DNA from: Candidatus Saccharimonadia bacterium
GTDB lineage: Bacteria; Patescibacteriota; Saccharimonadia; UBA4664
Assembly: GCA_041743505.1 (NCBI GenBank)
Contig: JBGTMQ010000020.1
Location: 81,099 to 145,098, forward strand
Direction of reading: 5' to 3'
DNA length: 64,000 bases
Below the pieces are notes generated by a model that was given only the letters and a program-made list of their open reading frames with translations, ran no database searches and was not told the origin of the DNA. This document shows positions 1 to 64,000 of the stretch, piece by piece. The translations under genes and the position numbers were made by a program. Positions within the stretch are counted from its first letter, which is position 1. Every line of letters begins with the position of its first letter.

Positions 1-809
1 TGTTATTCTGGCTCGCCTTCGCCCTCATTGCCGCCCTCGTCGGTCTGGGAATCTGGCGCTGCGTCACCCGTAGGGACCGCCTAGGCATCGCCCTCGTTAT
101 CGCCGGCCTCATCGCTTGGATCCTAGCCATGGGGATTGCCTGGCCACCGGTGGCGCCCATCACCCGCTGGCTAGTCGAATACGTCCCGTTCTACCGTGGC
201 TACCGGGAGCCGCAAAAATGGCTGGCATTACTGGCACTGGCCTACGCTTACCTGGGAGCAGTCGGCCTCAGCGTTATCCATGAGCGGCTCAAAGGCTGGC
301 GGCAGGATGTCGCCGTCCTATTGGTGTGCCTGCTCCCGCTATTGTGGGTACCAATGCTCTTGTGGGGCGCGGCGGGACAACTGCGGAGCGTGGAATACCC
401 CGCTAGCTGGTACGAACTGGGCCGCCGGCTGGACTCTCAACCCGGGCAGTTTAAGGTGCTGATGTTCCCGTGGCATCAATATATTGCCCTCGATTTCGCC
501 GGGCGGACAGTCGCCAACCCGGCGCCGGCGTTTATTGGCCGGCCGGTTATATCCAGCCACGATCCTGAGTTACCAGGGGTGGCAGCTCCGCGGCCGGCTG
601 ATAATATAGTGATTGAGGATGAGGTGCTCACAGAGAGGTTTTATGCGCGAAACGCCGGGTCAAAGTTGGAGCCGCTAGGAGTGCGCTATATTGTGCTACT
701 CAAGCAATCTGATTGGCGTTTGTATAAATGGCTTGACCGGCAAGAAGACCTCAAGCTGGTTGAGCAAACTGACGGCTGGAAATTGTATCAAGTGGAGGTG
801 GCCAAATGA
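1..809 (+). CDS. membrane protein, C-terminal part (5' end lies outside window)
   Basis: Frame stays open from position 3 to the stop at 807-809. N-terminal part is hydrophobic (TM helices) and C-terminal part soluble. No recognisable family from sequence alone. Confidence 0.5.
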   Translation, partial: LFWLAFALIAALVGLGIWRCVTRRDRLGIALVIAGLIAWILAMGIAWPPVAPITRWLVEYVPFYRGYREPQKWLALLALAYAYLGAVGLSVIHERLKGWRQDVAVLLVCLLPLLWVPMLLWGAAGQLRSVEYPASWYELGRRLDSQPGQFKVLMFPWHQYIALDFAGRTVANPAPAFIGRPVISSHDPELPGVAAPRPADNIVIEDEVLTERFYARNAGSKLEPLGVRYIVLLKQSDWRLYKWLDRQEDLKLVEQTDGWKLYQVEVAK

Positions 810-1555
810 ACCGGCCGGTCGGACTAGCTGGAGATATCGCTCGTGGCCAAAAGATGGTCCGGCGGCCGGCGAGCCCACTCCCGGTCCAGTTGCCTACCAA
901 GCGGCAAGTCCGCAAGTTTGTGCGGGGGCTGGGGTTAATTAGCGACATCGTGCCCCGCCAGGCCGGTGTACGCCAACCGCAAGTAACCAAGCCCATGCCT
1001 GCGCCACCCAGGCCAGTGCCAACTGCACCCACCCCGGCGCCCAGACGAGTACGCACGCCAATCGACCCAACCCGGTTATCCACAGTCCGGGTTGCTCCGG
1101 CTCAGATGACTGCGGCCCGCGTGGCGGCAGCGCCACCTCAGCCCATCCGGCTGCCAAAACTACCGGCCCAATTGCCACAAGTGCCAACCCAAATCCCAAA
1201 CCGGCGCCAGCTTCGGCGAATCGCCCGGGCACCCGGAGTAGAAAAAAATACCAAACAAATTTGGGAATACGCACAATACCCGCTAATCGCTATTGTGGCT
1301 CTGGCTAGCGCTTATAGTACCACCATCGGCCAGTGTCTCATCCTGGTGTACGGGCTAATGGCTATCTGGCAGCGGTGGGATAGCCGCCAGAGCTTTGGCA
1401 TTGCTTTGTTTTTACTGATAACCATTCCGCTCTTCCAGCTTATCGGTCAAGCCGGTATTGCTGAGAACGTCGCGGTCTATGTGTATGAGCTTTTGGTTAT
1501 TGGTACAATTCTTGCGCTTATTGAATTGCACAAATCTAACAGATTGCACAATTGA
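806..1555 (+). CDS. proline-rich hypothetical membrane protein
   Basis: ATGA start/stop overlap with the upstream gene. Long Pro/Arg/Ala-rich low-complexity N-terminus followed by 2-3 C-terminal TM helices. Weak coding evidence. Confidence 0.4.
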   Translation: MNRPVGLAGDIARGQKMVRRPASPLPVQLPTKRQVRKFVRGLGLISDIVPRQAGVRQPQVTKPMPAPPRPVPTAPTPAPRRVRTPIDPTRLSTVRVAPAQMTAARVAAAPPQPIRLPKLPAQLPQVPTQIPNRRQLRRIARAPGVEKNTKQIWEYAQYPLIAIVALASAYSTTIGQCLILVYGLMAIWQRWDSRQSFGIALFLLITIPLFQLIGQAGIAENVAVYVYELLVIGTILALIELHKSNRLHN

Positions 1556-1604
1556 TATGCCACAACCCGTTTGGTAAGGTTAACCCCGTACATAAGGAGG
1601 TGTG

Positions 1605-2192
1605 ATGCCTATGAATAGAGGCCAAATAAAAAAAGGCATATTCGCCATCGCAGTAGTCGCTATGACTGCAGCGGTGGGAGTTGTCGGATTCGCTAATGCC
1701 GCCCCAGCGCGCGCCCTGCCCCTAGCTAACGGCTACGGTACGGGCATTGATGCAGTCCTAGAGGCGTTAGAGGTGTTCCAGGACGAAGTCCGGATGGCCA
1801 GCGACCAGTACCGTTCAGATATCCAGGCTTGCTTTGGAAATACCGAAGCTAGTCTAGGAGAGCCGGGCGCTTCAGCGCTGCGCTCCGCCGAGGCTGATAT
1901 CGACAAAAAAGTAACCCAGGTGACGGACCAGCTGAGCAAGAAAACAGCTGGCAGTACGGGGGCAAGCGCTAACGTCGGCGCTCTTGAGAATAAACTCAAC
2001 AGCGAGACAAACGTAACTATTGGCGCTCTAGACAGCGCAAATAGCGAAGTCGAGAAAAAGATCGCTCCCTTTGCCCATAACTCACAGCGCGGCGAATTGC
2101 GCCGGTGCTTGAGGGAAGCTCGCAACGACTTCAGGTCAGCAATCCATGAAGCACGTCAGGATTTCCTGCGGGTAGTTCGCAACGCCTTTTAG
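1605..2192 (+). CDS. secreted or membrane-anchored hypothetical protein
   Basis: Strong SD AAGGAGG at 1594-1600 with ATG at 1605 (tool start GTG 1602; ATG 1611 also possible). N-terminal signal/TM segment AIAVVAMTAAVGVVGFANAAPA. Rho-independent terminator follows. Confidence 0.6.
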   Translation: MPMNRGQIKKGIFAIAVVAMTAAVGVVGFANAAPARALPLANGYGTGIDAVLEALEVFQDEVRMASDQYRSDIQACFGNTEASLGEPGASALRSAEADIDKKVTQVTDQLSKKTAGSTGASANVGALENKLNSETNVTIGALDSANSEVEKKIAPFAHNSQRGELRRCLREARNDFRSAIHEARQDFLRVVRNAF

Positions 2193-2218
2193 CGACCATT
2201 TAGTTTGATATGACAAGG

Positions 2219-2249
2219 GTGGCCTCTACGGAGGTCACTTTTGTTTTTG
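2219..2249 (+). terminator. rho-independent terminator (8-bp stem with G.U wobble, UACG loop, T-tract)
   Basis: gtggcctc-tacg-gaggtcac followed by ttttgtttttg, immediately downstream of CDS 1605-2192. Confidence 0.7.
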
Positions 2250-2260
2250 CCGGCAAATAA

Positions 2261-2289
2261 TTGACAACCATAACAACTTTTGATATAGT
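2261..2289 (+). promoter_or_regulatory. sigma70-like promoter TTGACA-17-TATAGT
   Basis: Near-consensus -35 and -10 hexamers with 17-bp spacer. It would drive a ~140-nt leader carrying an 11-bp-stem hairpin (2351-2391) upstream of small ORF 2433-2495. Confidence 0.5.
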
Positions 2290-2432
2290 AACTCGGTCCT
2301 AAACAAGGTAACACTATGAAACGAAGACTTAGACCAAGCGGTTGAAGCTCCCGGTAATAAGTTTCCAAATCTTTGGCAGTTTATTACCGGGAACCTCAGC
2401 CAATTGAGATCCCACAACTCAAGGAGATTAAT

Positions 2433-2495
2433 ATGTACGGCTACGCTATGAAAGCTGTATCCAGCGAGCTTGAGCTCGTCCTGCGGCCCCTATAA
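2433..2495 (+). CDS. small ORF, 20 aa (MYGYAMKAVSSELELVLRPL)
   Basis: Consensus SD AAGGAG 7 nt upstream of ATG. Preceded by a promoter and a structured leader. Could be a leader peptide or small protein; no homology inference possible. Confidence 0.25.
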   Translation: MYGYAMKAVSSELELVLRPL

Positions 2496-2522
2496 AGCTG
2501 ATGAATTTGAGCACTTGACGTT

Positions 2523-2801
2523 ATGGGCTTGGTAGCCATCACCTCGGCCGCCGATCAGGACAACCCGGGCTCCGGCGGAGCATTGCAGAAACCGGGCTAT
2601 TGCCAGACCGGTATGAATTATCACGCCGGAGTTAGTTTTGGCCGGGTCATTCACGCCGACCGGTACCTACTCGTCAACCCGGCCGATCGCACCTGGAACT
2701 TCTTCTGGGGCGATGACGGCGCACCACCCGCCTTTAACATCGCCCGCCAGAAAACCCTGGCCGCCATGGAAAAGGCTGCTGGACAGGTGGCCTATCTGTA
2801 A
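2523..2801 (+). CDS. hypothetical protein (92 aa)
   Basis: ORF followed by a hairpin terminator (gggcgcccc-tttttcc-ggggtgccc at about 2806-2830). No SD. Possibly co-transcribed with the small ORF. Confidence 0.35.
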   Translation: MGLVAITSAADQDNPGSGGALQKPGYCQTGMNYHAGVSFGRVIHADRYLLVNPADRTWNFFWGDDGAPPAFNIARQKTLAAMEKAAGQVAYL

Positions 2802-2865
2802 ACTAGGGCGCCCCTTTTTCCGGGGTGCCCGTTTCCACTCATTATCCCTAACCATTGCTGCAAGG

Positions 2866-2965
2866 TACTGAACTGAGGGCAGTAGCACAAATAGGGAGGC
2901 CAGATTAACCCTACACTAAGCCATAGTTGAACAAATATAAAACACCTGCTGCCCTCAGTTCAGTA
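2866..2965 (+). repeat. E1: 100-bp paired-palindrome element (arms 2866-2884 and 2947-2965, core CTACACTAAGCCA 2911-2923)
   Basis: Left arm tactgaactgagggcagta and right arm tgctgccctcagttcagta are inverted repeats of each other. Layout is arm 19 + 26 + core 13 + 23 + arm 19. Same architecture as E2, E3 and E5. Confidence 0.85.
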
Positions 2966-3192
2966 GGCAGACCAAAAGGACCCTTGATCGGTAGGGGCAA
3001 TTCACAAAATGAGGACAGTTACCGAAATATTCTATCCAACTTACGGCCGCCCCAGAAGCGTCCCACATTCGCCGGCCAGCGGTATAATTTCGCCGAAGTA
3101 CAGTCGAAATACATAAGAACAACCCAAGTGTATCTTCCCCTCTAATCTCAGTTGGCATACACTGTTGATAGCGCTTTTCAAGCAAAAGCGAG

Positions 3193-4635
3193 ATGGCTAG
3201 TGTGGGAGGCACTTATATTTCAATGGTAGCAGCCAACTTCAAACGAACTAAAATTGTCGCCACCGTCGGGCCGGCGTCAAACTCACCCCAAATTCTGGAG
3301 CGCATGCTACAGGCTGGGGTCAACAGCTTCCGGCTGAATTTTTCGCATGGCACGCATGAACAGCACGGTGAAGTAATTAAGTTTGCCCGGGCGCTGGCCG
3401 CCAAATATGACCGGCCGGTGGCCATGATCGCCGACCTGCAAGGGCCCAAGATCCGTGTTGGCACCCTGCCAACCGACGGCCTGCCGTTTGTGCGCGGCCA
3501 CAAGGTCCGGTTCGAGTACGGCGCCGACTTTGAGCGTCACGGCATCATCCCGGTCCAGCATGATGTTTCCAAATACCTCAAGCCGGGCGAACGGATCTTC
3601 CTGCGCGACGGCCAGATCGAAGTCGAGGTGGAGAAGGTCGAGAAAAAGCTGGTGACCGGCAAGGTGCTGGCGCCCGGCCTGCTCTACTCCAACCAAGGCA
3701 TGAACCTGCCCGACACCGACCTGGGCGGTGACATCCTCACGCCCAAGGACATAGCCGACATCAACTTCGCCGTCACCCACGACGCCGATTACGTGGCGCT
3801 AAGCTTCGTCCAGACCGCCCGGGATATTCTCAATTTGAAGGCGCGCCTGGTCAAGCTCAAGGCCGACGTCAAAGTCATCGCCAAAATCGAAACCGCGGCC
3901 GCCGTCGAAAACCTGGACGAAATTTTCGCCGCCACCGACGCCGTTATGGTTGCTCGCGGTGACCTGGCCATCGAGACCAAGCCTGAACTGGTCCCGGCCG
4001 TCCAGCGCCGCATGGTCACGCTGGCCCGCCGCCATCGCAAACCGGTCATTGTAGCCACGCAAATGCTCGAAAGCATGATCCAAAGCTCCTCGCCGACCCG
4101 CGCCGAGGTCAGCGACGTGGCTACTGCCGTCATCGAAGGTGCCGACGCCGTCATGCTGTCCGGCGAGACAGCCATGGGCTTGTTCCCGGTCGAGGCTGTG
4201 GCCATGATGAAACGTGTCATCCTGGCCACCGAAGGCGAACAGCTGATCGAGTGGTCAGCCACTGCTCACGAATTTGGCGCCCACGACCGCGCCAACGCCA
4301 TCTCGGCCGCCGCCACCGTGCTGGCCAACCAACTACCGGCCAAGATGCTGGTAGCCGAAACCGCCTCCGGCCAAACCGCGCTCAACATCGCCTGCTTGCG
4401 GCCGGCCGTACCCATTATCATGGTTACCAACAGCCGCCGGGTACACAACCAACTGGCTCTTGTCTGGGGCGGTAAATCGTATCTGGACAGCGACCCGGCC
4501 GCCGCCACAGAGCATGTCGTCCGCCAGATGCGCATAGCCGGCCACGTCTCCGCCGGCGACGCCTACGTCGTGGCCTCCGGCAACCAGCCCGGTGTAACCG
4601 GCGGCACCAACACCGTTTCGGTCCGGGTAGTCTAG
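3193..4635 (+). CDS. pyk: pyruvate kinase
   Basis: KIVATVGPASNSPQILERMLQAGVNSFRLNFSHGTHEQH and the rest match PK along the full length (480 aa). Alternative start ATG 3223 with GGGAGG upstream. Confidence 0.92.
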   Translation: MASVGGTYISMVAANFKRTKIVATVGPASNSPQILERMLQAGVNSFRLNFSHGTHEQHGEVIKFARALAAKYDRPVAMIADLQGPKIRVGTLPTDGLPFVRGHKVRFEYGADFERHGIIPVQHDVSKYLKPGERIFLRDGQIEVEVEKVEKKLVTGKVLAPGLLYSNQGMNLPDTDLGGDILTPKDIADINFAVTHDADYVALSFVQTARDILNLKARLVKLKADVKVIAKIETAAAVENLDEIFAATDAVMVARGDLAIETKPELVPAVQRRMVTLARRHRKPVIVATQMLESMIQSSSPTRAEVSDVATAVIEGADAVMLSGETAMGLFPVEAVAMMKRVILATEGEQLIEWSATAHEFGAHDRANAISAAATVLANQLPAKMLVAETASGQTALNIACLRPAVPIIMVTNSRRVHNQLALVWGGKSYLDSDPAAATEHVVRQMRIAGHVSAGDAYVVASGNQPGVTGGTNTVSVRVV

Positions 4636-4723
4636 CCCAACAAAAATTTGTCGTTATAATAAAATTACATCTGTGACATAATGATACGGTCCCTTAAGTC
4701 AGAGTCGATCACCGGGAGACAAC

Positions 4724-5053
4724 ATGTCCCAGGCTATGCTCGCACCTACCCGCCCGTCATCAGCGTATGACCCGGCAGCGGTCATTGGGCCGCTAGACCA
4801 GCCGGCTCGAAAAGCCGTTGAACAGGCTTCACGATCTTCCACCGGCTCGCCCTTCGAGCACGATTGTACGGAGATAATCTGCCAGAAACTACTGTCCGCC
4901 GGCGGATCATCGCGAACCGCCGGGGAAGTCTGGGAGACTCTCGCCCGCCGTCAAGGCCTGGCCGACCGTGAGCCGGTCATCTACACACTCTATCGCGGCA
5001 TCTTCGCCGCAGCATGGTTCGACGTAGCCATGCTAATCGAAGCGGGTGTCTAA
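4724..5053 (+). CDS. hypothetical protein
   Basis: GGGAGA SD 5 nt upstream of ATG. 109 aa, no recognisable motifs. Confidence 0.45.
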   Translation: MSQAMLAPTRPSSAYDPAAVIGPLDQPARKAVEQASRSSTGSPFEHDCTEIICQKLLSAGGSSRTAGEVWETLARRQGLADREPVIYTLYRGIFAAAWFDVAMLIEAGV

Positions 5054-5153
5054 CAACCCGCCCCGACCACCCCTGGCTATTATTTGGCCGGGGGTGTGCT
5101 CTGTTTTATGATGTCAGAGGTTCATTCCCATCAGAGTAAAGGAGCGTGACTAG

Positions 5154-5864
5154 GTGCCTCATGCAGCTCTTGGTTATAGCCGCCGCAATATTGGCCGCCT
5201 TTTGGCTTGCCTGACAGACCTCAACCTGTATCTCTCACCCAACTGGTATCCTGTGGGCGGTGTTTGCATCCGCTGGTACCTGGTCCGGTCCAACTACAAT
5301 CTGCCCAAGCGCCCCTTTAATGGCGTGGATGTGGTCGCGGTCAGCCTCGACACCTACGTAACAGAGAAGTTCCTCATTGCGCATAACCATCCGCAAGACG
5401 GCTACTGGGCGCTCATTCACCTGGCGACCGGTACCAAGGTAAATGTTTTCTGGCCCGAGCACAGTTCGCCGCTCTATGATGCCATGCTGGTCCCGGATTT
5501 CCCGGTCCGGTTCCAATCGGCCGCCGACCAGCTTGTCACCGTCGTGGATAATATCCGCAAACCGCTCCACGGCCGGCCTCTCGACCCCAAGCAGCTCGAG
5601 GATGCCTGGCGTCTGTACCGGCTGGTCGGGCCCAAGGATAGCGAAAAGACATGGCAAGAGCGTTACCCCAATGAGCCGGACTTCAAGCAAGCCTTCGATG
5701 AGGCGCAAGAGGCCTGCGCCCTGCGGCCGGAGCTTATCCGGCCCGGCCTCTACACGAACCTGCGTCATCTTGCCCGGCAAGCCCTGGTGTGCTCCGAATG
5801 CCGGCATATCGCCGAGTATCCACTAGCCTCAAAGATGCGCATCGCCAGGGCATACCGGCGCTAA
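5154..5864 (+). CDS. hypothetical protein (GTG start)
   Basis: AAGGAG SD 9 nt upstream of GTG 5154, which lies directly after an in-frame TAG. 236 aa, no recognisable family. Confidence 0.5.
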   Translation: MPHAALGYSRRNIGRLLACLTDLNLYLSPNWYPVGGVCIRWYLVRSNYNLPKRPFNGVDVVAVSLDTYVTEKFLIAHNHPQDGYWALIHLATGTKVNVFWPEHSSPLYDAMLVPDFPVRFQSAADQLVTVVDNIRKPLHGRPLDPKQLEDAWRLYRLVGPKDSEKTWQERYPNEPDFKQAFDEAQEACALRPELIRPGLYTNLRHLARQALVCSECRHIAEYPLASKMRIARAYRR

Positions 5865-5981
5865 TCCCAACACCGGCTGCTAGCATCAAAATACGGCCGT
5901 CATTTAGCAATACGGCCACCCAGCTCGCGGCGGGCTCTCTACCAACGAGAGCCCGCCGATTTTATTTCATCTCCAGGAGGG

Positions 5982-6081
5982 TACTGCCCTCAGGGCAGTA
6001 CCATTACAACCACCTATGAATAATAACTACACTAAGCCAAAATATCAGCGCGGGCAATTTCTTACTGCCCTCAGTACAGTA
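5982..6081 (+). repeat. E2: 100-bp paired-palindrome element (arms 5982-6000 and 6063-6081, core CTACACTAAGCCA 6027-6039)
   Basis: Left arm tactgccctcagggcagta is a perfect 9+1+9 palindrome; right arm is tactgccctcagtacagta. Spacer lengths are 26 and 23 as in E1, but the spacer sequences differ. Confidence 0.85.
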
Positions 6082-6139
6082 GGTAGTAGGAGGGGAATGG
6101 CAAAACCCTGCCCAAAAAACCCCCACCCTCTACCGAAAA

Positions 6140-6168
6140 TTGACAATATGCAAAATTACAAGCATAAT
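6140..6168 (+). promoter_or_regulatory. sigma70-like promoter TTGACA-17-CATAAT
   Basis: 59 bp downstream of E2 and about 45 nt upstream of CDS 6213. Confidence 0.5.
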
Positions 6169-6212
6169 AGTATAGTCCGCCAAAATGCTCTCTCCCCACG
6201 AAGGGATCTACC

Positions 6213-6698
6213 ATGAGCATCAGAACCATCAGGCACACGTTCACTTGTCAGTCGAGCGGCCCTACAGCCGAGGAGATGGAGGGCGGGCTCGATGAACTCG
6301 AAGCTGCAGTTCAAGCCTACGTCGCACACCTTCCTGTTGGTACGTCCGTCAGCTACGGCCAGCTCGTACCCTGTCCGGCCTACAAGGCGGTCGTCTTAAC
6401 CCAAGCGGTCATCACCTGCCAGCCCACCCGAGGCCGCGGCGACCTACCACTCCGCACGGCCGAGTTTGCCTTCACTACCGGGGAACACTCTCACTGGTGG
6501 GCCGCCAAGCAGCGGGCCATGGCTGTAGACCGGTATTGGGCCAGCCTGCGCCAATGCGGTATTCCCGAGGCCGCCATCACAGTCGAGCGGATCCAAGAGT
6601 CTGACGGAAACGGCCGCCTCACCTGCATCGCTGTGGTAACGTATCGGAGCAAGTTCGAAGTCGACCCCCGCACCGGCGACCCCGTCAGTAAGGAGTAA
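6213..6698 (+). CDS. hypothetical protein
   Basis: 161 aa ORF downstream of the promoter, weak SD GAAGGGA. Followed 3 nt later by the SD-bearing CDS 6702, so probably an operon. Confidence 0.5.
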   Translation: MSIRTIRHTFTCQSSGPTAEEMEGGLDELEAAVQAYVAHLPVGTSVSYGQLVPCPAYKAVVLTQAVITCQPTRGRGDLPLRTAEFAFTTGEHSHWWAAKQRAMAVDRYWASLRQCGIPEAAITVERIQESDGNGRLTCIAVVTYRSKFEVDPRTGDPVSKE

Positions 6699-6701
6699 GA
6701 A

Positions 6702-6983
6702 ATGTCGGCCTTCGCAACCCTACTGGGCGTGCTGCTACTTATCGCCCTCCCCGTAGCCGCCAGCAGCCTCTTCTACCGCCCGGAATTAACGATCTGGCCG
6801 ATTCTCACCCTGTCTGGTCTCACGGGCTGGATGCTATCGCAAGCCTACCGCTTCGGTCCAAACTGGCTCGTTCCGGCCACCTACGTCTCCATCGGGCTCA
6901 GCCTGGCCGTCATGGTCTACCGGCTGGTACAACGGCTTCGCTCATACGATAAAGCGCCCGGGCACCAACCTCAGGACAACTAA
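6702..6983 (+). CDS. small membrane protein (2-3 TM)
   Basis: AAGGAG SD 7 nt upstream. Hydrophobic helices. Followed by a strong bidirectional terminator. Confidence 0.55.
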   Translation: MSAFATLLGVLLLIALPVAASSLFYRPELTIWPILTLSGLTGWMLSQAYRFGPNWLVPATYVSIGLSLAVMVYRLVQRLRSYDKAPGHQPQDN

Positions 6984-7003
6984 ACCCGTCCTGAAAAATC
7001 AAT

Positions 7004-7050
7004 AACGGTACTATCGGCAGCGTCAAAGCTGCCAATAGTACCGTTTTTCT
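7004..7050. terminator. bidirectional rho-independent terminator (17/18-bp stem, T-tracts on both strands)
   Basis: aacggtactatcggcagc-gtcaaa-gctgccaatagtaccgtt then tttttctt on the + strand, and attgattttt on the - strand. Sits between convergent CDS 6702-6983 and 7050-7664. Confidence 0.8.
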
Positions 7051-7664
7051 TATACCGGCAACCGCTCCCGGTATAGCCGCCAGATCGCTTCCAAAGTAGG
7101 CGCAAACCGCTCTGGCCGCGCCGGAATTCCGTCATCAAGCTCGCCGGCCGTCACCAGGGTAAGCCCGGCTATATCCGTACCGCTAAAAGTCGTCGGCGCC
7201 TCGCTCACCAAATAGTACGCACTGGCGAAAGTCTTATGCCCGTCAGCCAACGTTAGAAACTGGCTGCCCAAATACTGGGGCGCCGAATCTTCGTAATGAA
7301 TCTCTCTGGCCAGTGCCCGCCTGGCCGCCTCCACGGCCGTTTCGTTATGCCGGCGAATGGTCGCCACCGTGGCTCCCAGCCGCTCGGCGTACAAATTTGG
7401 CAGGTCTGCCCTGGCCGGAATCCGGCTGAGCACCACCTCCTTGGCCAAGGTTATGACCAAAACAAACACCGCATGGTATATATCCCGTGACTTATCAATG
7501 TCCTTTCGCCGCTTCTGTCCCACGACCGCTCCGGCCTCGCTTACGATGTCAACGAGCTGACCTGCATGTGCTGTGTCCATAGCTAGTAGCATACCAGCGC
7601 CGGCCGCAGCCCATGCTTGCATAAAACAAGCCGAAGCCGCAAAATATAATCCGCGCGGGCCCAC
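7050..7664 (-). CDS. hypothetical protein
   Basis: 204 aa ORF. No clear SD for any of three candidate starts (7664, 7622, 7592). Function not inferable. Confidence 0.4.
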   Translation of the reverse strand: MGPRGLYFAASACFMQAWAAAGAGMLLAMDTAHAGQLVDIVSEAGAVVGQKRRKDIDKSRDIYHAVFVLVITLAKEVVLSRIPARADLPNLYAERLGATVATIRRHNETAVEAARRALAREIHYEDSAPQYLGSQFLTLADGHKTFASAYYLVSEAPTTFSGTDIAGLTLVTAGELDDGIPARPERFAPTLEAIWRLYRERLPV

Positions 7665-7702
7665 CGCCGCGCCCGGTCTCCACTCAGGAGAGGAACCCTA
7701 GC

Positions 7703-8350
7703 ATGCTTGAAACATTGGCAGCTGAACTGGGCTTCGTTGAGACAGAAGCGTTACGCACCACTCGCACCAGGCTAGTAGCCGCCATTCTGTCCGGTGACTC
7801 GGCCGAAGGTCCCCGGCTCTGGTCACAGTTCGAGGAATTGGCCGAGTTCAGGTTATCCCGTTTGCCTGATGCCGATACCAGCGATGACCGTGCCCGTGCC
7901 CGCATCGGCATCAAGCTCATCAGGGCCCATATTTGGCAGTCAGCCGAGGAGCTGGTCTGTTATTTGCGGGAGCTGTTTGAAGCCCACAAACAGGCCGAGC
8001 ACCTAGTTCTGATCAATGTCGCCGCTACCTTGACCGGATTACTCAGGCGCTACGTTAGCTATGGGGAGTACTTCCAGGCCCAGGGACTGGATGAAGCTGC
8101 TATCGAGTATTACCTCCACGATGAGGATGATACGGGGCTCACTGACAAGCAGCGGGGGATACTCAACCTCCGGCTCACCGAGTGCTATCGGTCCTTGCTC
8201 ACCACACATCCTGGCGACACGGATCTCAAAGACCTCATGGATGACTCGCTCCAAAGCGCCCTCGTCTATCTGGACGGTGAGGTTGAGCAAGGCAAGGCCC
8301 AGCGTCTGCTCGACGAAGTATCCAAGGGTCGGAAAGAGCCGCACCCATGA
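7703..8350 (+). CDS. hypothetical helical protein
   Basis: AGGAGAGGA SD 6 nt upstream. 215 aa, acidic, no motifs. Confidence 0.5.
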   Translation: MLETLAAELGFVETEALRTTRTRLVAAILSGDSAEGPRLWSQFEELAEFRLSRLPDADTSDDRARARIGIKLIRAHIWQSAEELVCYLRELFEAHKQAEHLVLINVAATLTGLLRRYVSYGEYFQAQGLDEAAIEYYLHDEDDTGLTDKQRGILNLRLTECYRSLLTTHPGDTDLKDLMDDSLQSALVYLDGEVEQGKAQRLLDEVSKGRKEPHP

Positions 8351-8589
8351 TTCGACGGCCGGAGTACCCGCAACTGTTCGTCTGCAACGGTGTGCCCAAT
8401 CAGGCCACGGACTTTCAGGTATCAGTCGGCGACCTCACCTGGGTAACCATGCCTCATCTCAAGGCCGAGCGGCATCCCGGGTTTCTCATCCTGGAAGTCC
8501 CGGCCGTCACCGGCGCTACCAGAATCATCATCCATCCAGAGACTCTCGCCCGGCCAGTCCCACGGTCAACCATCACGCCATCATGTTGA
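8347..8589 (+). CDS. hypothetical protein (80 aa)
   Basis: ATGA overlap with the upstream CDS, which suggests translational coupling. Confidence 0.4.
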   Translation: MIRRPEYPQLFVCNGVPNQATDFQVSVGDLTWVTMPHLKAERHPGFLILEVPAVTGATRIIIHPETLARPVPRSTITPSC

Positions 8590-8638
8590 CCACCAGACCC
8601 CCAAAAACTTTAATAGTTGGCGGGGGTATTTTCTTTTA

Positions 8639-8666
8639 TTGCAATTACAAAGTTTTGTGGTATAAT
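8639..8666 (+). promoter_or_regulatory. sigma70-like promoter TTGCAA-16-TATAAT
   Basis: Near-consensus hexamers upstream of the CPBP protease gene, preceded by a T-rich terminator-like region at about 8596-8636. Confidence 0.55.
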
Positions 8667-8725
8667 AAACAATGCACCTTAATTAACCACATTCCCTTGG
8701 ATCCCACCACTGATTGGGGCGCTTT

Positions 8726-9502
8726 ATGGCAGGCACCATTAGGCGGCGTTACGGCTTGCCCATGGCAAGTACCGCTGGCATCTTCGAATTGTTCCTAGGA
8801 TCACTCGTCGTGGCGGGCTTCCTTTGGCTAGTCGCCCGCTCCTGGATGGAACTACCGTTCGACGCCCCCTGGCAAATTCGTGGTAGCATGACCGACGGCC
8901 TGGGCGATGTCTGGTTTATCTTCGTCTGGGGTACAGGCATCACGTTCTTGGTAGGGTTTCTTCAAATACTGGCGCGTCAGCCCCGGGACGAGGAGCCGGC
9001 CGAGATATTCCTCGTTGGATTATGGAAGAGCCTCAACGCCGGACTGTTCGAGGAAATGATTTTCCGGTGGCTGATGTTCATGTCCGTCATGGTGCTCCTC
9101 CAATTCCTCAACTTCATCACCTTCGGAATCGTCCGCTGGGTGTATGTCGAAGGCTTCATCCCGCTGGCAAACTGGCTGACTCTGGGCGCTCTTAGCCCGC
9201 AACTGCTTGGCGCCGGCTGGGTCCTAGCCGCCGCGGTTGTGATGTGTAACTGGAGATTCCAGACAGGCCATATCTATTTGGGGTGGTTCGGCTGGCTCAA
9301 TTCCTGGTTCCTCGGCATGGTCTTCTTCTGGCTCATGTTTAACTATGGGCTCTGGACCGCTATTGTCGCACACATTCTCTATGACGCTGGAATCTTCACC
9401 GTCGCAGCCATCGTTGCTACCATGCAGCCCCGGTATTCCCGCTACAATTCTATCCGCCAGATCGTTCGGAGTAGCAACCGGAGAAGATACCGGGCCAGCT
9501 GA
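8726..9502 (+). CDS. CPBP-family intramembrane glutamic endopeptidase (CAAX protease / Abi-like)
   Basis: Motifs EEMIFR (EExxxR), RFQTGH (FxxxH) and HILYD (HxxxD) sit within a polytopic membrane protein. Tool start TTG 8714; ATG 8726 preferred. Confidence 0.75.
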   Translation: MAGTIRRRYGLPMASTAGIFELFLGSLVVAGFLWLVARSWMELPFDAPWQIRGSMTDGLGDVWFIFVWGTGITFLVGFLQILARQPRDEEPAEIFLVGLWKSLNAGLFEEMIFRWLMFMSVMVLLQFLNFITFGIVRWVYVEGFIPLANWLTLGALSPQLLGAGWVLAAAVVMCNWRFQTGHIYLGWFGWLNSWFLGMVFFWLMFNYGLWTAIVAHILYDAGIFTVAAIVATMQPRYSRYNSIRQIVRSSNRRRYRAS

Positions 9503-9550
9503 TCGCTCTCCTGTCATCACCCTTCACTCGCGCTCAGGTAGGAGTTGAAA

Positions 9551-9781
9551 ATGTCCAACACAAGGCATCTGTCCATTGAGTACCGCGGCCGGGAGGTCAC
9601 CAATCCGTACGCCCGCGCCGCCGGCACAGTGGGCATCTTGTTGGCCTGTGTCTGTCTGCCGTTTATTGCGGTCTTGCATCCTTTGATGCTCGTCCTCGGT
9701 CGCCGCGGATTCGTCACGCACGAGTACGACAGTGCCACCACCACGATCACGATTTCAGGGGCCGGCTTCAAGAAGGACTAA
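9551..9781 (+). CDS. small membrane protein (76 aa)
   Basis: AGGAG SD 7 nt upstream of ATG 9551. One TM helix GTVGILLACVCLPFIAVLHPLMLVLG. Directly downstream of the CPBP protease. Confidence 0.45.
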   Translation: MSNTRHLSIEYRGREVTNPYARAAGTVGILLACVCLPFIAVLHPLMLVLGRRGFVTHEYDSATTTITISGAGFKKD

Positions 9782-9806
9782 CCACCAGCAATGTCCCGCC
9801 CGACAG

Positions 9807-9842
9807 CTCTGGGTATCGCAAGATACTCAGAGCATTCTTTTT
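9807..9842 (+). terminator. rho-independent terminator (11-bp stem with G.U wobble, GCAA loop, T-tract)
   Basis: ctctgggtatc-gcaa-gatactcagag followed by cattctttttta. Confidence 0.7.
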
Positions 9843-10020
9843 TAGGCCCTAATACTTGCATTACTTACCACCGACACCATCCCCGGCCATAACTGCAAAA
9901 TTGAGATGGTGCTCGCACCCCTCGCCACCAATGGCCGGCTAGCCATGAAGATTCTGTTTCACCTAGTCCCGCCGCAACCCCAGGCAACCCAGCCTGGGGT
10001 TCTACTTTCTCTGCCAAGGG

Positions 10021-10120
10021 GACTGAACTGAGGGCAGTACACAATTTGTCAGCACCGAATAAAAGCTGCGCCAAGCCAATACATGAAAGACTCAAACACC
10101 TTACTGCCCTCAGTTCAGTA
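10021..10120 (+). repeat. E3: 100-bp paired-palindrome element (arms 10021-10039 and 10102-10120, core ctgcgCCAAGCCA 10066-10078)
   Basis: Left arm gactgaactgagggcagta and right arm tactgccctcagttcagta are perfect inverted repeats. Spacers are 26 and 23 nt. Lies upstream of pgk. Confidence 0.85.
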
Positions 10121-10215
10121 GGTAGTGCCACGGAATTGTCCTCAGGTGAGCGAGGCCCGGGACCAAACATCAGCCATTATACCCGCCCACATTAGAAGAA
10201 TTCCCAGATTTCGCC

Positions 10216-10221
10216 TACAAT
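10216..10221 (+). promoter_or_regulatory. -10 box TACAAT 7 nt upstream of pgk ATG (probable leaderless transcript)
   Basis: Same geometry (TACAAT, 6-7 nt, ATG) is seen at alaS 47047-47052 and at CDS 41390. Confidence 0.4.
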
Positions 10222-10228
10222 AAAAACC

Positions 10229-11431
10229 ATGCACAAGAAAACCATCCGCGACATCGATGTTAAAGGTAAGCGCATCCTGGTCAGGGTTGATTACAACGTG
10301 CCCGTCAAAGACGGCGCCGTCACAGACGACTTCCGTATCCAGGCCAGCCTGCCCACCCTCCAGTACCTGCTGGAACAGGAATGCTCACTGGTATTAATGA
10401 GTCACCTGGGCGAACCCAAGGGCAAGCCGGATGCAACTCACAGCTTGCGGCCCGTAGCCGCCAAGGCCTCAGAGCTATTAAACCGGCCCATCGCTTTTCA
10501 CGAAGACTGCATTGGCGAAGCTGTCCTCAAGGCCGCCCGCGACCTGCGCCCCGGCGAGGTCATGATGCTCGAGAACGTTCGCTTTCACCAGCCAGAACTG
10601 GACAACGACCCCGGTTTCGCCCGCCAACTTGCCAATCTAGGCGACATCTACGTCAACGATGCCTTCGCCGTTGATCACCGCGATCAGGCCTCAGTCTCCG
10701 GGGTGGCCAAATACCTGCCGGCCGTAGCCGGACTTCTAGTCGAAAAAGAGGTCGAGCACATCCGGGGCGCGCTGGACAAACCAAACCGGCCGCTAGTAGC
10801 CATTATCGGCGGCGCCAAAGTCTCAACCAAAATTGAACTACTCAACAATCTCATTCCCAAGGTGGACGTACTCCTGCTCGGCGGCGCCATGGCCAACACC
10901 TTCTTGCTGGCCGGGGGCCGCGAAATCGGTAAAAGCCTGGCCGAACCGGATTACGTGAACACCGCCAAACAGTTAATAGAGCTAGCCAAGCGCGAAGACA
11001 CCCAGCTGTTCTTGCCGGAGGAGGTGGTTGTCAGCAAGAGCACCGAAACCCCCAAGCACCTGCGCACCGTCAAGGTCTCAGCCGTTGAGCCCGACGACTA
11101 CATCGTTGATGTATCGCCGGAGTTTCCCCGCCAACTCAGCCGGGCCGTCTATGAATTCTTGGACTTCGATAACAAGAGCACCGTTATCTGGAACGGCCCG
11201 CTCGGCCTCACCGAAGTACCCGAATTTGCGGCCGGTTCTCTGGCCATGGCCGGCGCCATCGTGGCGCTGCCGGGCGAGATCTCGGTCATCGGCGGCGGCG
11301 ACACAGCCGGCTTCGTCGACGAAGCCGGCCGCCACGACCAGTTCTCCTGGGTGTCTACCGGCGGCGGCGCCTCCCTGGCGCTCATGGCCGGCAAACAATT
11401 GCCCGGCATTGAGGCATTACAAGACAAATAA
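10229..11431 (+). CDS. pgk: phosphoglycerate kinase
   Basis: Full-length PGK signature (RVDYNVP, GGGDT, hinge and C-domain motifs), 400 aa. Confidence 0.93.
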   Translation: MHKKTIRDIDVKGKRILVRVDYNVPVKDGAVTDDFRIQASLPTLQYLLEQECSLVLMSHLGEPKGKPDATHSLRPVAAKASELLNRPIAFHEDCIGEAVLKAARDLRPGEVMMLENVRFHQPELDNDPGFARQLANLGDIYVNDAFAVDHRDQASVSGVAKYLPAVAGLLVEKEVEHIRGALDKPNRPLVAIIGGAKVSTKIELLNNLIPKVDVLLLGGAMANTFLLAGGREIGKSLAEPDYVNTAKQLIELAKREDTQLFLPEEVVVSKSTETPKHLRTVKVSAVEPDDYIVDVSPEFPRQLSRAVYEFLDFDNKSTVIWNGPLGLTEVPEFAAGSLAMAGAIVALPGEISVIGGGDTAGFVDEAGRHDQFSWVSTGGGASLALMAGKQLPGIEALQDK

Positions 11432-11432
11432 A

Positions 11433-12194
11433 TTATCTTGAAGCGTACTCTTGCATAAACGCCTCCATCTTGTCACTCACCTCACTTTTCATACCTTCTA
11501 AACGAGAATAAAAATCGTGAAGCTCTTCCTGCCATAACTCCCGGCGGTTCTCCCTCCAGTCGTTACTCGCCAGACTCTGATGTAAACGCCTAACGTCTCC
11601 TTCATCCATAATCCCCGAGAGCCCGTCTCTAACTACGTTTGGCGTATTCCCGATCCTCGTCTGTTGCGGATCGGCCAGGCGGGCCAACACCGCTTCAACA
11701 AGCACGGATCCCCGCTTGATATCGCGCATCTTCCAGCCCAGTCTTAGCAACGGCCCGCCCGCCTCGAGTAAGGCCATCATGCTCTCTGGGTCGCTCGGAT
11801 CATATCTGTCAGGGTCAATGTCGTATAACTTCTCATATAGTGCTGCGTCACCTGCAACCACGCCCTCGCGCTGTCGCTCAAGCGCCGCGATGTTTTTGGG
11901 CAACTCTTGTCGTGCGTCAGTTATTTTTTGCCGCTCGTCAGCCGTCTCTTCGGGTAACCGGTCAAGCTGACGCCGGGCTATGTCGATTTCCGTACTGAGC
12001 CCATACGCCTCGCTACTGCTCTCAACCGACTTAATTACCCGGGCCATAACCCTGTCCTTGGCCGGCTCCCCGTTTTCACCTTGCTCGGAGCCCGCGGCCT
12101 CTCCGGCCTCTGAGTGCAGTTCTTCGCTCAGCTGTTCTGGAGTGCGAGCCTTAAAATCCTCGCCGCCTGGTCCGCCTACCCGTTCACCGCTCAT
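11433..12194 (-). CDS. hypothetical acidic helical protein
   Basis: 253 aa ORF convergent with pgk (1-bp gap). No motifs. Confidence 0.5.
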   Translation of the reverse strand: MSGERVGGPGGEDFKARTPEQLSEELHSEAGEAAGSEQGENGEPAKDRVMARVIKSVESSSEAYGLSTEIDIARRQLDRLPEETADERQKITDARQELPKNIAALERQREGVVAGDAALYEKLYDIDPDRYDPSDPESMMALLEAGGPLLRLGWKMRDIKRGSVLVEAVLARLADPQQTRIGNTPNVVRDGLSGIMDEGDVRRLHQSLASNDWRENRRELWQEELHDFYSRLEGMKSEVSDKMEAFMQEYASR

Positions 12195-12294
12195 GGTCGT
12201 GATACGCCTTCCGTATATGAATCAATTATATAGCGAAATGTTTATTTATTTTGGGTCATCAAGCCCCCGGCACCGCCATTTCAATGTGAATACC

Positions 12295-12411
12295 TACTGC
12301 CCTCAGGGCAGTAATTCGGGGCCTTCAAAGCGCGTATCCAATTTTGGCTCTGTATAGGATATAAAACACTCATTCCGTAGTAAAATACACAACACTGCCC
12401 TCAGTTCAGTA
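12295..12411 (-). repeat. E4: 117-bp variant of the paired-palindrome element (arms 12295-12313 and 12393-12411, reverse-oriented core tggctctgtatag 12345-12357)
   Basis: Left arm tactgccctcagggcagta (palindromic) and right arm cactgccctcagttcagta. Core is the reverse complement of the family core; spacers are longer (31 and 35 nt). Confidence 0.75.
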
Positions 12412-12474
12412 CCCTATCCAGCTGTAAAGCAAAACCATCCTAGTCGGCCGTACCAGAGCATAAAACGGCCAACT

Positions 12475-12504
12475 TTGCGTTGGACCCACCATAAGCGCTA
12501 CAAT
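12475..12504 (+). promoter_or_regulatory. sigma70-like promoter with -10 TACAAT inside the 16-mer CATAAGCGCTACAATG
   Basis: -10 at 12499-12504, candidate -35 TTGCGT. The identical 16-mer recurs at the ftsA promoter (52623-52638). Confidence 0.5.
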
Positions 12505-12532
12505 GGCAATGAAGTAAAGGGTCTACACAGAC

Positions 12533-13288
12533 ATGACACGATTAATCGTTGGCAACTGGAAAATGAACCTCAATCCGGGCGAGGCCAGCGTGCTAGTGCA
12601 CCGGCTCCAAAACAAACTGTCAGTTGACCCTCAAACCGAAGTCGTTATCTGCCCGCCGTTTATCGACATTTATCCTATTTCCAAAGAGCTCGACAACAAG
12701 AAACTCAAACTCGGCAGTCAGAACATCCATTACCTGGACCAAGGCGCCTTTACCGGCGAAATATCGCCCGCCATGCTCAAAGGTATGGCCAGCTACTCCA
12801 TCATCGGCCATTCTGAGCGCCGGGCCATGGGCGAGGACGACAAACTCATCGCCAAAAAAATGGCCGCAGCGCTACGCAACGACATCATCCCAATCCTCTG
12901 TGTCGGCGAAAGCCTCCACGACCGCGAGCATAACCTAACCAAAAAGGTTGTCACCGATCAGCTCACCGCTGACCTCGCCCAACTCACAGCCGCCGATGTC
13001 GCTCAAATCGTCATTGCCTACGAACCGGTCTGGGCCATCGGCTCGCACTCGCCGGCCACCCCCGGTCAAATCAAGCCGGTTATCCGCACCATCCGCCACA
13101 CCGTCGAGGAGCTCTACGGTGAACAAGGCGGCGCCAACGTCCGCATCCTCTACGGCGCCAGCGTCGAGCCCGAATTTGTCTCTGCCATTCTACACATCGA
13201 CGGCGTCGACGGTCTGCTGGTGGGCGGCGCTAGCCTCAATTACGAAGAGTTTGCCGCCATTGTCAAGGCCGCCCAAAGCCTCAAATAG
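12533..13288 (+). CDS. tpiA: triosephosphate isomerase
   Basis: GNWKMN, AYEPVWAIGS and other TIM motifs; 251 aa. Confidence 0.92.
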   Translation: MTRLIVGNWKMNLNPGEASVLVHRLQNKLSVDPQTEVVICPPFIDIYPISKELDNKKLKLGSQNIHYLDQGAFTGEISPAMLKGMASYSIIGHSERRAMGEDDKLIAKKMAAALRNDIIPILCVGESLHDREHNLTKKVVTDQLTADLAQLTAADVAQIVIAYEPVWAIGSHSPATPGQIKPVIRTIRHTVEELYGEQGGANVRILYGASVEPEFVSAILHIDGVDGLLVGGASLNYEEFAAIVKAAQSLK

Positions 13289-13297
13289 CCAAAAAAA

Positions 13298-13325
13298 GCA
13301 GGGGGCGGCGAATGCCGCCCCCTGG
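13298..13325. terminator. bidirectional hairpin terminator (perfect 11-bp GC stem, GAAT loop, A7 upstream = T7 on - strand)
   Basis: aaaaaaa-gcagggggcggc-gaat-gccgccccctg. Serves the - strand CDS 13347-13823 and probably tpiA. Confidence 0.75.
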
Positions 13326-13346
13326 TCGGGGACTGTGTCTCTCTAG

Positions 13347-13823
13347 TTACTCATCGTCCGGGTCCTCATCACTCAGCAAGACACTCGGCTGCAGTTCCAA
13401 CAACCGGGCCACGGTCAGCTGGTTTTTGTCCAACAGTTCCGTCACCTCCGGATGAAGCGTCGGGGGCAAAAGCGGTTTCAGTAGTTTCTGCCCGCTCGTT
13501 CCCGGAGAAGCAGGGGTCTGGGCTTGAGCTTCCAGCTGAGCCGCTTGCTCGAAAAAGATGTGTGCCGCCATACCATCGAGCATGCCGTCGCCGGTCTCCA
13601 TCAGCCCCGCCGCATACTGCTGCAAGAAGGCTGACTTAATCCGGGCGAACGTCGGCGCATCCACGAGCAGCTCATCTAGCGGCTGGTCAAACAGCCCGCC
13701 AATCTGAGCCAAGAACTTCTCCACGACGGCCTGCAGATCAGGTCCGTCCTCTTCGCTGACCCCATCGGGAAACGCCTCACCAATAAACGCCTGGGTTACC
13801 TCGGTAGCACTGGGGATACTCAT
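13347..13823 (-). CDS. hypothetical acidic protein (158 aa)
   Basis: Start ATG 13823 has AAGGAG 6 nt upstream and overlaps the stop of the upstream CDS (ATGA). The tool ORF is extended upstream to 14012. Confidence 0.5.
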   Translation of the reverse strand: MSIPSATEVTQAFIGEAFPDGVSEEDGPDLQAVVEKFLAQIGGLFDQPLDELLVDAPTFARIKSAFLQQYAAGLMETGDGMLDGMAAHIFFEQAAQLEAQAQTPASPGTSGQKLLKPLLPPTLHPEVTELLDKNQLTVARLLELQPSVLLSDEDPDDE

Positions 13824-14227
13824 GGTTTCTCCTTCAGTTCTCGTGCGGGGAGGCCTAAAGCCTCGCGGGCGACTGGGTGCTGTAGTAGGCAAAATGACCC
13901 GGCCGCAAAAGCCAGGACCCATAACAGCAATATCGGCATGCCGGTGTGGCGGGTCAAGCTCGCGTGCGTGTCCTGGCTGATAGCTATGATCCCCAGCATC
14001 AGAAACCAGCAACCGACACCCGCTGACAGCGCATGTCCTTGCCTAGATTCGCTAACCAAGAACGCCAAGCACGAAACAGTACCAACACCGCTGACAAACA
14101 TACCAATCTGCCAGTACAGTGCATCCGTGCCGCTCATTTTGGTCGAAAGCACTAGTAGCTCCACGCCAATCAGTGCCATGAGGCCAAGAATGGTCGCGAC
14201 AATCATATTGAAGCGGTGGTGCGACAT
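13820..14227 (-). CDS. membrane protein (4 TM, 135 aa)
   Basis: GGAAGG SD upstream of ATG 14227. Translationally coupled to the downstream CDS. Confidence 0.55.
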   Translation of the reverse strand: MSHHRFNMIVATILGLMALIGVELLVLSTKMSGTDALYWQIGMFVSGVGTVSCLAFLVSESRQGHALSAGVGCWFLMLGIIAISQDTHASLTRHTGMPILLLWVLAFAAGSFCLLQHPVAREALGLPARELKEKP

Positions 14228-14260
14228 AAGAACCCCTTCCTGTGGAGGAGAGAACCTCTG

Positions 14261-14279
14261 TTACTACAATTGTAACACA
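14261..14279. promoter_or_regulatory. palindromic operator-like site TGTTAC-tacaatt-GTAACA
   Basis: 6-bp inverted arms around an internal 10-bp perfect palindrome tacaattgta, 34-52 bp upstream of the membrane protein start, in a divergent intergenic region. Confidence 0.35.
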
Positions 14280-14395
14280 TAATGAGAATAAAATCAATTA
14301 TTCGCTACCAACCAGATACACATACATTTGACTGATACCACTACGAGTGGCATATTAGCTGCATCCGCACTCACTACCGAGATGGAGTTGTGGCC

Positions 14396-14953
14396 ATGAC
14401 AAGTTCTCTATCAGTCGAATCACAAGCAGTGATTCGAGGCGTACTAGCAGGCAAGATTGACCGGGACAAAATTCACACTTTGCCTGGCCGGAGATTGCGC
14501 GTCCAAGCCGCCGTCGCCCTCATGCTGGCTAACCGGCAGCAATACCTGGATGACGACAACCGCGTCAAAGGGGGCTTCGGCCAGCACCTACGAGACATCA
14601 CCGGTGAAAGCAAAGCTCTACCCCATACGCTGACTTCCACCAGCCGGGAAGCCAAACTGCATCGCGCTTTGCGGAAAAAGCCAGGTGCCAGCGGGCGTGG
14701 CAGCTGGGAAGTATATCTGACGCCTCCGCCCGAGCTCCTGTCACTCGTGGACAAACCCACAGCTCAGCCACCGGCAGTTCTCACTCAGCCCGAGGATCAG
14801 AAGCCTGGGCAAGATGAAAAGCGCCAATGGCTCCCGGCCGAAGACCCTCAGCACCGCGCGTATGTCATCGTCCAGGCGCTTCTTGTCGAAGGCAGCGACG
14901 TCCTGCATGACGTCCACCGCCGCCTGCGCGCTATCTGCGATCCTAACTATTAA
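14396..14953 (+). CDS. hypothetical protein
   Basis: GGAG 7 nt upstream of ATG 14396 (tool start GTG 14390). Followed by a hairpin terminator. Confidence 0.45.
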   Translation: MTSSLSVESQAVIRGVLAGKIDRDKIHTLPGRRLRVQAAVALMLANRQQYLDDDNRVKGGFGQHLRDITGESKALPHTLTSTSREAKLHRALRKKPGASGRGSWEVYLTPPPELLSLVDKPTAQPPAVLTQPEDQKPGQDEKRQWLPAEDPQHRAYVIVQALLVEGSDVLHDVHRRLRAICDPNY

Positions 14954-14967
14954 TCCACCACAAAATG

Positions 14968-15000
14968 CCCCGCTGCCGATCCTTGGCAGCGGGGTTCATG
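14968..15000 (+). terminator. rho-independent terminator (perfect 10-bp stem ccccgctgcc / ggcagcgggg)
   Basis: Stem-loop followed by ttcatgcttgtt. Confidence 0.6.
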
Positions 15001-15174
15001 CTTGTTGCATATGTACAATTATATGATGTTAATAACAATGTTCATTTCAAGCATACTGCTTGCACCACCTGATGATAGTCATCACGTCAGTGATTGGGAG
15101 TGGCTGGGGCCATTTTCTCATATATGCCAAGATCAACATTGTCGCGGGCTATGTACAAGCGTAAAGTGTAAACG

Positions 15175-15606
15175 ATGACGGTATCATTCGAACCCGACGA
15201 GCTCAAGAAATTGATCGAACTGGCTTATCTTGGCGAGTGGTTTATTAATGCTCATCACGACAACGACTTCCAGGACGACAAAGCCACGGCCGTCACGCAA
15301 CGGTTGCTGGCCAAAAGCAAATTACCCGGCATTGAGCGGGATGCTGAGACAGGCGAATATTACATGGCGGCCGAATGGACCGAGCGGCTGTATGACCAAT
15401 ACATCCTCGACTACGACGACCACGTCTTCTGGGATGAGCTCACTGAACGGCTAGCCCAGCGCGATTTAGCCCGCCAGCGGGGTGTGCACATAGATGAGGT
15501 TAACCGCGAGGACGACGTACTCGAGTTACGGCCACTGGAAGAGCGTTACCGGCGTGAACTCGAAGGCCGCGGGGTCGAACGCCTAGAGTTAGCCGATGAT
15601 TTTTAG
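15175..15606 (+). CDS. hypothetical acidic protein
   Basis: 143 aa ORF after an AT-rich promoter region. Confidence 0.5.
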   Translation: MTVSFEPDELKKLIELAYLGEWFINAHHDNDFQDDKATAVTQRLLAKSKLPGIERDAETGEYYMAAEWTERLYDQYILDYDDHVFWDELTERLAQRDLARQRGVHIDEVNREDDVLELRPLEERYRRELEGRGVERLELADDF

Positions 15607-15635
15607 CATAACCATGATAATGGTATAGTTGACTC

Positions 15636-16784
15636 ATGCAATGCCCAAAATGTCAGCACGAGATGATAGAATCGCGCAACGGTATGTTGTGCCTCAACTG
15701 TGGTCATATTGAATCTAACGCCCATACCAAGCCATTAATTCCTGATGGGGCCAAGCCGGCCGACGCCGGGCCACCCACCGAAGAGGAGGCCAAGGCCGAG
15801 GCAGAGGTAGTTGCCGAAGTGGTCTCTGAGACTAAGGAGTCGCCGGCTGATGAGCCGAAGGTCCCCGAGGTAAAAGCCAAGATTGATAAGCCAGAAGCCA
15901 AATCCGAAGACGACGACAAGCCTTCCGATCCCGAGCCCGTCGCAGATAAACCGGCCGCCATTGATACGCCAACGAAAACGACTGAGACAGTGGTGGTTGA
16001 CGGCTCCGCCACTGAGGCGGCTGCCGCCCTGGAAGCTGCTGTCGCTGCCGTCGAGGAAAAGGCCGCCGAAGATAAGGCGGCCGACCCGGACCCAAAGCCG
16101 GACTCGGACCCTGAGCCCGAACCGGCACCCGAGCCCGAGGACAAGCCTGAGCCCGAACCCAAGCCAGAAATTAACCCAGATCCAGAACCAGAGCCAAAGT
16201 CGGACCCAGAGCCAGAACAGGCTCCCACCCATCCGAAACATAAGCCGGCTCCCAAACATGCATCTGAAATTCACGGCGCGGTTGTAGCCAAGCCAGTGGA
16301 CAGTATTATTTCCAAGCCCAAAGCACCAGCCCCTGTGGTGGATGAGCCGGTTGCAGAGCCGGAGGTGGCTACTGCAGAGCCCGAGTCCGAAGTATCAGAG
16401 CCGGTGGCAGCAGTTGACGGAGTGTCTGCTCCAGATGCACAGGGTACTTCAGCACCAACACCAGAGCCCGAACCGGCTCTTGAAACCGAAGCCCAGTCTG
16501 CGGACGAACCAGAACCAGAACCTGAGACGGCTTCCGCACCCGAATCCGAGCCAGCCGCTCCTCCAGCCCAAACCCCTGCTCCAACTCAAGCCCCGGCTCA
16601 GGCTCCGGCACCGGTGGCCCAACAGGCTCCACCGGTGCCGCCGGCAGCTGTTGACGGCAAGACACCCCTGACACCCAAAACGCATCCCACGCCCATGTCC
16701 AAGATCGAGGTTGTTGCTCTAGTGGCCGGCGTCGGGCTGTTGGGTGGCCTTGGCTATGTGGCCTATATGATATTTATGCGCTAG
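15636..16784 (+). CDS. zinc-ribbon membrane protein with long Pro/Glu-rich repeat linker
   Basis: N-terminal CPKC...CLNC zinc ribbon, about 300 aa of PEPE/PKPE low-complexity repeats, and a C-terminal TM anchor. Confidence 0.55.
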   Translation: MQCPKCQHEMIESRNGMLCLNCGHIESNAHTKPLIPDGAKPADAGPPTEEEAKAEAEVVAEVVSETKESPADEPKVPEVKAKIDKPEAKSEDDDKPSDPEPVADKPAAIDTPTKTTETVVVDGSATEAAAALEAAVAAVEEKAAEDKAADPDPKPDSDPEPEPAPEPEDKPEPEPKPEINPDPEPEPKSDPEPEQAPTHPKHKPAPKHASEIHGAVVAKPVDSIISKPKAPAPVVDEPVAEPEVATAEPESEVSEPVAAVDGVSAPDAQGTSAPTPEPEPALETEAQSADEPEPEPETASAPESEPAAPPAQTPAPTQAPAQAPAPVAQQAPPVPPAAVDGKTPLTPKTHPTPMSKIEVVALVAGVGLLGGLGYVAYMIFMR

Positions 16785-16859
16785 CCAACCAATCTCGTGC
16801 CAATACCATATGCACCACAAAACAACCGCTAGTTCGGCTGCGTTCGGTACGGTAAACTA

Positions 16860-19094
16860 TTGATTGTGCATCCCTTACTCTCAGATCTCAATGAACCCCA
16901 ACGCCTAGCCGCCGAAACTACCGACGGCCCGGTCCTCATTCTAGCCGGCGCCGGCTCGGGCAAAACCAAGGCCCTAACCCATCGCATCGCCTACCTGGTG
17001 GCCGAAAAACACGTCCGGCCGCTCAACATCCTGGCTGTCACCTTCACCAACAAAGCCGCCGGCGAAATGCGCGGCCGCGTCCTCTCACTCCTCGGCCTCG
17101 ACTCAACCAACCGCTCCTATTTCCCCTACATCGGCACCTTCCACTCTGTATCTCTGCGCCTACTCCGCCGCGAAGCCACCGGCATCGGCCTACCCTCTAA
17201 CTTCCTCATCTTTGATGCGGCCGACTCCCAGTCCGCGATCAAACGCGCTATGCGCCAAGCCAATATCGATGAAAAACAATTTACCCCCAACCTCATCCAT
17301 AACCTTATCTCCAGTGCCAAGAACGAACTGGTCGACGCCGCTCAATATGCCAAATTAGCCCAAGGTAAAGCCCAGGATGCGGCCGCCAAAGTCTACCCCG
17401 TTTACCAAGCCATTCTCAAGGACGCCGGCGCCCTCGACTTTGACGATCTCATCTTCCAAACCGTCCGCATGTTCCGCAAATACCCGGACATACTGGCCAA
17501 ATACCAGCAACAATTCGCCTACATCATGGTCGACGAGTACCAGGACACCAACCACGCCCAATACCAACTCACCAAACTCCTGGCCTCAGGCCATCGCAAC
17601 CTCTGCGTCGTGGGGGACGACTGGCAGAGTATTTATTCCTGGCGCGGCGCTAACTTCCAAAACATCCTCGATTTTGAGAAAGACTACCCCGAAGCTCAAA
17701 TCGTTAAATTAGAACAAAATTACCGCTCAACCCGCAACATCCTCGATGCCGCTCACGCCATCATCGCCAAAAACCGCGTCCGCTCCGACAAAAAGCTCTG
17801 GACCGAAGCGGCTGAAGGTATGGGCATCGGCACCGTCAATGTCTACAACGAAGTCCAAGAAGGGGAGTGGATTGTCCGCCAAATCCAGGAGCTAGCTGTC
17901 ACCGACAAACGCGAGCTCTACGATTTTGCCGTCCTCTACCGGACCAACGCCCAGTCCCGCTCTCTAGAAGAGGCTTTTTTGCGCTACAACCTGCCGTACA
18001 AAATTGTCGGCGGCACCCGGTTCTACGAGCGCCGCGAAATTAAGGACGCCCTGGCCTACCTGCGCTTCGTCTACCAACCCGACGATGTCGTTAGCTTCGG
18101 CCGCATCATCAACCTACCACCCCGGGGCCTCGGCGACGTCAGCTTGGCCCGGCTCGAACAATGGCAGCGCGCCCAAGGCCTCGGCCTCATGGCCGCCTTC
18201 CGCCGCGCAGGCGATGCTCCCGGCCTCCAAACCCGGGCCGTCAACGCCCTCAAACAATTCGCCCTGCTCATCGACGGCCTCCGCGCCGAAGCCACCAAAC
18301 TCCCAGCCGGCCCGCTCCTCGATCTCATCCTCAAACGCTCCGGCTACCTCCAATACCTTGATGACGGCTCCGTCACGGCCGCCGACCGCATCGAAAACGT
18401 CAAGGAGCTCCTCAGCGTGGCCGAAACCTACAACGAGCTCACCCTTGAAGGTTTTCTCGAAGAAATCGCCCTCATCTCCGACATCGACAACTACTCGCAA
18501 GAATCCAACGCCGTCACTCTCATGACCCTCCACGCCGCCAAAGGCCTGGAGTTCCCGGTGGTCTTCATCCCCGGCATGGAAGAAGGTATTTTCCCGCACT
18601 CCCGCTCCCTGTTCGACGGTGACCAAATGGAAGAAGAGCGCCGCCTCTGCTACGTCGGCATGACCCGGGCCAAAGAGCGCCTGTTCCTCATTTATGCCAA
18701 CTCACGCCTGCTCTACGGTGGCACTAACCACAACCCACCCTCGCGCTTCATCACCGAAATTCCGCCCGGCCTGCAATCCGAAGGCAGCGAGTGGGGTACG
18801 GCCGCCCGGGCCGGCCGCTACGGCGGGGGAGCAGCGCCCCATGGCGCCGGCGCCGGCAGCTGGAATGTACCCACTATGCCCGCCGCCGACCTGGCTGCCA
18901 CCGCCCGCGAAGCCGACCGCCATCGCGAAACCATGCTTGGCCTTGACCTCAAACCCGGCGACCGCATCGAGCACACCAAGTTCGGTGAAGGCATCGTCTC
19001 CGACATTAACGGCGACGAAGTCACGGCCGCTTTCACCGGCGTTGGCGCCAAACGCCTATCTCTCTCCTTCGCCCCCATCCGCAAACTTGATTAG
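16860..19094 (+). CDS. uvrD: ATP-dependent DNA helicase UvrD/PcrA family
   Basis: Walker A AGAGSGKT plus helicase motifs I-VI across the full length; 744 aa. Non-ATG start (TTG 16860 or GTG 16866). Confidence 0.9.
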   Translation: MIVHPLLSDLNEPQRLAAETTDGPVLILAGAGSGKTKALTHRIAYLVAEKHVRPLNILAVTFTNKAAGEMRGRVLSLLGLDSTNRSYFPYIGTFHSVSLRLLRREATGIGLPSNFLIFDAADSQSAIKRAMRQANIDEKQFTPNLIHNLISSAKNELVDAAQYAKLAQGKAQDAAAKVYPVYQAILKDAGALDFDDLIFQTVRMFRKYPDILAKYQQQFAYIMVDEYQDTNHAQYQLTKLLASGHRNLCVVGDDWQSIYSWRGANFQNILDFEKDYPEAQIVKLEQNYRSTRNILDAAHAIIAKNRVRSDKKLWTEAAEGMGIGTVNVYNEVQEGEWIVRQIQELAVTDKRELYDFAVLYRTNAQSRSLEEAFLRYNLPYKIVGGTRFYERREIKDALAYLRFVYQPDDVVSFGRIINLPPRGLGDVSLARLEQWQRAQGLGLMAAFRRAGDAPGLQTRAVNALKQFALLIDGLRAEATKLPAGPLLDLILKRSGYLQYLDDGSVTAADRIENVKELLSVAETYNELTLEGFLEEIALISDIDNYSQESNAVTLMTLHAAKGLEFPVVFIPGMEEGIFPHSRSLFDGDQMEEERRLCYVGMTRAKERLFLIYANSRLLYGGTNHNPPSRFITEIPPGLQSEGSEWGTAARAGRYGGGAAPHGAGAGSWNVPTMPAADLAATAREADRHRETMLGLDLKPGDRIEHTKFGEGIVSDINGDEVTAAFTGVGAKRLSLSFAPIRKLD
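19073..19092 (+). repeat. 20-bp exact direct repeat CCCCATCCGCAAACTTGATT (copy 1, in-frame 3' end of uvrD)
   Basis: Identical 20-mer at 22775-22794, where it forms the 3' end of the C39-like peptidase gene. Both genes end with the peptide PIRKLD. Confidence 0.8.
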
Positions 19095-19114
19095 ACCACT
19101 TAACTGGAATTCAC

Positions 19115-19669
19115 ATGCCTAACATTGAACTCGAATATCGCGCCCTCGTCAACGAGGCAGAATATCACAAGCTCATAGCCTTCCTCGATGGCAACGCCAC
19201 AGATCTCGGCGAGGATGACAAAAATGTTTTCTTCTTTATTCTTCCCGGCAAGCTCTTAAAAGTCGTTGATAACCAGTCGACCAACTCGGCCAAAATTGTC
19301 CTGAAGCTCAATCGCATTGGCCAAGGCAGTGACTTCGAAGAAATTGAAATACCCATTGACCCGGATCAAGTCGAAAAATCCGTCCACATGTTTAAATCAC
19401 TTGGCTTTACCGAAGTACAGCAATCATTCCAAAAACGTCACAATTATAAATTTAAAGGTGTGGAGCTAGCGGTAAAATACAGCGAAAATTGGCAATATCA
19501 TGTCGAGTTGGAGATTCTTCTCTCCGACCGCGAGCAGCAGGCTGAGGCCGAAAAGCGAATTCATGCCGTGGCCGCAGAACTGGGGTTAAAGATTATGACG
19601 GACGATGAACTCAAAGAACTTACTGCCAAAATCGACGCGGAGCACCGTTCTAAGACTGATCACATTTAA
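19115..19669 (+). CDS. CYTH-domain protein (CyaB / thiamine-triphosphatase-like)
   Basis: N-terminal IELEYRAL pattern and overall acidic beta-barrel-like profile resemble CYTH. Moderate confidence from sequence alone. Confidence 0.5.
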   Translation: MPNIELEYRALVNEAEYHKLIAFLDGNATDLGEDDKNVFFFILPGKLLKVVDNQSTNSAKIVLKLNRIGQGSDFEEIEIPIDPDQVEKSVHMFKSLGFTEVQQSFQKRHNYKFKGVELAVKYSENWQYHVELEILLSDREQQAEAEKRIHAVAAELGLKIMTDDELKELTAKIDAEHRSKTDHI

Positions 19670-19676
19670 GCTTATG

Positions 19677-19691
19677 TTTGCAATTTGCAAA
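19677..19691. promoter_or_regulatory. 15-bp palindrome TTTGCAA-t-TTGCAAA
   Basis: Perfect 7-bp arms, located just after the CYTH gene stop and about 130 bp upstream of the next CDS. Confidence 0.3.
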
Positions 19692-19820
19692 TAGCTGCTT
19701 ATACTGTGGAATAGCTGAAAGCCCCTCTTTCGTTCAGCATACCTATTCGGGCACCATTGACATCCAACTCGGGCTACACAGACCTCAATCCCAAAACCTA
19801 CGGAAGATTGGAATTGACCA

Positions 19821-20393
19821 ATGTCTGTTTTGGCTTTCCCGCAAGTGCAAGCTTCACCCATGTTTGACAACCTGAACCTGCTTGGTCGCCGTGCAGTCAA
19901 GCTCGTGCTGACAGTTGCGACTGTCTTCGCAATGGTACTCGGTCTTAGTCTCACCAGTAGTGCCGGTACCGCTAACGCTGCGACCGGCGATAGTGCTCCG
20001 GTCCATTTTGGACTTGGTCGGGCCTACTGGGGTGAAAATGGCATGGAGATCAGGCTTACTCGTGAGGGTACAGAATTGGCCTACCTAGCCTCTACCGTTG
20101 GCGGAGGAGCAGGAATTAAAGGTACACAGCTTGGTGCCGAGGCCTTGGCAAAGTTTGGTCCGATTATGAGCCATATCATACGATCTGGCGGCATTGATCC
20201 GACCAAAGACGGGGTTAAGGTCGTGGGTGCTGTCGCTGGTGCCACCGGCTTGTGGGCAGCCGAAAAGGTGATGATTCCTGACGGTATGTGCCTCGGAATT
20301 ACTTGGGCCCCTGAGATAGTGGCACCTAGCTCGTACATCTCCTACCCCTCTAACCCGCATCAATCAGCTTCCTGGCTGGAGTCTTGCTCGTAG
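19821..20393 (+). CDS. secreted hypothetical protein
   Basis: Signal-peptide-like segment ending ANA. The real start may be ATG 19860. Confidence 0.45.
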   Translation: MSVLAFPQVQASPMFDNLNLLGRRAVKLVLTVATVFAMVLGLSLTSSAGTANAATGDSAPVHFGLGRAYWGENGMEIRLTREGTELAYLASTVGGGAGIKGTQLGAEALAKFGPIMSHIIRSGGIDPTKDGVKVVGAVAGATGLWAAEKVMIPDGMCLGITWAPEIVAPSSYISYPSNPHQSASWLESCS

Positions 20394-20467
20394 CATGACC
20401 GGTCACCGGCCTGGGGTATGTCTCGTCGAGACGCACCCCAGGCCCACAAAACTGTTATTATTCACGT

Positions 20468-20866
20468 ATGAAACCATCAGTATCAAATTTTAAGATTCAG
20501 CTTGCTTGGCACCACTTCCTTTACTGGCTCTTTTGGATAACACTGGGAGCAGCAGCTACCGGCGATGCAATTTTGGGAGGCGGCTCTTTTGCGGTTGTGG
20601 CCTATCTTTTCAGAGATTGGCGTAACGCCCCGTACAAAGATCCGGTCGCTGATGATGCCGGACCAGGCAAGCGATTGATGACAGTAGTGTATTATCTTTT
20701 GGGCTGCGTGGCTATTCGCCTTGCTCTATTTCTCCTACAAGACAAGCCACTGTCTACAGATATATGGTGGTTCGCGGTGTTTGCTGCGGCGGCTACCACG
20801 TTATACTTCACCAAGCCCCTACCTAGACCGGAGGTGCAGCAGCAAAAAGATAGCAAAGCAACTTAA
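20468..20866 (+). CDS. small membrane protein, paralog 1 of a tandem pair
   Basis: 4 TM helices. Shares QLAW..FL.WL, W(R)D.PY and C-terminal FTKPLPRP with the next CDS. Confidence 0.5.
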   Translation: MKPSVSNFKIQLAWHHFLYWLFWITLGAAATGDAILGGGSFAVVAYLFRDWRNAPYKDPVADDAGPGKRLMTVVYYLLGCVAIRLALFLLQDKPLSTDIWWFAVFAAAATTLYFTKPLPRPEVQQQKDSKAT

Positions 20867-20877
20867 GGGTACGGGCA

Positions 20878-21264
20878 ATGAGAATACTCAGGCAACTTTT
20901 ATGGCTTCAACTTGCATGGAGGTATTTCCTTGCCTGGCTCTTGCCGGCAACTTTTTGGACTGCGCTTACTGATAGTGTAATCGTGGGAGCTGGTCTAGGA
21001 ATAGTCTTTTTCTTCATTGGTAGCTGGCGCGATACGCCATACGAAGGCATCCTCGGCAAAAGCTCCAGAAGTAGCAGTAGCCAATGGAGGATTGCAATAT
21101 TCTTCATCTCAGCATGGCTCATCATTTATTTAATTCATGCTCTTATCGATCCTAAGGACTCTCATGTCAGCGTAATTTGGTTTGTCATATTTGTTATCAC
21201 CACAATCGTTGCTAGCTTTACGAAACCTCTACCGAGGCCAGCCGGGGCCAAACCCCAAGCATAG
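20878..21264 (+). CDS. small membrane protein, paralog 2 of a tandem pair
   Basis: Same motifs as CDS 20468-20866. Confidence 0.5.
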   Translation: MRILRQLLWLQLAWRYFLAWLLPATFWTALTDSVIVGAGLGIVFFFIGSWRDTPYEGILGKSSRSSSSQWRIAIFFISAWLIIYLIHALIDPKDSHVSVIWFVIFVITTIVASFTKPLPRPAGAKPQA

Positions 21265-21317
21265 CCTGTGTAAGTCAAGGTGTGGTGAGCGAGTCCAGCC
21301 TTCCAACAACTGTCACT

Positions 21318-21797
21318 ATGAACAATACCGTCTCAGTAAAAAAACTAGCAAATGGACTTACCATTGTAAGCCCCAAAACTCATCCCCACGTTGAGTCAAT
21401 CTACCTTGAACTGGTTGTCAGGGTTGGCGCACGAAATGATTCAGATGAGTTTTTTGGCTTGGCCCATTTCGTTGAGCATGTGGTAGCGGAAATCGCCGAA
21501 GCTAGCATTCGGCGTCATGAATGGATCAATGACTATATGCTGGACACCTTTGATGCCGTGATCGATCAGGAGAAGACAACCTATTATGTCGGGGTAGCAA
21601 AAAATGATTCAGAGCGAGCCCTCCAGCTGGTCCTATCGGTTCTGCAATCTCCCGTTGTCACGCCAGAAATTATAGAGCGGAACAAAGAAATCGTAATAGA
21701 AGAATTACTCGAAGACCTTGACAGTGATACAACTCAAGCCACCCGGTACTTCGCATCTCAATATCACAAGGACAATACCCTGGGGAGCTACTATTAA
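21318..21797 (+). CDS. M16 (pitrilysin/insulinase) peptidase N-terminal domain only; truncated, possible pseudogene
   Basis: HFVEH (HxxEH zinc motif) and the KKLANGLTIV start are typical of M16. The ORF stops after about 159 aa, whereas M16 enzymes are about 420 aa. No continuation in other frames. Confidence 0.5.
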   Translation: MNNTVSVKKLANGLTIVSPKTHPHVESIYLELVVRVGARNDSDEFFGLAHFVEHVVAEIAEASIRRHEWINDYMLDTFDAVIDQEKTTYYVGVAKNDSERALQLVLSVLQSPVVTPEIIERNKEIVIEELLEDLDSDTTQATRYFASQYHKDNTLGSYY

Positions 21798-21862
21798 GAA
21801 TGCTGCTTCAAGACCCACCGTCCACTCCGCGCAGGCGTATGGCAGCCATCTTCGATGTAACC

Positions 21863-21902
21863 GCCCCATTGGCAACTCCATCGCCAGTGGGGCTTTGTCA
21901 TG
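21863..21902 (+). repeat. 40-bp hairpin element, copy 1 (CCCCATTGGC-n9-GCCAGTGGGG + CTTTGTCATG)
   Basis: 37/40 identical to 24222-24261. The stem has a T.G pair that is a wobble only on the + strand RNA. Confidence 0.7.
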
Positions 21903-21970
21903 ACCCGACTCATCCGTAAACTTGCTTGGTTTAAGTGCCTCTCTAAGCGGACTTCCCTCCAGTCAAATAC

Positions 21971-22016
21971 CCCACTATGTAGTTAAACTACGTACTAAGT
22001 TTGACTACATAGTGGG
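21971..22016. promoter_or_regulatory. perfect 13-bp inverted repeat CCCACTATGTAGT-n20-ACTACATAGTGGG
   Basis: Ends 9 nt before the ATG of the C39-like peptidase. Could be an operator or a 5'-UTR hairpin. Confidence 0.45.
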
Positions 22017-22025
22017 CCAACACAT

Positions 22026-22796
22026 ATGACTTCTCGGTCTGATACACTAAAGTTCATGCAGCCAATCGAATACCAAATCAAGCCCATCAAGCAAAACGCC
22101 AGTGAATGTATGCAAACCGCTGCCACGCAGGTCATTTCCCACTATGACCCATCCATAACCGTCCAAAGAGTTATCGAAGAAGTACCAGTTTATGTTGAAA
22201 ATGGCAACAAAATTGGCACCTCTCAAGGGCATATGGCCGCCTACTTTGCGCGGGCGGGTTACAAAACAACCATGTATATTTTTGATGTCGAGTTGTTTGA
22301 CCGGAGCTGGGTAGACCTAAATCCTCATGAAGTTCTAGCCGGCTTACGGGAGCGTCAGAAGTATATTCCAGCTAATTCATGGCTAGCCAAATACCATCAT
22401 ATCCTCGTCGATGGTTTTGAATTATATGTAAAAGAAGGTGGCAATTTCGCCTTCCCGCAGCTAAGCGCGAAATTATTACGAGATTTACTCGACAGCGGCC
22501 CGTACCTCATCCTATTGAGCTCAACCTACCTTAACCAGGCAGCAAAACAACGCTACAATCAAGAGTCCGACACGTTTGTAGCTGACCCCATTCAGGGACG
22601 TTCGCTTACCCATGCCGTAACCTGTGCGGGCTACAAGGACGGCCAGTTTCTTATCGTCGATCCAGACCCACCTCGAGACACTAGTCCACACCGGTGGATA
22701 GCACAAGAACACCTCATCGCCTCAATTATGGTTGCCCAAACAGAATCAGATAATTACTTGATCAAAATAGACAACCCCATCCGCAAACTTGATTGA
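22026..22796 (+). CDS. C39-like / papain-fold cysteine peptidase domain protein
   Basis: QNASECMQTAATQVISHY (Cys box) and THAVTCAGYKDGQFLIVDP (His box) match the Peptidase_C39_2-like pattern. Ends with the repeated PIRKLD tail. Confidence 0.55.
   Translation: MTSRSDTLKFMQPIEYQIKPIKQNASECMQTAATQVISHYDPSITVQRVIEEVPVYVENGNKIGTSQGHMAAYFARAGYKTTMYIFDVELFDRSWVDLNPHEVLAGLRERQKYIPANSWLAKYHHILVDGFELYVKEGGNFAFPQLSAKLLRDLLDSGPYLILLSSTYLNQAAKQRYNQESDTFVADPIQGRSLTHAVTCAGYKDGQFLIVDPDPPRDTSPHRWIAQEHLIASIMVAQTESDNYLIKIDNPIRKLD
22775..22794 (+). repeat. 20-bp exact direct repeat CCCCATCCGCAAACTTGATT (copy 2)
   Basis: See copy 1 at 19073-19092. Confidence 0.8.
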
Positions 22797-22859
22797 CGGC
22801 TCGAACCATCGTATAGTACGTAATCCCAGGACAACGATCTCGTATCGGAGGCTCTTGCC

Positions 22860-23378
22860 ATGCGTCATTTCGTCTCTGGCAGCACCTATCGTGAGCTAAT
22901 GCGGCGACTCGGCCGGCTTCAGTCCGAACTTGCCAATCCCGACGGCAGCCGCATCGATCCCGTATTACTCATCCAGACTTTGGACGTCTTGTTATCGGGC
23001 AAAGTATTCGAGCTAACAATTACTCCTAAGCCGGTAGAGGATGAATTTCTTTACCTGAGCTTACCCCCGGAAGTCTTAACGACCGACATTCAGATGCTGG
23101 GGCTCAAAACCACTACTTACAATATCCTGAAGCGTCACGGCATTGATACTATTGAGGATTTGCTTGAGCGGTCGGCGGCCGATTTACTAGATATAGCCTA
23201 TTTCGGCCCCAGGCTGCTGGAGGAGCTAAACCGCGCGCTTGCTGTACATGGCTGGCATCTATCCCGTCACGACGATCCTGATCTGGCGCCGCCGTCAGGC
23301 GACGAGTGGATAACATTTAACCGCTATAGCGGCGCACCGCGACGCGTTCTCAAGAGTCGTCTGCACAGCCGGAAGTAA
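22860..23378 (+). CDS. RpoA alpha-CTD-like (HhH) domain protein, paralog 1
   Basis: LYLSLPPEVLTTDIQMLGLKTTTYNILKRHGIDTIEDLLERSAADLLDIAYFGPRLLEELNRAL aligns with the RNA polymerase alpha C-terminal domain pattern L.LS.R..N.L....I.T..DL......EL......G..S..E. Followed by GWHLSRH...APPSGDEW. CGGAGG SD upstream. Confidence 0.6.
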   Translation: MRHFVSGSTYRELMRRLGRLQSELANPDGSRIDPVLLIQTLDVLLSGKVFELTITPKPVEDEFLYLSLPPEVLTTDIQMLGLKTTTYNILKRHGIDTIEDLLERSAADLLDIAYFGPRLLEELNRALAVHGWHLSRHDDPDLAPPSGDEWITFNRYSGAPRRVLKSRLHSRK

Positions 23379-23398
23379 TTCACCGAGAGGACACGCCA

Positions 23399-24181
23399 GT
23401 GGCCCGCTATGCTACCGCTACACCCAACCAGCGGCTTGAAGCGAGGCGTCTATGGATCGAAATCTATGCCGAGCTAACTAACCCTCAGGGCAGCTCACTC
23501 GATCCTCAGATGGTTCTCGAGGCGCTACAGTCGATTCAGTCACTGATTCGTTCAAGCGATAACCATGAGTCAGCCAAGTATCTTGACAAGGCCGCAGCTG
23601 AGGTCGGGCCGCTCGAAAATCCTGACGATTTTCTTTACTTAACCCTGCCCCGCGAGGTTCTCGATCAACCAGTCAACACGCTTAAGCTAACGGAGCGGCC
23701 ACTCAATTGCTTGCACCGGGAGAATATTAGTACCGTCGATGACCTTCTGCAGCGTTCTGGGCCCGAGCTGTTAGAGATACGAAACTTTGGAGCAGTATCT
23801 TTAAGAGAAGTAACAACCCGGCTTGATGAACGGGGTTGGCACTTGTCCACCCATGGCCAGGGATTAGCTCCTCCGCCGGGTGACCAGTGGGTTAAGTACC
23901 AAGACTGGCTCTTTCTCCGCAGCCGTTTCATCCGGCTACCCGTTGATAAGATCCTCCGCTGGAATTCGCAGATCATCGCCTCGCTCAAGGAGCTTGGAAT
24001 TGTAACAGTCGGTCAGTTGGTCTCGTTGACGGACGTCGAAGTGCTACGGCTGCCCTGGGACGAAAAGCCGGCCACCTACGTCTGGAAGTTCGAGAAAATA
24101 ACCGGCTTCGATGCGCTCGAGATAATTAATGCGTCACTTCAAGACTGCGGCCTGTCCCTGACCCAAGAAACAGATCGGTAA
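23399..24181 (+). CDS. RpoA alpha-CTD-like domain protein, paralog 2 (two tandem HhH repeats)
   Basis: Same alpha-CTD-like motif and GWHLSTH...APPPGDQW as paralog 1, plus a second degenerate repeat. N-terminus is also paralogous to 22860. GTG start with GAGAGG SD. Confidence 0.6.
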   Translation: MARYATATPNQRLEARRLWIEIYAELTNPQGSSLDPQMVLEALQSIQSLIRSSDNHESAKYLDKAAAEVGPLENPDDFLYLTLPREVLDQPVNTLKLTERPLNCLHRENISTVDDLLQRSGPELLEIRNFGAVSLREVTTRLDERGWHLSTHGQGLAPPPGDQWVKYQDWLFLRSRFIRLPVDKILRWNSQIIASLKELGIVTVGQLVSLTDVEVLRLPWDEKPATYVWKFEKITGFDALEIINASLQDCGLSLTQETDR

Positions 24182-24186
24182 GTCTA

Positions 24187-24221
24187 AGGTCCGGGATTCT
24201 TTCCCGGACCTTATTTTTTTT
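24187..24221 (+). terminator. rho-independent terminator (aggtccggg-attcttt-cccggacct + T8)
   Basis: Perfect 9-bp stem and long T-tract, immediately after CDS 23399-24181. Confidence 0.8.
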
Positions 24222-24261
24222 GCCCCATTGGCAACCCCACCGCCAGTGGGGCTCTGTCATG
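24222..24261 (+). repeat. 40-bp hairpin element, copy 2
   Basis: See 21863-21902. Directly follows the terminator and lies 45 nt upstream of CDS 24306. Confidence 0.7.
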
Positions 24262-24305
24262 CCAAACTCAAATTAAGGCTCTGAGCATCTGTTATCATTA
24301 GCACA

Positions 24306-25157
24306 ATGACTAGAGAACAATCCCCTCAAGATCCCGGTGCCGAACAGGGTATGTTCGCCGACACCCGTAAAGCCACCGAGGAGCTTAGGCAGCTAGCAGA
24401 ACAAGGCATTGAAGCCAGGCGGCAGATAGGCCGCCTTACCGAGCAGGATGAGGTCGAAATCGCCACCCACACCAGGCAAGCCAGACAAGAGCTAACCGGG
24501 GAAAGTGAGCGCGACATAACATTAAAGTCTGCAACCGAGATTGCGGATAAGCTCAAAGAAAAAGATAGTGAGCTATCAGATAGCATTTATGAAGCCCTGG
24601 CCGAGACGTACGGTACGGCAGGCGATGTAGACCGCGGGCTTGCCACCATCGATCAGATCGAGGACCATGTTTCGCGCATCGAGGGCCTAATCCGCCTGGC
24701 CAAAGTCACCCGGTCGGACCGCGTCCACGATGAAATCAAGCACTCTGCGATGAACGAAGAGGGTAAAGCCGTTAACATTGATGTCGCGAAGAAGGTCTAT
24801 CTGAAGCTCCGGGTTGAAGAAAATCTCGCCGAAAGAGCTGACTCATTTGCAATGTTAGTTGGCGACGCCGCCGAGAAAGACCCCAACTACGCCGACGTCG
24901 CAAATGCCCGGGAAGTGGTAGAGCGAGAGACCAGGGTGCCACCTAAGGCACCCAGTACCAGTCTCGAAACGCAGGCTAGAATACGCGCCCAGGCTGCCCA
25001 CCGTACTACCGGCCTTGCAGCCCTCGACGAGTATCGCGCCCAGGCTGCCCGCCTCGGACCCGGCCGTGCCCAGGACTTGATGTTTACGGTCTATACGCTA
25101 GCCACCTTAGAGCTCGCCAGGAAGCAGCATCCCGAGACAGACAAGGCCGCAGCTTAA
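24306..25157 (+). CDS. hypothetical helical protein, tandem paralog A
   Basis: 283 aa. Shares TEEL.Q, HxRQAR.EL..ESE, YGT.GD, QI..HV.R.EGL.RL and a terminal AAA with the next CDS. The upstream tatcattag motif is also duplicated. Confidence 0.5.
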   Translation: MTREQSPQDPGAEQGMFADTRKATEELRQLAEQGIEARRQIGRLTEQDEVEIATHTRQARQELTGESERDITLKSATEIADKLKEKDSELSDSIYEALAETYGTAGDVDRGLATIDQIEDHVSRIEGLIRLAKVTRSDRVHDEIKHSAMNEEGKAVNIDVAKKVYLKLRVEENLAERADSFAMLVGDAAEKDPNYADVANAREVVERETRVPPKAPSTSLETQARIRAQAAHRTTGLAALDEYRAQAARLGPGRAQDLMFTVYTLATLELARKQHPETDKAAA

Positions 25158-25188
25158 TACCCTGTTCCAGTCTGCTATCATTAGTGGT

Positions 25189-26028
25189 ATGAGCGCAGAA
25201 CACGATATCGGCGGCCGCCACAGACAGGAAAATGATTTTGCTGGTGCCCGCGAAACTACCGAAGAACTAATGCGGCAGATTACTGAAGCCCACGAATTAG
25301 CTGCGCAAAACCAGCCTGCAGCCGACGAGATTGAACTAGCCGGTCACATAAGGCAGGCCCGAATGGAGTTAAATAACGAGAGCGAGGATACCGTCATCCT
25401 GCTATCGGCCAGCGAAACTGCCCGCGACCTTCATGACCGCAGGCTGGCTGATGATGTATATATGTCATTAGCCGGTGCCTATGGTACGCGCGGTGACATC
25501 GCCGGCGGCCTTGATGCCGTCAATCAAATTCAAGAACACGTCTTGCGGCTCGAAGGACTGGTCCGACTATCCGAAATCACGGGCGATGAGTCAGTTAAAC
25601 GTCAGCTCGCCGAAGCGGTCGAAAACAAGGCCGGTCACGCGGTTCACGTCGAGGTAGCCAGAGAAGTATTTTACAAATTTCGAATGGAGGACCGCGACCT
25701 CGATAAAGCCCAGAATTTTTCCAAGCTGGTCGCTAAATCCGCCGAAAATGCATCCAATTACCCTAAAGCTGTCGATACCAACGCGCGGGTAGCCTTGATG
25801 GCCATAATAGAACCCGACTCACCGCAACCCAGCCTTGATGCTCAGGCCAAAACCCTAGTTGACCAAGCAAATCTCACCGCCGACCCCCTCAAATATCTCG
25901 ATCAATACTGGAAACAAGCCCAAGATCAACCACCCGGCCCAGACCAGGAAAAGATGTTGGCAACCTACACCATAGCCACAGTCGAGTTAGCCAACGATGC
26001 GCTACGCCCAGATCAAGCTGCCGCCTAG
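25189..26028 (+). CDS. hypothetical helical protein, tandem paralog B
   Basis: 279 aa paralog of CDS 24306-25157. Confidence 0.5.
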   Translation: MSAEHDIGGRHRQENDFAGARETTEELMRQITEAHELAAQNQPAADEIELAGHIRQARMELNNESEDTVILLSASETARDLHDRRLADDVYMSLAGAYGTRGDIAGGLDAVNQIQEHVLRLEGLVRLSEITGDESVKRQLAEAVENKAGHAVHVEVAREVFYKFRMEDRDLDKAQNFSKLVAKSAENASNYPKAVDTNARVALMAIIEPDSPQPSLDAQAKTLVDQANLTADPLKYLDQYWKQAQDQPPGPDQEKMLATYTIATVELANDALRPDQAAA

Positions 26029-26030
26029 AA

Positions 26031-26059
26031 TTGACTCTAAAGCAAAGATATGCTATAAT
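26031..26059 (+). promoter_or_regulatory. sigma70-like promoter TTGACT-17-TATAAT
   Basis: Consensus-like promoter upstream of small CDS 26145. Confidence 0.5.
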
Positions 26060-26144
26060 TAATAATAGACGTATGCAGTGAGCACTGCTCCCCGCAGCAC
26101 GCACCAACTCGCATAATCCGCCAACCATCGAATGGACGGACACT

Positions 26145-26399
26145 ATGAACGAATACCTCGTCGTACGCGACGGCCAAGGTCGGCCTGTCTCGCGGGAGAT
26201 GCTCGTCGGTCTCGATCCATTTGGCAGTATCCTCGTGCTGACCAATCCGAAAGGCGGTCAAATCGATCTGCCCATAGAGACCGGGCCCAACTGGCAACAC
26301 GACTTCTCCGGCATTACCGGGGATCAAGGCGAACCATTTACGCTCGTCGAGCGCGCCGGCCAGTGGTTCTTGCAAACCCCCCTCCCGCTCAACTCCTGA
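26145..26399 (+). CDS. small hypothetical protein (84 aa)
   Basis: ORF downstream of a good promoter, weak SD. Confidence 0.4.
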   Translation: MNEYLVVRDGQGRPVSREMLVGLDPFGSILVLTNPKGGQIDLPIETGPNWQHDFSGITGDQGEPFTLVERAGQWFLQTPLPLNS

Positions 26400-26522
26400 G
26401 CAAACATCCGGTGCCGGCACTTCCGCTGGCGCCGGATTAATATTTTTGACTCAATGCAATTAAAAATACCCTGGGAACATGCGCGAATGGTTATCGCGTT
26501 GTTCCCAGGATAAACTAGTTAA

Positions 26523-28343
26523 CTAGAATCCGGGCAGATACCTGCCGAGGTGCGGATAGATATACGACCCCAGCTCCCGGTGGTATAGAGTGAGCATCTG
26601 CTCTTTGGTGATAGCATCAGTTCCAGCCCGCACAAACACCACCTGAAGCAGATAGTCACCGGTCAGCACGAGCGTCTTGGCTCCGGACAAGCTGCCTTCG
26701 GGATCGTCGGCGTCAAACTCCCACACCATATCGCCGGCGTCTCGTTGAGCAGGCGTGATGGGTTTGAAAGTAAGCGGCGGCGAGCCGAGCCCATAATGCC
26801 CGACGCACGGCTTTGGAAGATTATCCAAGTAGGCGCGTACGCCTTCCTTCCGGCCAGGGGCAAGCTTGATCAGATGCATGTAAATCTTGCCTATCATCTG
26901 ACCGGGCTCCTCCAAAACATAAACGCCACCGGCCAGCGGAACATCGCCGTATGCGTCCTGTGGCAAGAGAGGCCAATAATCTCCGCATTCATCGGGCAGC
27001 AACAAGTGCCTGCCGATAGTGACCATAGAGCGCTGATCCGCCTGGCCTGGCGGTGGAGGCGGTAGCATTGCCTGTTGCGAGGGCGCCACCTCTAGCACCG
27101 GGGCCGGACGGTGGCAAAAGCCTTCTCTAAGGCCCTTGAAACAAGTTAACATCCGGTTCGCTTGTGCTTGAAGCAGGTACGAATTCGGGTGCGCGCTCCA
27201 CTCCTGGCTCGTCGGGATGACCCGGTTAATCCAGCGCTTTCCGGGCTCCGGGCCGGCGACATCCTCACACATCGTGTGGTCGCCGTCTTGGAGAATATCA
27301 GAGGCATCAACGTATGTTGCACCAACCTCACGAACAGCTTCCTCGGTAATCTTATTTGCCTGATCGGCGATACTGTTGAGCCACTTCATCTTCTCCTTAC
27401 TGATTCTCGCAAGAACACCAAGGCCGCATTCCGCTGGCATCTTCTCGGTAGTCGGAAATGGCCGGGGATAGCCGGACACGAGCAATTGGCCACCCTCGGC
27501 CAGATTTGCCTGCACGGAGCGGTAGGTCGAAACCAGCCTTTTCCTGATATCCGAAGCCTTGTCTTCGATGAGCACATCCCGGTCGTCCGAGCAGTCGACC
27601 CAGAAGAAGTATGGCTTCAAATATCTCGAGTAAATATCTGTGACACAATCCTTGACGATATCAGCAAAACCAATATCGTTGCCGGTCATCGTGATTGTCA
27701 CCAGATTGGCCCGGCGGGTCGTGTCCAGCTTCTTGGGGTGGCCGGTCTTAGAATCGGACGCCCATTGCGGCGGGTTAGCCCGTTCTTCATGCTCACGCTT
27801 ATTGAACGGTCCCCAGGTCTCATCCCAGGATTGTTCGTCCTCAAAATGCTTAGAGGTAGCTCCACTGCATGCACGATGGTCCAAGGTCCAGGCCGGGTTC
27901 TCGGCTTCTAGCGCCTCCCATAGCTTAACCGGATAGGCATTGGCCGACCGGTGGCAGTGGTTGCCCTCGATAGCAGTACCGGTAACGAAATCCTGAAAGT
28001 TCGTACCGCAGCTGTCAGTGACATTATCCGGCGCCCCTTCCCCCGCAGCGAACGAGTCTCCGAGAGCCGCATACACTAGGGTATCCTGGTCGGAGCCAAG
28101 ATTCACGCCAGCTGGGTAGCCCCCGGGCCGCTCACGCGACCCATGTCTTCTCGGCGCCTCCCCAGTTAGATCTTCCAGACCTGGCACAGGTGGGCATACG
28201 CCCAAATGGACAGGACCGGTCGGCATGATCGGCCAGGGTGACCGGTCTGGTTCATCGGCGAAAGCAATTCCCGGGATAGCAAATAGCAAAATACCGGTCA
28301 AGAAAGTAACCAGCACCCTGCGAGCCGTACACAGACTCATCAA
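26523..28343 (-). CDS. secreted SGNH/GDSL-family hydrolase with C-terminal extension
   Basis: Signal peptide (LLFAIPGIAFA), block I GDSFAAGEG, and a later SAHPN (block V-like His). 606 aa. Confidence 0.65.
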   Translation of the reverse strand: MMSLCTARRVLVTFLTGILLFAIPGIAFADEPDRSPWPIMPTGPVHLGVCPPVPGLEDLTGEAPRRHGSRERPGGYPAGVNLGSDQDTLVYAALGDSFAAGEGAPDNVTDSCGTNFQDFVTGTAIEGNHCHRSANAYPVKLWEALEAENPAWTLDHRACSGATSKHFEDEQSWDETWGPFNKREHEERANPPQWASDSKTGHPKKLDTTRRANLVTITMTGNDIGFADIVKDCVTDIYSRYLKPYFFWVDCSDDRDVLIEDKASDIRKRLVSTYRSVQANLAEGGQLLVSGYPRPFPTTEKMPAECGLGVLARISKEKMKWLNSIADQANKITEEAVREVGATYVDASDILQDGDHTMCEDVAGPEPGKRWINRVIPTSQEWSAHPNSYLLQAQANRMLTCFKGLREGFCHRPAPVLEVAPSQQAMLPPPPPGQADQRSMVTIGRHLLLPDECGDYWPLLPQDAYGDVPLAGGVYVLEEPGQMIGKIYMHLIKLAPGRKEGVRAYLDNLPKPCVGHYGLGSPPLTFKPITPAQRDAGDMVWEFDADDPEGSLSGAKTLVLTGDYLLQVVFVRAGTDAITKEQMLTLYHRELGSYIYPHLGRYLPGF

Positions 28344-28588
28344 TATCTCCCCTCACACTCGCTGTGCAGATTCTCAATGAACAAACAAAGCTGGCCAGCA
28401 ACCGGTACAGCTTGCATACGACCTATGCTCGCTAACAAGCAAGGCATAAACCGATCACACTCTAACATAGTATTAACAAAATGTCAACCAAATAACCGGC
28501 AACTCCTTCATCTGTAAAACTTGATTAAGTCCAACGATGCTGGTATAAGAAACGCAGTTCATAGTCTGGTCCGATCGAGGGAGCCGTC

Positions 28589-29173
28589 ATGCCTAATGAT
28601 TTTCTCTTCCTGACGCTACCAACCGACGAGCTTGAACGCCCGCTCAAAACACTGGAACTGCCGACCCGAGCGTATCACTGCCTGATGCGCGAGGAAGATA
28701 TCAGCACCGTAGGGGATTTGCTGGCCTGCTCAGAGTCTGAGCTAATCGACATTCGCATCATGGGGTCTAGTTTGGTTGACCAAGTCAAGATCAAGCTGGC
28801 AAAGCGCGGCTGGCATCTGTCGCCTCACGACCAGAGCACCGAACCGCCGCCGGGGGATTCATGGGTCCAGGTGCCACATGGGCAATACCTAAACAAGCAG
28901 CGCCAGGTCCTCCAGAGCCGGGTGCGTAGAATATCGCTTGATCGCTACAGCTGCCCCTACCCCGGCTACCCTAACACCCCAGTGGATGCTATCCGCTCGG
29001 TCATTAACCTGTCGACGCTCGGTGATCTGGCCGCCCTTACCGAAGTTAAGGTCCGGGCGGCCGTCGAAGAGGCCACCCGTAAGCCTCACTTCGAGCAGTT
29101 CGACATCGCCAAGTCCGTAGACTGGATCAAGCAGAAATTGACCGAAGTCGGGCTGAAATTGGCCCAACCGTAA
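28589..29173 (+). CDS. RpoA alpha-CTD-like domain protein, paralog 3
   Basis: DFLFLTLPTDELERPLKTLELPTRAYHCLMREEDISTVGDLLACSESELIDIRIMGSSL plus GWHLSPH...EPPPGDSW. Second HhH-like repeat. GAGGGA SD. Confidence 0.6.
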   Translation: MPNDFLFLTLPTDELERPLKTLELPTRAYHCLMREEDISTVGDLLACSESELIDIRIMGSSLVDQVKIKLAKRGWHLSPHDQSTEPPPGDSWVQVPHGQYLNKQRQVLQSRVRRISLDRYSCPYPGYPNTPVDAIRSVINLSTLGDLAALTEVKVRAAVEEATRKPHFEQFDIAKSVDWIKQKLTEVGLKLAQP

Positions 29174-29291
29174 CCGGCGCACCAGCCCGCAATAAGGGCC
29201 CGGGAATCAACTCCCCGGGCCCTTTGACATACTCAATCGGTTCTTGGATACTAAATGAGTTCTGCCCGACCCATGGTTTGGAGTAACCGCC

Positions 29292-30425
29292 ATGAAGCTC
29301 CGCAAGTTACTTGAAAGCAAGCTCACCCCGGCGCCCGAAACTAAACCCGATCCGGTAACCGTGCGCACTCTACGCCATACCGGACGCAAACTGGTGCTCA
29401 GAGACCTTTTTGCCACCCTGGTGGTTGAAGTGGGTGGCGAAGACATCGACATCACAGCCCGAGGCAGGACTTCGCGGCTCGCCAAGCTGCAGGTCTCTGA
29501 AAAGAACGATACTGTCACGCTCCGCGGGGTTAAACCCCAGGACGCCCTATCGCTTCACCTCGATAGCACCGGCTTGTTTAATAGCCGCTGGAGCCGCTGG
29601 CTGTTAAGACGGCTCGATGTCGTAGTATTGGCCCCGGAAGATAGCATCGGGCTGACTATTCGCGTGCCTGAAGGCACCGGGCTGGATATCAATGGCGTCG
29701 ACGGCAATATCATGATTGGTGACACCCAGGCCGCCCTAACGCTGGGTGTGGCATACAACCAGATCGCCACTGTCGGTCGCGTAAGTGATGCCGAAATCGA
29801 AGCCGGTTCCAGCTCGCGAGTCACTGTCGCCGGCGTACATGGCAGCCTACACATCGGCGCTGAATACTCAAGTCAGGTGACGGTCCGGGACGGCGATATT
29901 GTCGGTCTCACTGTTAAGAGTGATTCTAGTTCAGTAGTGCACGTACTCGGCCGCATTCACGATGCGGATGTCGGGGCGGCCTATAACAGCTCGGTCAAGC
30001 TGGGTATGGTGTCCGGCCGGCTGGATCTGGCGGGTGACTCTTCCTCCGACCTCACAGTGCTTGGGGGAACGGCCAACCAGTTGGAGGTAAAAGCCGCTTA
30101 CAACAGTGTTGTGAAATACGGCGGCACTGCCCGCGAAGTCACGCTCAAGCTTGACAGCAGCGCCGAAGCCTGGGTCGCCAACGTCACCGCCAGTTTAACG
30201 GTGAACGCCGACTACAACTCGCGCCTGACTATCGGCGATGGTAATAGTGAGGGTGTAATCCCGATAGTCGACATCAGGGCCGGCAGCTCCACCGAAATCA
30301 GGATTCGGGCCGTGGTCCAACGCGGCCGGATTTCCGCTGATTACAACGCCCTGGTGCTGGCCCGTGATTATGGTAACCAGGTGAAGATCCGCCAAGACGA
30401 CTCAGCCCAGGTCGGTACCTTTTAA
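29292..30425 (+). CDS. beta-strand repeat protein (DUF4097 / putative adhesin-like)
   Basis: Many repeated short beta-strand units (V.V.G..G.L.V, AYNS..K) typical of beta-helix / DUF4097-type proteins. 377 aa. Confidence 0.5.
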   Translation: MKLRKLLESKLTPAPETKPDPVTVRTLRHTGRKLVLRDLFATLVVEVGGEDIDITARGRTSRLAKLQVSEKNDTVTLRGVKPQDALSLHLDSTGLFNSRWSRWLLRRLDVVVLAPEDSIGLTIRVPEGTGLDINGVDGNIMIGDTQAALTLGVAYNQIATVGRVSDAEIEAGSSSRVTVAGVHGSLHIGAEYSSQVTVRDGDIVGLTVKSDSSSVVHVLGRIHDADVGAAYNSSVKLGMVSGRLDLAGDSSSDLTVLGGTANQLEVKAAYNSVVKYGGTAREVTLKLDSSAEAWVANVTASLTVNADYNSRLTIGDGNSEGVIPIVDIRAGSSTEIRIRAVVQRGRISADYNALVLARDYGNQVKIRQDDSAQVGTF

Positions 30426-30587
30426 CCGCCCGCTTACTGCGTGCTGCCCTCCGGCCTCGTGGTCGGTGGGCATTTTTTTGTTATTAATTATTGAATACAA
30501 AAGTTATCCACATTGACGCTTATCGGACAGAAGGGGTACCATTATTTTGTTCTTCAAAAACGAAAAGCTTAAAAATAAACGTCCCTC

Positions 30588-31826
30588 TTGTATTTAACGC
30601 GAGAGACTACGATTTTAAGCCACATAATAGGTCCGCTGGCCGCGACTTACCAGAAGCTGACTGCTCAACCCCGCAATTTCCTGGCCATCGGTATCCTCAT
30701 CACCATTGTATTTTTCGGACTATCGTCCGGCCATTTGCCACTCTCACCAACCGCTAGCGCCGATGCGCAGCGCCTAGTATCACTGTACGCTGATGGCCAG
30801 AAACGAGTCTTCGCTACCGAAGCCGGAACGGTTCGTGAGGCCCTGGACAACAGTAATGTTCAGCTGGCCAAGAACGATTTGGTCGAGCCAAGTCTTGAAA
30901 CGGAAATCCCGCAAGGTTTCTTCAACATTAATGTTTATCGCGCTCGGCCGGTGCTGGTGCAAGACGGGTACAAGTCACACTACATCACCAGCGCTTACCA
31001 AAGCCCCCGCCTGCTAGCTGAGGCCGCTGGCCTGCACATCTACCCGGAAGACGGCTACACCACAACCATGATCTCTGAATTTGTCGACAACGCCGCCGTC
31101 GGCATCAAAGTTGAAGTGAAGCGTGCCATGCCCTTGACCATACATGCCGATGGTACCGTTAAGTCCGTGCGCACTCAGTCCAAGACCGTCCGCGAGGCCT
31201 TGGACCAAAGCGGTGTGTCCCTTGGTCTCAAAGATACCGCCTCAGTACCAATGACAGATCCGGTGGTAGCTGGTATGAATGTTGCCATCACCAGGGTGAC
31301 GGATGTCGAAACCACCATCTCCACGCAGTTGCCACGTGGCCTGCAGACCGTCAATGACCCCAATGTGCTCAAGGGCGAGACCCACGTGCGGCAAGAAGGC
31401 TCAGATGGTGAGAAATCGGTCCTCTATCGCATCCACTACCGTGATGGAGTTGAAGTCAGCCGCGAGCAGTTACGCACTGTTAGCCAAACCGCTCCCGTGG
31501 ACCGGGTCGTCATGGTTGGCACCAAGGTCTTGTTTGCCGGTTCGGTTGAGCACTGGCGGCCGATGGTCATAGCCGCGGCCACGCAGTGGGGTCTTGATCC
31601 TAATATGATGATGCGGATAATGTCCTGTGAATCCAAAGGTAATGCCACTAGCGTCAGTCACTTTGTCGTCAACGGCCAGCACCCCACCGGCCTGTTCCAA
31701 TACCTGCCGTCAACCTGGCGCTCCAGCGGTGGCACTGACAGCAATATCCTCGATGGCGCTACTCAAATCCAAATCACCGCCAAAAAAATGGCCACCCAGG
31801 GCACCGGCGCTTGGCAGTGCAAGTAA
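30588..31826 (+). CDS. RpfB-like resuscitation-promoting factor (DUF348 repeats, G5 domain, transglycosylase-like domain)
   Basis: TVREALD repeats (DUF348), G5-like KGETHVRQEGSDGEKSVLYRIHYRDGVEV, and a C-terminal CESKGN...GLFQYLPSTW transglycosylase-like domain. The start is uncertain (TTG 30588, no ATG/GTG upstream of the TM segment). Confidence 0.7.
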   Translation: MYLTRETTILSHIIGPLAATYQKLTAQPRNFLAIGILITIVFFGLSSGHLPLSPTASADAQRLVSLYADGQKRVFATEAGTVREALDNSNVQLAKNDLVEPSLETEIPQGFFNINVYRARPVLVQDGYKSHYITSAYQSPRLLAEAAGLHIYPEDGYTTTMISEFVDNAAVGIKVEVKRAMPLTIHADGTVKSVRTQSKTVREALDQSGVSLGLKDTASVPMTDPVVAGMNVAITRVTDVETTISTQLPRGLQTVNDPNVLKGETHVRQEGSDGEKSVLYRIHYRDGVEVSREQLRTVSQTAPVDRVVMVGTKVLFAGSVEHWRPMVIAAATQWGLDPNMMMRIMSCESKGNATSVSHFVVNGQHPTGLFQYLPSTWRSSGGTDSNILDGATQIQITAKKMATQGTGAWQCK

Positions 31827-31865
31827 TCTTGCTTTAACCGGCCGAAACTAGCCTATACTAGGAAG

Positions 31866-33035
31866 ATGAATTTATTAGACATAGGCATCATCCTGCTCGT
31901 GATGGCCGTGGCTGCCCGCGGGCTGCAGGCCGGTTTTTTGCGTCAAGCCGGATCGCTGGGCGGCTTTGGGGTAGGCTTGCTACTCGGCGCGGCCCTGGCC
32001 CCGTGGGCTGTGCAATGGGCTGTGACTGACTCGTCCAAGGCCATCCTGGCCATCGCGGTTGTATTCGGCACCGCCTTAGCACTCAGTGGAGTCGGAGAGT
32101 TAATCGGCGCCACGGCCGGTCACCACGCCCGCCGCAGCCGCCTCGGCCGCATCGATGAAGTGGCCGGCGCGGCCTTTGGCGTGGTTGTGGGGTTGGTGGT
32201 GGTCTGGCTGCTGGGCTCCTTGCTCATGCGCCTGCCGCTGCCCGGGGTCCAAGCGGGAATCCAGCGCTCAGTCGTCTTACGGGTCTTAGACCAAAACCTG
32301 CCGCCGGCCCCGGATGTTGTGGCGCGGTTCGGCCGGTTGGTGGCGCCAAATGGTTTCCCGTCAGTCTTTAGTGGCCTCGAACCGGCGCCGGCGCCTCCGG
32401 TCACCGGACCAAACGCCGCGGCCATAAACCAGGCGGCCGCGGCCGGCCGTGCTGCAACCGTCAAGATTGAGGGTTTCGGATGCGGCGGCGTTGTCGACGG
32501 GTCCGGTTTTGTGGCCGGCCCGGGGCTGGTGGCTACCAATGCGCATGTCGTGGCCGGCATCCGGAACCCCATCGTGGTGGATAGCAAGGGTTTGCACGCC
32601 GCCACCGTGGTTGCTTTTGACCCCAACCTCGACTTTGCGGTCTTGCGCACCACCAATCTGGCCGCCGACCCTTTGCCGCTTGATACCAGGCTGGCTCCGC
32701 GTGGTACCGTCGGGGCTGCTTTAGGCTATCCTGGCGGCGGCCGGTTTACTATTACGCCGGCGGCCGTACTCCAGAGTCAGACGGCCCTCGGACGCAACAT
32801 TTACGACCGCGGTCTCGTCAAGCGCGATATTTATGCCCTCCAAGCAGGTATTCGTCCCGGTAACTCAGGCGGCCCCTTGGTTACGCCGAATGGGGTTGTG
32901 ATCGGCATGATCTTCGCCCGCTCCATCGCCAACGACAACATCGGCTACGCCCTTACCTCAGCCGAACTGCTGCCGAAACTGACAGCCGCCGCCTCCCACG
33001 GCCCGGTCACCACGGGCGCCTGCGCCGCCGGTTAG
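31866..33035 (+). CDS. CvpA-family membrane domain fused to trypsin-like (S1) serine protease (MarP-like)
   Basis: N-terminal CvpA-like 4-TM domain. C-terminal GCGGVVDG...TNAHVV...DFAVLR...GNSGGPL catalytic triad context. AGGAAG SD. Confidence 0.75.
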   Translation: MNLLDIGIILLVMAVAARGLQAGFLRQAGSLGGFGVGLLLGAALAPWAVQWAVTDSSKAILAIAVVFGTALALSGVGELIGATAGHHARRSRLGRIDEVAGAAFGVVVGLVVVWLLGSLLMRLPLPGVQAGIQRSVVLRVLDQNLPPAPDVVARFGRLVAPNGFPSVFSGLEPAPAPPVTGPNAAAINQAAAAGRAATVKIEGFGCGGVVDGSGFVAGPGLVATNAHVVAGIRNPIVVDSKGLHAATVVAFDPNLDFAVLRTTNLAADPLPLDTRLAPRGTVGAALGYPGGGRFTITPAAVLQSQTALGRNIYDRGLVKRDIYALQAGIRPGNSGGPLVTPNGVVIGMIFARSIANDNIGYALTSAELLPKLTAAASHGPVTTGACAAG

Positions 33036-33064
33036 ATTGCGCCGCACAGGTATAGCCCCCAATC

Positions 33065-33092
33065 TTGTATTTGCGACAAAAAATGCTATCCT
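33065..33092 (+). promoter_or_regulatory. sigma70-like promoter TTGTAT-16-TATCCT (duplicated at 33892)
   Basis: cttgtatttgcgacaaaaaatgctatcctaaag is nearly identical to the promoter of the downstream paralog. AAGGAG SD at 33136-33141. Confidence 0.55.
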
Positions 33093-33146
33093 AAAGCTCT
33101 GAAGCAAGCAGCCGCTTGTTTTCGTTCTTGGTACCAAGGAGCGACT

Positions 33147-33824
33147 ATGAAGCTGTACTACTGGGGGTTGTTCATCTCGGCGGCGGTGGTTGTTGTGTTA
33201 ATTCTCATGGTAAACAATATCGTGCCCAGGCCTGGTTTTACGGCAGTCGAGCCTGATCCGGTTGTTCCCGCCTCCACCAGCGTAGAGCCTGCGCCTGAAC
33301 CGGCTCCGGCTGAACCCGGCAGCGCGGTTGCAGAGCCGGCCACCGCGGTAGCCCCGCCCGCCAGGTCTGATTCGGGCTGGTCGGCCGTTGCTTACCGCAA
33401 AGAAGCTCCGGCCGGCGTTGCTACGCTTATCAGTATCAACTCGGCCCACCTCACCGAAGAAGGCGGCTTTGACCGCATCGGGCTCCATTTCCAGGGAGCC
33501 GTCCTGCCCGGAGTGTCAGCCGAGTATACGGCCAAAATCCTCCAGGATGGATCTGACCAACCGGCCCAGCTCGCCGGTAACGCCTTCATACAGCTAAAGC
33601 TGCTACAGGCAAAGCTTCCGGACGCCAAGTCCGGCCTTACCCAGCCGTCCCGCGGCGCCACCCTCAACCGGCCCCAGCTCAGAGCGTTTACCCTCAATGG
33701 TACGGCTGGCAATATCATCAGCATCGGACTCGGGCTGGACCACGGCGCCGATAACAAATCAGTCTTCCGGATTACTGAGGTATCGGAAAAGACCGAATCG
33801 GTGGTCTATGTCGACATCCGGTAG
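33147..33824 (+). CDS. membrane-anchored Pro-rich protein, tandem paralog P1
   Basis: TM helix, Pro/Ala-rich linker, then a C-terminal domain sharing EGG(F/Y)DR...QDGS with P2. Confidence 0.55.
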   Translation: MKLYYWGLFISAAVVVVLILMVNNIVPRPGFTAVEPDPVVPASTSVEPAPEPAPAEPGSAVAEPATAVAPPARSDSGWSAVAYRKEAPAGVATLISINSAHLTEEGGFDRIGLHFQGAVLPGVSAEYTAKILQDGSDQPAQLAGNAFIQLKLLQAKLPDAKSGLTQPSRGATLNRPQLRAFTLNGTAGNIISIGLGLDHGADNKSVFRITEVSEKTESVVYVDIR

Positions 33825-33842
33825 CAACCCGCCATCACCCAG

Positions 33843-33878
33843 CCGGGCCGTACTCTGCTAAGAGTCCGTCCCGGTTTT
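33843..33878 (+). terminator. rho-independent terminator (ccgggccgtactct-gcta-agagtccgtcccgg + TTTT)
   Basis: Imperfect 14-bp stem followed by a T-tract. Homologous to the terminator after P2. Confidence 0.6.
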
Positions 33879-33891
33879 AAGGTATTATAAC

Positions 33892-33919
33892 TTGTATTTT
33901 TCAGAAAAAATGCTATACT
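33892..33919 (+). promoter_or_regulatory. sigma70-like promoter TTGTAT-16-TATACT (duplicate of 33065)
   Basis: cttgtatttttcagaaaaaatgctatactaagg. Confidence 0.55.
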
Positions 33920-33977
33920 AAGGCACTGGAATAGGCGACCGCCATTTCTTGTCCCTCCTACACGAATAGGATCAAAG

Positions 33978-34742
33978 GTGAAAAAACTTATTCTTGGGCT
34001 TACCCTCGCAGCTATCGCCGTAGTCGTATTGGCACTGTTGGCCTTCAATGTCATACCGATGCCAGGTTCCTCACCCAACGAGTCAGCCAATGCGCCGGCT
34101 ACCAGCGCCCTGCCGTCGCCGCCGGACGCACCAGTCTTGGAGCCGGCCCAGGGGCAGCCCGCGGCTCCCATCGTTCCACCTGATTCACCGGTTTCAGCGC
34201 CGTCGCCGGTCGCCACTTCACCGGCGCCACAGGTGACGAAACCCGCCGGCCTTAGCCCGGACTGGTCGACTGCCTCCAGAGAGTACACGCCAAACGAAGC
34301 AGCCTTGAACAAACTGGTCCCAACTCCCATCATGGTCAACGTCCGGTGCGGCACCCATACCCAAGAAGGCGGGTACGACCGAACAGTCTTCGACTTCAAT
34401 GGGTTGATGCCAGGCTACAAGATCGAGTACGTACAGCAGGTGATTCAGGACGGCTCTGGCAACACGACGAACCCGCCCGGTGGCAAGTACTTCTTGAATG
34501 TCACATTTACCCCGGCCGATGCCCACTACACCGACGGTACCTCAGCGCTGAAGTCCAAGGAATGCTCCGCCACGCCGAATTTCCCCGCACTTCGCAGTCA
34601 CAATGTCCACAGCGACTACGAAGCCCATGTCGGCGCAGCCCTGGGCCTCGGCCACAAGGCACCAATCCGTGTCGGCGCAGTCGACAAAACCGGACCCGAC
34701 GGCAAGCCGCGGCAAAGCTTGTACATCGACGTTCACCACTGA
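33978..34742 (+). CDS. membrane-anchored Pro-rich protein, tandem paralog P2
   Basis: GTG start with AGGA 7 nt upstream. Same architecture as P1. My base numbering is about 1 nt off in this stretch (the parsed stop falls at 34741-34743). Confidence 0.55.
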   Translation: MKKLILGLTLAAIAVVVLALLAFNVIPMPGSSPNESANAPATSALPSPPDAPVLEPAQGQPAAPIVPPDSPVSAPSPVATSPAPQVTKPAGLSPDWSTASREYTPNEAALNKLVPTPIMVNVRCGTHTQEGGYDRTVFDFNGLMPGYKIEYVQQVIQDGSGNTTNPPGGKYFLNVTFTPADAHYTDGTSALKSKECSATPNFPALRSHNVHSDYEAHVGAALGLGHKAPIRVGAVDKTGPDGKPRQSLYIDVHH

Positions 34743-34752
34743 TCAACCCCGC

Positions 34753-34800
34753 CGGGATGACCTCTCAGACTTGAGAGTTCGTCCCGGTTTTTTCTTTTTT
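34753..34800 (+). terminator. rho-independent terminator (ccgggatgacctctca-gact-tgagagttcgtcccgg + T-rich tract)
   Basis: 14/16-bp stem followed by ttttttcttttt. Confidence 0.65.
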
Positions 34801-34826
34801 ACTTAGATATAACCTAAGATAGAAGA

Positions 34827-35654
34827 ATGGATTTATCACGCATCGAGGATGTCCGCACCGCGCTTAAGCTCGCTGGCATCCGGCCCAGCAAGGGCCTCGG
34901 CCAGCATTTTTTGGTGGACAAAGACAGCCTTGAGGCTATCATGGCTGCCGCCGGACCCATCAAAGCCGACACCGTCCTCGAGATCGGTCCCGGCCTTGGT
35001 GTCATGACCGGCCCGCTCACCCAGGCCGCTGGCCACGTTGTCGCGGTCGAGACCGACCCCATCCTGGCTGACCTATTACGCCGTAACATCCCGGACAACC
35101 TGACCGTCGTTGAGCAAGACATCCTGCGCTACGACCTGCGCCAGCTGCCGGCCGGCTACAAGGTGATCGCCAACATCCCATACTACCTAACCAGCAAGAT
35201 CTTCCGTCTGCTCATCGAGAGTCCCAATCCGCCGGCTATCATGAGCCTGCTTATCCAAAAAGAAGTGGCCGAACGCATTACCGCCGAGCCCGGCCGCCTC
35301 AGTATCCTGGCCTTATCAGTTCAATATTACGGCCGGCCCGAGCTCGTGCGTATCGTGGAGCGCCATAAATTCTGGCCGGCTCCGGAGATCGACTCGGCCG
35401 TCATCCGTGTGGAGCTGACCGGCCCGGCCTTCCCGGCCGATCCGCACCAGTTGTTCCGTCTCATCAAGGCCGGCTTCGGCGAGAAGCGCAAGCAACTACG
35501 CAACGCCCTGGCCGGTGGCCTTAACTGCAGTCTGGATTGCTCAGCCGAAGTCTTAGCCGCCGCCGGCATCGAGCCCACCGCCCGGGCCCAGGAGCTCAGT
35601 TTGTCGGAGTGGGAGCGGCTGTATCACGCAACAATCAAGCGGGAACTCGTTTAA
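34827..35654 (+). CDS. rsmA: 16S rRNA (adenine1518/1519-N6)-dimethyltransferase
   Basis: GQHFLVD, VLEIGPGLGVMT (SAM motif I) and full-length KsgA similarity; 275 aa. Confidence 0.9.
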   Translation: MDLSRIEDVRTALKLAGIRPSKGLGQHFLVDKDSLEAIMAAAGPIKADTVLEIGPGLGVMTGPLTQAAGHVVAVETDPILADLLRRNIPDNLTVVEQDILRYDLRQLPAGYKVIANIPYYLTSKIFRLLIESPNPPAIMSLLIQKEVAERITAEPGRLSILALSVQYYGRPELVRIVERHKFWPAPEIDSAVIRVELTGPAFPADPHQLFRLIKAGFGEKRKQLRNALAGGLNCSLDCSAEVLAAAGIEPTARAQELSLSEWERLYHATIKRELV

Positions 35655-35782
35655 TTACAAAACGTCTGTAGATAGGTGCTAGGCTGCGGATGGATCTGCA
35701 CATTTATACTCAAAAATTGCAATATTAGTAGAATTATTTTATAATGCAAACCGTCCAATCCCTGCTTTTAGAAAGGCTCATC

Positions 35783-36115
35783 ATGGGTCGCCGTGATAGG
35801 ATCAGATTCAGCTACGATGATAGCTTGCGGGAAACGCCTAGCAGCAGCTCCCCGCCGGGTGGCAATACCGGACAAGGTGGGGACCGCACTTACAGCGGGC
35901 TTTACCATGGCACAGACGAACAGGGGAATGATGTCACGGCAGCGTTTGGCCGTGAAGACACCCCAAAAGAAGGTCATACGTTCCTTGCGGATGGCCACAA
36001 GGACGCCAACGAGTTCTACGGCGAAAATGCTGAGTACCCAGATAAGGGTCACGACCACTACAACGGTCGCGGCGGCGGCACTTCCCGCGGACGATACACG
36101 GGCGAGGGCTCGTAA
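35783..36115 (+). CDS. small Gly/Asp/His-rich hypothetical protein
   Basis: Preferred start ATG 35783 (GAAAGG upstream); the tool ORF starts at 35744. Low-complexity sequence, stress-protein-like composition. Confidence 0.4.
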   Translation: MGRRDRIRFSYDDSLRETPSSSSPPGGNTGQGGDRTYSGLYHGTDEQGNDVTAAFGREDTPKEGHTFLADGHKDANEFYGENAEYPDKGHDHYNGRGGGTSRGRYTGEGS

Positions 36116-36191
36116 CTAGCTTCAGTCCCACCCCCTGGTGTTCTACCGGGCGCCGGGGGATAATTATGTCAATAAACCAAGGATTGCAAAT

Positions 36192-36497
36192 ATGCGCCGG
36201 AAACATCCTCTTTCGGGACATCCCCTCGCCCAGGTTGCGCGAACGCTTCATTATGCTATCGGAAAAACCGAAGATCCGGGGGGGCTCACGGTCCTCAATA
36301 AGGTCACAGCCGATCTGCAGCCTCTTCTAGACGAACACTTAATCAATGGTATCGGGCGAGAGCTGAACACATGGGTCGGACTCAAGCTAGACGCGCCGGA
36401 TATGGGCGCCACCTATGGAGACGATACGCACATTACCTACCCCGAAATATTTGAGGGCTACTCTAAAACATCGGGGGGTAATTATTTTAGAGATTGA
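36192..36497 (+). CDS. small protein, tandem paralog Q1
   Basis: AAGGA 9 nt upstream of ATG 36192. Shares PL.QVA, TEDP, LQPLLD, WVGLKLDAP.MGATYGD and YPE.F with Q2. Confidence 0.45.
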   Translation: MRRKHPLSGHPLAQVARTLHYAIGKTEDPGGLTVLNKVTADLQPLLDEHLINGIGRELNTWVGLKLDAPDMGATYGDDTHITYPEIFEGYSKTSGGNYFRD

Positions 36498-36522
36498 TTC
36501 TTTTGTAGTATATGAGTAGCAA

Positions 36523-36795
36523 ATGAACCCGCAAGATCTCTCAAACACACCATTGGTACAGGTAGCTCAAATACTCTATAAAGTTATCGAAACAACCGAG
36601 GACCCGGCGGCCTTAAAGGTGCTTAGTACAATTACATACAACTTGCAACCACTCTTAGACCAGGAGCTGGTTAATGGGGTAGGGCGACTTTTAGACCTTT
36701 GGGTTGGCCTTAAGCTAGATGCCCCGGAAATGGGGGCGACATACGGGGACGGGATAAAAGTCAGTTATCCTGAGGTGTTCGGAGACACTAAATAA
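36523..36795 (+). CDS. small protein, tandem paralog Q2
   Basis: 90 aa paralog of Q1. Confidence 0.45.
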   Translation: MNPQDLSNTPLVQVAQILYKVIETTEDPAALKVLSTITYNLQPLLDQELVNGVGRLLDLWVGLKLDAPEMGATYGDGIKVSYPEVFGDTK

Positions 36796-36927
36796 TTGGT
36801 GCAATCTTGTCAAAATCCACACAGCAGAGCTCACCTGCCTGCATGGAGTGCCGGGGCATAACTATGCGTAGCCCCCACAACTATCGGGTGGCTTTACCGC
36901 TCTGCCACTGCCCGCAAACTCATATGA

Positions 36928-36956
36928 TTTGACAAAAAATTGTTATTATAATATAA
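36928..36956 (+). promoter_or_regulatory. sigma70-like promoter TTGACA-17-TATAAC
   Basis: Consensus -35 upstream of the Cys-rich small ORF and metG. Confidence 0.5.
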
Positions 36957-36994
36957 CAAGAGAACCATTCGCATCCAGAAGGGAAGATGGCAAA

Positions 36995-37150
36995 ATGGGT
37001 ATTCGAGAGGCGTGGAATCAGGCCGTGCAGAAAATAGACGAGGTCACGGGTTGCGCAGCGCCTGACCGGGGCGGCGATGAGGTCCTTATCGTCTCAGCCG
37101 ACTGCAGTCAGTGCAATGGTCCTTGTCGCGGCGGTCACGACAGGAACTGA
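36995..37150 (+). CDS. Cys-rich small ORF (51 aa; C-x17-C-x2-C-x3-C)
   Basis: AAGGGA SD upstream of ATG 36995. Sequence MGIREAWNQAVQKIDEVTGCAAPDRGGDEVLIVSADCSQCNGPCRGGHDRN. Weak evidence. Confidence 0.3.
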   Translation: MGIREAWNQAVQKIDEVTGCAAPDRGGDEVLIVSADCSQCNGPCRGGHDRN

Positions 37151-37176
37151 TCAGACGCTAGAGTTTAGTGTCCATC

Positions 37177-37211
37177 CCATCATAGTCCTGCGTTTTACAT
37201 ACCGTAAAGCG
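37177..37211 (+). promoter_or_regulatory. 15-bp-stem hairpin (one G.U wobble, 5-nt loop) between the small ORF and metG
   Basis: agtcctgcgttttac-atacc-gtaaagcgcaggact followed by ttattcat. Possible attenuator/terminator. Too short for a T-box. Confidence 0.4.
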
Positions 37212-37302
37212 CAGGACTTATTCATGCCCCGGCTCTGTCATCAATATTTGGCTGCACCTAGCCGCCCATGCTACCATGGCCAAGTTAGGAGCTTTATTAC
37301 CC

Positions 37303-38754
37303 ATGGCTAAGTTTTACGTAACCACCTCAATCGCATACACCAACGGAGCACCCCACATCGGTTACGCTATGGAATTAATTCAGGCAGACGTTTTAGCCCG
37401 CTATCACCGGCAAAAAGGCGATGAGGTCTGGTTCTTAACCGGAACCGACGAACATGGTGCCAAGATCCATCGCGCTGCTGAGGCGGCCGGCCAAACTCCT
37501 CAAGCCTACGTCGACAAAGTTAGCCAGGGCTTCCGTGATCTCATGGGCCAATTAGAGGTCTCCAACGACCAGTTTATCCGCACTACCGATCCCGCACACA
37601 AAAAAGCCGCCCAAGCCTTATGGAAGGCCTGCGTCAAAGACATTTATAAAAAACCGTATGAAGGCTGGTACTGCGAAGGTTGCGAAACGTTCTATACCGA
37701 AATCGACGCCCCCGATAAAATCTGTCCCAATCACAAGGTGCCTCTTAAGCACACCAAGGCCGAGAATTACTTTTTTCGCCTCAGTGACTACACCGACCGG
37801 GTCCGCGAGCTCATTACTTCCGGGCAACTGCTAATCCTGCCAGAATCACGCCGCAATGAACTAATAGCACTGCTGGACCGTGGTCTTGAAGACGTTAGTG
37901 TTTCGCGTGAGAAATCACAACTCGAATGGGGGGTCGAAGTCCCGGGTGATTCTAATCACGTTATGTACGTCTGGTTTGACGCGCTGACTAACTACATTAG
38001 TGCCGCAGGCTATCCGAATGGCGCGGATTTCAAGACCCGCTGGCCCGCCGACGTGCAAATCATTGGCAAAGATATTCTTCGTCATCACGGTGCTCTCTGG
38101 CCCGCCATGCTCATGAGCGCCGGCCTGCTGGTTCAAAAGGCCCTCTACGTCCATGGTTTCATCTCCAGCGAAGGCCACAAAATGAGCAAGTCCCTTGGCA
38201 ATGTTGTTGGGCCACAAGACGTTATCGACAAGTACAGCGTCGACGCGCTCCGCTACTATTTGCTCCGCGAAATTCCATCTGATGGCGACGGCGATTTTTC
38301 ATGGGCCCGCATGGACATTGTCTATAATACTGATCTTGCTAATGACCTTGGCAACCTGGTCCAGCGCGTGGCTGTGATGGTCACCAAATACTTCAATGGC
38401 CAGCTCGGTGAATTGCCCCAGCATTCGCACGACACCCGCCCATATCAGGACGCCATGGAAGACCTGCGCTTTGACCGGGCGCTGTCCGAGGTGTGGCTGC
38501 TGGTCCGGGGTCTCAACCAGTACCTCGAAGAAGAAAAGCCCTGGGCGCTGGCTAAAACCGACGTCAACCAACTTGGCGAGGTTTTACATCACGCCGTCGC
38601 CGACCTCATCCAAATCGCCATGCTGCTGATGCCATTTATGCCGGTAACCGCCCAAAAAATTGCCGCCACCTTCGCCGATGGGCAGGTACATCCAGAGATT
38701 GGCGTACTGTTTCCCAAGGAAGCCGCTATCGAAAAGACCACCTTCGACGTCTAA
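37303..38754 (+). CDS. metG: methionine--tRNA ligase (short form, no C-terminal tRNA-binding domain)
   Basis: TTSIAYTNGAPHIGYA (HIGH), KMSKS, and zinc-knuckle cysteines. AGGAG 10 nt upstream of ATG 37303 (the tool ORF starts at 37276). Confidence 0.9.
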   Translation: MAKFYVTTSIAYTNGAPHIGYAMELIQADVLARYHRQKGDEVWFLTGTDEHGAKIHRAAEAAGQTPQAYVDKVSQGFRDLMGQLEVSNDQFIRTTDPAHKKAAQALWKACVKDIYKKPYEGWYCEGCETFYTEIDAPDKICPNHKVPLKHTKAENYFFRLSDYTDRVRELITSGQLLILPESRRNELIALLDRGLEDVSVSREKSQLEWGVEVPGDSNHVMYVWFDALTNYISAAGYPNGADFKTRWPADVQIIGKDILRHHGALWPAMLMSAGLLVQKALYVHGFISSEGHKMSKSLGNVVGPQDVIDKYSVDALRYYLLREIPSDGDGDFSWARMDIVYNTDLANDLGNLVQRVAVMVTKYFNGQLGELPQHSHDTRPYQDAMEDLRFDRALSEVWLLVRGLNQYLEEEKPWALAKTDVNQLGEVLHHAVADLIQIAMLLMPFMPVTAQKIAATFADGQVHPEIGVLFPKEAAIEKTTFDV

Positions 38755-38770
38755 CGCATATTCCAATCAT

Positions 38771-39526
38771 ATGCTTATCGATACCCACGCACATATACAC
38801 TTCGACGAGTACCGCGAAGAAATCGACGCGGTACTGGAACGCGCCCACGCGGCCGGCGTCGAAAAAATCATCACCGTTGGCGTCGACGAACTTGATTCAG
38901 CCCAGGCCATAGCGGTAGCGCGCGCCTACAATAACGTTTGGGCCACCGCCGGCCTACACCCCCACGACGCCGACCGCGGCTACGAAGCCCTCGAAGAGGT
39001 TGCCCGCCTGTCCGGGTTCGAGCAAGTCGTGGCCATCGGCGAATGCGGCCTGGACTATTTCCGCAGCGAGACCAGTCCCGAGGATCAGGAGCGTGCCCTC
39101 AGATTCCAGATCGAACTGGCACTCGGGCGAAACCTGCCCCTGATCTTCCATGTCCGCGATGCCTTTGACGATTTTTTCCGTATTACAGACGAATACGATG
39201 GCGTGACCGGCCTGGTTCACTGCTTTACTGCTGGTGTCAAAGAGATGAACGGCGCCGTCGACCGCGGACTCTTTGTGGCGCTCAATGGTATCATGACCTT
39301 TACCAAAAACGAGCAGCAACTCGAGGCCGCCCGTCAATTGCCCCTGGACCGCCTCGTCCTCGAAACCGATTGCCCGTTCCTCGCACCTGTGCCGCGCCGC
39401 GGTAAGCGCAACGAGCCGGCCAATCTCGCGCTCACCGCCGAGTTCCTGGCCAAGTTGCGCGGCGAGCCACTCGAGGACCTATCGTCAGCCACCACCCACA
39501 ACGCCGGGCGGCTGTTTCGGGTATAA
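38771..39526 (+). CDS. TatD-family metal-dependent hydrolase/DNase
   Basis: MLIDTHAHIHF start, typical TatD His/Asp/Glu pattern, 251 aa. 16 nt after the metG stop. Confidence 0.85.
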   Translation: MLIDTHAHIHFDEYREEIDAVLERAHAAGVEKIITVGVDELDSAQAIAVARAYNNVWATAGLHPHDADRGYEALEEVARLSGFEQVVAIGECGLDYFRSETSPEDQERALRFQIELALGRNLPLIFHVRDAFDDFFRITDEYDGVTGLVHCFTAGVKEMNGAVDRGLFVALNGIMTFTKNEQQLEAARQLPLDRLVLETDCPFLAPVPRRGKRNEPANLALTAEFLAKLRGEPLEDLSSATTHNAGRLFRV

Positions 39527-39539
39527 AAGTGTTTTCAGC

Positions 39540-39568
39540 TTGCATGTTCGGTAAATGTTCGCTATAAT
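39540..39568 (+). promoter_or_regulatory. sigma70-like promoter TTGCAT-17-TATAAT
   Basis: Near-consensus promoter that would give a long (~230 nt) GC-rich leader before CDS 39807. Confidence 0.5.
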
Positions 39569-39806
39569 CAAGACAATATCATTAATAATAGGTGCATGGT
39601 TATGGTTGAGACCATCTGGAACTTATCGTATCATCGGGTTATGAGCCGGACTGCGACAACCAAAACAATGAATCGCCACTGGGCTTCTCTGGTCCAGTCT
39701 CTCGACGTGCGCACCCGGCCCGGGTCCGTTGCGCCTCCCCCCGGCCAATCCGTTGAAGAGGCTTGGACAACCACCGGCACCTATCTGCGACAGGCGTTAC
39801 ACAACT

Positions 39807-40202
39807 ATGGCAGACAAGCATCCCGAAATCGTTCCGGCCGCCAGACCGGCTAGTCCACAACCCGACTCCTCAGTCGACCTTGAGTTGCATCTGGGTCCGC
39901 TGCCGCACGCGAACGATTTCGCCGAGTACGACCGGATTCTACCCGGCGCCGCCCATCGCATTCTCAAAATGGCCGAGCGGGAGCAGGTTTCGCGCCTCCG
40001 GCTGCGCTGGGGTGATTGGCTGGCCAATCTTCTCGCCATGATCCTGGGCCGTCTGTTCCTCTATACGTTACTCGTAGCAGCCGTTTACCTGGCCATCAAT
40101 GACAAGCCATTAGAAGCACTCCTGGCCGGGCTTGCCCCCATCGTAGTAACGATTTATGCTAACACCCGCAAAAGCGATACCGAATCTGGAGACGAATCCT
40201 GA
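39807..40202 (+). CDS. DUF2335-like membrane protein
   Basis: HLGPLPHANDFAEYDRILPGAAHRILKMAEREQVSR matches the conserved DUF2335 N-terminal motif, followed by 2 TM helices. Start ATG 39807. Confidence 0.5.
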   Translation: MADKHPEIVPAARPASPQPDSSVDLELHLGPLPHANDFAEYDRILPGAAHRILKMAEREQVSRLRLRWGDWLANLLAMILGRLFLYTLLVAAVYLAINDKPLEALLAGLAPIVVTIYANTRKSDTESGDES

Positions 40203-41368
40203 AGCCAATTTATCTCGATCATGCCGCCACCACCCCGCTCGACCCGCGGGTGCTTGATGTCATGCGGCCATATTTGGAAGATGAGTTCGCCAATCCATCC
40301 AGCCTGTATACCGCCGCCCGCAGGACTAGACAGGCTGTCGAGCAGGCCCGCTACCAGATAGCAGGTATTCTCGGTGCCAAGCCAACCGAAATCATTTTTG
40401 TTAGCGGCGGCACCGAAAGCAACAATCTGGCGGTGCAGGGCGTATTGCGGGCGCAATCGGGTGCGCATTGGGTGGCCAGCGCCATTGAGCATGACGCGGT
40501 ACTGGGCCAAACCGCCCCAATGGCGTCGCAGGATCACAAAGCCACCGTCGTAGCCGTACAGCCAAACGGCATCGTCGACCCGGCGATGGTGGAAGCTGCC
40601 ATTACCGATGAAACGGTACTAGTGAGTTTAATGCTAGCCAATAACGAGATCGGCACCATTCAGCCAGTGGCCGCCACTGCCAAATTGATTCACGTCCTGC
40701 GCCAGGACCGGGCAGGCCGGGGCATCAAGCGGCCGCTTTACCTCCATACCGACGCCACCCAGGCAGCCAACTACTTAGATTTACACGTCACGCGGCACGG
40801 CGTGGATTTGCTGTCGCTCAGTGGATCCAAAATCTACGGGCCCAAGGGCACCGGCATTCTGTACGTGCGCCAAGGTACGCAGCTCGAGCCATTGATGTAT
40901 GGTGGCGGCCAAGAGCGCGGCCGCCGCAGCGGCACCGAGAATGTGGCCGGCGCAGTCGGGTTAGCCGCCGCACTCGAAAACGCCCAAGCCGGCCGTGAGT
41001 CCGAGGGACACCGCTTGGCCCAGCTGCGCGATGAGGTTATTCGCCGCCTGCTGAAAACCATCCCCGGCGCCAAACTCAATGGTGACCCCAAACGCCGTTT
41101 GCCCAATAACGTTAGTCTCACCATCCCCGGCGCCGAAGGCGAAGCCCTGGTGCTGTACCTGGAGCAGGCAGGAATCCTGGCCTCCACCGGTTCGGCTTGC
41201 TCCAGCAGCGATCTCGACCCGTCACATGTCCTTCTGGCCATCGGCCGCACAACGGAAGAGGCCGGCTCGTCACTCAGATTAACCCTGGGCCAAAGCACCG
41301 ACACGGCGGCCGTCCACCAAGTCATTGATAAACTGCCGTCAGTCGCGACCAGGGTACGCGAGCTTTAG
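40199..41368 (+). CDS. cysteine desulfurase (IscS/NifS family, class V aminotransferase)
   Basis: KPIYLDHAATTPLDPRV N-terminus, SGSKIYGPKG (PLP lysine) and SACSS (active-site Cys). The conserved N-terminus lies upstream of the first ATG/GTG/TTG in frame. The only in-frame candidates are CTG 40199 or ATC 40196, overlapping the upstream TGA. Confidence 0.85.
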   Translation: MKPIYLDHAATTPLDPRVLDVMRPYLEDEFANPSSLYTAARRTRQAVEQARYQIAGILGAKPTEIIFVSGGTESNNLAVQGVLRAQSGAHWVASAIEHDAVLGQTAPMASQDHKATVVAVQPNGIVDPAMVEAAITDETVLVSLMLANNEIGTIQPVAATAKLIHVLRQDRAGRGIKRPLYLHTDATQAANYLDLHVTRHGVDLLSLSGSKIYGPKGTGILYVRQGTQLEPLMYGGGQERGRRSGTENVAGAVGLAAALENAQAGRESEGHRLAQLRDEVIRRLLKTIPGAKLNGDPKRRLPNNVSLTIPGAEGEALVLYLEQAGILASTGSACSSSDLDPSHVLLAIGRTTEEAGSSLRLTLGQSTDTAAVHQVIDKLPSVATRVREL

Positions 41369-41374
41369 CGCATT

Positions 41375-41383
41375 TGATACAAT
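41375..41383 (+). promoter_or_regulatory. extended -10 TGaTACAAT, 6 nt upstream of ATG 41390 (leaderless)
   Basis: Same TGATACAAT element occurs 7 nt upstream of the alaS ATG. Confidence 0.45.
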
Positions 41384-41389
41384 AAAAGT

Positions 41390-41983
41390 ATGATGAGGGT
41401 CCTCGCCGTTACAGGCATCTTGCTTGCGCTTTTAATGGCTGTTGTTATTGGTGGATTCTTTGGCCTCGGTCTTTATTTGTCGCCGCAAGACCCACTGGCC
41501 AAAGCCGATGCGATCGTGGCTATCTCCGGTGGGGAGACTGATGCCAGGACCGATGAAGCAGTGCGTCTGTATCGTGATGGTTGGGCTCGGCACATAATTT
41601 TCTCCGGTGCCGCCCTCGACCCCAACGGGCCGTCCAACGCCCGCGCCATGGCCAACCGCGCCGAGAGCCAGGGTATACCACCATCCGTCGTCTCGCTGGA
41701 TGAGATGTCCACGAATACGCGTGAAAATGCGGCTAATGTCACCAAAATCGTCAAGCACTTGGGCGATCACTCGATAATCCTCGTCACGTCCCCATATCAC
41801 CAGCGGCGCGCCGACATCGTATTCAAGCGCGCCCTTGGCCCAGGCTATTCCCTTATCAATCATTCTTCATACGATCAGAATTGGCGCCGGTCACATTGGT
41901 GGGCCACCACCTATAGCCGCGACCTGACTGTCTCGGAATCACAAAAGGTTGTATATGAACTCCTGAACGGACAGTCGCAATGA
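41390..41983 (+). CDS. DUF218 / YdcF-SanA-family protein
   Basis: AIVAISGG...RHIIFSGA...E..STNTRENA pattern typical of DUF218, with an N-terminal TM helix. Confidence 0.65.
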   Translation: MMRVLAVTGILLALLMAVVIGGFFGLGLYLSPQDPLAKADAIVAISGGETDARTDEAVRLYRDGWARHIIFSGAALDPNGPSNARAMANRAESQGIPPSVVSLDEMSTNTRENAANVTKIVKHLGDHSIILVTSPYHQRRADIVFKRALGPGYSLINHSSYDQNWRRSHWWATTYSRDLTVSESQKVVYELLNGQSQ

Positions 41984-42945
41984 TCCTCGTCGACATTGCC
42001 ATCTTGGCTGTTATCGCTATAGGAGGTTATAAAGGCATCCGGCGGGGAGTCATCCTGGTATCACTCGAATTCCTGAGCTTCGTGATCGCGACCGTCGTGG
42101 CCCTGGCTCTGTACCGTATGGCTGGACCCATAATAAAAGATTTTGCCGCCATTACATTACCATTAGCCAATCTCAGCGCCTTCCTCATCATCTGGACCGT
42201 TACCGAAGTACTTTGCGGCCTCATTATCCGTTACGGGCTTCTATCGCGCCTGCGAAACAAGCTGCAACCATCCTGGATAACCCGGACAGGCGGAGCCGTG
42301 TTAAATGGCCTAAAAATAACCACGCTAGTAGCCGTCGGGTTAATTTTGTTTGCCGGGCTGCCACTATCGGCCGAAATCAAACAGCCCGTCACCGACTCGT
42401 ATATCGGCCGGGCGTTTCTCGGCCTGGGCGGGCCGCTGCGACAATGGTTGGGCAATGGCTTGGGTGGTGACCTCGGTGAAGCCCTCAATGTCTTTACTGT
42501 TACCTCACCCCCCGACGGCGGCAAAAAAGTTGATCTTGGCTTTACCACAACCGAGGTCAAAGACAATCCCGCAGCGGAACAAACTATGCTGGAGCTGGCC
42601 AACCACGAGCGCAGCTCACGCGGCCTGCCGCCGTTAACCGTCAATGAGCCGGCCCGCCAAGCCGCCAGGGCCTACTCCACCCGCATGTTAGCCGAGGGCT
42701 ATTTTAGTCACAAAGATCCGGACGGCCATAGCCCGTTCGACCGGCTAAAAGCCGGCGGTGTTAAATTCCGCTCCGCCGGCGAAAATCTAGCTCTAGCGCC
42801 AACGGCCCAGTTGGCCCACCAGGGACTTATGAACTCACCGGGCCACCGGGCCAACATATTGTCAAAGAATTACCACAAGGTCGGCATCGGTGTCATCGAT
42901 GCGGGCCCGCACGGCCTGATGGTCACCCAAGAGTTTACGGACTAG
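41980..42945 (+). CDS. CvpA-family membrane domain fused to CAP/SCP/PR-1-like domain
   Basis: N-terminal CvpA-like 4-TM region. C-terminal GYFSHKDPDGHSPFDRL...GENLA...HRANIL CAP-domain motifs. ATGA overlap with the upstream gene. Confidence 0.65.
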   Translation: MILVDIAILAVIAIGGYKGIRRGVILVSLEFLSFVIATVVALALYRMAGPIIKDFAAITLPLANLSAFLIIWTVTEVLCGLIIRYGLLSRLRNKLQPSWITRTGGAVLNGLKITTLVAVGLILFAGLPLSAEIKQPVTDSYIGRAFLGLGGPLRQWLGNGLGGDLGEALNVFTVTSPPDGGKKVDLGFTTTEVKDNPAAEQTMLELANHERSSRGLPPLTVNEPARQAARAYSTRMLAEGYFSHKDPDGHSPFDRLKAGGVKFRSAGENLALAPTAQLAHQGLMNSPGHRANILSKNYHKVGIGVIDAGPHGLMVTQEFTD

Positions 42946-42980
42946 ATTAGTTCGTTGTTCTTTAGTAGAATTGTCAAGTT

Positions 42981-44027
42981 ATGAAAACAGTTTATGTCGG
43001 CATGAGCGGGGGAGTTGATTCCTCGGTGACCGCAGCGCTCGTCAAGAGCCATGGTTACCGGGTAGTCGGTGTCTACATGAAAAACTGGACCCAGGACGTA
43101 GCCGGGGTGGCCTGCCCCTGGAAGCAAGACCTAGCCGACGCCCGGGCTGCCGCAGTCGTCATCGACATACCGTTCAAGGTGTTTGATTTCCAGGCCGAAT
43201 ACAGGCAAAACGTTGTCCAGACCATGGTGGCCGAATACGAAGCCGGCCGTACCCCCAACCCGGATATCATGTGCAACCAGGAGATCAAATTCAAACTATT
43301 CCTGGACGCGGCCACAGCCGACGGTGCCGACCTCATCGCCACCGGTCACTATGCACGCACCAATAACGGCCAGCTCCTCGCCGCCGCTGATACCAACAAA
43401 GACCAAACCTACTTCCTCTACCGCGTCGCCCCCGAAGCCCTAAAACGGACCCTGTTCCCGCTCGGTGAGGTAACCAAGCCCGAGGTCCGCCGGTTAGCCG
43501 CCGAACTTAATCTACCCACCGCCACCAAACCCGACTCACAAGGCATTTGCTTTGTTGGTGAAGTCGGTATCAAGGAGTTCTTGCGCCAATACGTTACGAC
43601 CTCGCCAGGACCGGTCCTGGAGCGCACTACGGGCCGTCAGCTGGGTCAGCATGATGGGGCTGTGTTCTATACCATTGGCCAGCGTCATGGCCTTGGTATC
43701 GGCGGCGGCACCCCACTCTATGTCACCGGCAAGGACATCGGGTCCAATACAGTCTACGTTACCGGCGATCCGTCCGACCTGGAGCTGGAAACCGATCAAT
43801 TTGCCATCGCCCAAACTCACTGGATCAGCGCCTCACCAGAGGCCGGCCGCATCTATCATGTCCGAGTCCGTCATCGCAGTGAACTCATCGAAGGACGCAT
43901 CACCCAAATCGCCGGTCGCTGGCAGGTCAAACTCGCCCGCCCCGAGCGCGCCATTTCCCCCGGCCAATCCGCCGTCATCTACGACGGCGCCGCGGTTTTA
44001 GGCGGCGGCATTATTAGCTCAAACTAA
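42981..44027 (+). CDS. mnmA: tRNA-specific 2-thiouridylase
   Basis: VGMSGGVDSSV PP-loop and catalytic Cys motifs; 348 aa. Confidence 0.9.
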   Translation: MKTVYVGMSGGVDSSVTAALVKSHGYRVVGVYMKNWTQDVAGVACPWKQDLADARAAAVVIDIPFKVFDFQAEYRQNVVQTMVAEYEAGRTPNPDIMCNQEIKFKLFLDAATADGADLIATGHYARTNNGQLLAAADTNKDQTYFLYRVAPEALKRTLFPLGEVTKPEVRRLAAELNLPTATKPDSQGICFVGEVGIKEFLRQYVTTSPGPVLERTTGRQLGQHDGAVFYTIGQRHGLGIGGGTPLYVTGKDIGSNTVYVTGDPSDLELETDQFAIAQTHWISASPEAGRIYHVRVRHRSELIEGRITQIAGRWQVKLARPERAISPGQSAVIYDGAAVLGGGIISSN

Positions 44028-44088
44028 AAAGAGTCCGGCCTTAACAATCTAAGGCCGGACTATACAATACGTCCTAACAGGGCAGGGA

Positions 44089-44934
44089 CTACCGGACGGA
44101 CAAAGCCGGTGGGTTGTAGACAGTGCGCGTACGCTCGTCATGCATCAGGATGAACTGACCGGTAGGGAAGACACCTAGTGCCAAAATCGCTCTCACCGCC
44201 ACCTCCCAGACCCCGGTAACATCGCTAGGGTCGTGGTGAGTGGAAAAATGGATCCGAGCCGGACCCGGCAAGCCATCCCGGGGGATTTCGATATACGGCG
44301 CGGGCCTCTCAGCCACACCGGCCAACCCGATCAAGGCCGCAAGGCTAGATACGACACCACGAGGACAATCGAACATCAGCCGGATGACGCCAGGCTCCAC
44401 GGCGCCGAGGACTGGGTCTGCTATGAAATCGTACCGTGGCACGAGCAGGTCCATCAGCCGGCCGGTAAATGACGAGTCCCGGTAAACCCGGCCGCGCAGG
44501 GAAGCCATAAAGCCAAGGTATTCACCTTCCAGGCCAACCCAACTGCCAAACATCAACTCCTTGGACAAGCCTCGGGCTGTGGTCAGCAGGTTAGCAATGG
44601 GCAGGGTGTGCTCGGGATCGATCGCGGCCAATCCACCACTCACAAACAGTACCTCTGGCCGCTCCAGCGGATCGTACTCCCCAGGAGCCGCGATCCCCGG
44701 GAAGAGGCCTAACGTTTCCAGCCCACGGGCTGCAACGTCAGAGATGCGGTCATGCACCCGGATAACGAAATCGTCGCCCTCGCTCCCGGCGCTGACTTCG
44801 CGCGATAAGCGTATTCTGAGCTCTCGGACAATACTATTCAGTTCCGCGCCGCACAAAGCTACACGAGGATCGGGGACTATGTCGGTGCACGTCTCATGCC
44901 GGGTGACCCTGTAACTGTTGGTGGCCGTTGTCAT
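44089..44934 (-). CDS. hypothetical protein
   Basis: AGGAGG SD 5 nt upstream of ATG 44934, and a TTGACT-17-TAATAT promoter on the - strand at about 44960-44990. 281 aa, no confident family. Confidence 0.5.
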   Translation of the reverse strand: MTTATNSYRVTRHETCTDIVPDPRVALCGAELNSIVRELRIRLSREVSAGSEGDDFVIRVHDRISDVAARGLETLGLFPGIAAPGEYDPLERPEVLFVSGGLAAIDPEHTLPIANLLTTARGLSKELMFGSWVGLEGEYLGFMASLRGRVYRDSSFTGRLMDLLVPRYDFIADPVLGAVEPGVIRLMFDCPRGVVSSLAALIGLAGVAERPAPYIEIPRDGLPGPARIHFSTHHDPSDVTGVWEVAVRAILALGVFPTGQFILMHDERTRTVYNPPALSVR

Positions 44935-45010
44935 GGTACCTCCTACGACATCTGACTAAAATCAGATTTTGAAAGGGATGTATCTATATTACAATAAAAA
45001 CGTCAAAAAG

Positions 45011-45721
45011 TCAAAAAACAGCTTTCGAATACACCCGGCGACCTTCCACGAACACCGACTTGCCGTCCAAAATATCTAAACCAAGCTGAAAGTTACCAAA
45101 CGACTTAGCTTGCTTGGCCACCTCCTCCGTCGTCATCCACGCATTCCGCCCGCCTTCGAATCGCTCCTTTAACTCTCCACGCACATTCATACAATGCACG
45201 TAGAAGAAAATTTTGTCCTCAAGCAACTCCTGCGATTCTTGCTGAATCGCGTGCTCGTGATAAACCCCCAAAATCCTTAGGTCTGCCTCCAGACCAGTCT
45301 CCTCCTTTAGCTCCCGCGCGGCCCCCTCCGAAATCATTTCGCCCCACCGAAGCTTGCCCGACGGACGACCCCAAAACCCATAATAAGGATGCTTAAGCCG
45401 CTCCTGAAATAAAAACTCCCGCCGGCCATCCCGCTGCCGTTCAATCATCAACATCACCGCTACCTTTGGCTGCCGCTCCACTGTGTGGTTATCAGTATCG
45501 AGCCGGTTGGCATATTCTTTGCCGCGCGTCGTCAACTGATACCGGCCCTGCTCCGTCCGTCCCACCAGCCCCAGCTCTACCAGCCGCCCAATATGAAACG
45601 TAAAATGATCGCTCGAAAGTCCGGTCGGCTTCTGCAGCTCCGCAAACCCGGCCGCGGGTAAAAATAATAGCTCACGCAATATAGCCGTTTGAGCAACATG
45701 TATATTGACCTCTAAACTCAT
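45011..45721 (-). CDS. winged-HTH + Nudix hydrolase fusion protein
   Basis: N-terminal ILRELLF...HIGRLVELGLVGR wHTH and a C-terminal Nudix box GFWGRPSGKLRWGEMISEGAARELKEETGL. Preferred start ATG 45721 (GGAG upstream); the tool ORF extends to 45805. Confidence 0.65.
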   Translation of the reverse strand: MSLEVNIHVAQTAILRELLFLPAAGFAELQKPTGLSSDHFTFHIGRLVELGLVGRTEQGRYQLTTRGKEYANRLDTDNHTVERQPKVAVMLMIERQRDGRREFLFQERLKHPYYGFWGRPSGKLRWGEMISEGAARELKEETGLEADLRILGVYHEHAIQQESQELLEDKIFFYVHCMNVRGELKERFEGGRNAWMTTEEVAKQAKSFGNFQLGLDILDGKSVFVEGRRVYSKAVF

Positions 45722-45853
45722 TGTCCGGGCTCCGCTTAGCTTATGCGGTGAGTATAGAGATTGCCCACCTGGTAATCTAGTGAAGCCGGGTTTACCCGCC
45801 TGCACGATTCCAAAGGATAGAGCCCCGCGGGTTAAGCGGGGCTCAGGTGCGCT

Positions 45854-46717
45854 CTAGCTCAAATCAGCTAAAGCGCGGAAAGTTTGTTCATTTATCACGA
45901 TTACCGGCACGGTAGATCCGTGCACCGCAACACCAAAGGTAGGGATACGGCGCAGGTAATCCCGGTAAGATTGGCCGGAACGGGCCACATAGGCGGCGCG
46001 CCCAACCGAATTACAAAAGATCTCTTGTGCATCAATATCCAGCTTCTTCTGCACGGCTTCAGGCGTGGCCTGTGCCCCGGCCGCCGCGATCACTGCGCCG
46101 TACCGGCCGACGGAGGCAGGCGTGGCAGTCGACTTAACGATCAGTTGGCACATTTCGGTATCTGGGGCCGACGGAATGGGCGAAATCTCGCCGGCTACCG
46201 GAACCCGGATAAAAGCTACCGAAATCTCCGCATCAAAAACGGTAAATCCCCAGCCCGTGGCGCTGACTTGACCGGCCGTTGCGCGCGAAAGCTGGTCAAA
46301 CAGGGCTTTATTGCTCGAAAACACCACGTAGTGGCGTTTTTGCGGCCACAGGCTGGTCACCGCCTCTAGCGGGTTGCTTTTACCAAGTGCATCAACGTTT
46401 GAGCTGATCGCCCGGCCGGCTAGTCCGATGTTGACCGCAACTTGCTTAGCCAGGAGGGAAGCCGGAATATTAGGCGCGACACCGCTTTCCGACATAAAGA
46501 TCAGCTGATGATCCTGCACGGTAATCTGTTCCAGTGTCTGCAATTCGTTCGATCGCAAACTTGGCGGGCTAACCTGAACCAATTCGCTATTCCGGTTCAT
46601 AACGAGCGCCGATGCATCCGCAATACTACAAGCCGGGGTCAAAATGATCATGATCGCCAACAGAAACAGCCCGATCGGGCCGCCCAGCCGGCGAACTCTT
46701 TGGGGTACGATGTGCAT
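45854..46717 (-). CDS. exported hypothetical protein
   Basis: N-terminal TM/signal anchor LFLLAIMIILTPACS; 287 aa. Confidence 0.5.
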   Translation of the reverse strand: MHIVPQRVRRLGGPIGLFLLAIMIILTPACSIADASALVMNRNSELVQVSPPSLRSNELQTLEQITVQDHQLIFMSESGVAPNIPASLLAKQVAVNIGLAGRAISSNVDALGKSNPLEAVTSLWPQKRHYVVFSSNKALFDQLSRATAGQVSATGWGFTVFDAEISVAFIRVPVAGEISPIPSAPDTEMCQLIVKSTATPASVGRYGAVIAAAGAQATPEAVQKKLDIDAQEIFCNSVGRAAYVARSGQSYRDYLRRIPTFGVAVHGSTVPVIVINEQTFRALADLS

Positions 46718-47043
46718 CAGGATACCTTCCTTGAGGGGGCCGGCACATAACGTCGGCTATTGTATCATACTTTTTGACAAAATTGACAAAAGCTGTTCCC
46801 TTAACCCTCCTGCACAAACACTGAGAGCTATGGCTAGTTCATACTCAGTGGGTACTAGAAAAAGTCTAATCATTGAATTATCATCAAAAATAACTTATAG
46901 TTTTATCCTACACTAAGCCAAAAAAGCTACCATTTTATCACTCGCTCGTAGCTTACTAGAAAAATTCTAGTGCTCTGTCCTCAGGCATAGCCGTCCGTGC
47001 GTCTTCATCTTCTACTCAAAACCATCGAGAATCTCGCTTAATT

Positions 47044-47052
47044 TGATACAAT
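47044..47052 (+). promoter_or_regulatory. extended -10 TGaTACAAT, 7 nt upstream of alaS ATG (leaderless)
   Basis: Identical element to 41375-41383. Confidence 0.45.
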
Positions 47053-47059
47053 ACACCCC

Positions 47060-49060
47060 ATGACCACCCAAGAAATCCGCTCAGCTTATCTAAAATTCTT
47101 CGCTAACCGCGGCCACGTTATCATCCCGCGGGCCAATCTCGTGCCCAAAGAAGACGCCACTACGCTTTTTACCGGCTCCGGCATGCAACCCATGATTCCA
47201 TACCTACTCGGCGCCAAACACCCCAGCGGCACCCGCCTGACCGATTCGCAAGTCTGCTTTCGCGCCGATGACATCGACGAAGTCGGCGACAATCGCCATA
47301 CCACCTCGTTTGAGATGCTCGGCAACTGGAGCCTCGGCGACTACTTTAAAAAAGAGCAAATCCACTGGATATTCGAGTTTCTAACTGAAGTCGTCAAGCT
47401 CGACCCGAATAAACTCTACGTCACCGCCTTTATTGGTGCCCCTGGGTACGACATTCCCAAAGACACTGAAGCCGCCGAGATCTGGCAGGAGCTCTTTAGA
47501 AAACAAGGCATTGACGCCGATGTCGCCGACCTTGGCTCAGAGGCAGACGGCTACAACCGCGGCATGAAAGCTGGCGAACGCATCTTCTATTACGATGGTT
47601 CCAAAAACTGGTGGAGCCGCAACGGTGGTCCCGAAACCACTCCGGTCGGCGACCCGTGTGGTCCCGACTCGGAAATGTTCTTCCGCCTCGACGACTCCCC
47701 GCATACTGACGATGAACAGCGCCAGTGGGGCGAGCATTGTCACCCCAACTGCGACTGCGGCCGGTTTATCGAAATCGGCAACAATGTCTTTATGGCCTAT
47801 CGCAAAGAAGCCGAAGGCAGATTTGTATTGCTCGAAAAGCCCAATATCGATCATGGCGCCGGTCTCGAACGGCTGGCCGCCGCAGCTATCAACGACCCGG
47901 ATATGTTCAAAATTAGCCTGCTCTGGCCCATCATCAAACAGCTCGAGCGCCTATCAGGCAAAGACTACGCCGCCGAGCAGCTGCCCATGCGTATCATCGC
48001 CGACCACCTGCGGGCCGCCACCTGGCTGGCCGTCGACGGCGTAGTCCCAAGTAACACGGCCCAAGGCTATGTCATGCGCCGCTTCATCCGCCGCGCCATC
48101 CGCCAGGCCCATGCCCTGGGTCTACGCGACAACTTTGTGCACGAGGTTATCCCCGTCATTGCCGACAGCTACCGGGATGCCTTTCCCGAAGTTACCGAGC
48201 GCGAAGTTGAGGTGATTAATATTCTTGTAATTGAAGAGAAACAATTTCGTTCCACGCTCGAGCGCGGTTTAAGGGAGTTTGAAAAACAATCGTTAGTCCT
48301 GCAAAAAGATGATGGTACATATAGCAGTCAAATACCGGCAGCTACTAAGCCACTTGAGCCAGGTGTCACTCCAAAGTCTTCTGGCTATTTAGGTAAATTC
48401 AGTGTTTTAACTGGCGACATGATGTTTAAACTCTTCGATACCCATGGATTTCCTGTTGAGCTCTCGAAAGAAGAGGCACAACGACGCGGTATGAAAATTG
48501 CGACAGATGCGGATAAAATCTATACAGAACTAATGAACGAGCAGCGCATTCGCTCCCGTACCGCCACCACCGGCCAATTCAAGGGCGGCCTGGCCGATCA
48601 CTCGGAGATGAGCACCAAATATCACACCGCCACGCATCTCATGTACAAAGCCTTGCGCATCGTGCTCGGCGATCACGTTATCCAGCGCGGATCAAACATC
48701 ACGCCGGAGCGGCTGCGCTTCGACTTTAGCCACTCCGGCAAAATGACGCCGGAGCAAATTAAACATGTCGAAGATATCGTCAACGCTCAAATCGGCAAAG
48801 ATTGGCCGATGGGCTTCCGCGAAGAGAAAACAGCCGGCGTACTCGGCAAAGTTCTCGGCGCCTTCGGTGACCGTTACGGCGACTTGGTCAAAATCTACAC
48901 TGTCGGTGACCCGGACGGCGAACATTACTCCCGCGAAATCTGCGGTGGCCCGCACGTGGACCACACCGGAGTCCTGGCTGAAGGTGGCAAACGGTTCAGG
49001 ATCAAGAAAGAAGAATCCAGCTCCGCCGGCGTACGGCGCATCAAAGCCGTACTTGAGTAG
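47060..49060 (+). CDS. alaS: alanine--tRNA ligase (short form, catalytic + editing domains, no C-Ala domain)
   Basis: HTTSFEMLGNWSLGDYFK, GAGLERL, editing-domain HTATHL and CGGPHV motifs. 666 aa versus about 870 typical. Confidence 0.9.
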   Translation: MTTQEIRSAYLKFFANRGHVIIPRANLVPKEDATTLFTGSGMQPMIPYLLGAKHPSGTRLTDSQVCFRADDIDEVGDNRHTTSFEMLGNWSLGDYFKKEQIHWIFEFLTEVVKLDPNKLYVTAFIGAPGYDIPKDTEAAEIWQELFRKQGIDADVADLGSEADGYNRGMKAGERIFYYDGSKNWWSRNGGPETTPVGDPCGPDSEMFFRLDDSPHTDDEQRQWGEHCHPNCDCGRFIEIGNNVFMAYRKEAEGRFVLLEKPNIDHGAGLERLAAAAINDPDMFKISLLWPIIKQLERLSGKDYAAEQLPMRIIADHLRAATWLAVDGVVPSNTAQGYVMRRFIRRAIRQAHALGLRDNFVHEVIPVIADSYRDAFPEVTEREVEVINILVIEEKQFRSTLERGLREFEKQSLVLQKDDGTYSSQIPAATKPLEPGVTPKSSGYLGKFSVLTGDMMFKLFDTHGFPVELSKEEAQRRGMKIATDADKIYTELMNEQRIRSRTATTGQFKGGLADHSEMSTKYHTATHLMYKALRIVLGDHVIQRGSNITPERLRFDFSHSGKMTPEQIKHVEDIVNAQIGKDWPMGFREEKTAGVLGKVLGAFGDRYGDLVKIYTVGDPDGEHYSREICGGPHVDHTGVLAEGGKRFRIKKEESSSAGVRRIKAVLE

Positions 49061-49123
49061 CAAACCCCGCACCTCCAAACAAAAAATAGCCGGCACGCAA
49101 GGTGCCGGCCGTTGTCGTCTGCT

Positions 49124-49468
49124 TCATTGAAGCGCGATCGGGAGTGCTATGACCCCCAGGAGGATAGATCCAGCCGCAATTGTGACCAGGCCTACCGTAG
49201 CAACTGACTTGTCGGGTGGAACGAGCCTGAGCTCGGCGGCCCATTTGGTGTGGACCACGACGATCATGAGATGGGCGATGGTGAGAGTCGCAATCGCCAA
49301 TGATGTGGCTATCGCGCAGAACCAGCCCAGCACCACGCTGCCAAAAGGCGCCTGGTGCAATACCGAATGGAACATCGGAGTCATGATGGTCGCCATTGTA
49401 GAGAGAACAGGCAAGACCGGAAAAAATGTCTCCAGGTTACGCCGCATGGAACTAGTCGATGAAATCAT
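49124..49468 (-). CDS. small membrane protein, tandem paralog M1
   Basis: GGGAGG SD 6 nt upstream of ATG 49468. Shares L.QAPFG...LGW.C.I..SLA with M2. Confidence 0.45.
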   Translation of the reverse strand: MISSTSSMRRNLETFFPVLPVLSTMATIMTPMFHSVLHQAPFGSVVLGWFCAIATSLAIATLTIAHLMIVVVHTKWAAELRLVPPDKSVATVGLVTIAAGSILLGVIALPIALQ

Positions 49469-49484
49469 GGTTGCCTCCCGGAGC

Positions 49485-49826
49485 CTAGATGAACAGTATG
49501 CCAATCGATGCAGCGCCTAGCAAAAAGGATACTGCCACCGCCCAGGCCGCAAGTTTGACGGCCCAATCGCTGACATATGGGAAAATATCGAGACGCCAAG
49601 CCAGCTGAGCGCCCATCAACATGAGGATGATGGCGGAGTAGGCAAAAACCGACACGGCCAAGGATGCCACGATGCAGCAAACCCAGCCAAGCGCCGGGTT
49701 ACCAAAAGGCGCCTGGGGTAACATCAGATGGAGTATGGGGACTGGGCTGGCAGCCAAAATCAGCAATACCACCACTGACGGAGCGAGTGCCCACATCTTG
49801 CGACGCTGACGTGTACTGTAAGCCAT
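49485..49826 (-). CDS. small membrane protein, tandem paralog M2
   Basis: GAGAGG SD 8 nt upstream of ATG 49826. Paralog of M1. Confidence 0.45.
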   Translation of the reverse strand: MAYSTRQRRKMWALAPSVVVLLILAASPVPILHLMLPQAPFGNPALGWVCCIVASLAVSVFAYSAIILMLMGAQLAWRLDIFPYVSDWAVKLAAWAVAVSFLLGAASIGILFI

Positions 49827-49941
49827 CATTAGCCTCTCAATGTCGAAGAACACATGTATAGCTTAAATATAACACAAAATATGCAAAAAGTCAATAATCA
49901 AGACCTTCGTCTAAGCCTGTCCAATCGAGCAAAATTTAGCT

Positions 49942-50667
49942 ATGCTAACTGAAGTGAAACTAAAGTACAAACGCTTACTCCTTAAATTATCCGGCGAGCA
50001 ATTAGCCGGCGGTCATAAAAGCGGCATCGACCCGGCCATCGTTGCCTGGATAGCCAAAGAAGTTAAGAAAGCTACCGACGCCGGCGCCGAAATTATCATG
50101 TTGGCCGGCGGTGGCAATATCGTTCGCGGCAAAGAAGTCGCCGGCAACGGCATCCAGCTCATAACCGCTCACAACATGGGCATGCTCTCAGGCCTCATGA
50201 ACGGCATGGCGGTAGCAGATGTACTTACCGCCAATGGCATCTCGGCCCAATTACTAACAAATATCCGAGCCGACCAGGTAGCCGATCAATACACCGAGCG
50301 CCGGGCGGTGCATCATCTAAACAAAGGCCGCGTAGTCGTTATCGGCGGCGGCATCGGCCGGCCGTACTTCACCCACGATACCGCTGCCGTCAATCTGGCT
50401 CTGGAACTCCAATGCGACATCGTCTGCAAAATAACTAAAGTCGACGGCGTCTACGACCGTGACCCCACCAAGCACGCCGGTGCCAAGAAATTCGACGAGG
50501 TTTCATTTCAGCATGCCGTCGAAAACACCAATATCGCCGTCATGGACAAGGCGGCGCTAGGTTTGGCCATGGAACATAAGATGCCGGTGATAATCTTTGA
50601 TCTCCACAACGAGGACAACATCCGCCGCGTCGCCTCGGGCGAAGCCGTCGGCACGCTCATTTCATAG
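49942..50667 (+). CDS. pyrH: UMP kinase family protein (divergent paralog)
   Basis: LLLKLSGEQLAG, GGGNIVRG and DTAAV motifs of the amino-acid-kinase/UMPK fold. More divergent from E. coli PyrH than the convergent copy. Confidence 0.8.
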   Translation: MLTEVKLKYKRLLLKLSGEQLAGGHKSGIDPAIVAWIAKEVKKATDAGAEIIMLAGGGNIVRGKEVAGNGIQLITAHNMGMLSGLMNGMAVADVLTANGISAQLLTNIRADQVADQYTERRAVHHLNKGRVVVIGGGIGRPYFTHDTAAVNLALELQCDIVCKITKVDGVYDRDPTKHAGAKKFDEVSFQHAVENTNIAVMDKAALGLAMEHKMPVIIFDLHNEDNIRRVASGEAVGTLIS

Positions 50668-50725
50668 ACTTCAAAACATGAAAACGGCCACCTCTATACG
50701 AGACAGCCGCTTAATACTGCGTCAA

Positions 50726-51517
50726 CTAAACTAAATGCCGGAGGGTATGTACGATTGTACCGACTCCTTCGCCTCGCACAGCCCGGGCAATATTGCCCTC
50801 GGTGAGCAGGTTAAAAACGATGATCGGCAGCTTGTTGTCCATGCAAAGGCTGAAGGCCGTTGCATCTGCAACCTTAAGGTCGCGTTCAAGCACCTCACGA
50901 TGCGTGATCCATGGAATCAATTCAGCGGTGGGGTCTGTCCTGGGATCAGCCGTGTACACGCCGTCGACAGCTTTGCCCATCAGCAGAATCTCGCAGCCAA
51001 TTTCCAGCGCTCTCTGGGCGGCAGTTGTATCCGTCGAGAAGTAGGGCATACTAACGCCGGCGCCAAAAATCACCACCCGCCCTTTTTCGAGGTGTCGGAT
51101 AGCCCGGCGGGGAATGTACGCCTCAGCCACTTGGCTCATCGTAATGGCGGTCTGCACACGGGTCTCAACGCCATACTCGCGCTCCAGAAAATCCTGTAAC
51201 GCCAGACTATTCATCACTGTGCCAAGCATACCCATGTAGTCAGCCCTGGCGCGGTCCATGCCGGTATCTTGCAACTGCCGCCCGCGGAAAAAGTTACCAC
51301 CGCCAATGACGATCGCCATCTCAATGCCGGTAGCCGCCACCTCGGCTATTTGCCGCGCCACCATGTTTACTACGTCCGGATCAACCCCGACGCTACCGCC
51401 ACCAAACATTTCACCGCCGAGCTTCAGCATCACGCGGCGATAACGTGGTGGCTGGAATTCTTTGCCAAGCCGGTCCATCGTTGCACAACCGGCCGGGGGA
51501 TCAGTCAAATCGGTCAT
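50726..51517 (-). CDS. pyrH: UMP kinase (canonical bacterial type)
   Basis: [43 protein letters not shown] and [11 protein letters not shown] closely follow the E. coli PyrH pattern. AAGGG SD upstream of ATG 51517. Confidence 0.8.
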
Positions 51518-51670
51518 GGTTCGCCCTTCGGTTTGTACAAAGCACCCATTGCTTCTAGCCGGTTATACCAGACAGCGTCAATTTACACAATAGAACTTAT
51601 ATATAGACCCTAAGCGCTTTCAATTTTTCAGATATGATGCTTATACTTAAAACTGTAACGTGAGTATGTA

Positions 51671-52297
51671 ATGAACCAGCGTGGCAGAGCGCCAATTTTG
51701 CTAATTGTAATTGCAGCGACCTTAGGTGTTGGGCTGGCGGCTTCAGCCTACCTGAATTACAACCAATACCAAAAATCCAGCCAAATCCAACGCGAGCTAA
51801 AGGGACAAATCACTGACCTGCGCTATCAACTGCGCATCGATCAGAAGCAGGCAGCAGCCTCACCGTCACCTTCGCCCGGAATTACGGCCGGTAACGCCGC
51901 CGCTCCCGCACCAGCCGCTTCGCCCGGTGTGCTCGGTGCCCAAACCGTCGACCTAACCCAGCTCGGTGTCAAGCTAACGGTCGGCGACCCGATCGCTGAT
52001 CTAACCTACGATCATGAACTGGTCGGCTCGCTGCAGGTGGCGAACCTAACCACCTCAAGCCTGGTGGCCAAATATCCCGCCTGTAAACCCGGTACGGCTC
52101 TGGGAATGGTTGTGCGCCGGCCGCTCAATTCAAAACCCTCGAGCTCCTCTACCAAATTCCTCAAAACATTCGGCAAATTTAATTTCTACTATGTCCCTTC
52201 AACCGGCAATTGTGGCGGTACTCCGGCCGGCCAAGCAGCCGTCACAGCAGCCAAGTCCGCCCTGGTAAACACCGTGTTGCCAACACTAAGCCAATAG
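51671..52297 (+). CDS. membrane-anchored hypothetical protein
   Basis: N-terminal TM helix, coiled-coil-like segment, Pro/Ala-rich linker. 208 aa. Confidence 0.5.
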   Translation: MNQRGRAPILLIVIAATLGVGLAASAYLNYNQYQKSSQIQRELKGQITDLRYQLRIDQKQAAASPSPSPGITAGNAAAPAPAASPGVLGAQTVDLTQLGVKLTVGDPIADLTYDHELVGSLQVANLTTSSLVAKYPACKPGTALGMVVRRPLNSKPSSSSTKFLKTFGKFNFYYVPSTGNCGGTPAGQAAVTAAKSALVNTVLPTLSQ

Positions 52298-52334
52298 TTT
52301 GCTATAATTAGTCAAACATAAGGAGCACAGCCAG

Positions 52335-52607
52335 GTGATGGGTTCAAGGCACATGATTATCATCGTCATGCAATGGGTCGTCATCGCTGTGCTGGTGGCC
52401 GGCGGAAGTATAGCGGTGCTTATGGCAGAGCACAAAACAGCCGATTTCAAAAAGCAGCTCGAAAATCAAAAGAGCAATGTTAACAGCCTCCGAGAACAGG
52501 TCCGCCAGGCCAGAAATCCAACTTCAAGCCCGGTGCAGCCGCTGCCCGAGGCATCCGCTAACGCCGCTCCGTCTCCGTCCATAACGCCCAAACCAGTTCG
52601 ACCATAG
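52335..52607 (+). CDS. small membrane protein with coiled-coil segment
   Basis: AAGGAG SD. TM helix followed by KKQLENQKSNVNSLREQVRQA. Possible divisome-type small protein (speculative). Confidence 0.5.
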   Translation: MMGSRHMIIIVMQWVVIAVLVAGGSIAVLMAEHKTADFKKQLENQKSNVNSLREQVRQARNPTSSPVQPLPEASANAAPSPSITPKPVRP

Positions 52608-52622
52608 TTGGCTTTAGCCTAG

Positions 52623-52638
52623 CATAAGCGCTACAATG
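52623..52638 (+). promoter_or_regulatory. promoter -10 region with 16-mer CATAAGCGCTACAATG (identical to the tpiA promoter)
   Basis: -10 TACAAT at 52632-52637, 22 nt upstream of the ftsA ATG. Confidence 0.5.
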
Positions 52639-52659
52639 AGCGGTATAAGATAGTAGCCA

Positions 52660-53931
52660 ATGACCAACAAGCTGATCGAAAAATTCGTTCGCCTGCGCTC
52701 CTCCGCCACAGCTCCCCGGTATCTGGTAGCCCTCGACATCGGCACCGAATTCGTTAAGGCACTCATCGGCGAGGTCAAAAGCGATACCGTCGAGATTATC
52801 GGCGTTGGCCGCCAGCGCCAGCGCCTCACCGACATGCAGTCGGGCGCCGTCACCGATATCCGCGGTGTGGTCGAAAACTGCGATTTGGCGCTTAAGATGG
52901 CCGAAAAAATGGCCGGCGTAGTTGCCAAAGATGTGGTCGTCGGCATCGCCGGTGAGCTGGTCAAAGGCGCCTCCACCACCGTCCGCTACAAACGCTCCGA
53001 CCCCAGCGCGCCCATTGACATGGCCGAACTCAAAAAAATCCTCGACCGGGTCCAATACCGGGCCTTTGAGCGCGCCCGCCAGCAGCTCACCTGGGAAACC
53101 GGCATGAAAGAAATTGAGGTCAAGCTAGTCAACACCGCCATCGTCGACGTCCAGATCGACGGCTACCGGGTTACCAATCCCATTGGCTTCCAAGGCCGCG
53201 ATGTCTCCATCCAGCTCTTTAACGCCTTTGCCCCCATGGTCCACCTTGGCGCCCTCCAGAGCGTGGCCCAAGACCTCGATCTCAACCTCGTTAGCATCGC
53301 CGCCGAACCATTCGCTGTCGCCAAATCCGTGGGAGGCCAGGATTCGGGTGAATTTTCCGCCATCTTCATCGACATCGGCGGCGGCACCACCGACATTGCC
53401 TTAGTCAACAACGGCGGCGTCGAAGGCACCAAAATGTTCGCCATCGGCGGCCGCAGCTTCACCAAGCGCATCGCTCAGGTGGCCAATGTCAGCTTTGAAA
53501 AAGCCGAAGAAATGAAAATGTCCTACTCCAGCGGCAAACTCGGCCCCAAGGGCGTCAAACTGGTCGAAGAGGCTGTCAATTCCGATATCAAAGTCTGGCT
53601 CTCCGGCGTCGAGCTCAGCCTGGCCGAATTCGACCGCGTCGACCACCTCCCGGCCAAAATCCTGCTCTGCGGCGGCGGTACCGGCCTGCCCCAAATCATG
53701 GACGCTCTCAAGGGTGCCGATTGGTACAAAAACCTGCCCTTCGCCCGCAAGCCGGTCATCGCGCATATCAGCCCCACCGAGGTCAACCGCGTTATCGACA
53801 AAACCGGCAAACTCGTCAGCTACGCCGACATCACACCCATGGGCCTGGCCAATCTCGGCCTCGACACTGCGGGCGGCGGCACCGTCACCGAAACCCTTAT
53901 CAAAAAACTATCCCGCGCTATCTCGGCGTGA
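52660..53931 (+). CDS. ftsA: cell division protein FtsA-like actin-family ATPase
   Basis: ALDIGTEFVKALIGE, GIAGELV, IDIGGGTTDIAL and LCGGGTGLPQI actin-fold motifs; 423 aa. No ftsZ follows. Confidence 0.75.
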   Translation: MTNKLIEKFVRLRSSATAPRYLVALDIGTEFVKALIGEVKSDTVEIIGVGRQRQRLTDMQSGAVTDIRGVVENCDLALKMAEKMAGVVAKDVVVGIAGELVKGASTTVRYKRSDPSAPIDMAELKKILDRVQYRAFERARQQLTWETGMKEIEVKLVNTAIVDVQIDGYRVTNPIGFQGRDVSIQLFNAFAPMVHLGALQSVAQDLDLNLVSIAAEPFAVAKSVGGQDSGEFSAIFIDIGGGTTDIALVNNGGVEGTKMFAIGGRSFTKRIAQVANVSFEKAEEMKMSYSSGKLGPKGVKLVEEAVNSDIKVWLSGVELSLAEFDRVDHLPAKILLCGGGTGLPQIMDALKGADWYKNLPFARKPVIAHISPTEVNRVIDKTGKLVSYADITPMGLANLGLDTAGGGTVTETLIKKLSRAISA

Positions 53932-54038
53932 CAGAAGCTTTCTCGGTTGTTAGCCATTGACAAGCGCTAGAATAATTGTTATAATTATATATCAATCCGC
54001 TCGAATCGTTACCCGCCATTCCTAACTGGAGGTTTGTA

Positions 54039-54389
54039 GTGTCCCAGGAACATGCGATTGATGTCACCCTATACGGTACCTACAGCGGAGCGGAGATCAT
54101 CGCCGCCGCCAAAAAAACTGCTGATTCGAGGGCAAGATTCCATTCCAAGAAGCCCTATGGAGAATCCTTGCCTTGGATTGGCCAGATATCAGAGTATGGC
54201 TACGAGCACGTTCTCGTAGCCACATCTCGAGATGAATTCGCCATCCTGCCTGAGGCGGATTATACCCAAGTTGTCCTCATGAACTACGCCTGGCCCGTTC
54301 ATGTGCAGGTCGTAGGCTACAGTGACGAGCGCATCTTTGAAGAGCTCCAGCAGTTTGCTGCTACTCTTAAGCGGAATCTTCGGCGCTGA
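54039..54389 (+). CDS. hypothetical protein
   Basis: 116 aa ORF followed by terminator 54413-54445 (ccccgaacc-cttaat-ggttcgggg + T-rich). Confidence 0.5.
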   Translation: MSQEHAIDVTLYGTYSGAEIIAAAKKTADSRARFHSKKPYGESLPWIGQISEYGYEHVLVATSRDEFAILPEADYTQVVLMNYAWPVHVQVVGYSDERIFEELQQFAATLKRNLRR

Positions 54390-54412
54390 ACATCTGAATA
54401 AGGCTTATCATA

Positions 54413-54445
54413 CCCCGAACCCTTAATGGTTCGGGGTACTCTCTT
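54413..54445 (+). terminator. rho-independent terminator
   Basis: Perfect 9-bp stem with 6-nt loop, then tactctctttgcc. Confidence 0.6.
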
Positions 54446-54861
54446 TGCCACGCGAGCTAGGCTTTACGGGCCTTTATGGTAACGACGCAGACATCAAAGC
54501 CAAGTTTCTTGAGCTCAATCACCAGTCTCCATTCCGGCTTGGTTTCGAAGCTATTTACACGTTTCCCAGAAGTGCCAGCAAGCCGATATGACCTTAAGCT
54601 GGCCGTGAATGGCTATCTCCGGTCATCTTACCGCGGCATTCCAATCTACGGAACATCACCGGCCAGGTGGCTGAATACGACTAAAATGAAGACGCTGTTA
54701 CTGAGGACCAAAGAAGACTTACTTGGACGTCCATCTCCGCCAAATAATTAACTAGTCGTGAGTTCAAAAACCTCTATAGCATGAAAGTGAGGGCTGTATA
54801 ATAATTCATGCCATGGCTATCTTCTCTAAGGGCTCGGTACTGATCTAACTTATAAGGTACC

Positions 54862-54961
54862 TACTCTCCTGAGGAGAGCGTTTGGTTTTTGTTGGCCTAT
54901 AAATCACTATAACAAGCCATTATTCAATGGTAACTGGCAGCTTACTCTCCCCAGGAGAGTA
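54862..54961 (+). repeat. E5: 100-bp paired-palindrome element, arm-sequence variant (arms 54862-54880 and 54943-54961, core CAAGCCA 54913-54919)
   Basis: Arms tactctcctgaggagagcg and tactctccccaggagagta (half-site TACTCTCC instead of TACTGCCC). Arm-to-core distance 34 and core-to-arm distance 24 are identical to E1-E3. Confidence 0.75.
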
Positions 54962-55130
54962 CCTATTGAAAAGTCTAGCCGGTATCCTGTGAGACTCGTG
55001 GAGCTGGAGCCGAATTCTTACGGTCACCAGGGGCCAGGTTTTAGAATTCACGGAACTAGACATTTACAAATCAGCAATAATATGCTATTATAATAGATGT
55101 CCGCTCTTCTACAACTCAGAAGGAACCGAA

Positions 55131-55559
55131 ATGTCTCGGCGCACCAAGCTCCTGCTCGTCGGAATTGCTGCGGCCCTAATCATCGTTAGTGGCCTGGCGT
55201 ACATCCTTACGCGCGGAAACGACCGACCGGCACCTCAGGCCAACGGCGCCAATGCCGGGGTAATGTCGCCGGCTAGTCCTGTCCCAAGCGTTAGCACAAC
55301 GCAGCCAGCTAGTCCAATCATTAATGTCGTCGACTGCATCGGTAACGGTGCCACCTGCGAAGGCAGCCTAAACGGCTCGGATGGTGAGGTTCGTGTCACC
55401 AACAACACCAGTCACAACTGGCGGCTCAAGCTCACTTGTAACCACAGTGGTGACCAATGGAGCAGCTTAAATCAGCCATCAGCTGGCACAGTAACATCAC
55501 AGGCAAGCTGTAAGCATGGCGCACCAGCCCTCTACTGGAATGTCATATCACAGCCATAG
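55131..55559 (+). CDS. membrane-anchored Cys-containing small secreted protein
   Basis: AAGGAA SD. N-terminal TM helix. 142 aa. Terminator 55589-55622 follows. Confidence 0.5.
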   Translation: MSRRTKLLLVGIAAALIIVSGLAYILTRGNDRPAPQANGANAGVMSPASPVPSVSTTQPASPIINVVDCIGNGATCEGSLNGSDGEVRVTNNTSHNWRLKLTCNHSGDQWSSLNQPSAGTVTSQASCKHGAPALYWNVISQP

Positions 55560-55588
55560 CCTGGCAACACCCATAATCCAGCCCCACC

Positions 55589-55622
55589 GGCGCGTTCTCT
55601 CACGAGGACGCGCCATTTCTTT
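55589..55622 (+). terminator. rho-independent terminator (11-bp stem with wobble, T-tract)
   Basis: ggcgcgttctc-tcac-gaggacgcgcc followed by atttcttt. A second hairpin (ttctggcaa-n10-ttgccagaa, 55638-55665) preceded by A7 could terminate - strand transcription. Confidence 0.6.
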
Positions 55623-55858
55623 GCCCAAACAAAAAAATTCTGGCAAACATTACTGCTTGCCAGAACCATGCTGGTCTTACTTGCGGTATCTCCACAGGCC
55701 ATAGCCAACCAGGCTAACGATGCCCACAAACCCGATCAGGAAATTGTTGAAACATCCCCCGAATTCTACCCGACGAATGAGCCCAGACACGCTTACCTCC
55801 CTTGAGAACAACCAGTGATTTGGCCAGCAATAACAACTTAGCAAACAGCCCCAAGACG

Positions 55859-56356
55859 TCAACCAGCCAGCGGCCGGCCGTCCAGCAACCGGGCATACGT
55901 TGCGCACCAAACCGCCATCTTTACGGGAGCGACTGCGCACCAAGATTGATAGACTAACCCGGATGTGTTCCCGGACCACCATAGCTTGCTGGCAAAAATC
56001 CGGCCGTCGGGCAACCTCACCCGGTAATAGTCACGGAACTTGGCCGGATTCGAGTATCCTGTAAATATCGCATCGCCCTTGACGCCAATATGGAATAGGG
56101 CATACGCCTCACTGCCATTGGGGTGACGGACTACAGCCTCGATAGCCCGGATCCTTTGATGAGTCTTCGCGTGTATGTCTGGTGAACCGCAATGCAGAAT
56201 CTCGACGGTACCTTCATCAGCCACCTCTGCGCAGCACTTAAAGAACATATCCCAGTCGTCATCGCCGGCCTTAGCCAGCGATGTAATGCTAGGAATGCGG
56301 AACTTCTTGGGAGTGCGGCCGCGGGCGGCGCTGATCGCTGTAACTGTTGCATTCAT
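55859..56356 (-). CDS. hypothetical protein
   Basis: GGGAGG SD 4 nt upstream of ATG 56356. 165 aa. Confidence 0.55.
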   Translation of the reverse strand: MNATVTAISAARGRTPKKFRIPSITSLAKAGDDDWDMFFKCCAEVADEGTVEILHCGSPDIHAKTHQRIRAIEAVVRHPNGSEAYALFHIGVKGDAIFTGYSNPAKFRDYYRVRLPDGRIFASKLWWSGNTSGLVYQSWCAVAPVKMAVWCATYARLLDGRPLAG

Positions 56357-56449
56357 GGTGCCTCCCAGTTAGAGATGGGATTCTAATATTTTAACAAAAA
56401 AACCGCCTCCTCGCCCAAAAAGAGGCGAGAAGGCGGCAATCACAGCTGG

Positions 56450-56584
56450 TTACGCGAACCAGCTTATGATGGCGTATCCCACGCCGGTTGCGGCAAGGAA
56501 GCCAAGGCCGGCGAACGCGATGACTGTCACGACGCAGCCTTCATTTGGAGTAGCAGGAGTGCTTGCGGTGGGCCGGTTAAGCAT
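56450..56584 (-). CDS. small hydrophobic peptide (44 aa)
   Basis: GGAGGA SD 5 nt upstream of ATG 56584. C-terminal TM helix. Followed (lower coordinates) by a hairpin plus T7 terminator at about 56395-56437. Confidence 0.4.
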   Translation of the reverse strand: MLNRPTASTPATPNEGCVVTVIAFAGLGFLAATGVGYAIISWFA

Positions 56585-56824
56585 GTTTCCTCCAGCGAAT
56601 CTACAGAATGGGCTAGACGGCTCAAGGGCGCCTCTTCCTGCCGCCAGGATGGCACTCTCAGTAGCCCAGCTAACCATAATAAATTAACAAAAAATGTTAA
56701 CTATGTCAAAACAGATTATAAGATATAACCTCCCTCATATTGCCGGCAGAAATTCAGCGTCCAGACATGAAAAAGGCCCGGATAAGTGCTCCGGGCCTTC
56801 CTCGACAGTCGTGTGGATGTGATG

Positions 56825-57820
56825 CTACGACTGCTTACGGCAGACGTACTTGACGAAGATCTCAACGATCTTCTCCAACGGGAGCCGGGTCGGCTCCGTG
56901 TTGGGTGCCGTCCGGCTGCCGTTCAACAGGCAGCCAGCCTGCGGGAAGAAGTGCCAGCGGTCGGCTTCGGGGTTGGTCCCCTCTGCGGTCAGCTCGGCTT
57001 CCGTCAGCGTGCAGGTTCCGCCTGCGGCCTCGATCTCAGCGATCCGGATGGCGGCTGCCACCTGGCTGATATCGAGTTGGTTCTTCTCGTTCACGAAGAC
57101 CTGAACCTGGCCTTGGCCGTTCATCTGAATCACGGCAGCCTTGTAGCCACCATGCTCTGAGAACGCATTGGCCTTGGCCCTGTCCTCATCGGTCTCCATA
57201 ACGGCCAGCCGCAACGGCAATCCCTTCTTGCTGGTCTGCTCCAGGTCTACGACCTGAGCTCCTCGTACTGCACGCTTACCACCACGGTGGAATTTCTTGG
57301 CCCGCTGAACGAACGCGTCGATCAGCGTTGTCATGACGTCCATCACGTACTCGGGTTCGTCAGGGAAGGTTTCGTTCAAAGCCTTGATCTGGTCGCCCAG
57401 ATCAAACTTGGAGCCTTTGCCTTCCAGGTCGTGAGCGTTCACGTACGCCAACAGTTCCTTGAGCTCGGGGAGCTCGGAAACCGGCTGGCCACGTAGTGGC
57501 CCACTCTTGATGAAGATGGACTCCGCCACTAGCACAGCAGCGCACTTGCCTTCCACCCGGTCTTGTCCAGGGTAGGGGTGCTCGTTGTACCGGCCTCTGC
57601 CTACGCCGAAAGCGACGTAGTCATTCGGACCGGACAGGTCGAGCGTCCCGGCATCTACGAATTCCCAGTGGGCTTCGATGATGCCGGGGAACATACGCGC
57701 ACCGTACCGGCTGGCGATGTAGAACGCCACCCCCTCGTCAATGTGCGGTTCGAGGTGCGTGATAACACGCTCAACCCGGCGGGGACGGAAGGTCTGGGGA
57801 GGCGTGGAGTTCTGTGTCAT
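56825..57820 (-). CDS. hypothetical protein
   Basis: 331 aa ORF with a terminator hairpin at 56773-56800 (ggcccgga-taagtgc-tccgggcc + T5 on the - strand). No confident family. Confidence 0.5.
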   Translation of the reverse strand: MTQNSTPPQTFRPRRVERVITHLEPHIDEGVAFYIASRYGARMFPGIIEAHWEFVDAGTLDLSGPNDYVAFGVGRGRYNEHPYPGQDRVEGKCAAVLVAESIFIKSGPLRGQPVSELPELKELLAYVNAHDLEGKGSKFDLGDQIKALNETFPDEPEYVMDVMTTLIDAFVQRAKKFHRGGKRAVRGAQVVDLEQTSKKGLPLRLAVMETDEDRAKANAFSEHGGYKAAVIQMNGQGQVQVFVNEKNQLDISQVAAAIRIAEIEAAGGTCTLTEAELTAEGTNPEADRWHFFPQAGCLLNGSRTAPNTEPTRLPLEKIVEIFVKYVCRKQS

Positions 57821-57960
57821 TACAAATCACATCCAAACTGTCGAGGGGCTGTATCGCACTGAATGCACGATAACTTAACTATTATAGCATAACTGTGATA
57901 AAAATGCAATACTTTTATACCACTCCTGCACAAACATAAGCTTTGTGATAGTCTTAGAGC

Positions 57961-59700
57961 ATGAAAGATAGTGCCCTCTACCTCGAGGTAGACGAGGATA
58001 TCACCTCAGCCATCGATAAACTGACCAAGCTGCCGGAAGATTCGGTGCGGGTTGTGGTGCCCAAACGGTCCACTATGCTCCAAAGCATCATCAATCTGAA
58101 GCTCCTGAAAAAGGCCGCCGAAGATGCCGGCAAAAAGCTGGTCCTGGTTACCGGGGACCGGGTGGCCACAGACCTGGCCGGCCGGGTTGGCCTGGCCGTG
58201 GCGCCGAGCCTTGGCTCTGAGGCGGTGCTGGCCGAAGCCAAGACGCCTGAGCCGCCGGCCGCCGACGAGGTCATTGAGGCCGATGAACCCGACCCGTCCA
58301 AGGAGCCGGCTGAGGCCTTGGTTGCCGCTGGAGGTCAATCGGCTGCGGCCGCTGTCGAGCCAGTCGCTGCCAAATCAGAGGCCAAACGCCCACTAATATT
58401 TGCCCGGCGCAAGCTCGAGGATAAGCCGGCAGCACCGTCGGCCGCCGCGGCCGTCGTGGCCGACCCGGTCAAGGCTGGCAGTCCTGATGCCGCCGACGCC
58501 GCAGCTAGCCCCAAAGTGCCAAACTTCGGCCAGCTGCAACGCCGCTTGCTATGGATCGGGCTGGCTGTAGCATTGGTAGGCGGCTATTGGCTGGCTATGT
58601 ACCTTTTTGCCTCAGCCAAGGTCACGCTCTACGCCATTGGCAGTAAAGTTAACATCGATATGACCTTCGCCGCCGATCCGGGACTCAAGCAAACCGATAC
58701 CGCCAAGGGCGTATTGGCTGGCCAAACAGTCACCTTCAGCAAGGATGTATCGGCCTCATTCACCCCGACCGGGCAAAAAGACGTCGGCACTAAAGCCAGC
58801 GGCACTATGACAGTCAAGAACGAATTCGACGCCAACGCTCATCCGCTCCAGTCCGGCACGCGCTTCCAGGCGCCGGACGGCAAGATGTTCCGGTCCACAG
58901 CCGATATCGTCGTGCCGGGTGCGGTACCGACCATTCAAAACGGTCAATTGGCTTTGAGCCCCGGCACCACCACCGTTAATGTCATCGCCGACCAGAACGG
59001 CGACAGCTACAACGAAGGCCCGGCCAGGTACACAATTCCCGGTCTGCCAGCCAACCAGCAAGCCAAAATTTATGGCCAGGGCGCTCAGATGTCGGGCGGC
59101 ACAAGCAAGGTCGTCACCGTCGTAACGCAGGCCGATGTCGATAAAGCCAAGGCCGAAGCGCTCGCCAAAGACAAAGATGCCGGCCTGCATGATCTGGACG
59201 GGCGCGTTCCCAGCGGCTATATCGGCCTGTCTGGTTCACAAAAGCAAACCACCTCCAGTGCTATCTCCACCCCAGGAGTTGATAACGAAGCCACCACGGC
59301 TACGCTCGCCGTCAAGATTTCCTATACCCAACTCGCCGTCAAGAAATCCGAATACGAAGACTTAGTCGAAGCCAAAGAACAAAAGCAGTTTGGTGATAAC
59401 AGCCAGGTTTATGATGACGGGCTTGATAGCGCCGAGTTGACCGCCAGTCCGCCCGAGGCTTCCGGCCGTCAAACTTTCCAGCTCACCACCGAAGCCTATG
59501 GCGGCGCCAAGCTAGATAAAACCGCCATCGCCACAGCCATTAAAGGCAAAAAATACGGTGACGCCTCCGATGCCGCTACCCAGTATCCGGGCGTGCGCCG
59601 CGCCGAAATCAGTCTTTCGCCTGCCTGGTCTACCCGTCTCCCCGGCCGCGCCAGCCAGATCACCGTTGACATTAAGGTCGCCGACAGCAAGGATAATTAG
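57961..59700 (+). CDS. membrane protein with large extracytoplasmic domain
   Basis: N-terminal soluble approx 80-aa domain, Ala/Pro-rich linker, single TM helix LLWIGLAVALVGGYWLAMYLF, and about 370-aa Thr/Gly/Ser-rich extracellular part. Confidence 0.55.
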   Translation: MKDSALYLEVDEDITSAIDKLTKLPEDSVRVVVPKRSTMLQSIINLKLLKKAAEDAGKKLVLVTGDRVATDLAGRVGLAVAPSLGSEAVLAEAKTPEPPAADEVIEADEPDPSKEPAEALVAAGGQSAAAAVEPVAAKSEAKRPLIFARRKLEDKPAAPSAAAAVVADPVKAGSPDAADAAASPKVPNFGQLQRRLLWIGLAVALVGGYWLAMYLFASAKVTLYAIGSKVNIDMTFAADPGLKQTDTAKGVLAGQTVTFSKDVSASFTPTGQKDVGTKASGTMTVKNEFDANAHPLQSGTRFQAPDGKMFRSTADIVVPGAVPTIQNGQLALSPGTTTVNVIADQNGDSYNEGPARYTIPGLPANQQAKIYGQGAQMSGGTSKVVTVVTQADVDKAKAEALAKDKDAGLHDLDGRVPSGYIGLSGSQKQTTSSAISTPGVDNEATTATLAVKISYTQLAVKKSEYEDLVEAKEQKQFGDNSQVYDDGLDSAELTASPPEASGRQTFQLTTEAYGGAKLDKTAIATAIKGKKYGDASDAATQYPGVRRAEISLSPAWSTRLPGRASQITVDIKVADSKDN

Positions 59701-59701
59701 G

Positions 59702-60088
59702 ATGAAACGTTACCTCGGCGTCGATTATGGAGCCAAACGGGTCGGCCTGGCCGTCGCCGACAGTGAGGCCAAGCTGGCCCAGCCCCTCACCACCGTCGCG
59801 CCGCACGAGTTGGTGGACACCATCCAGCGTGAGGGGCCGTTTGACGTCATTGTAGTAGGTCTGCCACGCAGCCTGGATGGCAATGACACGCCGCAGACCC
59901 TGGCTGTGCGCCGCTTCACCGACGACCTGCTGGGCCCTTTAAAGGCCGAGGTTATGTTCCAAGACGAAGCCGGCACCTCCAGTCTGGCCGAAGACCGGCT
60001 ACAAGAGGCCGGCAAGCCGTTCAAACCCGAACAGATCGACGCTGAGGCTGCGGCCATCATCCTGCAGGACTACTTGGACCAACCATGA
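59702..60088 (+). CDS. ruvX: Holliday-junction-resolvase-like pre-16S rRNA nuclease RuvX/YqgF
   Basis: MKRYLGVDYGAKRVGLAVAD and VVVGLPRSLDG motifs. AAGGA SD. The tool ORF is extended upstream. Confidence 0.8.
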   Translation: MKRYLGVDYGAKRVGLAVADSEAKLAQPLTTVAPHELVDTIQREGPFDVIVVGLPRSLDGNDTPQTLAVRRFTDDLLGPLKAEVMFQDEAGTSSLAEDRLQEAGKPFKPEQIDAEAAAIILQDYLDQP

Positions 60089-61095
60089 CAATCCGCCAGG
60101 CCCGTTTGCGTCGCCGTCAGACGATACTGTATATCGCCGTGGCCGCGGTGGTTATCTTGTTCCTGGGCGTTTATGGCACCTATCGTCTTGACCTCCAGCC
60201 CGCTGCCGGCTCGGGCGGCTCACAACGGTTTGAAGTCAAGGCAGGGGAGCGGGCGCCGCAAATTGCCACCAGACTCAAAGAAGCCGGCCTTATCCGCAAT
60301 CGCAACGCCTTTTTGACCTATATCAATTTCCACGGCCTTCGCACCCGCCTCAAAGCCGGCGTCTATGCACTGTCACCCACGAAGTCAGGCCAAACCATCG
60401 CCCGGCTTCTAACCGATGGCCGGGTGGATGCCAAGCGGCTAGTAGTACCGGAGGGGTCCAAGCTAGCCGACATCGAACAGCTGGCGGCACGGCATGGTAT
60501 CACAGCCACCGACTTTAAGGCCGCCCTGGCTGCGCCACATTCAGACGCATTCTTGTCAGGCAAGCCGGCCACCGTCAGTCTCGAAGGCTATCTGTTCCCG
60601 GACTCATACCAGATCGAATCGAACACCACGGCTGCCATGCTCGTAAACACCATGCTCAAGACCTTCGGCCAACGGGTCGGGCCGGAATACGTCCGCGCTT
60701 TCGCCGCGCAAGGGTTAACCCTGCACCAGGGTCTAACAGTGGCCTCGATCGTCGAGCGGGAAGTCAGCCGGCCTGAAGACCGCCCGGTCGTCGCTCAAGT
60801 CTTTTTGAAGCGTTTCCGTGAAGGCATAGCCCTAGGCTCCGATCCGACTACCGATTACGCCGCCGCCCTAACAGGTGTGCCCTTCAATCTTTCCCTGGAC
60901 TCGCCCTACAACACCTACCGCTACGCCGGCTTGCCGCCCGGCCCCATTTGTAGCCCGGGCTTGCCGGCCATGGATGCTGTCGCCCGCCCAGCCGATACCA
61001 GCTACTTGTACTTCCTGTCGGATAAAACAGGCAAGACACACTACACCAAGACATTCGCCGAGCACCAACGCAACATTGATAAATACTTGCGATAA
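60085..61095 (+). CDS. mltG: endolytic murein transglycosylase MltG (YceG family)
   Basis: N-terminal TM helix, a YceG-like domain with LVVPEG and SPYNTYRYAGLPPGPICSPG. ATGA overlap with ruvX. Confidence 0.85.
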   Translation: MTIRQARLRRRQTILYIAVAAVVILFLGVYGTYRLDLQPAAGSGGSQRFEVKAGERAPQIATRLKEAGLIRNRNAFLTYINFHGLRTRLKAGVYALSPTKSGQTIARLLTDGRVDAKRLVVPEGSKLADIEQLAARHGITATDFKAALAAPHSDAFLSGKPATVSLEGYLFPDSYQIESNTTAAMLVNTMLKTFGQRVGPEYVRAFAAQGLTLHQGLTVASIVEREVSRPEDRPVVAQVFLKRFREGIALGSDPTTDYAAALTGVPFNLSLDSPYNTYRYAGLPPGPICSPGLPAMDAVARPADTSYLYFLSDKTGKTHYTKTFAEHQRNIDKYLR

Positions 61096-61158
61096 TAAAA
61101 AGTCTGTAGCCGGGAAAATAGTTAAGGGCCACTTGTCACACAAGTGGCCCCAGCGTAC

Positions 61159-61512
61159 TTAGTGCTCATTGAGCCGGCTGATGAGAGCGGTCACGGCTGC
61201 CTCGACGAAGCGCTCCGGTTCGGCCTCCAAAAGATCGGGTATCCGCTCGTAAACAGACGATTGGGCTTCGGAGATCGTGGTGTGATCGGTGTAAAGACTG
61301 AAACTGTAATGCTTGTCTCTCTCGGGCGAGTAAACACTGACCTCTACGACATTAAACCACTCGGTTTCAACGCCCCGGCTTTGCGCTTCTTGGCGGAACA
61401 CAGCAACAGCTGCCTGGCCTGCTTCCTGCATCCTTTCCCATATCTTCCGGCGCCGGGCAGTTTCCGTCAGGATCTCTTCCAGCTTCTCCTGGGCAATCTC
61501 GTCATAGGACAT
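61159..61512 (-). CDS. hypothetical protein (117 aa)
   Basis: GGAG 6 nt upstream of ATG 61512 (the tool ORF starts earlier at 61572). Confidence 0.5.
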   Translation of the reverse strand: MSYDEIAQEKLEEILTETARRRKIWERMQEAGQAAVAVFRQEAQSRGVETEWFNVVEVSVYSPERDKHYSFSLYTDHTTISEAQSSVYERIPDLLEAEPERFVEAAVTALISRLNEH

Positions 61513-61641
61513 GCTCGCTCCTCGGGCCTCTGGCTGAACGGTGAACAATGATACAATATTCCATTTTACCATTTAGTCAATGTTAAGCCAGATTGACACC
61601 GAGCTTGTCGCCTACAACTGGCTTACGGTATAGTTCTTCGC

Positions 61642-63483
61642 ATGAACATTGACAAAACGGCAGTACCACAGAGTGGCGACACCTGGGATCTCTCTCCGCT
61701 GGCAGAATATGCCAATGAAGCCGCCCTCCAGCTCGATCAAACCGCCGCCCGCGCTACGGCCGAAGCCTTTGCCGAAAAGTGGGGTGGCCGGTTTTCTGAA
61801 CTCTCCAATTCCGCCATCCTGGCCGAAGCACTCAACGAATATGAGTTGTGGCACGTCCACTATGGTCTCACGCACGATATTGTTGGCGACAGCGGTATCT
61901 ACTGGAAGCTGCGGTCGATGCAAGATTCCGGCGACCAGTTGGTTCAGTCCAAACTAACCGGCATTCGGGCTAATGCCCAATACATTGAGCACCTCCTGTG
62001 CCCATTTGAGCTAGCGATTGGGCAGATCTCGCCCAAATCCCAGGAGCAACTCCTGGCCGCTCCCGAGCTCTCGCGCTATGCCAGTTTCCTGGAGCGCCTG
62101 TTCCAGACAGCCATTGGCCGGCTCAATGCCGATACCGAAGCAGAGCTTGAGGCCTCCTGGCAAAGTGTCCGCTACAACCACATTCTGCCTCTAGCTAATG
62201 CCTTGTCCACCACCACGCCGTTTACCCATTTGCCGGCTGGCCGGACCGGACCGCAGACCGTCACCTCGCTGGTTAATCTCATGAGTGATCCGGACCAAGC
62301 GCTCCGCGACAGTGCCGCGGCCGCCTTCAACTCACTCCTCGTGCGCTTGAGCGGCCAAGCCGCCGAAGAAATGAGTGCTCTAACGTCGCATTGGCGGTAC
62401 GAAAACAAGCTCCGCCGCTTCCGCCGGCCCGACCAAAAGCGCCTTGTCCAAGACCGGCTTCCCGGCGAAGTGATTGACAGCCTGCTCACAACTGTTTCCG
62501 GCCGCTATGACCTCTCGCACCGGTTCTACCGGGTCATGGCCGCCACCCGCGGAGTGTCCCAGATCAAATATCACGAGCGCTACATTCGGATGGGCAAGCC
62601 TAGGCAGACCTACACTTGGCCCGAGGCCCGCCATCTCATCGAAACTACCTATGCCGCCGTTGACCCCCAGTTCGGGCACATAGTTAGGCAAATGGGCGAA
62701 CAAGGCCTAATAGATGTGTATCCCCGGGCCGGCAAGTCTACAATCGAAAAGTGTGACTACTTCAAGCCGGCCCTACCGCCATTTGTGTCACTTCTGTTTG
62801 CCGGCTCACCGCTCGATGTAGTGGTATCGGGCCACGAACTAGCCCACATGCTCCACGCTGAACTGATGAAGCCGCCTCGCATAATTCTCGACTATGGCAC
62901 ACCTGCTTGGATGATAGAATTGCCCGCCATGTTTTTCGAGCGGTATTTCTGGGACCGGCTTATCCAGGCAGCCGACCTGGAAACCCGTTTTGCCTTGCTG
63001 GCAGAGCGCTGCAGCCGGTTTATTGCCATGGTGTTCCGTCAGGTTGCCGGATACCAGTTCGAACAACAACTTCATAGCGAAGCTTGGCGTCATGAGCCGA
63101 GGGAAATCGGCGGCCTGTTCCAGCGCGAAATGGCGGCCTACATGGGACCGGCAGTCGAGCAATCCATCTTCTCGCACAACTGGTGGATCCATTGGCCCCA
63201 CCTGCGCACACCGTTCTACAACAGTGCCTACCCGCTGGGGATGCTAATCTCCAGCGCCATGCACGCGCGGCTTGCCGCTGACTCCGTATACCTCGAACGG
63301 ATCAAAGACTTCCTCGCTATCGGCCTCTCGGCGCCGTTCTCCAGGGTGCTCGAGGGACTCGACCTGAAGGTCGAAGGACTTTGGACCACCGGCCTTACCG
63401 AGATCGAAACACTGCTCAATGAGCTGGAGGCGCTTGGCCAAACTTTGGGTTACCTTGAATCCAGGGTTCTCGCCACCGCCTAG
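61642..63483 (+). CDS. pepF: M3-family oligoendopeptidase F
   Basis: HELAHMLH (HExxH) and overall M3B length of 613 aa. Confidence 0.85.
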   Translation: MNIDKTAVPQSGDTWDLSPLAEYANEAALQLDQTAARATAEAFAEKWGGRFSELSNSAILAEALNEYELWHVHYGLTHDIVGDSGIYWKLRSMQDSGDQLVQSKLTGIRANAQYIEHLLCPFELAIGQISPKSQEQLLAAPELSRYASFLERLFQTAIGRLNADTEAELEASWQSVRYNHILPLANALSTTTPFTHLPAGRTGPQTVTSLVNLMSDPDQALRDSAAAAFNSLLVRLSGQAAEEMSALTSHWRYENKLRRFRRPDQKRLVQDRLPGEVIDSLLTTVSGRYDLSHRFYRVMAATRGVSQIKYHERYIRMGKPRQTYTWPEARHLIETTYAAVDPQFGHIVRQMGEQGLIDVYPRAGKSTIEKCDYFKPALPPFVSLLFAGSPLDVVVSGHELAHMLHAELMKPPRIILDYGTPAWMIELPAMFFERYFWDRLIQAADLETRFALLAERCSRFIAMVFRQVAGYQFEQQLHSEAWRHEPREIGGLFQREMAAYMGPAVEQSIFSHNWWIHWPHLRTPFYNSAYPLGMLISSAMHARLAADSVYLERIKDFLAIGLSAPFSRVLEGLDLKVEGLWTTGLTEIETLLNELEALGQTLGYLESRVLATA

Positions 63484-63489
63484 AATTGC

Positions 63490-63535
63490 CCGGACTAACT
63501 GATTTATCATCAGCTAGTCCGGGCGCTTTTTTGCC
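63490..63535 (+). terminator. rho-independent terminator (15-bp stem, 1 mismatch, T6)
   Basis: gcccggactaactga-tttatca-tcagctagtccgggc then gctttttt. Confidence 0.7.
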
Positions 63536-63595
63536 CAAAAGAAAGCGGCCAACCCCGGATGGGGCTGGCCTTGTAGCCGGACGACTGAGTAGGTC

Positions 63596-63805
63596 TCAGG
63601 CGTAGTCATCCTGGTAGGCGATGGCTTCAGCCAAGGATTCTGAAAACGAATCCAAGACCGCATCGGCCGCCCCACTTGGCACGCAATCGCGGCAGCTGTC
63701 GCAGTACGTGATGCCGTCTCCCAGCTGGACGATCACCGTGGCCGGCTTGCCGCAGGCACACGTGTTATCATACGGCGGCAGGTGCCACCCAACGATCCTG
63801 ACCAT
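63596..63805 (-). CDS. small zinc-ribbon-like protein (C-x-C ... C-x2-C-x2-C)
   Basis: 69 aa ORF with a terminator-like hairpin downstream on the - strand (about 63551-63580). Confidence 0.4.
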   Translation of the reverse strand: MVRIVGWHLPPYDNTCACGKPATVIVQLGDGITYCDSCRDCVPSGAADAVLDSFSESLAEAIAYQDDYA

Positions 63806-64000
63806 CGCTGCTCCTTACCCGACCCTTTGTTGGCGGTTGCCATAGCATAGAAAACTTAGGAGAAGTATCTGCTAGCAGCGTGGCTGGAACATCAAAACGG
63901 TATACTATTTTGGCGATAAAGTCAACGAGCAGACAGCTTAATCGCCATGTCGCCAATATCACGCCGGTAATGCATGCCTTCAAAATGAATCAGCGACACA

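Follow-up and report, generated by a model that had tools for sequence, protein, structure and literature searches.

Six intergenic elements in a Saccharibacteria genome share two 19-bp dyad arms and an oriented 13-bp core set at characteristic distances, and we favor, at a probability of roughly 35%, the reading that they are DNA-level nucleoprotein modules with an architecture like that of the BIME-1 and Correia elements. All six lie in the window (the whole 64-kb stretch of DNA that was analysed), where they lie between one transcription unit and the next.

Copies of the Element

The sequence-only reading had reported a family of five copies, E1 to E5, and inspection of the intervals confirmed all five at the coordinates given. 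The count itself was too low. An exhaustive scan for similar 19-mer pairs 60-125 bp apart returned the five elements and a sixth, E6 (Table 1); the remaining output consisted of repeats in coding regions and of two weak inverted repeats that lacked a convincing core. A seventh candidate at 61566-61663, an inverted repeat with a reverse core-like ATACCGTAAGCCA, was rejected: it was weak, overlapped a start codon and was missed by the covariance model described below.

The arms were strongly overrepresented. The arm 12-mer TACTGCCCTCAG, with at most 2 mismatches, occurred 18 times compared to 4.25 ± 1.87 times in shuffled sequence, and 0 of 100 shuffles reached 18. Repeat finding placed eight arms in one family and listed the paired arms as inverted repeats. 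The six copies were used to build a covariance model, which recovered them with E values of 1e-12 to 1e-20 and gave no further match in 176 kb, which included about 95 kb from relatives. Extending the sequence beyond the window with Logan contigs, by about 9 kb leftward and 7.4 kb rightward, yielded no further copies, and the sample comprises six copies from a single uncultured genome, about 81 kb of which was covered. The NCBI assembly and the Logan assemblies of SRR28170470 and SRR28170471, which are independent and come from the same strain, had the same sequence and orientation at E1-E4 and E6, the copies that were covered, and no empty site was seen where these assemblies overlapped the elements.

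Table 1. Positions, parts and gene context of the six elements.
Element	Position	Strand	Form	Arms	Core	Gene faced and distance	Upstream hairpin	Promoter or -10 box before the gene
E1	2866-2965	+	short	2866-2884; 2947-2965	2911-2923	pyruvate kinase (pyk, start 3193), 227 nt		TATAAT at 3083
E2	5982-6081	+	short	5982-6000; 6063-6081	6027-6039	ORFan 6213-6698, 131 nt	terminator 5928-5958, ends 23 nt before E2	sigma-70-like TTGACA-17-CATAAT, 6140-6168
E3	10021-10120	+	short	10021-10039; 10102-10119/20	CTGCGCCAAGCCA, 10066-10078	phosphoglycerate kinase (pgk, 10229), 108 nt	terminator-like hairpin 9976-10001, 19 nt before E3	weak ATTATA near 10172
E4	12295-12411	-	long, reversed	12295-12313; 12393-12411	CTATACAGAGCCA, 12345-12357, minus strand	minus-strand ORFan 11433-12194, 100 nt; within divergent gap before tpiA (12533)		TATATAAT at about 12226, minus strand
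E5	54862-54961	+	short	third arm type (TACTCTCCTGAGGAGAGCG / TACTCTCCCCAGGAGAGTA)	CTATAACAAGCCA, 54907-54919	ORFan 55131-55559, 169 nt		TTTACA-17-TATTAT, 55063-55091
E6	46853-46972	+	long	46853-46871 (TACTAGAAAAAGTCTAATC); 46954-46972 (TACTAGAAAAATTCTAGTG)	CTACACTAAGCCA (exact), 46908-46920	alanyl-tRNA synthetase (alaS, 47060), 87 nt		extended -10 TGATACAAT at 47044

Arms, Core and Spacing

All arms had the form TACT-N11-AGTA and were near-palindromic, with 5-9 of 9 possible pairs. The left arm of E2 is a perfect palindrome. The right arms, described earlier as non-palindromic, formed 6-8 of 9 pairs and so were comparable to the left arms; that description is refuted. Three arm types were distinguished at positions 5-7/13-15: GCC/GGC in E1-E4, a type that includes a GAA/TTC variant; CTC/GAG in E5; and AGA/TCT in E6, whose arms differ in sequence from those of the other copies (TACTAGAAAAAKTCTA...). 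The arm type was uniform over all four half-sites of any one element. Complementarity between the two arms of an element extended over 18-19 of 19-20 positions in E1 and E3 (18/18 in E3), 16/17 in E5 and 15-16 of 19 in E2 and E4. The claim that the two arms are inverted repeats of each other was clearly borne out for E1, E3 and E5, but the arms of E2, E4 and E6 were equally or more alike as direct repeats. Conserved boundary motifs adjoined the arms, RGGG on the outside of the left arm and GGTAKT on the outside of the right (in E4 after reverse-complementing).

The core (consensus CTAYACWRAGCCA) is 13 bp long, oriented and midway between the arms, and the AAGCCA motif noted at mid-element was seen in all five of the intervals first reported. 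The layout of 19-bp arm, 26-bp spacer, 13-bp core, 23-bp spacer and 19-bp arm was, as described, exact in E1, E2, E3 and E5. In E6 the same parts measured 19+36+13+33+19. E4, previously listed as a variant of 117 bp, does have that length, but it is a full element in reverse, laid out 19+35+13+31+19 with its core on the minus strand; we consider the whole element reversed because its reverse-complemented flanks align with those of the other copies at RGGG and GGTAKT.

The long copies gained 9 or 10 bp on one side of the core and 8 or 10 bp on the other, about one helical turn each. The distance between arm and core centers was 42 bp in the short form and 51-52 bp in the long form, or 4.0 vs. 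about 4.9 turns, and the arm-to-arm spacings of 81, 98 and 101 bp correspond to a non-integral number of turns, which counts against the nucleoprotein reading. The addition of about one turn per side fits a geometry in which proteins occupy the same face of the DNA, and it is not required for an RNA function. Both long forms carry GTTTTAT(AT)C before the core. On this sequence likeness E4 and E6 may share a common ancestry, and the helical-turn argument may therefore rest on one event.

Inverted arms around an oriented core that resembles a -10 hexamer (TACACT) are also what an inverton would present, in which a recombinase would act at the arms and flip the 62-82 bp between them, promoter-like core included. 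The core of E4 does lie on the opposite strand. However, E4 is reversed with its flanks and so does not represent an interior flip, and the NCBI and the two Logan assemblies agreed in orientation at the covered copies. The interior is shorter than that of known invertons, the arms of E2, E4 and E6 are direct rather than inverted at the asymmetric center base, the core lacks the TG of the best -10 matches in the window, and the window contains no invertase. We regard an inverton as highly improbable.

Conservation and Descent

Conservation was confined to the arms and the core. Among E1-E3, 135 of 153 positions in arms and core were identical, compared to 49 of 147 in the spacers (88% vs. 33%; Fisher p = 1e-23), in agreement with the earlier statement that arms and core are conserved while the spacers vary. 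The spacers were AT-rich, with a G+C content of 35% vs. 56% for the window. They had been called unrelated, and their identity is generally at the random level, but E1 and E3 form an exception: after a 1-nt shift their spacers matched at 15/25 and 12/22 positions (about 57%), above the 95th percentile of the shuffle null. Even for this pair, the arms (36/38 matching) were far better conserved than the spacers after the best shift (27/47; p = 1e-4).

The residual identity of the spacers indicates that E1 and E3 descend from one ancestor. Since these spacers are homologous only when shifted by 1 nt and yet have equal total length, compensated indels are implied. Divergence in the E1 and E3 spacers is nearly saturated, and their total length has been kept.

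The sequence comparisons point to purifying selection on the arms, the core and the spacing in each copy, in place, a pattern distinct from the uniform decay expected of inserted selfish copies. The contrast between conserved parts and free spacers, together with the length-preserving indels of E1 and E3, favors a module recognized by a protein or nucleic acid rather than a selfish element that moved recently. Start codons lay 87 to 227 nt from the elements, whose internal geometry was fixed, which argues that the unit is self-contained.

Gene Context

All six elements were intergenic and each was oriented toward the next gene, which was pyk for E1, pgk for E3, alaS for E6 and an ORFan for E2, E4 and E5. 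Terminator-like, GC hairpins ended 19-33 nt before E1, E2 and E3, and a separate -10 or extended -10 box was found between every element and its gene. Extended -10 boxes were scanned for as TGnTAnnnT with at least 5/6 matches to TATAAT, which gave 31 in the window. The module follows one transcription unit and precedes another, and the location, with terminator-like hairpins before the elements and a -10 box after them, is probably untranscribed.

The elements themselves did not appear to be promoters. No sigma-70 promoter with a consistent -35/-10 was found inside the element on either strand, and the minus-strand promoter matches in E2, E5 and E6 were at different positions relative to the core. 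The core's resemblance to a -10 hexamer is degenerate in E3 and comes without the TG motif, which argues that the core is not the main promoter. Small open reading frames running through the right arm of E1 and E2 were not conserved and were dismissed.

No homologue of ORF 6213-6698 was found among 5.8 billion proteins, and the ORFans beside the elements had no phage, defense or known-family match in PHROGs or NCBIfam. Searches near the elements and within the core gave no classical transcription factor, recombinase or IHF-type consensus.

Base Pairing Between the Arms

Pairing of the two arms into one long stem placed 86.8% of cells in pairs, with 7 pairs changed on both sides, and 0 of 500 shuffles reached these values. 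Two local hairpins, one in each arm, paired 82.3% of cells, also with 7 pairs changed on both sides, and were equaled by at most 2 of 500 shuffles. A covariation test on the 100-bp unit had been proposed in the sequence-only reading. Covariation was indeed present in the arms, but to judge from the six aligned copies it supports the arm-arm stem and the local hairpins equally. Arms of the E1/E3 type, half of all arms, form a lone hairpin of only about -2 kcal/mol. The arm-arm stem was the minimum-free-energy fold in six of six copies, with z-scores of -7.3 for E1, -7.2 for E3 and -4.2 for E5. Mismatches in the long stem were divided equally between G.U and A.C (4 vs. 4), so they carry no strand-specific RNA signal. 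No interior RNA structure was common to the six copies, and a search of Rfam 15 gave no match at the gathering score and none on any element at E <= 5.

These results bear on an RNA-level role, in which transcripts that read through the element or start within it would pair the arms as a 17-20 bp stem, with the core displayed in a 62-82 nt loop. Such a stem would be processed by RNase III, act as a stability barrier or insulate the transcripts of neighboring genes from each other. The consistent fold and covariation across three arm types that exceeded all 500 shuffles suit such a role, and base pairing is the simplest account of why the variable arm positions are uniform within elements. Several findings count against it. 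The elements follow terminator-like hairpins and precede the next promoter, where transcription over both arms is not expected, and an RNA loop has no need of exact spacer lengths or of a symmetric +10/+10 variant. The shared interior structure and the Rfam match that might have supported it were lacking, even at the permissive E-value; the G.U and A.C mismatches were balanced; and the local hairpins scored nearly as high as the long stem. An RNA-level role is, on balance, unlikely.

Relatives and Wider Searches

PGK homologues placed the host in Saccharimonadia (Saccharibacteria, CPR), with 72% PGK identity to the nearest relative. The genes pyk, pgk and tpiA are contiguous in relative L001, and one or two genes are inserted between them in others. 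In L001, L003 and L004 a tRNA-Glu gene lies upstream of pyk, and it is absent from that position in this genome, where about 5.6 kb of ORFans separate pyk from pgk and 1.1 kb lies between pgk and tpiA. Elements are found ahead of pyk and pgk and inside the block of ORFans, with the reversed E4 occupying the gap that precedes tpiA.

The sequence-only reading had suggested a search of related genomes for arms of the family, and no member was found at the relatives' loci or in public collections. The orthologous loci of L001, L003, L004 and L028-L031 (66-72% PGK identity) contained no element by either the pair scan or the covariance model. The paired-arm pattern (TACTGNNCTNAGNNCAGTA, 50-80 nt, second arm) had 0 matches in GTDB species genomes and 0 in viral contigs. 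The generic pattern TACT-N11-AGTA...AAGCCA...TACT-N11-AGTA had 17 matches in GTDB, about the number given by a rough chance estimate, in unrelated taxa and none in Saccharibacteria. Six matches to the arm-core-arm pattern in JGI metagenomes and 42 matches to the degenerate core pattern in IMG/VR viral contigs all were without palindromic arms, and blastn against plasmid and phage collections gave no match. As far as public data show, the family appears to be restricted to the host lineage. The earlier statement that the window encodes no transposase was upheld by Pfam searches of all its sizeable open reading frames (64 kb), which detected no transposase, recombinase, RAYT, invertase or Phage_integrase.

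A non-autonomous mobile family or its relics (REPIN/REP-doublet, IS200/IS605-derived PATE, or MITE) is possible, though we consider it doubtful. Its arms would be the hairpins or terminal inverted repeats on which a transposase encoded elsewhere in the genome acts in trans, and a host factor bound at the core would help the two ends to synapse. The copies are dispersed, intergenic and about 100 bp long, with inverted or palindromic ends whose complementarity has been preserved through double changes, and the common descent of E1 and E3 is readily accommodated. The boundary motifs could be target or cleavage context. IS200/IS605 elements transpose as single-stranded DNA coupled to replication, and the occurrence of five of six copies in the same orientation over 52 kb is as expected of that process. 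The family is lineage-restricted and absent at the relatives' orthologous loci, and the region is rearranged and ORFan-filled, with the relatives' tRNA-Glu missing upstream of pyk. Against mobility, the spacers are at random-level identity while arms and core remain about 90% identical, a pattern that neutral decay cannot give. Three arm types among only six copies and self-palindromic arms, which are atypical of MITE terminal repeats, likewise argue against it. No clear target-site duplication was seen, the window has no transposase, no similar sequence was found in the genome, metagenome, viral, plasmid and phage collections, and the three assemblies were concordant without an empty site at the copies they covered (E1-E4 and E6).

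The same rearranged context is relevant to attC-like sites, folded single-stranded recombination sites that would bound inserted gene cassettes, with arm-arm pairing recreating the dyad recombinase site. Four sites within 9.5 kb lie between blocks of ORFans that interrupt an operon contiguous in relatives, and their orientation agrees with that of the genes. The arms are dyad-symmetric and complementary to their partners, as are R''-L''/L'-R' boxes, the structure is kept across three sequence types, and ACTGAAC...GTTCAGT in E1 and E3 is close to RYYYAAC...GTTRRRY. AAC/GTT is absent, however, from both arms of E2, E5 and E6 and from one arm of E4, and E1 and E3 form perfect stems that lack extrahelical bases. 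The attC sites have nothing equivalent to the fixed, conserved loop core, the blocks contain several genes, with housekeeping genes (pyk, pgk and alaS) among them, and the window is without a tyrosine recombinase. We consider attC-like sites very unlikely.

Comparison with Known Systems

A close architectural parallel is BIME-1/RIP of Escherichia coli, in which two opposed REP palindromic units surround an IHF-binding L motif. Like BIME-1/RIP, the elements are about 100 bp long and intergenic, with two imperfect palindromes flanking a conserved central motif at a set distance, and are located at gene ends, after transcription units; BIME-1/RIP is thought to be a DNA-level nucleoprotein site. 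The likeness is architectural only, as there is no sequence similarity and neither the core nor the sequence around it has the IHF consensus WATCAANNNNTTR. In contrast to the GC-rich REPs of BIME-1, which are about 35 bp long and carry GTAG, the arms here are 19 bp with a TACT/AGTA foot. In BIMEs the linkers are defined motifs, whereas here their sequence is free. The present family also differs in having been seen in only six copies and in its host, a member of the Saccharibacteria (CPR).

The Correia elements of Neisseria (CREE/NEMIS) also are intergenic, 100-150 bp long and located near promoters, with terminal inverted repeats and two length forms, the long form having a central IHF site; Correia transcripts form an RNase III-sensitive stem. 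Correia copies, however, run to hundreds, are homologous from end to end and carry TA target duplications, whereas the present family shares arms and core only and shows no evident duplication.

The sequence-only reading had suggested REPIN/MITE-like elements or a bipartite recognition module. A dispersed, structured family was found, but membership among the REPINs or MITEs is doubtful and some of their defining features were absent. REPINs, which depend on RAYT and occur in Pseudomonas and others, resemble the elements in having two inverted imperfect palindromes about a spacer of about 60-70 nt, with compensatory changes that keep a long hairpin. They differ in that no RAYT was found in the window, the spacers are unrelated, and the elements have a conserved, oriented core and exact spacer lengths. 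GTAG occurred only across the right boundary (CAGTAGGTAG) of E1-E4; neither the left arms nor E5 and E6 had it. A REPIN-style sequence cloud, spacer included, was not seen among the six copies found in about 81 kb, which have three arm types and 33% identical spacers. The elements do have terminal inverted repeats, as MITEs do. The full-length homology of MITEs was absent: the spacers were unrelated save for the E1/E3 remnants, and no parent IS was found in the window. The flanks read GG...GG in E1-E3 and CC...CC in E4 and E5, with neither in E6, and the terminal TA of the arms could be a duplicated TA.

Three other systems share particular features. The attC sites and Vibrio cholerae repeats are similar in the conservation of structure over sequence, paired dyad-like arms, a variable loop, gene-wise orientation and the ORFans that lie between them, and dissimilar in that AAC/GTT boxes are missing from most copies here (E1, E3 and a single arm of E4 alone come close, with ACTGAAC/GTTCAGT), no bases are extrahelical and the neighborhood lacks an integrase. 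In dual-operator loops (gal OE/OI with HU, lac O1/O3 and NagC), two dyads about 80-115 bp apart likewise bracket a central site, and function depends on helical phasing and a bend at the middle. In those systems the bracketed site is the regulated promoter, whereas here the -10 box lies outside the module, and there would be three operator types. The gammaproteobacterial LexA/SOS box, which has the form TACTG-N10-CAGTA and precedes DNA-repair genes, was rejected as a match: the arms read TACTG-N9-CAGTA (E5 and E6 differ), the downstream genes are glycolytic, tRNA-synthetase and ORFan genes, and uvrD (16860) has no such TACTG...CAGTA site.

A Possible Nucleoprotein Module

For elements with the observed anatomy, selective pattern, genomic positions and absence from relatives, we infer protein binding, action at the level of DNA and a regulatory outcome. 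The six elements would be diverged copies of one self-contained DNA module, in which selection acts on three recognition parts only, the two 19-bp dyad arms and the oriented 13-bp core. Each arm would be bound by a dimeric protein and the core by a second factor, either a DNA-bending protein or RNA polymerase, with the spacers acting as rulers that hold the three sites in helical register. The likely effect on pyk, pgk, alaS and several ORFans would be architectural or regulatory, exerted from upstream by a loop, a roadblock or an insulator. The spread of the module was probably an ancient one, by duplication or transposition. This reading gives the best fit to the three conserved sites at exact distances, the free spacers, the long form with about one added turn per side, the probably untranscribed location and the variable distance to the neighboring promoter.

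The main weakness of the nucleoprotein reading is that there are three arm types whose variable positions stay complementary. Three arm types require either three paralogous binders or a protein that ignores the variable positions. If the protein ignores them, their preserved complementarity goes unexplained, and base pairing in RNA or single-stranded DNA is the simpler account.

A bolder formulation, which we consider quite unlikely, would make the family a previously undescribed cis-element of CPR bacteria. It could be a portable arm-core-arm cassette of fixed geometry, with interchangeable arm specificities, that wires the pieces of the split glycolytic operon, alaS and lineage-specific ORFans to dedicated regulators through a phased DNA loop, or a new structure-specific, single-stranded DNA recombination site that inserts ORFan blocks into Saccharibacteria chromosomes.

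Significance for Saccharibacteria

By its sequence features, the family appears to be a new variant among the known small palindromic intergenic repeats, with an unusually clean signature of selection on geometry. A single genome and six copies limit its practical value for now. CPR genomes are tiny and have few transcription factors, and most of the lineages are uncultured; to our knowledge, almost nothing is known of cis-regulatory and repeat elements in Saccharibacteria or other CPR bacteria. Three short sites that appear to be selected together with their exact spacing, while the spacers are free, would offer a testable handle on DNA-protein or DNA-structure recognition in CPR bacteria. 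The elements coincide with the breakup of an ancestral pyk-pgk-tpiA operon by ORFan insertion. If they are recombination or transposition sites, they would point to the entry route of the ORFans. If the modules regulate or insulate the genes they face, they would illustrate how coordination of central metabolism can survive rearrangement in a reduced genome.

Gene order around pyk, pgk and tpiA

Comparison with relatives revealed that the pyk-pgk-tpiA genes, which form one contiguous operon in relative L001 (5262-8678), are interrupted at 3193-13288 of the window by gene blocks of approximately 5.6 kb and 1.1 kb. The inserted genes had no match in Pfam, PHROG or NCBIfam, and a search of 5.8 billion proteins returned no homologue of one of them (6213-6698). 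A tRNA-Glu(UUC) gene lies just upstream of pyk in the loci of three relatives (see table). The corresponding region here is 2200-3190, and no tRNA gene was detected anywhere in the window or in the 9 kb to its left. The tRNA-Glu(UUC) gene is lost or relocated from the pyk-upstream locus in this genome. The strain represented by Logan assembly SRR28170470 was nearly identical to the window, apart from an indel of about 15 nt at about 9443-9460, inside a CAAX-protease-like gene (8714-9502).

Repeats outside the elements

Inverted repeats were also detected outside the E1-E6 elements, the intergenic modules whose 13-bp core contains AAGCCA. A 21-nt inverted repeat at 7001-7048, between the convergent genes 6702-6983 (plus strand) and 7050-7664 (minus strand), was scored as a minus-strand terminator of 18 pairs; it probably terminates transcription in both directions. 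Immediately upstream of a Peptidase_C39-like gene (22026), a 19-nt inverted repeat (21971-22016; CCCACTATGTAGTTAAACT / AGTTTGACTACATAGTGGG; 8-nt gap, 95% complementary) may serve as either operator or terminator. At 61566-61663, upstream of gene 61642, a weak inverted repeat (15/19, 79 bp apart) surrounds a core-like sequence on the reverse strand, ATACCGTAAGCCA. The covariance model built from the six elements did not detect it, and its resemblance to a further element is therefore probably due to chance. Open reading frame 15636-16784 contains degenerate tandem repeats (period 96-102 nt; 15880-16290), and AAGCCA occurs six times in this stretch; the encoded protein is repetitive and matched no Pfam family.

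Composition, promoters and candidate regulators

GC skew was negative over all 64 kb, yet the plus strand carries most of the large open reading frames. Extended -10 boxes (TGnTAnnnT) precede many gene starts in the window; 31 boxes agree with TATAAT at five or more of the six positions. Two paralogous genes of the amino-acid-kinase family are arranged tail to tail. The protein encoded at 45011-45805 (minus strand), two genes away from E6, the element upstream of alaS, combines a C-terminal NUDIX domain (Pfam) with an N-terminal segment that appears winged-helix-like by eye, and it may be a candidate NrtR-like regulator. Three distinct proteins had the RNA polymerase alpha C-terminal domain as their sole domain (E = 3e-10 to 1e-20). 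These stand-alone paralogues might be candidate accessory factors that bind DNA or activators.

Coordinates of selected genes in the window and in the loci of relatives (L001, L003 and L004)
Feature	Location	Strand	Note
Alpha-CTD-only protein	22860-23378	+	172 aa; PF03118
Alpha-CTD-only protein	23399-24181	+	260 aa; PF03118
Alpha-CTD-only protein	28589-29173	+	194 aa; PF03118
Amino-acid kinase	49942-50667	+	UMP-kinase-like
Amino-acid kinase	50726-51517	-	UMP-kinase-like
tRNA-Glu(UUC)	L001 4890-4964	-	
tRNA-Glu(UUC)	L003 7575-7649	-	
tRNA-Glu(UUC)	L004 7753-7827	-

Follow-up and report, generated by a model that had tools for sequence, protein, structure and literature searches.

An integrase-less genomic islet at the 3' end of uvrD, bounded by a 20-bp direct repeat, in a Candidatus Saccharimonadia bacterium

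CIMEs are att-flanked islands that lack an integrase and depend on that of a related element for their mobilisation, and they have been described for ICESt1/ICESt3 of Streptococcus thermophilus. IMEX elements rely on the host recombinases XerC/D for integration at dif, and a dif-like site has a 6-bp spacer between two inverted arms of 11 bp each and lies at the replication terminus. Casposon duplications measure 14-15 bp, and 20 bp exceeds the usual target-site duplications of transposons and insertion sequences. Integrative elements have been described as duplicating their att sites, inserting more than once at a single site and leaving degenerate remnants (bioRxiv 10.1101/2020.12.28.424599), and Patescibacteria commonly carry genomic islands (PMC12455944). 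The locus described here resembles integrase-mediated islands such as the tycheposons of Prochlorococcus (bioRxiv 10.1101/2020.12.28.424599) in that the flanking repeat coincides with the 3' terminus of the target gene, this gene remains intact, the cargo is of atypical composition, the hotspot is variable between conserved flanks, and a degenerate repeat may stem from an older event. Unlike those islands, it has no integrase, excisionase or replication module, is only 3.7 kb long and has uvrD as its target, and its right end lies within the terminal codon of a cargo gene. A full-text literature search returned no paper pairing "end of uvrD" with integration. The locus is an ordinary integrase-less genomic islet and not a new kind of system.

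The window, by which we mean the whole 64-kb stretch of DNA that was analysed, contains exactly two copies of the 20-mer CCCCATCCGCAAACTTGATT, both on the + strand (Table 1), and no further match at up to three mismatches. This pair is the sole exact direct repeat of at least 20 nt in the window and the longest, and sequence identity ends abruptly on either side of the 20 nt in both copies. None of 100 dinucleotide shuffles contains a match, and simple arithmetic gives an expectation of about 0.002 same-strand exact pairs of this length in 64 kb, in line with the improbability that the initial annotation had claimed for it. That annotation had placed the repeat at the in-frame 3' ends of two genes, with both proteins ending in PIRKLD, and ORF translation confirms this for uvrD (stop codon TAG) and for the ORF at 22026-22796 (TGA). 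A widespread motif had been named as a possible objection; the 20-mer was seen neither elsewhere in the window nor in the flanks of relatives or in viral contigs.

Table 1. Features of the uvrD-rpf interval and its borders (window coordinates).
Feature	Position	Strand	Basis or remark
uvrD/pcrA helicase gene, putative target	16860-19094	+	Pfam UvrD-helicase, UvrD_C, PcrA_UvrD_tudor
Repeat copy 1, attL-like	19073-19092	+	live uvrD end; followed by AG of stop TAG
Putatively inserted lower-GC block, 3.68 kb	19095-22774	+	six co-oriented genes; composition; absent from relatives
CYTH-domain protein, cargo	19115-19669	+	PF01928, E 1.7e-8
190-aa protein with N-terminal hydrophobic segment, cargo	19821-20393	+	translation
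Two tandem small membrane-protein paralogues	20468-21264 (20468-20866, 20878-21264)	+	hydrophobic sequences
Truncated M16 peptidase gene	21282-21797	+	PF00675 positions 8-135 of 149; HFVEH present
Spacer of host-like GC (0.57) within the island	21798-21927	+	GC by block; 130 bp
Hairpin element 1	21863-21902	+	11-bp stem; inside spacer
Degenerate uvrD-end copy	21908-21927	+	core 21911-21927 matches 15/17; closes spacer
C39-like cysteine peptidase family gene, cargo	22026-22796	+	last codon and stop apparently replaced by copy 2; tail PIRKLD
Repeat copy 2, attR-like	22775-22794	+	putative displaced uvrD terminus; followed by GA of stop TGA
Putative promoter-like site TTGATT-17-TATAGT	22789-22817	+	upstream of gene 22860; 9/12 matches
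Older part of lineage-specific interval, host-like composition	22860-30425		tetranucleotide distance 0.164
Three standalone RpoA-CTD-like paralogues	22860, 23399, 28589		within 22860-30425
Two paralogues of unknown function	24306, 25189		within 22860-30425
GDSL-lipase-like gene	26523-28343	-	within 22860-30425
377-aa repeat protein			within 22860-30425
rpf-like gene (DUF348-G5-transglycosylase) and conserved upstream leader	30489-31826	+	backbone resumes; Pfam

Copy 1 occupies the final 20 nt of uvrD that precede the second base of its stop codon. Because the tudor domain of UvrD extends to residue 742 and relatives at 79-82% identity likewise end in APIRKLD*, with synonymous differences in L091, L092 and L099, PIRKLD is the native UvrD end. 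None of the 60 C39-like homologues (240-241 aa, covering 93% of the protein) carries the PIRKLD tail, and copy 2 is therefore derived from uvrD and not native to the C39-like family. These homologues stop about six residues earlier, at ...IKIDK*, some of them ending in ...NP*; they occupy unrelated contexts, in no case beside uvrD, and the nearest belong to Saccharibacteria genomes of 41-46% GC. The Peptidase_C39_2 match is weak (27.0 bits against a gathering cut-off of 24, with no individual stretch passing), and Cys-28 and His-196, invariant across 20 aligned homologues, may have catalytic roles. The insert's right border falls within the final codon of this gene, whose native last codon and stop are lost; the annotated ORF end is thus an insertion artefact, a point of use for annotation. 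Such a breakpoint is unusual for a dedicated attP and looks more arbitrary.

The composition break coincides with the two repeats. Between them GC is 0.483, compared with 0.571 and 0.562 in the flanks, and no other 3.7-kb stretch of the window deviates as strongly in tetranucleotide usage (0.294 vs. 0.18 ± 0.027); GC3 of its genes ranges from 0.46 to 0.53 vs. 0.74 for uvrD. The GC and codon comparison proposed at the outset thus separates the segment from its surroundings. The composition of uvrD is host-like up to the final codons, which indicates that no donor uvrD piece came with the insert. Domain matches and alignments also uphold the gene content that had been proposed (UvrD, CYTH, membrane paralogues, truncated M16 and C39-like). 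The CYTH gene starts 20 nt past the uvrD stop, and its product has a weak cyaB-like match below the cut-off. The 190-aa protein is probably exported, judging by its hydrophobic N-terminus, and has no match in Pfam, NCBIfam, PHROG or PADLOC, while the tandem membrane paralogues share 30% identity. Matches of the M16 fragment are confined to the first ~150 residues of peptidases of 406-531 aa, the remainder being missing, and with the host-like piece at 21798-21927 this gene makes the segment a composite. The block is foreign, and the best explanation is that it was acquired horizontally from lower-GC Saccharibacteria.

The closest UvrD relatives (80-82% identity) come from genomes of 56-61% GC and lack the segment; between their uvrD and rpf lie 0-2 small, unrelated genes. 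The interval that separates uvrD from the rpf-like gene measures 11.5 kb here (19095-30587) vs. 0.6-1.5 kb, with unrelated content, in the relatives. On this comparison of gene order the uvrD-rpf interval is a variable hotspot in the lineage, a definition of use in Patescibacteria pangenome work, and the segment represents no more than the most recent layer within these 11.5 kb of lineage-specific sequence. The older part includes the paralogue-rich stretch that had been noted to border the segment, and its genes have no counterpart in the relatives' uvrD-rpf intervals. Where the backbone resumes, the rpf-like protein is 70% identical to its L091 orthologue and the upstream leader aligns with a score of 204 vs. 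21 ± 3.

We lean towards a Campbell-type insertion of a foreign block with a 20-bp att-like target duplication, now persisting as a non-autonomous remnant. A 3.68-kb block from lower-GC Saccharibacteria would have entered precisely at the uvrD stop codon by a crossover within the last 20 bp of the gene, so that the 20-mer would come to flank it as attL/attR-like direct repeats. Copy 1 would leave UvrD intact; copy 2 would be the displaced target copy, now read in frame as the end of the final cargo gene, to which it would have supplied the PIRKLD tail, and would still lie in front of the gene formerly downstream of uvrD. The catalyst may have been a site-specific recombinase that is encoded elsewhere and acts in trans, or that has been lost, and the islet would now be fixed and read through from uvrD. 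The uvrD reading frame is preserved with the insert in place, ending in APIRKLD* as in the relatives, and in-silico excision of the insert yields PIRKLD followed by TGA. On this model the locus is a base-pair-resolved case of accessory-gene gain in a streamlined, uncultured Saccharibacterium, in which the insertion spares an essential repair gene and incidentally lends a neighbouring gene a six-residue tail.

The initial annotation had likened the locus to an attL/attR-like target duplication from integration into the 3' end of uvrD. This view is supported in part. Three results favour insertion with duplication of the terminus: copy 2 is uvrD-derived, the repeats bound the foreign stretch exactly and the closest relatives lack the segment. 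An att/integrase mechanism would be a candidate only, as no recombinase, precise empty site or excision junction was found. According to Pfam, the ORFs of at least ~140 aa in the 64 kb encode no integrase, serine or tyrosine recombinase, transposase or Cas1, in agreement with the lack of an integrase already claimed, and there was no PHROG match. Two unannotated proteins of 377 and 283 aa, considered as recombinases, proved to be repeat proteins and not recombinase-like. No phage or plasmid signal or relative was detected for the 64 kb. A precise empty site would read uvrD-20mer-GACGGCTCG; the comparison with relatives produced genomes without the segment but no such direct join of uvrD to the sequence after 22794. 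Relatives at ≤82% UvrD identity carry other content after uvrD, and in the search for an empty site or a circular or excision junction only contigs identical to the window turned up.

Among integrase-less systems, CIMEs share with the islet the att-like direct repeats and the lack of an own recombinase, and accretion could explain an att-like copy inside the islet; in contrast to CIMEs, the window holds no cognate ICE or integrase, and to our knowledge none is known for this organism. IMEX elements are likewise integrase-less and flanked by repeats of a chromosomal site, but the 20-mer, read directly, is not palindromic and has no dif-like two-arm structure, and the window is not a replication terminus, since cumulative GC skew is monotonic through it without any switch. 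An integron cassette array would likewise line up its genes in one direction behind a fixed site, closely spaced and apparently without promoters of their own, and the islet has a hairpin at one internal boundary. Such an array was rejected: there is no intI, the repeats at the borders are simple direct ones and not attC, hairpins occur only at 21863 and 24222 and not at the exact repeat at 22775, and sequence 3' of the other hairpins is not uvrD-like. Transposons, insertion sequences and casposons also leave a duplicated piece of target at either side, but the islet has no inverted repeats pairing its two ends, no transposase domain and no Cas1.

Could the block have been captured without any recombinase? 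DNA from natural transformation might have been captured where the uvrD end had suffered a staggered break, or illegitimate recombination mediated by microhomology might have inserted it there, and fill-in of ~20 nt of single-stranded target would have made the duplication. We consider this unlikely. It would suit the arbitrary cargo ends (the left one 20 nt short of the CYTH start, the right one within the final C39-like codon), the patchwork nature of the block with its truncated M16 gene and the lack of a recombinase in 64 kb, and competence genes are reported to be prevalent in Patescibacteria (PMC12455944). Because some C39-like homologues end in ...NP* (AAC CCA TGA in L084), CCCAT-type microhomology with GCC CCC ATC is possible at the right junction. 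On the other hand, the insertion is placed exactly so as to spare uvrD, and the degenerate uvrD-end copy suggests repeated use of the target, which a random break does not predict. A clean 20-bp target duplication is also not known as the usual product of bacterial illegitimate recombination, whether homology-facilitated or short-patch.

The degenerate copy marks a GC boundary inside the island. It scores 26 vs. 12.6 ± 2.3 in shuffles, a value reached by none of 500 in this local test, and it adjoins a lineage-specific hairpin element that recurs at 24222-24261 and in L091 at 12926-12957. Its position next to this hairpin within the insert suggests that the uvrD-end target had been used once before. 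The tails after the second hairpin and the L091 hairpin are not uvrD-like, so the hairpin-plus-core pattern is not reproduced. Moreover, none of 49 other uvrD loci, five close relatives included, has a copy of its own uvrD end downstream, which gives no sign of routine use of the site. We regard as improbable a bolder reading, in which the uvrD stop codon would be a recurrent landing pad in this Saccharimonadia lineage where a trans-acting recombinase serially captures cargo-only cassettes, leaving uvrD-end copies, sometimes with a hairpin, at the borders. If true, it would amount to integron- or tycheposon-like accretion in an ultra-small CPR bacterium without a resident integrase at the site; the locus would point to a new mechanism only if it were shown that a recombinase acts in trans and that the site is used repeatedly.

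Local rearrangement at the hotspot is similarly doubtful. Here a uvrD-end unit would have been tandemly duplicated or ectopically recombined and its content then replaced, copy 2 being kept for the -35 box that it supplies to the promoter of gene 22860. The interval is rich in paralogues and repeated hairpin elements, the order of hairpin and uvrD-end-like copy at 21863-21927 is that expected at a tandem-duplication or circle junction when the unit extends from the uvrD end to the hairpin, L091 has the order uvrD end, gene, hairpin, and a promoter-like site spans the end of copy 2. Yet the DNA between the exact copies is foreign in composition and has no local duplicate, identity is limited to 20 nt, the other two hairpins lack uvrD-like tails, and similar promoter-like arrangements where uvrD ends in relatives fail the scan criteria.

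An assembly artefact, in which sequences from two populations were fused across a short repeat common to both, is very improbable. The source is a metagenome and the insert differs in GC, but two independent Logan assemblies from different runs (L081 and L082; SRR28170470 and SRR28170471) are 100% identical to the window across both junctions, and foreign DNA joined in this way would have had to carry the 20-mer at either end; 20 nt is also generally below the k-mer sizes used for final contigs. That the 20-mer is an independent functional motif (a C-terminal signal or regulatory site) or a chance match is scarcely credible, for although both copies stand in frame at gene ends and the last hexamer resembles a -35 box, every synonymous position is identical, which shows that the sequence was copied and did not arise by convergence, and the absence of the tail from the C39-like family, the confinement of the 20-mer to two sites and the low chance expectation all speak against it.

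The first hexamer of the promoter-like site corresponds to the last 6 nt of copy 2. The scan returned 18 sites, this one among them, against 8.6 expected, and the site might at most tentatively be proposed as a promoter for gene 22860.

The initial annotation had described an exact 20-bp direct repeat at the 3' ends of uvrD and of a C39-like peptidase gene, with both proteins ending in PIRKLD, and this holds in full. The 20-mer CCCCATCCGCAAACTTGATT occurs exactly twice in the window and is the sole exact direct repeat of at least 20 nt in the 64 kb, where by our own arithmetic about 0.002 such repeat pairs are expected by chance. A third match with up to three mismatches is absent from the window (0 in 100 shuffles). 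Identity is lost sharply on either side of the 20 nt at both copies, and the translations of both genes carry the PIRKLD C-terminus. Logan assemblies of two separate runs (SRR28170470 and SRR28170471) match the window at 100% identity across both junctions, and therefore the structure is not an assembly artefact. The junctions constructed in silico read ...TCTCCTTCGCCCCCATCCGCAAACTTGATTGACGGCTCGAACCATCG... for the empty site, with the insert removed, and ...CAAAATAGACAACCCCATCCGCAAACTTGATTAGACCACTTAACTGGAATTCACATG... for a circle form of the insert.

Which of the two copies is the original? The PIRKLD tail is native to UvrD and foreign to the C39-like protein. The PcrA/UvrD tudor domain extends to residue 742 of the window UvrD, and the UvrD proteins of the closest relatives end in APIRKLD directly before the stop, encoded with differing synonymous codons (ACCCATTCGTAAACTTGATT in the uvrD locus L091 and GCCTATTCGCAAGCTTGACT in L099). 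The C39-like protein has 60 homologues (240-241 aa, identity up to 80%, covering 93% of the query); in an alignment of 20 sequences they end in ...NYLIKIDK and the window protein in ...IKIDN-PIRKLD, and the DNA of the homologues closes with ...AAA TAA or ...AAC CCA TGA. The cargo gene has therefore lost its own final codon and stop, and a copy of the uvrD terminus stands in their place. The six-residue tail is presumably neutral for the C39-like protein. Inteins (PF14890) are found in many close Saccharimonadia UvrD/PcrA homologues of about 950-1190 aa (P0076, P0087, P0095, P0106, P0109 and others); the window uvrD has none.

The DNA between the two copies is foreign. The GC content of 19095-22774 is 0.483, whereas the backbone to its left and right has 0.571 and 0.562, and the six genes of the segment have a GC of 0.45-0.55 and a GC3 of 0.46-0.53 vs. 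0.60 and 0.74 in uvrD, which bears out the GC and codon skew that the initial annotation had proposed to look for here. The insert is also the most tetranucleotide-deviant 3.7 kb of the window (0.294 vs. a mean of 0.18, s.d. 0.027), with the deviation peaking in the sliding segment that starts at 19001. The closest C39-like homologues come from Saccharibacteria contigs with a GC content of 41-46%, where their surroundings are unrelated and none of them adjoins uvrD; the genomes nearest by UvrD (79-82% identity) have a GC content of 56-61%. Because codon usage in uvrD is host-like right to its last codons, no piece of a donor uvrD was imported. Elsewhere, small ORFs at 36138-36795 and 54476-54751 have a low GC3 (0.50-0.53), as in the insert, and may be further acquired islets.

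The source organism is a Saccharimonadia-type Patescibacterium. The backbone of its relatives runs through pyk, pgk, tpiA, two small genes, uvrD and 0-2 lineage-specific small genes to an rpf-like DUF348-G5-transglycosylase gene, ColicinV-trypsin and ksgA. Because the content of the uvrD-rpf interval differs from lineage to lineage (see the table), this interval is a variable hotspot. Its most recent layer, not yet ameliorated, is the 3.7 kb between the repeats. Close relatives lack the segment, and their uvrD is followed by 0-2 unrelated small genes and then rpf; the segment does border a paralogue-rich stretch, but the accessory region is larger (11.5 kb) than first judged, and the conserved rpf leader picks up again only at ~30489. 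The remainder of the interval, 22795-30587, is host-like in composition (tetranucleotide distance 0.164) and holds mostly paralogue families, one a trio of standalone RpoA-CTD-like proteins and another a pair of uncharacterized 280-aa proteins. The repeats of the 377-aa protein hint at a beta-helix or at a protein that forms polymers. A downstream copy of the own uvrD end (up to three mismatches) was seen in none of 49 uvrD loci, five from close relatives among them, and the duplication is specific to this genome. Among the fetched loci only the C39-like gene of the cargo has homologues, always in different contexts; no close homologue of the M16 fragment was found, and a metagenome scan with the C-terminal half of UvrD gave 4 loci only, none informative. 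The pyk-pgk interval (4636-10228) is likewise expanded, with 5.6 kb of unannotated ORFs vs. 0.8-4.4 kb of other content in L091, L093 and L099; core glycolytic genes are separated here by another variable hotspot.

Features of the window and of the uvrD-to-rpf interval in relatives (L-numbers, relatives' uvrD loci)
Feature	Coordinates	Strand	Remarks
20-mer, copy 1	19073-19092	+	
20-mer, copy 2	22775-22794	+	
uvrD	16860-19094	+	last six codons from copy 1; stop TAG
C39-like ORF	22026-22796	+	last six codons from copy 2; stop TGA
Hairpin element	21863-21902		40 nt, 11-bp stem, inside host-like stretch of insert
Hairpin element, second copy	24222-24261		93% identity to first copy
Degenerate uvrD-end copy	21908-21927		
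uvrD-to-rpf interval, window	19095-30587		11.5 kb; none of relatives' interval genes present
uvrD-to-rpf interval, L091 and L092			one gene, 194 aa
uvrD-to-rpf interval, L093 and L098			123-aa gene and amino-acid kinase
uvrD-to-rpf interval, L099			empty
RpoA-CTD-like standalone paralogues	22860-23378, 23399-24181, 28589-29173		mutual identity 35-39%; each essentially one RNA-polymerase alpha C-terminal domain
Tandem 280-aa paralogues	24306-25157, 25189-26028		39% identical; no family match; weak resemblance to helical repeat proteins
377-aa protein	29292-30425		short repeats (…V.V.G…L.V.AAYNS.V…); no family or PDB sequence match
17-nt motif pair	2864-2965		just upstream of pyk (3193)
17-nt motif pair	5976-6081		just upstream of unknown gene (6213)
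17-nt motif pair	10019-10120		just upstream of pgk (10229)
17-nt motif pair	12289-12411		just upstream of tpiA (12533)

The insert is composite, a feature that the initial annotation underestimated. Its M16 gene codes for no more than the N-terminal ~150 residues of a protein that is 406-531 aa long in full, and 3' of this fragment lies a 130-nt stretch (21798-21927) with a host-like GC of 0.57 amid low-GC flanks. Within it is a lineage-specific hairpin element of the sequence GCCCCATTGGC-N9-GCCAGTGGGGC-CTYTGTCATG. Because this element is also present in L091 (12926-12957) and L092 (10588-10619), where it separates the rpf promoter from a variable cassette gene, it is native to this lineage; it could be terminator-like or REP-like. 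Five nucleotides past it, a degenerate copy of the uvrD end matches the window uvrD end at 16/20 positions and that of L091 at 17/20. This copy is not significant window-wide, but in a local 45-nt test it scored 26 vs. 12.6 ± 2.3 (0/500 shuffles), and it coincides with an internal GC boundary. We infer that an earlier event at this target left it behind, which may have taken place in a donor of the same lineage. A “fourth copy” at 28508-28528, considered as the original uvrD end beside the backbone, is similar only at noise level, and the 194-aa gene at 28589 is an RpoA-CTD paralogue and not the orthologue of the 194-aa gene of L091. A general recombination site of hairpin plus uvrD-like core was discarded since the tails after the second hairpin and the L091 hairpin are not uvrD-like. 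A reading of the region after the first hairpin as a decayed rpf promoter was also rejected. A near-perfect palindrome at 21971-22016 (19-nt arms, 95% complementary, 8-nt loop) stops 9 nt short of the start codon of the C39-like gene, for which it may serve as operator or structured leader.

Small and lacking an integrase, the element is a genomic islet of a well-known kind and sits in a variable hotspot; genomic islands are common in Patescibacteria (PMC12455944). The insertion was accompanied by a 20-bp target duplication and is placed so that uvrD stays intact, a geometry that is characteristic of a single (Campbell-type) crossover inside the 20-mer, of the sort that site-specific integrases make. 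As the most likely mechanism, with somewhat better than an even chance of being correct, we propose that the foreign block entered by such a crossover inside the terminal 20-mer of uvrD, the site-specific recombinase having since been lost or having been supplied in trans. Integrative elements of this type have been described to insert repeatedly at a single site and to leave degenerate att remnants (bioRxiv 10.1101/2020.12.28.424599). The att-like target duplication first suggested for the 3' end of uvrD is upheld in its geometry but not in its enzymology. Integrase, serine recombinase and transposase domains are absent from all window ORFs that reach about 140 aa, in agreement with the original remark that no integrase is present. 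Terminal inverted repeats are lacking at the insert ends, the window contains no tRNA, tmRNA or Rfam families, and the full-text library searched contains no paper linking the “end of uvrD” with integration. The main rival, which we consider rather unlikely, is that transformed DNA was captured without a recombinase, at a staggered break or via microhomology. In its favour are the arbitrary positions of the cargo ends, the patchwork make-up and a CCCAT microhomology that may exist at the right junction; against it stand the cleanness of the 20-bp duplication and the hint that the target was used repeatedly. A cryptic integrase among the unannotated proteins was rejected in view of the beta-helix-like repeats of the 377-aa protein and the helical repeats of a 283-aa protein, and a phage or plasmid origin because the 20-mer, the hairpin, the C39-like family, the UvrD C-terminus and the island DNA have no phage or plasmid matches and PHROG and PADLOC searches for phage or defence signals gave none either.

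The CYTH start codon lies 20 nt past the uvrD stop with no terminator in between, and therefore the cargo is probably transcribed by read-through from uvrD. At the other end, copy 2 supplies the TTGATT of a promoter-like site (TTGATT-17-TATAGT) ahead of gene 22860. A conserved -35 box in the terminal uvrD codons of relatives is not supported: the analogous layouts of L099 and L091 fail the scanner and only the window copy 2 passes, weakly, so that we give this site little weight. A 17-nt palindromic motif, ACTG(C/A)(C/A)CT(C/G)AG(G/T)(G/T)CAGT, occurs elsewhere in the window at eight sites in four pairs with a pair spacing of 81-98 bp (15 strand-matches vs. 0.17 expected). The exact pattern is absent from the relatives' loci, and the motif is a candidate operator of a glycolytic regulon.

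Follow-up and report, generated by a model that had tools for sequence, protein, structure and literature searches.

Our analysis of a 64,000-nucleotide stretch of DNA (the window) indicated that the 11.3 kb lying between uvrD and an rpfB-like gene, a gap filled with genes, form a patchwork. The patchwork has at least three layers that differ in age and origin, namely block A (3.7 kb, low in GC), a set of alpha-CTD-like genes, and the remaining genes (Table 1). The region is probably a lineage-specific variable slot, filled through two or more processes, and not one functional system. The original prediction had described the parts accurately, as the gene calls, three paralog families, 20-mer, 40-nt hairpin and inverted repeat all lie where it placed them, the CYTH, truncated M16, C39-like, SGNH and three alpha-CTD-like labels are supported by Pfam profile matches, and the 84-aa ORF is the most likely candidate for its 'small protein'. 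In contrast, its view of one island gives way to this layered structure, since the repeats flank only block A and the rest has a native composition.

A variable slot between uvrD and rpfB

The uvrD and rpfB-like genes adjoin, with 50-240 bp from the end of the former to the start of the latter, in three low-GC Saccharibacteria-like MAGs (L003, L004 and L005) as well as in L018 (Berkelbacteria) and L040 (Daviesbacteria), while in L051 (Patescibacteria) the rpfB match beside uvrD is weaker and G5-only. The backbone of the relatives is colinear with the window over ten genes. In the closer GC-rich relatives, for which RpfB-like identity reaches 59-61% (L084, L085 and L087) versus 31-34% in L003-L005, the slot content differs each time. 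Indeed, L084 carries uvrD, an alpha-CTD gene, seven unrelated small ORFs, AA_kinase, EamA and rpfB, followed 3' of rpfB by one small ORF and then cvpA-trypsin; L085 shows the order pyrH, alpha-CTD, alpha-CTD', rpfB; in L087, a MarR-like gene leads to rpfB; and in L083, whose UvrD is 71% identical to that of the window, an 85-bp gap separates uvrD from an alpha-CTD gene. The region thus interrupts a conserved backbone and, since synteny of the whole region is not conserved among these relatives, it counts as accessory, as had been proposed.

The host is an uncultured, unusually GC-rich relative of Saccharibacteria, and its predicted membership of a reduced-genome lineage is borne out by UvrD, which finds its best matches in Saccharibacteria/Patescibacteria MAGs. 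As in the Saccharibacteria synteny reported by McLean et al. 2020 (PMC7427843), the backbone (pyk-tpiA-uvrD-rpfB-ksgA...) is retained despite low protein identity, and single genes were acquired at discrete backbone points; however, the host GC is 56-60% (39-47% in the three syntenic MAG loci compared), and it holds far more inserted DNA, spread over several junctions of this backbone. Note that these results describe one sampled population of the organism, in which every island protein is a singleton at 90% identity, and that large-scale homologue searches were dedicated to the C39-like gene and the alpha-CTD-like family, the other island genes being compared with the fetched loci and curated libraries.

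Table 1. Features of the uvrD-rpfB slot and its anchors (positions in the window)
Feature	Position	Strand	Evidence or description
uvrD/pcrA, left anchor	16860..19094	+	Pfam UvrD-helicase E 4.5e-88; PcrA_UvrD tudor domain
20-bp direct repeat, left copy	19073..19092	+	Last 20 coding bases of uvrD; PIRKLD at UvrD C-terminus
Block A	19093-22794		3.7 kb, CYTH to C39-like; low GC, flanking 20-bp repeats
CYTH-domain protein	19115..19669	+	PF01928 E 1.7e-8; N-terminal ELEYR motif; GC3 0.52
190-aa Gly/Ala-rich protein	19821..20393	+	Signal-like N-terminus; hydrophobic segment 26-44 after GRRAVKL
memA, small membrane protein	20468..20866	+	One hydrophobic segment above threshold
memB, tandem memA paralog, small membrane protein	20878..21264	+	Three to four hydrophobic segments
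Truncated M16 metallopeptidase	21282..21797	+	N-terminal domain only; PF00675 E 6e-14; 171 aa
Hairpin element hp1	21863..21902	+	11-bp stem, 9-nt loop, conserved TGTCATG tail; -22.5 kcal/mol
Degenerate third 20-mer copy	21908..21927	+	16/20 match
Inverted repeat upstream of C39-like gene	21971..22016	+	18/19 bp, 8-nt spacer; folding energy -29 kcal/mol
C39-like (papain-fold) cysteine peptidase, standalone	22026..22796	+	PF13529/C39_2 27 bits (cut-off 24)
20-bp direct repeat, right copy	22775..22794	+	In-frame fusion to C39-like ORF; NPIRKLD tail
Alpha-CTD-like protein 1	22860..23378	+	172 aa; PF03118 E 2.7e-10; family alignment
Alpha-CTD-like protein 2	23399..24181	+	260 aa; full family architecture; PF03118 E 1.1e-20
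Intrinsic terminator-like hairpin	24185..24213	+	Followed by T8; after alpha-CTD-like protein 2
Hairpin element hp2	24222..24261	+	37/40 identical to hp1
helA	24306..25157	+	Acidic, 283 aa; 39% identical to helB
helB, tandem helA paralog	25189..26028	+	Acidic, 279 aa; paralogy E 2.5e-51
84-aa gene	26145..26399	+	11/12 promoter-like site 26031-26059; terminator-like hairpin 26406-26437
SGNH/GDSL hydrolase	26523..28343	-	606 aa; PF13472 (GDSL_2) E 6.6e-11; signal-like N-terminus
Alpha-CTD-like protein 3	28589..29173	+	194 aa; no N-terminal helical region; PF03118 E 2.8e-13
377-aa beta-repeat protein	29292..30425	+	Five ~39-aa beta-type repeats; SSx and YNS motifs at regular spacing
RpfB-like protein, right anchor	30588..31826	+	DUF348-G5-transglycosylase (Pfam)

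A low-GC segment inserted at the uvrD stop codon

Block A looks like a recent import because it combines low GC and GC3, exact flanking 20-bp repeats and absence from L083 and L084, in which it is missing between uvrD and the alpha-CTD gene. Its GC is 0.484 versus 0.565, and the GC3 of its six genes (0.46-0.53) falls below the window mean of 0.63 (Mann-Whitney p = 1.6e-4), while the other 7.6 kb of the region have a native composition (p = 0.10). The two duplicated non-coding motifs of the original prediction were recovered with a chance expectation of 0 for each: the 20-mer CCCCATCCGCAAACTTGATT has exactly two exact copies (at 19073 and 22775), and the 40-nt hairpin has two (at 21863 and 24222). 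A sharp GC change at a short repeat could also suggest an assembly chimera of two organisms' DNA joined at the 20-mer. However, contigs assembled from two sequencing runs, SRR28170470 and SRR28170471, match the window at 100% identity over both junctions, the proteins are also found on a 147-kb NCBI contig, and reading the junction sequence places the 20-mer in frame at both ends with unique flanks. Assemblers usually use k-mers longer than 20 bp, and such a chimera is extremely improbable.

Islets and integrative elements at gene 3' ends, for example tRNA-targeting islands, carry a duplicated att-like repeat. Block A resembles them in being placed precisely at a housekeeping gene's stop codon, in having an exact 20-bp direct repeat around it that restores the target C-terminus, and in being deviant in GC and GC3 and absent from relatives. 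In contrast to these islands, it holds no integrase or other recombinase, no tRNA and no terminal inverted repeats (as read from the sequence), and spans only 3.7 kb. The att-like overlap of the repeat with the uvrD 3' end, the low GC of block A and the lack of the region in relatives could be taken to mean that the whole 11.3 kb is a single integrative island or mobile element targeting this site, but this is very unlikely, as the repeats enclose only 19073-22794, the other 7.6 kb are compositionally native, and an alpha-CTD gene adjoins uvrD in relatives. Moreover, scans with Pfam, NCBIfam and PHROGs detected no integrase, transposase or relaxase domain in the scanned ORFs and no recombinase domain or phage-family match among their proteins, three viral scans returned no relatives, and searches with block A DNA gave no match among plasmid or phage records. 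A single insertion event accounts for neither the degenerate 16/20 copy of the 20-mer nor the duplicated hairpin, and the position of that copy inside block A, along with the truncated M16 gene, suggests a scrambled history. None of the six fetched neighbourhoods of the closest C39-like homologues contains any other block A gene, which means that block A could be a composite in its own right.

The gene content of block A (a secreted Gly/Ala-rich 190-aa protein, tandem membrane paralogs, M16 and C39-like peptidases) matches, also in its order, a present or former bacteriocin-type module with a toxin-like 190-aa protein, a membrane immunity pair and two maturation peptidases. Nevertheless, the M16 gene is reduced to a stump of 171 aa, which spans positions 8-135 of the 149 in the PF00675 profile, retains HFVEH at residue 62, gave no M16_C domain in Pfam and leaves just 230 bp before the next gene. 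Six unrelated neighbourhoods that hold a member of the C39-like family lack an ABC transporter and the other block A genes, no double-glycine leader was seen by eye in the 190-aa sequence, and known bacteriocin/immunity families gave no matches in Pfam and NCBIfam, which makes such a module unlikely. The 190-aa protein had no match in Pfam, NCBIfam, PHROGs or PADLOC; its hydrophobic segment and that of the SGNH protein agree with the secretion predicted for both.

The C39-like gene probably starts at the ATG at 22056. Upstream of the gene, the perfect 13-bp inverted repeat noticed earlier was confirmed and reaches 18/19 bp when extended (arms 21971-21989 and 21998-22016), and it was not found upstream of the C39-like homologues. 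These homologues (61, each about 240 aa) represent a family that is common across Saccharibacteria, with identities of 56-80%. The AlphaFold model of the window protein (pLDDT 93.8, low in the NPIRKLD tail) matched 3erv, the ComA peptidase domain and PCAT1 in Foldseek. With the ComA/PCAT peptidase domains, B. anthracis 3erv and PF13529, it shares a papain-like fold and the conserved Gln, Cys, His and Asp, Q23, C28 and H196 being invariant across homologues and D212 nearly so; it differs from C39 peptidases in being standalone, with no ABC transporter or adjacent double-glycine substrate, in having a helical insertion, and in belonging to a Saccharibacteria family found in unrelated neighbourhoods. 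While homologues terminate in ...ESDNYLIKIDK, the window copy runs on with NPIRKLD, encoded by the 20-bp repeat; on sequence grounds, the last 7 codons of the ORF are foreign, supplied by the duplication, with the junction at the C39-like stop. The copy itself looks transferred because it is nested among low-GC (41-45%) Saccharibacteria sequences and is 80% identical to P0028 (next-best P0028 match, 74%), while the window UvrD is at most 56% identical to reference-genome MAGs.

A recurrent family of alpha-CTD-like genes

The paralogy predicted for the region was confirmed for memA/memB (30% identity, E 7e-14), helA/helB (39%) and the three alpha-CTD-like proteins (36-39% pairwise, E 1e-20 to 1e-33, with 38% between proteins 3 and 2), and no extra copies of these families were found elsewhere in the window. 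The alpha-CTD-like family comprises at least 22 cluster representatives with FLYLxLP, alpha-CTD, GWHLSxH and PPPGDxW plus a second helical domain. Homologues of alpha-CTD-like protein 2 come after uvrD in L083 and L084, and a family gene stands before rpfB in L085. Given this recurrence in the slot among examinable relatives, the alpha-CTD-like gene is not strain-level cargo; as far as sequence comparison tells, these genes are a small uncharacterised family and a recurring slot occupant in the GC-rich clade.

The similarity to the RNA polymerase alpha CTD (PF03118) concerns both sequence (profile E 6e-20 against Streptomyces RpoA) and fold (Foldseek target-normalised TM 0.93 and rmsd 0.6 A between alpha-CTD-like protein 2 and the E. 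coli domain). Judged by eye from the alignments and in E. coli numbering, copy 2 and P0002 presumably keep the equivalents of the DNA-contact residues R265, N268, C269 and G296. However, unlike RpoA, the alpha-CTD-like proteins are free-standing (172-284 aa) and lack the alpha N-terminal domain, they carry the family additions (PPPGDxW being invariant), and three copies stand at one locus.

The variable content between conserved anchors, the many paralogs and the weak likeness of one alpha-CTD-like stretch to the BREX kinase PglW (E 3e-4, 61-residue helix-hairpin-helix segment) could point to an anti-phage defence island, a role that the original prediction had entertained. Yet the PglW match is limited to a common helix-hairpin-helix motif, PADLOC gave no other match at E up to 0.1 for the ten island proteins scanned, for which neither PADLOC nor PHROGs yielded significant matches, and the island scans found no nuclease, ATPase, methylase or toxin-antitoxin domains. 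Defence is thus highly improbable.

Remaining genes of native composition

The helA/helB, 84-aa, SGNH and beta-repeat genes had no counterparts in the fetched relatives or curated libraries, and the helA/helB, 84-aa, 190-aa and 377-aa proteins no informative homologues there. The helA and helB products are putatively helical, following the original description, helA had no significant match in Pfam, PDB, NCBIfam, PHROGs or PADLOC, and the 84-aa ORF, also called as a gene on L001, had no match in a family search. The SGNH protein displays GDS at 95, GND at 221 and DGDH at 353, and matched Streptomyces phospholipase A1 (4hyq, just E 9e-6 across about 150 residues) and lipase 5mal in the PDB. It shares with these actinobacterial enzymes the GDS, GND and DxxH blocks, a signal-like N-terminus and 13 cysteines, but differs by its size, by a catalytic domain that a long insertion interrupts, and by an unassigned C-terminal part of about 240 aa. 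For the last gene, announced as a DUF4097-like beta-repeat protein, the repeats are confirmed and the family label is not, since Pfam gave no significant match (the sole hint was DUF2807, E 0.036) and the PDB none.

Assembly of the slot and its putative role

Altogether, the loci themselves trace a history in which uvrD and rpfB were ancestral neighbours, an alpha-CTD-like gene recurs in the slot of the GC-rich clade, right after uvrD or before rpfB, and its duplication here gave two tandem copies and one dispersed copy. Block A was inserted exactly at the uvrD stop codon with duplication of the last 20 bp of uvrD, so that the C-terminus of UvrD is preserved, while the C39-like ORF continues into what was once the end of uvrD. 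The donor may have been a lower-GC Saccharibacterium, donor and transfer direction being read from composition and the similarity pattern of one gene rather than from a rooted phylogeny. Because block A carries no recombinase, its entry probably occurred by short-homology or trans-acting site-specific recombination. The helA/helB, 84-aa, SGNH and beta-repeat genes would be older lineage-specific additions.

As a set, the products may act at or beyond the envelope (a secreted lipase/phospholipase-like enzyme, a second secreted protein, membrane proteins and a cysteine peptidase), the alpha-CTD-like proteins being most likely DNA-binding regulators. From the two secreted and two membrane proteins and the phospholipase A1-like hydrolase, we infer a possible host association, and an envelope or host-interaction role appears plausible. 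Such a set would fit the accessory surface and nutrient-scavenging repertoire of an epibiont rather than a defence or mobility module.

Variable content of the uvrD-rpfB interval

The 11.3-kb interval between uvrD and rpfB is a composite variable slot, a fresh example of a known phenomenon. uvrD stands immediately before the rpfB-like gene in low-GC Saccharibacteria MAG loci (L003, L004 and L005), in a Berkelbacteria locus (L018) and in a Daviesbacteria locus (L040), and therefore the adjacency is ancestral and the 11.3 kb are derived; in another distant Patescibacteria locus (L051), a weaker, G5-only match occupies the rpfB position after uvrD. Ten backbone genes (pyk, tpiA, uvrD, rpfB, ksgA and five more) are colinear with three MAG loci, and the best UvrD matches over 185,579 species genomes searched were Saccharibacteria and Patescibacteria MAGs with 51–56% identity. 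The GC content of the window is 56%, and that of the syntenic MAG relatives 39–47%.

Four closer, GC-rich relatives (L083, L084, L085 and L087), with UvrD 62–71% and RpfB 59–61% identical to the window proteins, were located via the alpha-CTD and RpfB proteins, while a JGI metagenome scan with RpfB provided a single short locus. In L083, uvrD is followed by an 85-bp gap and then an alpha-CTD homologue; L084 carries uvrD, alpha-CTD, seven unrelated small ORFs, AA_kinase, EamA, rpfB, one small ORF and cvpA-trypsin; L085 shows the order pyrH, alpha-CTD, alpha-CTD' and rpfB; and L087 has a MarR-like gene, then rpfB. None of these slot genes is homologous to those of the window except the alpha-CTD genes, and a 208-aa protein 3' of the L087 rpfB, tried as a further family member, was unconvincing (hhalign probability 7%). 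With slot genes that differ and alpha-CTD genes that recur, the slot is thus a hotspot of gene turnover, in which an alpha-CTD-family gene is the sole recurring occupant among the relatives examined. The original prediction of an accessory island is therefore upheld for its first half at the level examined, since rpfB lies directly 3' of uvrD in distant relatives and the slot content differs among closer ones, and is replaced for its second half, as the region is not a single island.

Exact copies of the island proteins were found only on a single 147-kb contig of an NCBI MAG and in two Logan assemblies, of the runs SRR28170470 and SRR28170471, whose sequence matches the window at 100% identity. 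All of them are singletons when clustered at 90% identity, the only other contigs being the identical ones; an assembly artefact is ruled out by these identical contigs from separate runs.

Note that the backbone from 3193 to 44027, colinear with L003, L004 and L005, is broken at no fewer than four places, i.e., at 4.6–12.5 kb (including pgk), at 13.3–16.9 kb, at the uvrD-rpfB slot and at 31.9–34.8 kb. A block with the CvpA-trypsin fusion (MarP-like), then tandem AMIN-like-domain paralogs, sits between rpfB and ksgA and is missing there in L003 and L004; a CvpA-trypsin gene is also found 3' of rpfB in L084. The gene immediately 5' of uvrD encodes a very acidic protein of 382 aa (net charge −47) that matches no Pfam family and carries a hydrophobic anchor at its C-terminus. 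Two convergent pyrH-like (amino-acid kinase) genes are present further downstream, and the position of a pyrH-like gene within or beside the uvrD/rpfB slot in L084 and L085 indicates rearrangement within the clade.

Genes and repeats of the region

All of the elements listed in the original prediction were recovered at their coordinates, with the exception of the DUF4097-like label given to the 377-aa protein encoded before rpfB, for which there was no DUF4097 match and a sub-threshold DUF2807 match (E 0.036, 14 bits versus a cut-off of 24), and in which five repeats of ~39 aa are visible.

Features of the region and of neighboring parts of the window
Feature	Position	Strand	Evidence or remark
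UvrD			Pfam; flanking gene
RpfB-like (DUF348-G5-transglycosylase)			Pfam; flanking gene
CvpA-trypsin fusion			Pfam; flanking gene
CvpA-trypsin/AMIN-like block	31866–34742
AMIN-like paralogs	33147–33824; 33978–34742
Acidic anchored protein	15636–16784
pyrH-like genes	49942–50667; 50726–51517	+; −
CYTH	19115–19669		Pfam PF01928, E 1.7e-8, 34.9 bits (cut-off 23.2)
Predicted secreted protein	19821–20393
M16 N-terminal fragment	21282–21797		Pfam PF00675, E 6e-14
C39-like peptidase	22026–22796		weak Pfam C39_2 match
alpha-CTD 1	22860–23378		Pfam RNA_pol_A_CTD; PF03118, E 3e-10
alpha-CTD 2	23399–24181		Pfam RNA_pol_A_CTD; PF03118, E 1e-20
alpha-CTD 3	28589–29173		Pfam RNA_pol_A_CTD; PF03118, E 3e-13
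84-aa ORF	26145–26399
GDSL/SGNH hydrolase (predicted secreted)	26523–28343	−	Pfam PF13472, E 6.6e-11
20-mer	19073; 22775; 21908		exact; exact; 16/20 matching
40-nt hairpin (hp1; hp2)	21863; 24222		37/40 identical
Inverted repeat	21971–22016		18/19 bp
Promoter-like site for alpha-CTD 1	22789–22817
Other low-GC3 short ORFs	36138–36795; 54476–54751		GC3 0.50–0.53

The three paralog families were confirmed by all-against-all BLASTP, with identities of 30% for the small membrane proteins memA and memB, 39% for the tandem acidic proteins helA and helB, and 36–39% among the three alpha-CTD-like proteins, whose duplications are thus old; no extra copies of these families were found by tblastn of the 64-kb window. 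The CYTH protein displays ELEYR at residues 5–9, i.e., the ExExK-type N-terminal motif with Arg replacing Lys. The M16 peptidase is truncated as claimed: it keeps the N-terminal domain and the HxxEH zinc motif (HFVEH, residue 62) and has no M16_C second domain, the ORF stopping at 171 aa before 230 bp of non-coding sequence. The small protein of the first description most likely corresponds to the 84-aa ORF, which has a promoter-like site (11/12) as well as a terminator-like hairpin.

The repeats held up equally well. Two exact copies of the 20-mer CCCCATCCGCAAACTTGATT occur in the window (0 expected by chance and 0 in 100 shuffles), and the degenerate third copy adjoins hp1, the first of the two hairpin copies. 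The hairpin has a folding energy of −22.5 kcal/mol, and hp2 sits directly after a canonical terminator at the boundary of alpha-CTD 2 and helA; neither the window nor 90 other loci contained any more copies of the hairpin or the 20-mer. The perfect 13-bp inverted repeat is real, extends further than described, and is specific to the upstream region of the C39-like gene of the window. No Rfam family, tRNA or tmRNA was detected across the whole window, which therefore offers no tRNA target.

A 3.7-kb block inserted at the end of uvrD

The exact 20-mer copies, arranged as att-like direct repeats, bound not the whole region but the 3.7 kb from the CYTH gene to the C39-like gene (block A, 19093–22794). 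Its GC content is 0.484 versus 0.565, and its six genes, all consecutive, have the lowest GC3 in the region (0.46–0.53; window mean 0.63, sd 0.086; Mann-Whitney p = 1.6e-4). In UvrD, the left copy of the 20-mer specifies the C-terminal residues PIRKLD, followed by TAG; the right copy continues the C39-like ORF in frame and forms its tail (NPIRKLD, then TGA); and the sequences beyond the copies are unrelated on either side. This layout at both junctions therefore indicates that the insertion took place in the final 20 bp of uvrD, duplicating them and leaving UvrD intact. The predicted ancestral junction (...CTCTCCTTCGCCCCCATCCGCAAACTTGATTGACGGCTCGAACCATCG...) would join the uvrD end straight to the flank at 22795; in L083 and L084, relatives with a UvrD only 62–71% identical, the alpha-CTD gene follows uvrD with no block A between them. 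In addition, the M16 stump (171 aa) ends 66 bp before hp1 and the degenerate 20-mer copy, which suggests an internal junction in block A.

Several other readings were considered and found no support. Block A contains no recombinase domain detectable with Pfam, NCBIfam or PHROGs, and with the same libraries no integrase, transposase or relaxase domain of the kind expected of an integrative element was found in the island ORFs scanned; reading the sequence at its ends, no dif/Xer-like, attC-like or terminal-inverted-repeat structure was seen. A prophage or satellite is disfavored by the lack of any significant PHROGs match and by three IMG/VR scans (C39-like protein, CYTH protein and alpha-CTD profile) that yielded no relatives, in particular none of the block A C39-like and CYTH proteins; the block A DNA matched neither INPHARED phages nor PLSDB plasmids, the latter result speaking against a plasmid. 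Block A as a travelling unit was also rejected, other block A genes being present in 0/6 neighborhoods of C39-like homologues, where no flanking repeats occur either. Finally, the suggestion of a defence island was not borne out, since PADLOC on ten proteins returned only a helix-hairpin-helix-level PglW match (E 3e-4). Other short ORFs of low GC3 elsewhere in the window may be further small foreign insertions.

The C39-like family is found in Saccharibacteria and Patescibacteria, with proteins of about 240 aa that are 56–80% identical to the window copy. All 61 homologues end about seven residues before the window copy (...ESDNYLIKIDK), and apart from the NPIRKLD tail no part of the model has low confidence (pLDDT 93.8); the predicted fold is papain/C39-like (Foldseek matches to 3erv, ComA and PCAT1, E about 1e-4). 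Of the predicted catalytic residues, Q23, C28 and H196 are invariant over 35 sequences, and D212 nearly so. The features of the bacteriocin-processing type, an ABC exporter fused or nearby and a double-glycine substrate, were not seen, the gene being standalone in the window and in six homologous loci; the neighborhoods differ in 6/6 loci examined, all on low-GC contigs. In one of these six loci (from the range L088–L095), the homologue adjoins a TrwB/VirD4-like coupling protein. Within the family, the window copy takes a nested position: it is 80% identical to P0028, its nearest homologue, which has no other match above 74%, whereas the host UvrD reaches no more than 56% identity with that of the reference-genome MAGs. 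This pattern of nesting and identity, together with the composition, points to a probable transfer of the C39-like gene from a lower-GC Saccharibacterium.

The alpha-CTD-like proteins

The alpha-CTD 1 and 2 genes are in tandem and the third is dispersed. The domain scores E 6e-20 against the Streptomyces RpoA in a profile comparison, and its model superposes on the E. coli alpha-CTD with a target-normalised TM of 0.93 and an rmsd of 0.6 Å (Foldseek); on this profile and modelling evidence, it is a genuine alpha-CTD. Unlike RpoA, all three copies lack the N-terminal dimerisation/assembly domain (PF01193, PF01000), and the NCBIfam rpoA models give 60 bits versus cut-offs of at least 228. The family is marked by the motifs FLYLxLP, GWHLSxH and PPPGDxW (with G-D-x-W invariant), plus a second helical domain. 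Only five clusters came from a word-seeded search; when 1.84 billion representatives were searched exhaustively with a profile, the best 150 matches contained at least 22 full-length members, and the profile also matched very many RpoA and multi-repeat alpha-CTD proteins. Many large proteins with 3–13 tandem alpha-CTD-like repeats occur in public metagenomes (e.g., P0088, 1031 aa with 12 stretches), an architecture that, to our knowledge, is not obviously described. A literature search on standalone alpha-CTD proteins returned nothing relevant.

The −35 hexamer (TTGATT) of a promoter-like site for alpha-CTD 1 falls within the right-hand 20-mer, with TATAGT 17 nt after it; at about 380–410 of L084, TATAGTAC is similarly placed after the uvrD stop. 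The UvrD/PcrA tudor domain binds RNA polymerase, and the alpha-CTD-like genes adjoin uvrD/pcrA and rpfB. That these proteins mimic the RNA polymerase alpha-CTD as a new, free-standing class acting in trans is a speculative proposal that we consider very improbable. Such mimics could bind UP-element-like DNA or the activators normally docking on the alpha-CTD; they could instead disturb the transcription of an actinobacterial host, an option raised because the closest solved structure to the domain is an actinobacterial RpoA. If the mimic reading were true, the triple copy would mean that a regulatory or effector family has diversified here.

Discussion

Outside block A, the remaining 7.6 kb are native-like in composition (no significant deviation, p = 0.10). 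No counterpart of helA/helB, of the 84-aa gene, of the SGNH hydrolase or of the 377-aa protein was found in the fetched relatives or curated libraries; no PDB sequence match was obtained for helA/helB and the 377-aa protein, and no Pfam, NCBIfam or PHROGs family for these or for the predicted secreted Gly/Ala-rich 190-aa protein of block A. In the SGNH protein, a signal-like N-terminus is followed by the conserved blocks GDS at 95 (Ser nucleophile), GND at 221 and DGDH (DxxH) at 353; its best solved relatives are a phospholipase A1 and a lipase, both from Streptomyces. Both predicted secreted proteins show Arg-Arg in the n-region (GRRAVKL and ARRVLV), recalling Tat signals.

The region is probably an accessory gene set built by insertion and duplication, not a machine. 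Its readable products, as far as sequence tells, point to the envelope or exterior (two secreted and two membrane proteins, a cysteine peptidase and a lipase-like hydrolase) and, for the alpha-CTD-like proteins, to DNA binding. Since an epibiotic lifestyle on other bacteria is known from this phylum (PMC7427843), the most economical reading would be a role in surface interaction and in lipid or peptide scavenging.

Our findings leave current concepts unchanged, their value being descriptive and as a source of candidates. Patescibacteria genomes are usually portrayed as small, streamlined and syntenic, and this locus illustrates continued gene gain in such a genome, the slot content differing in every relative examined. 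It also captures a recombinase-free 3.7-kb import with its 20-bp target duplication intact, which gave a conserved peptidase a chimeric C-terminus. Two uncharacterised families are candidates for study in epibiotic bacteria, namely the standalone C39-like peptidase, which has no fixed neighborhood, and the small family of free-standing alpha-CTD-like proteins.
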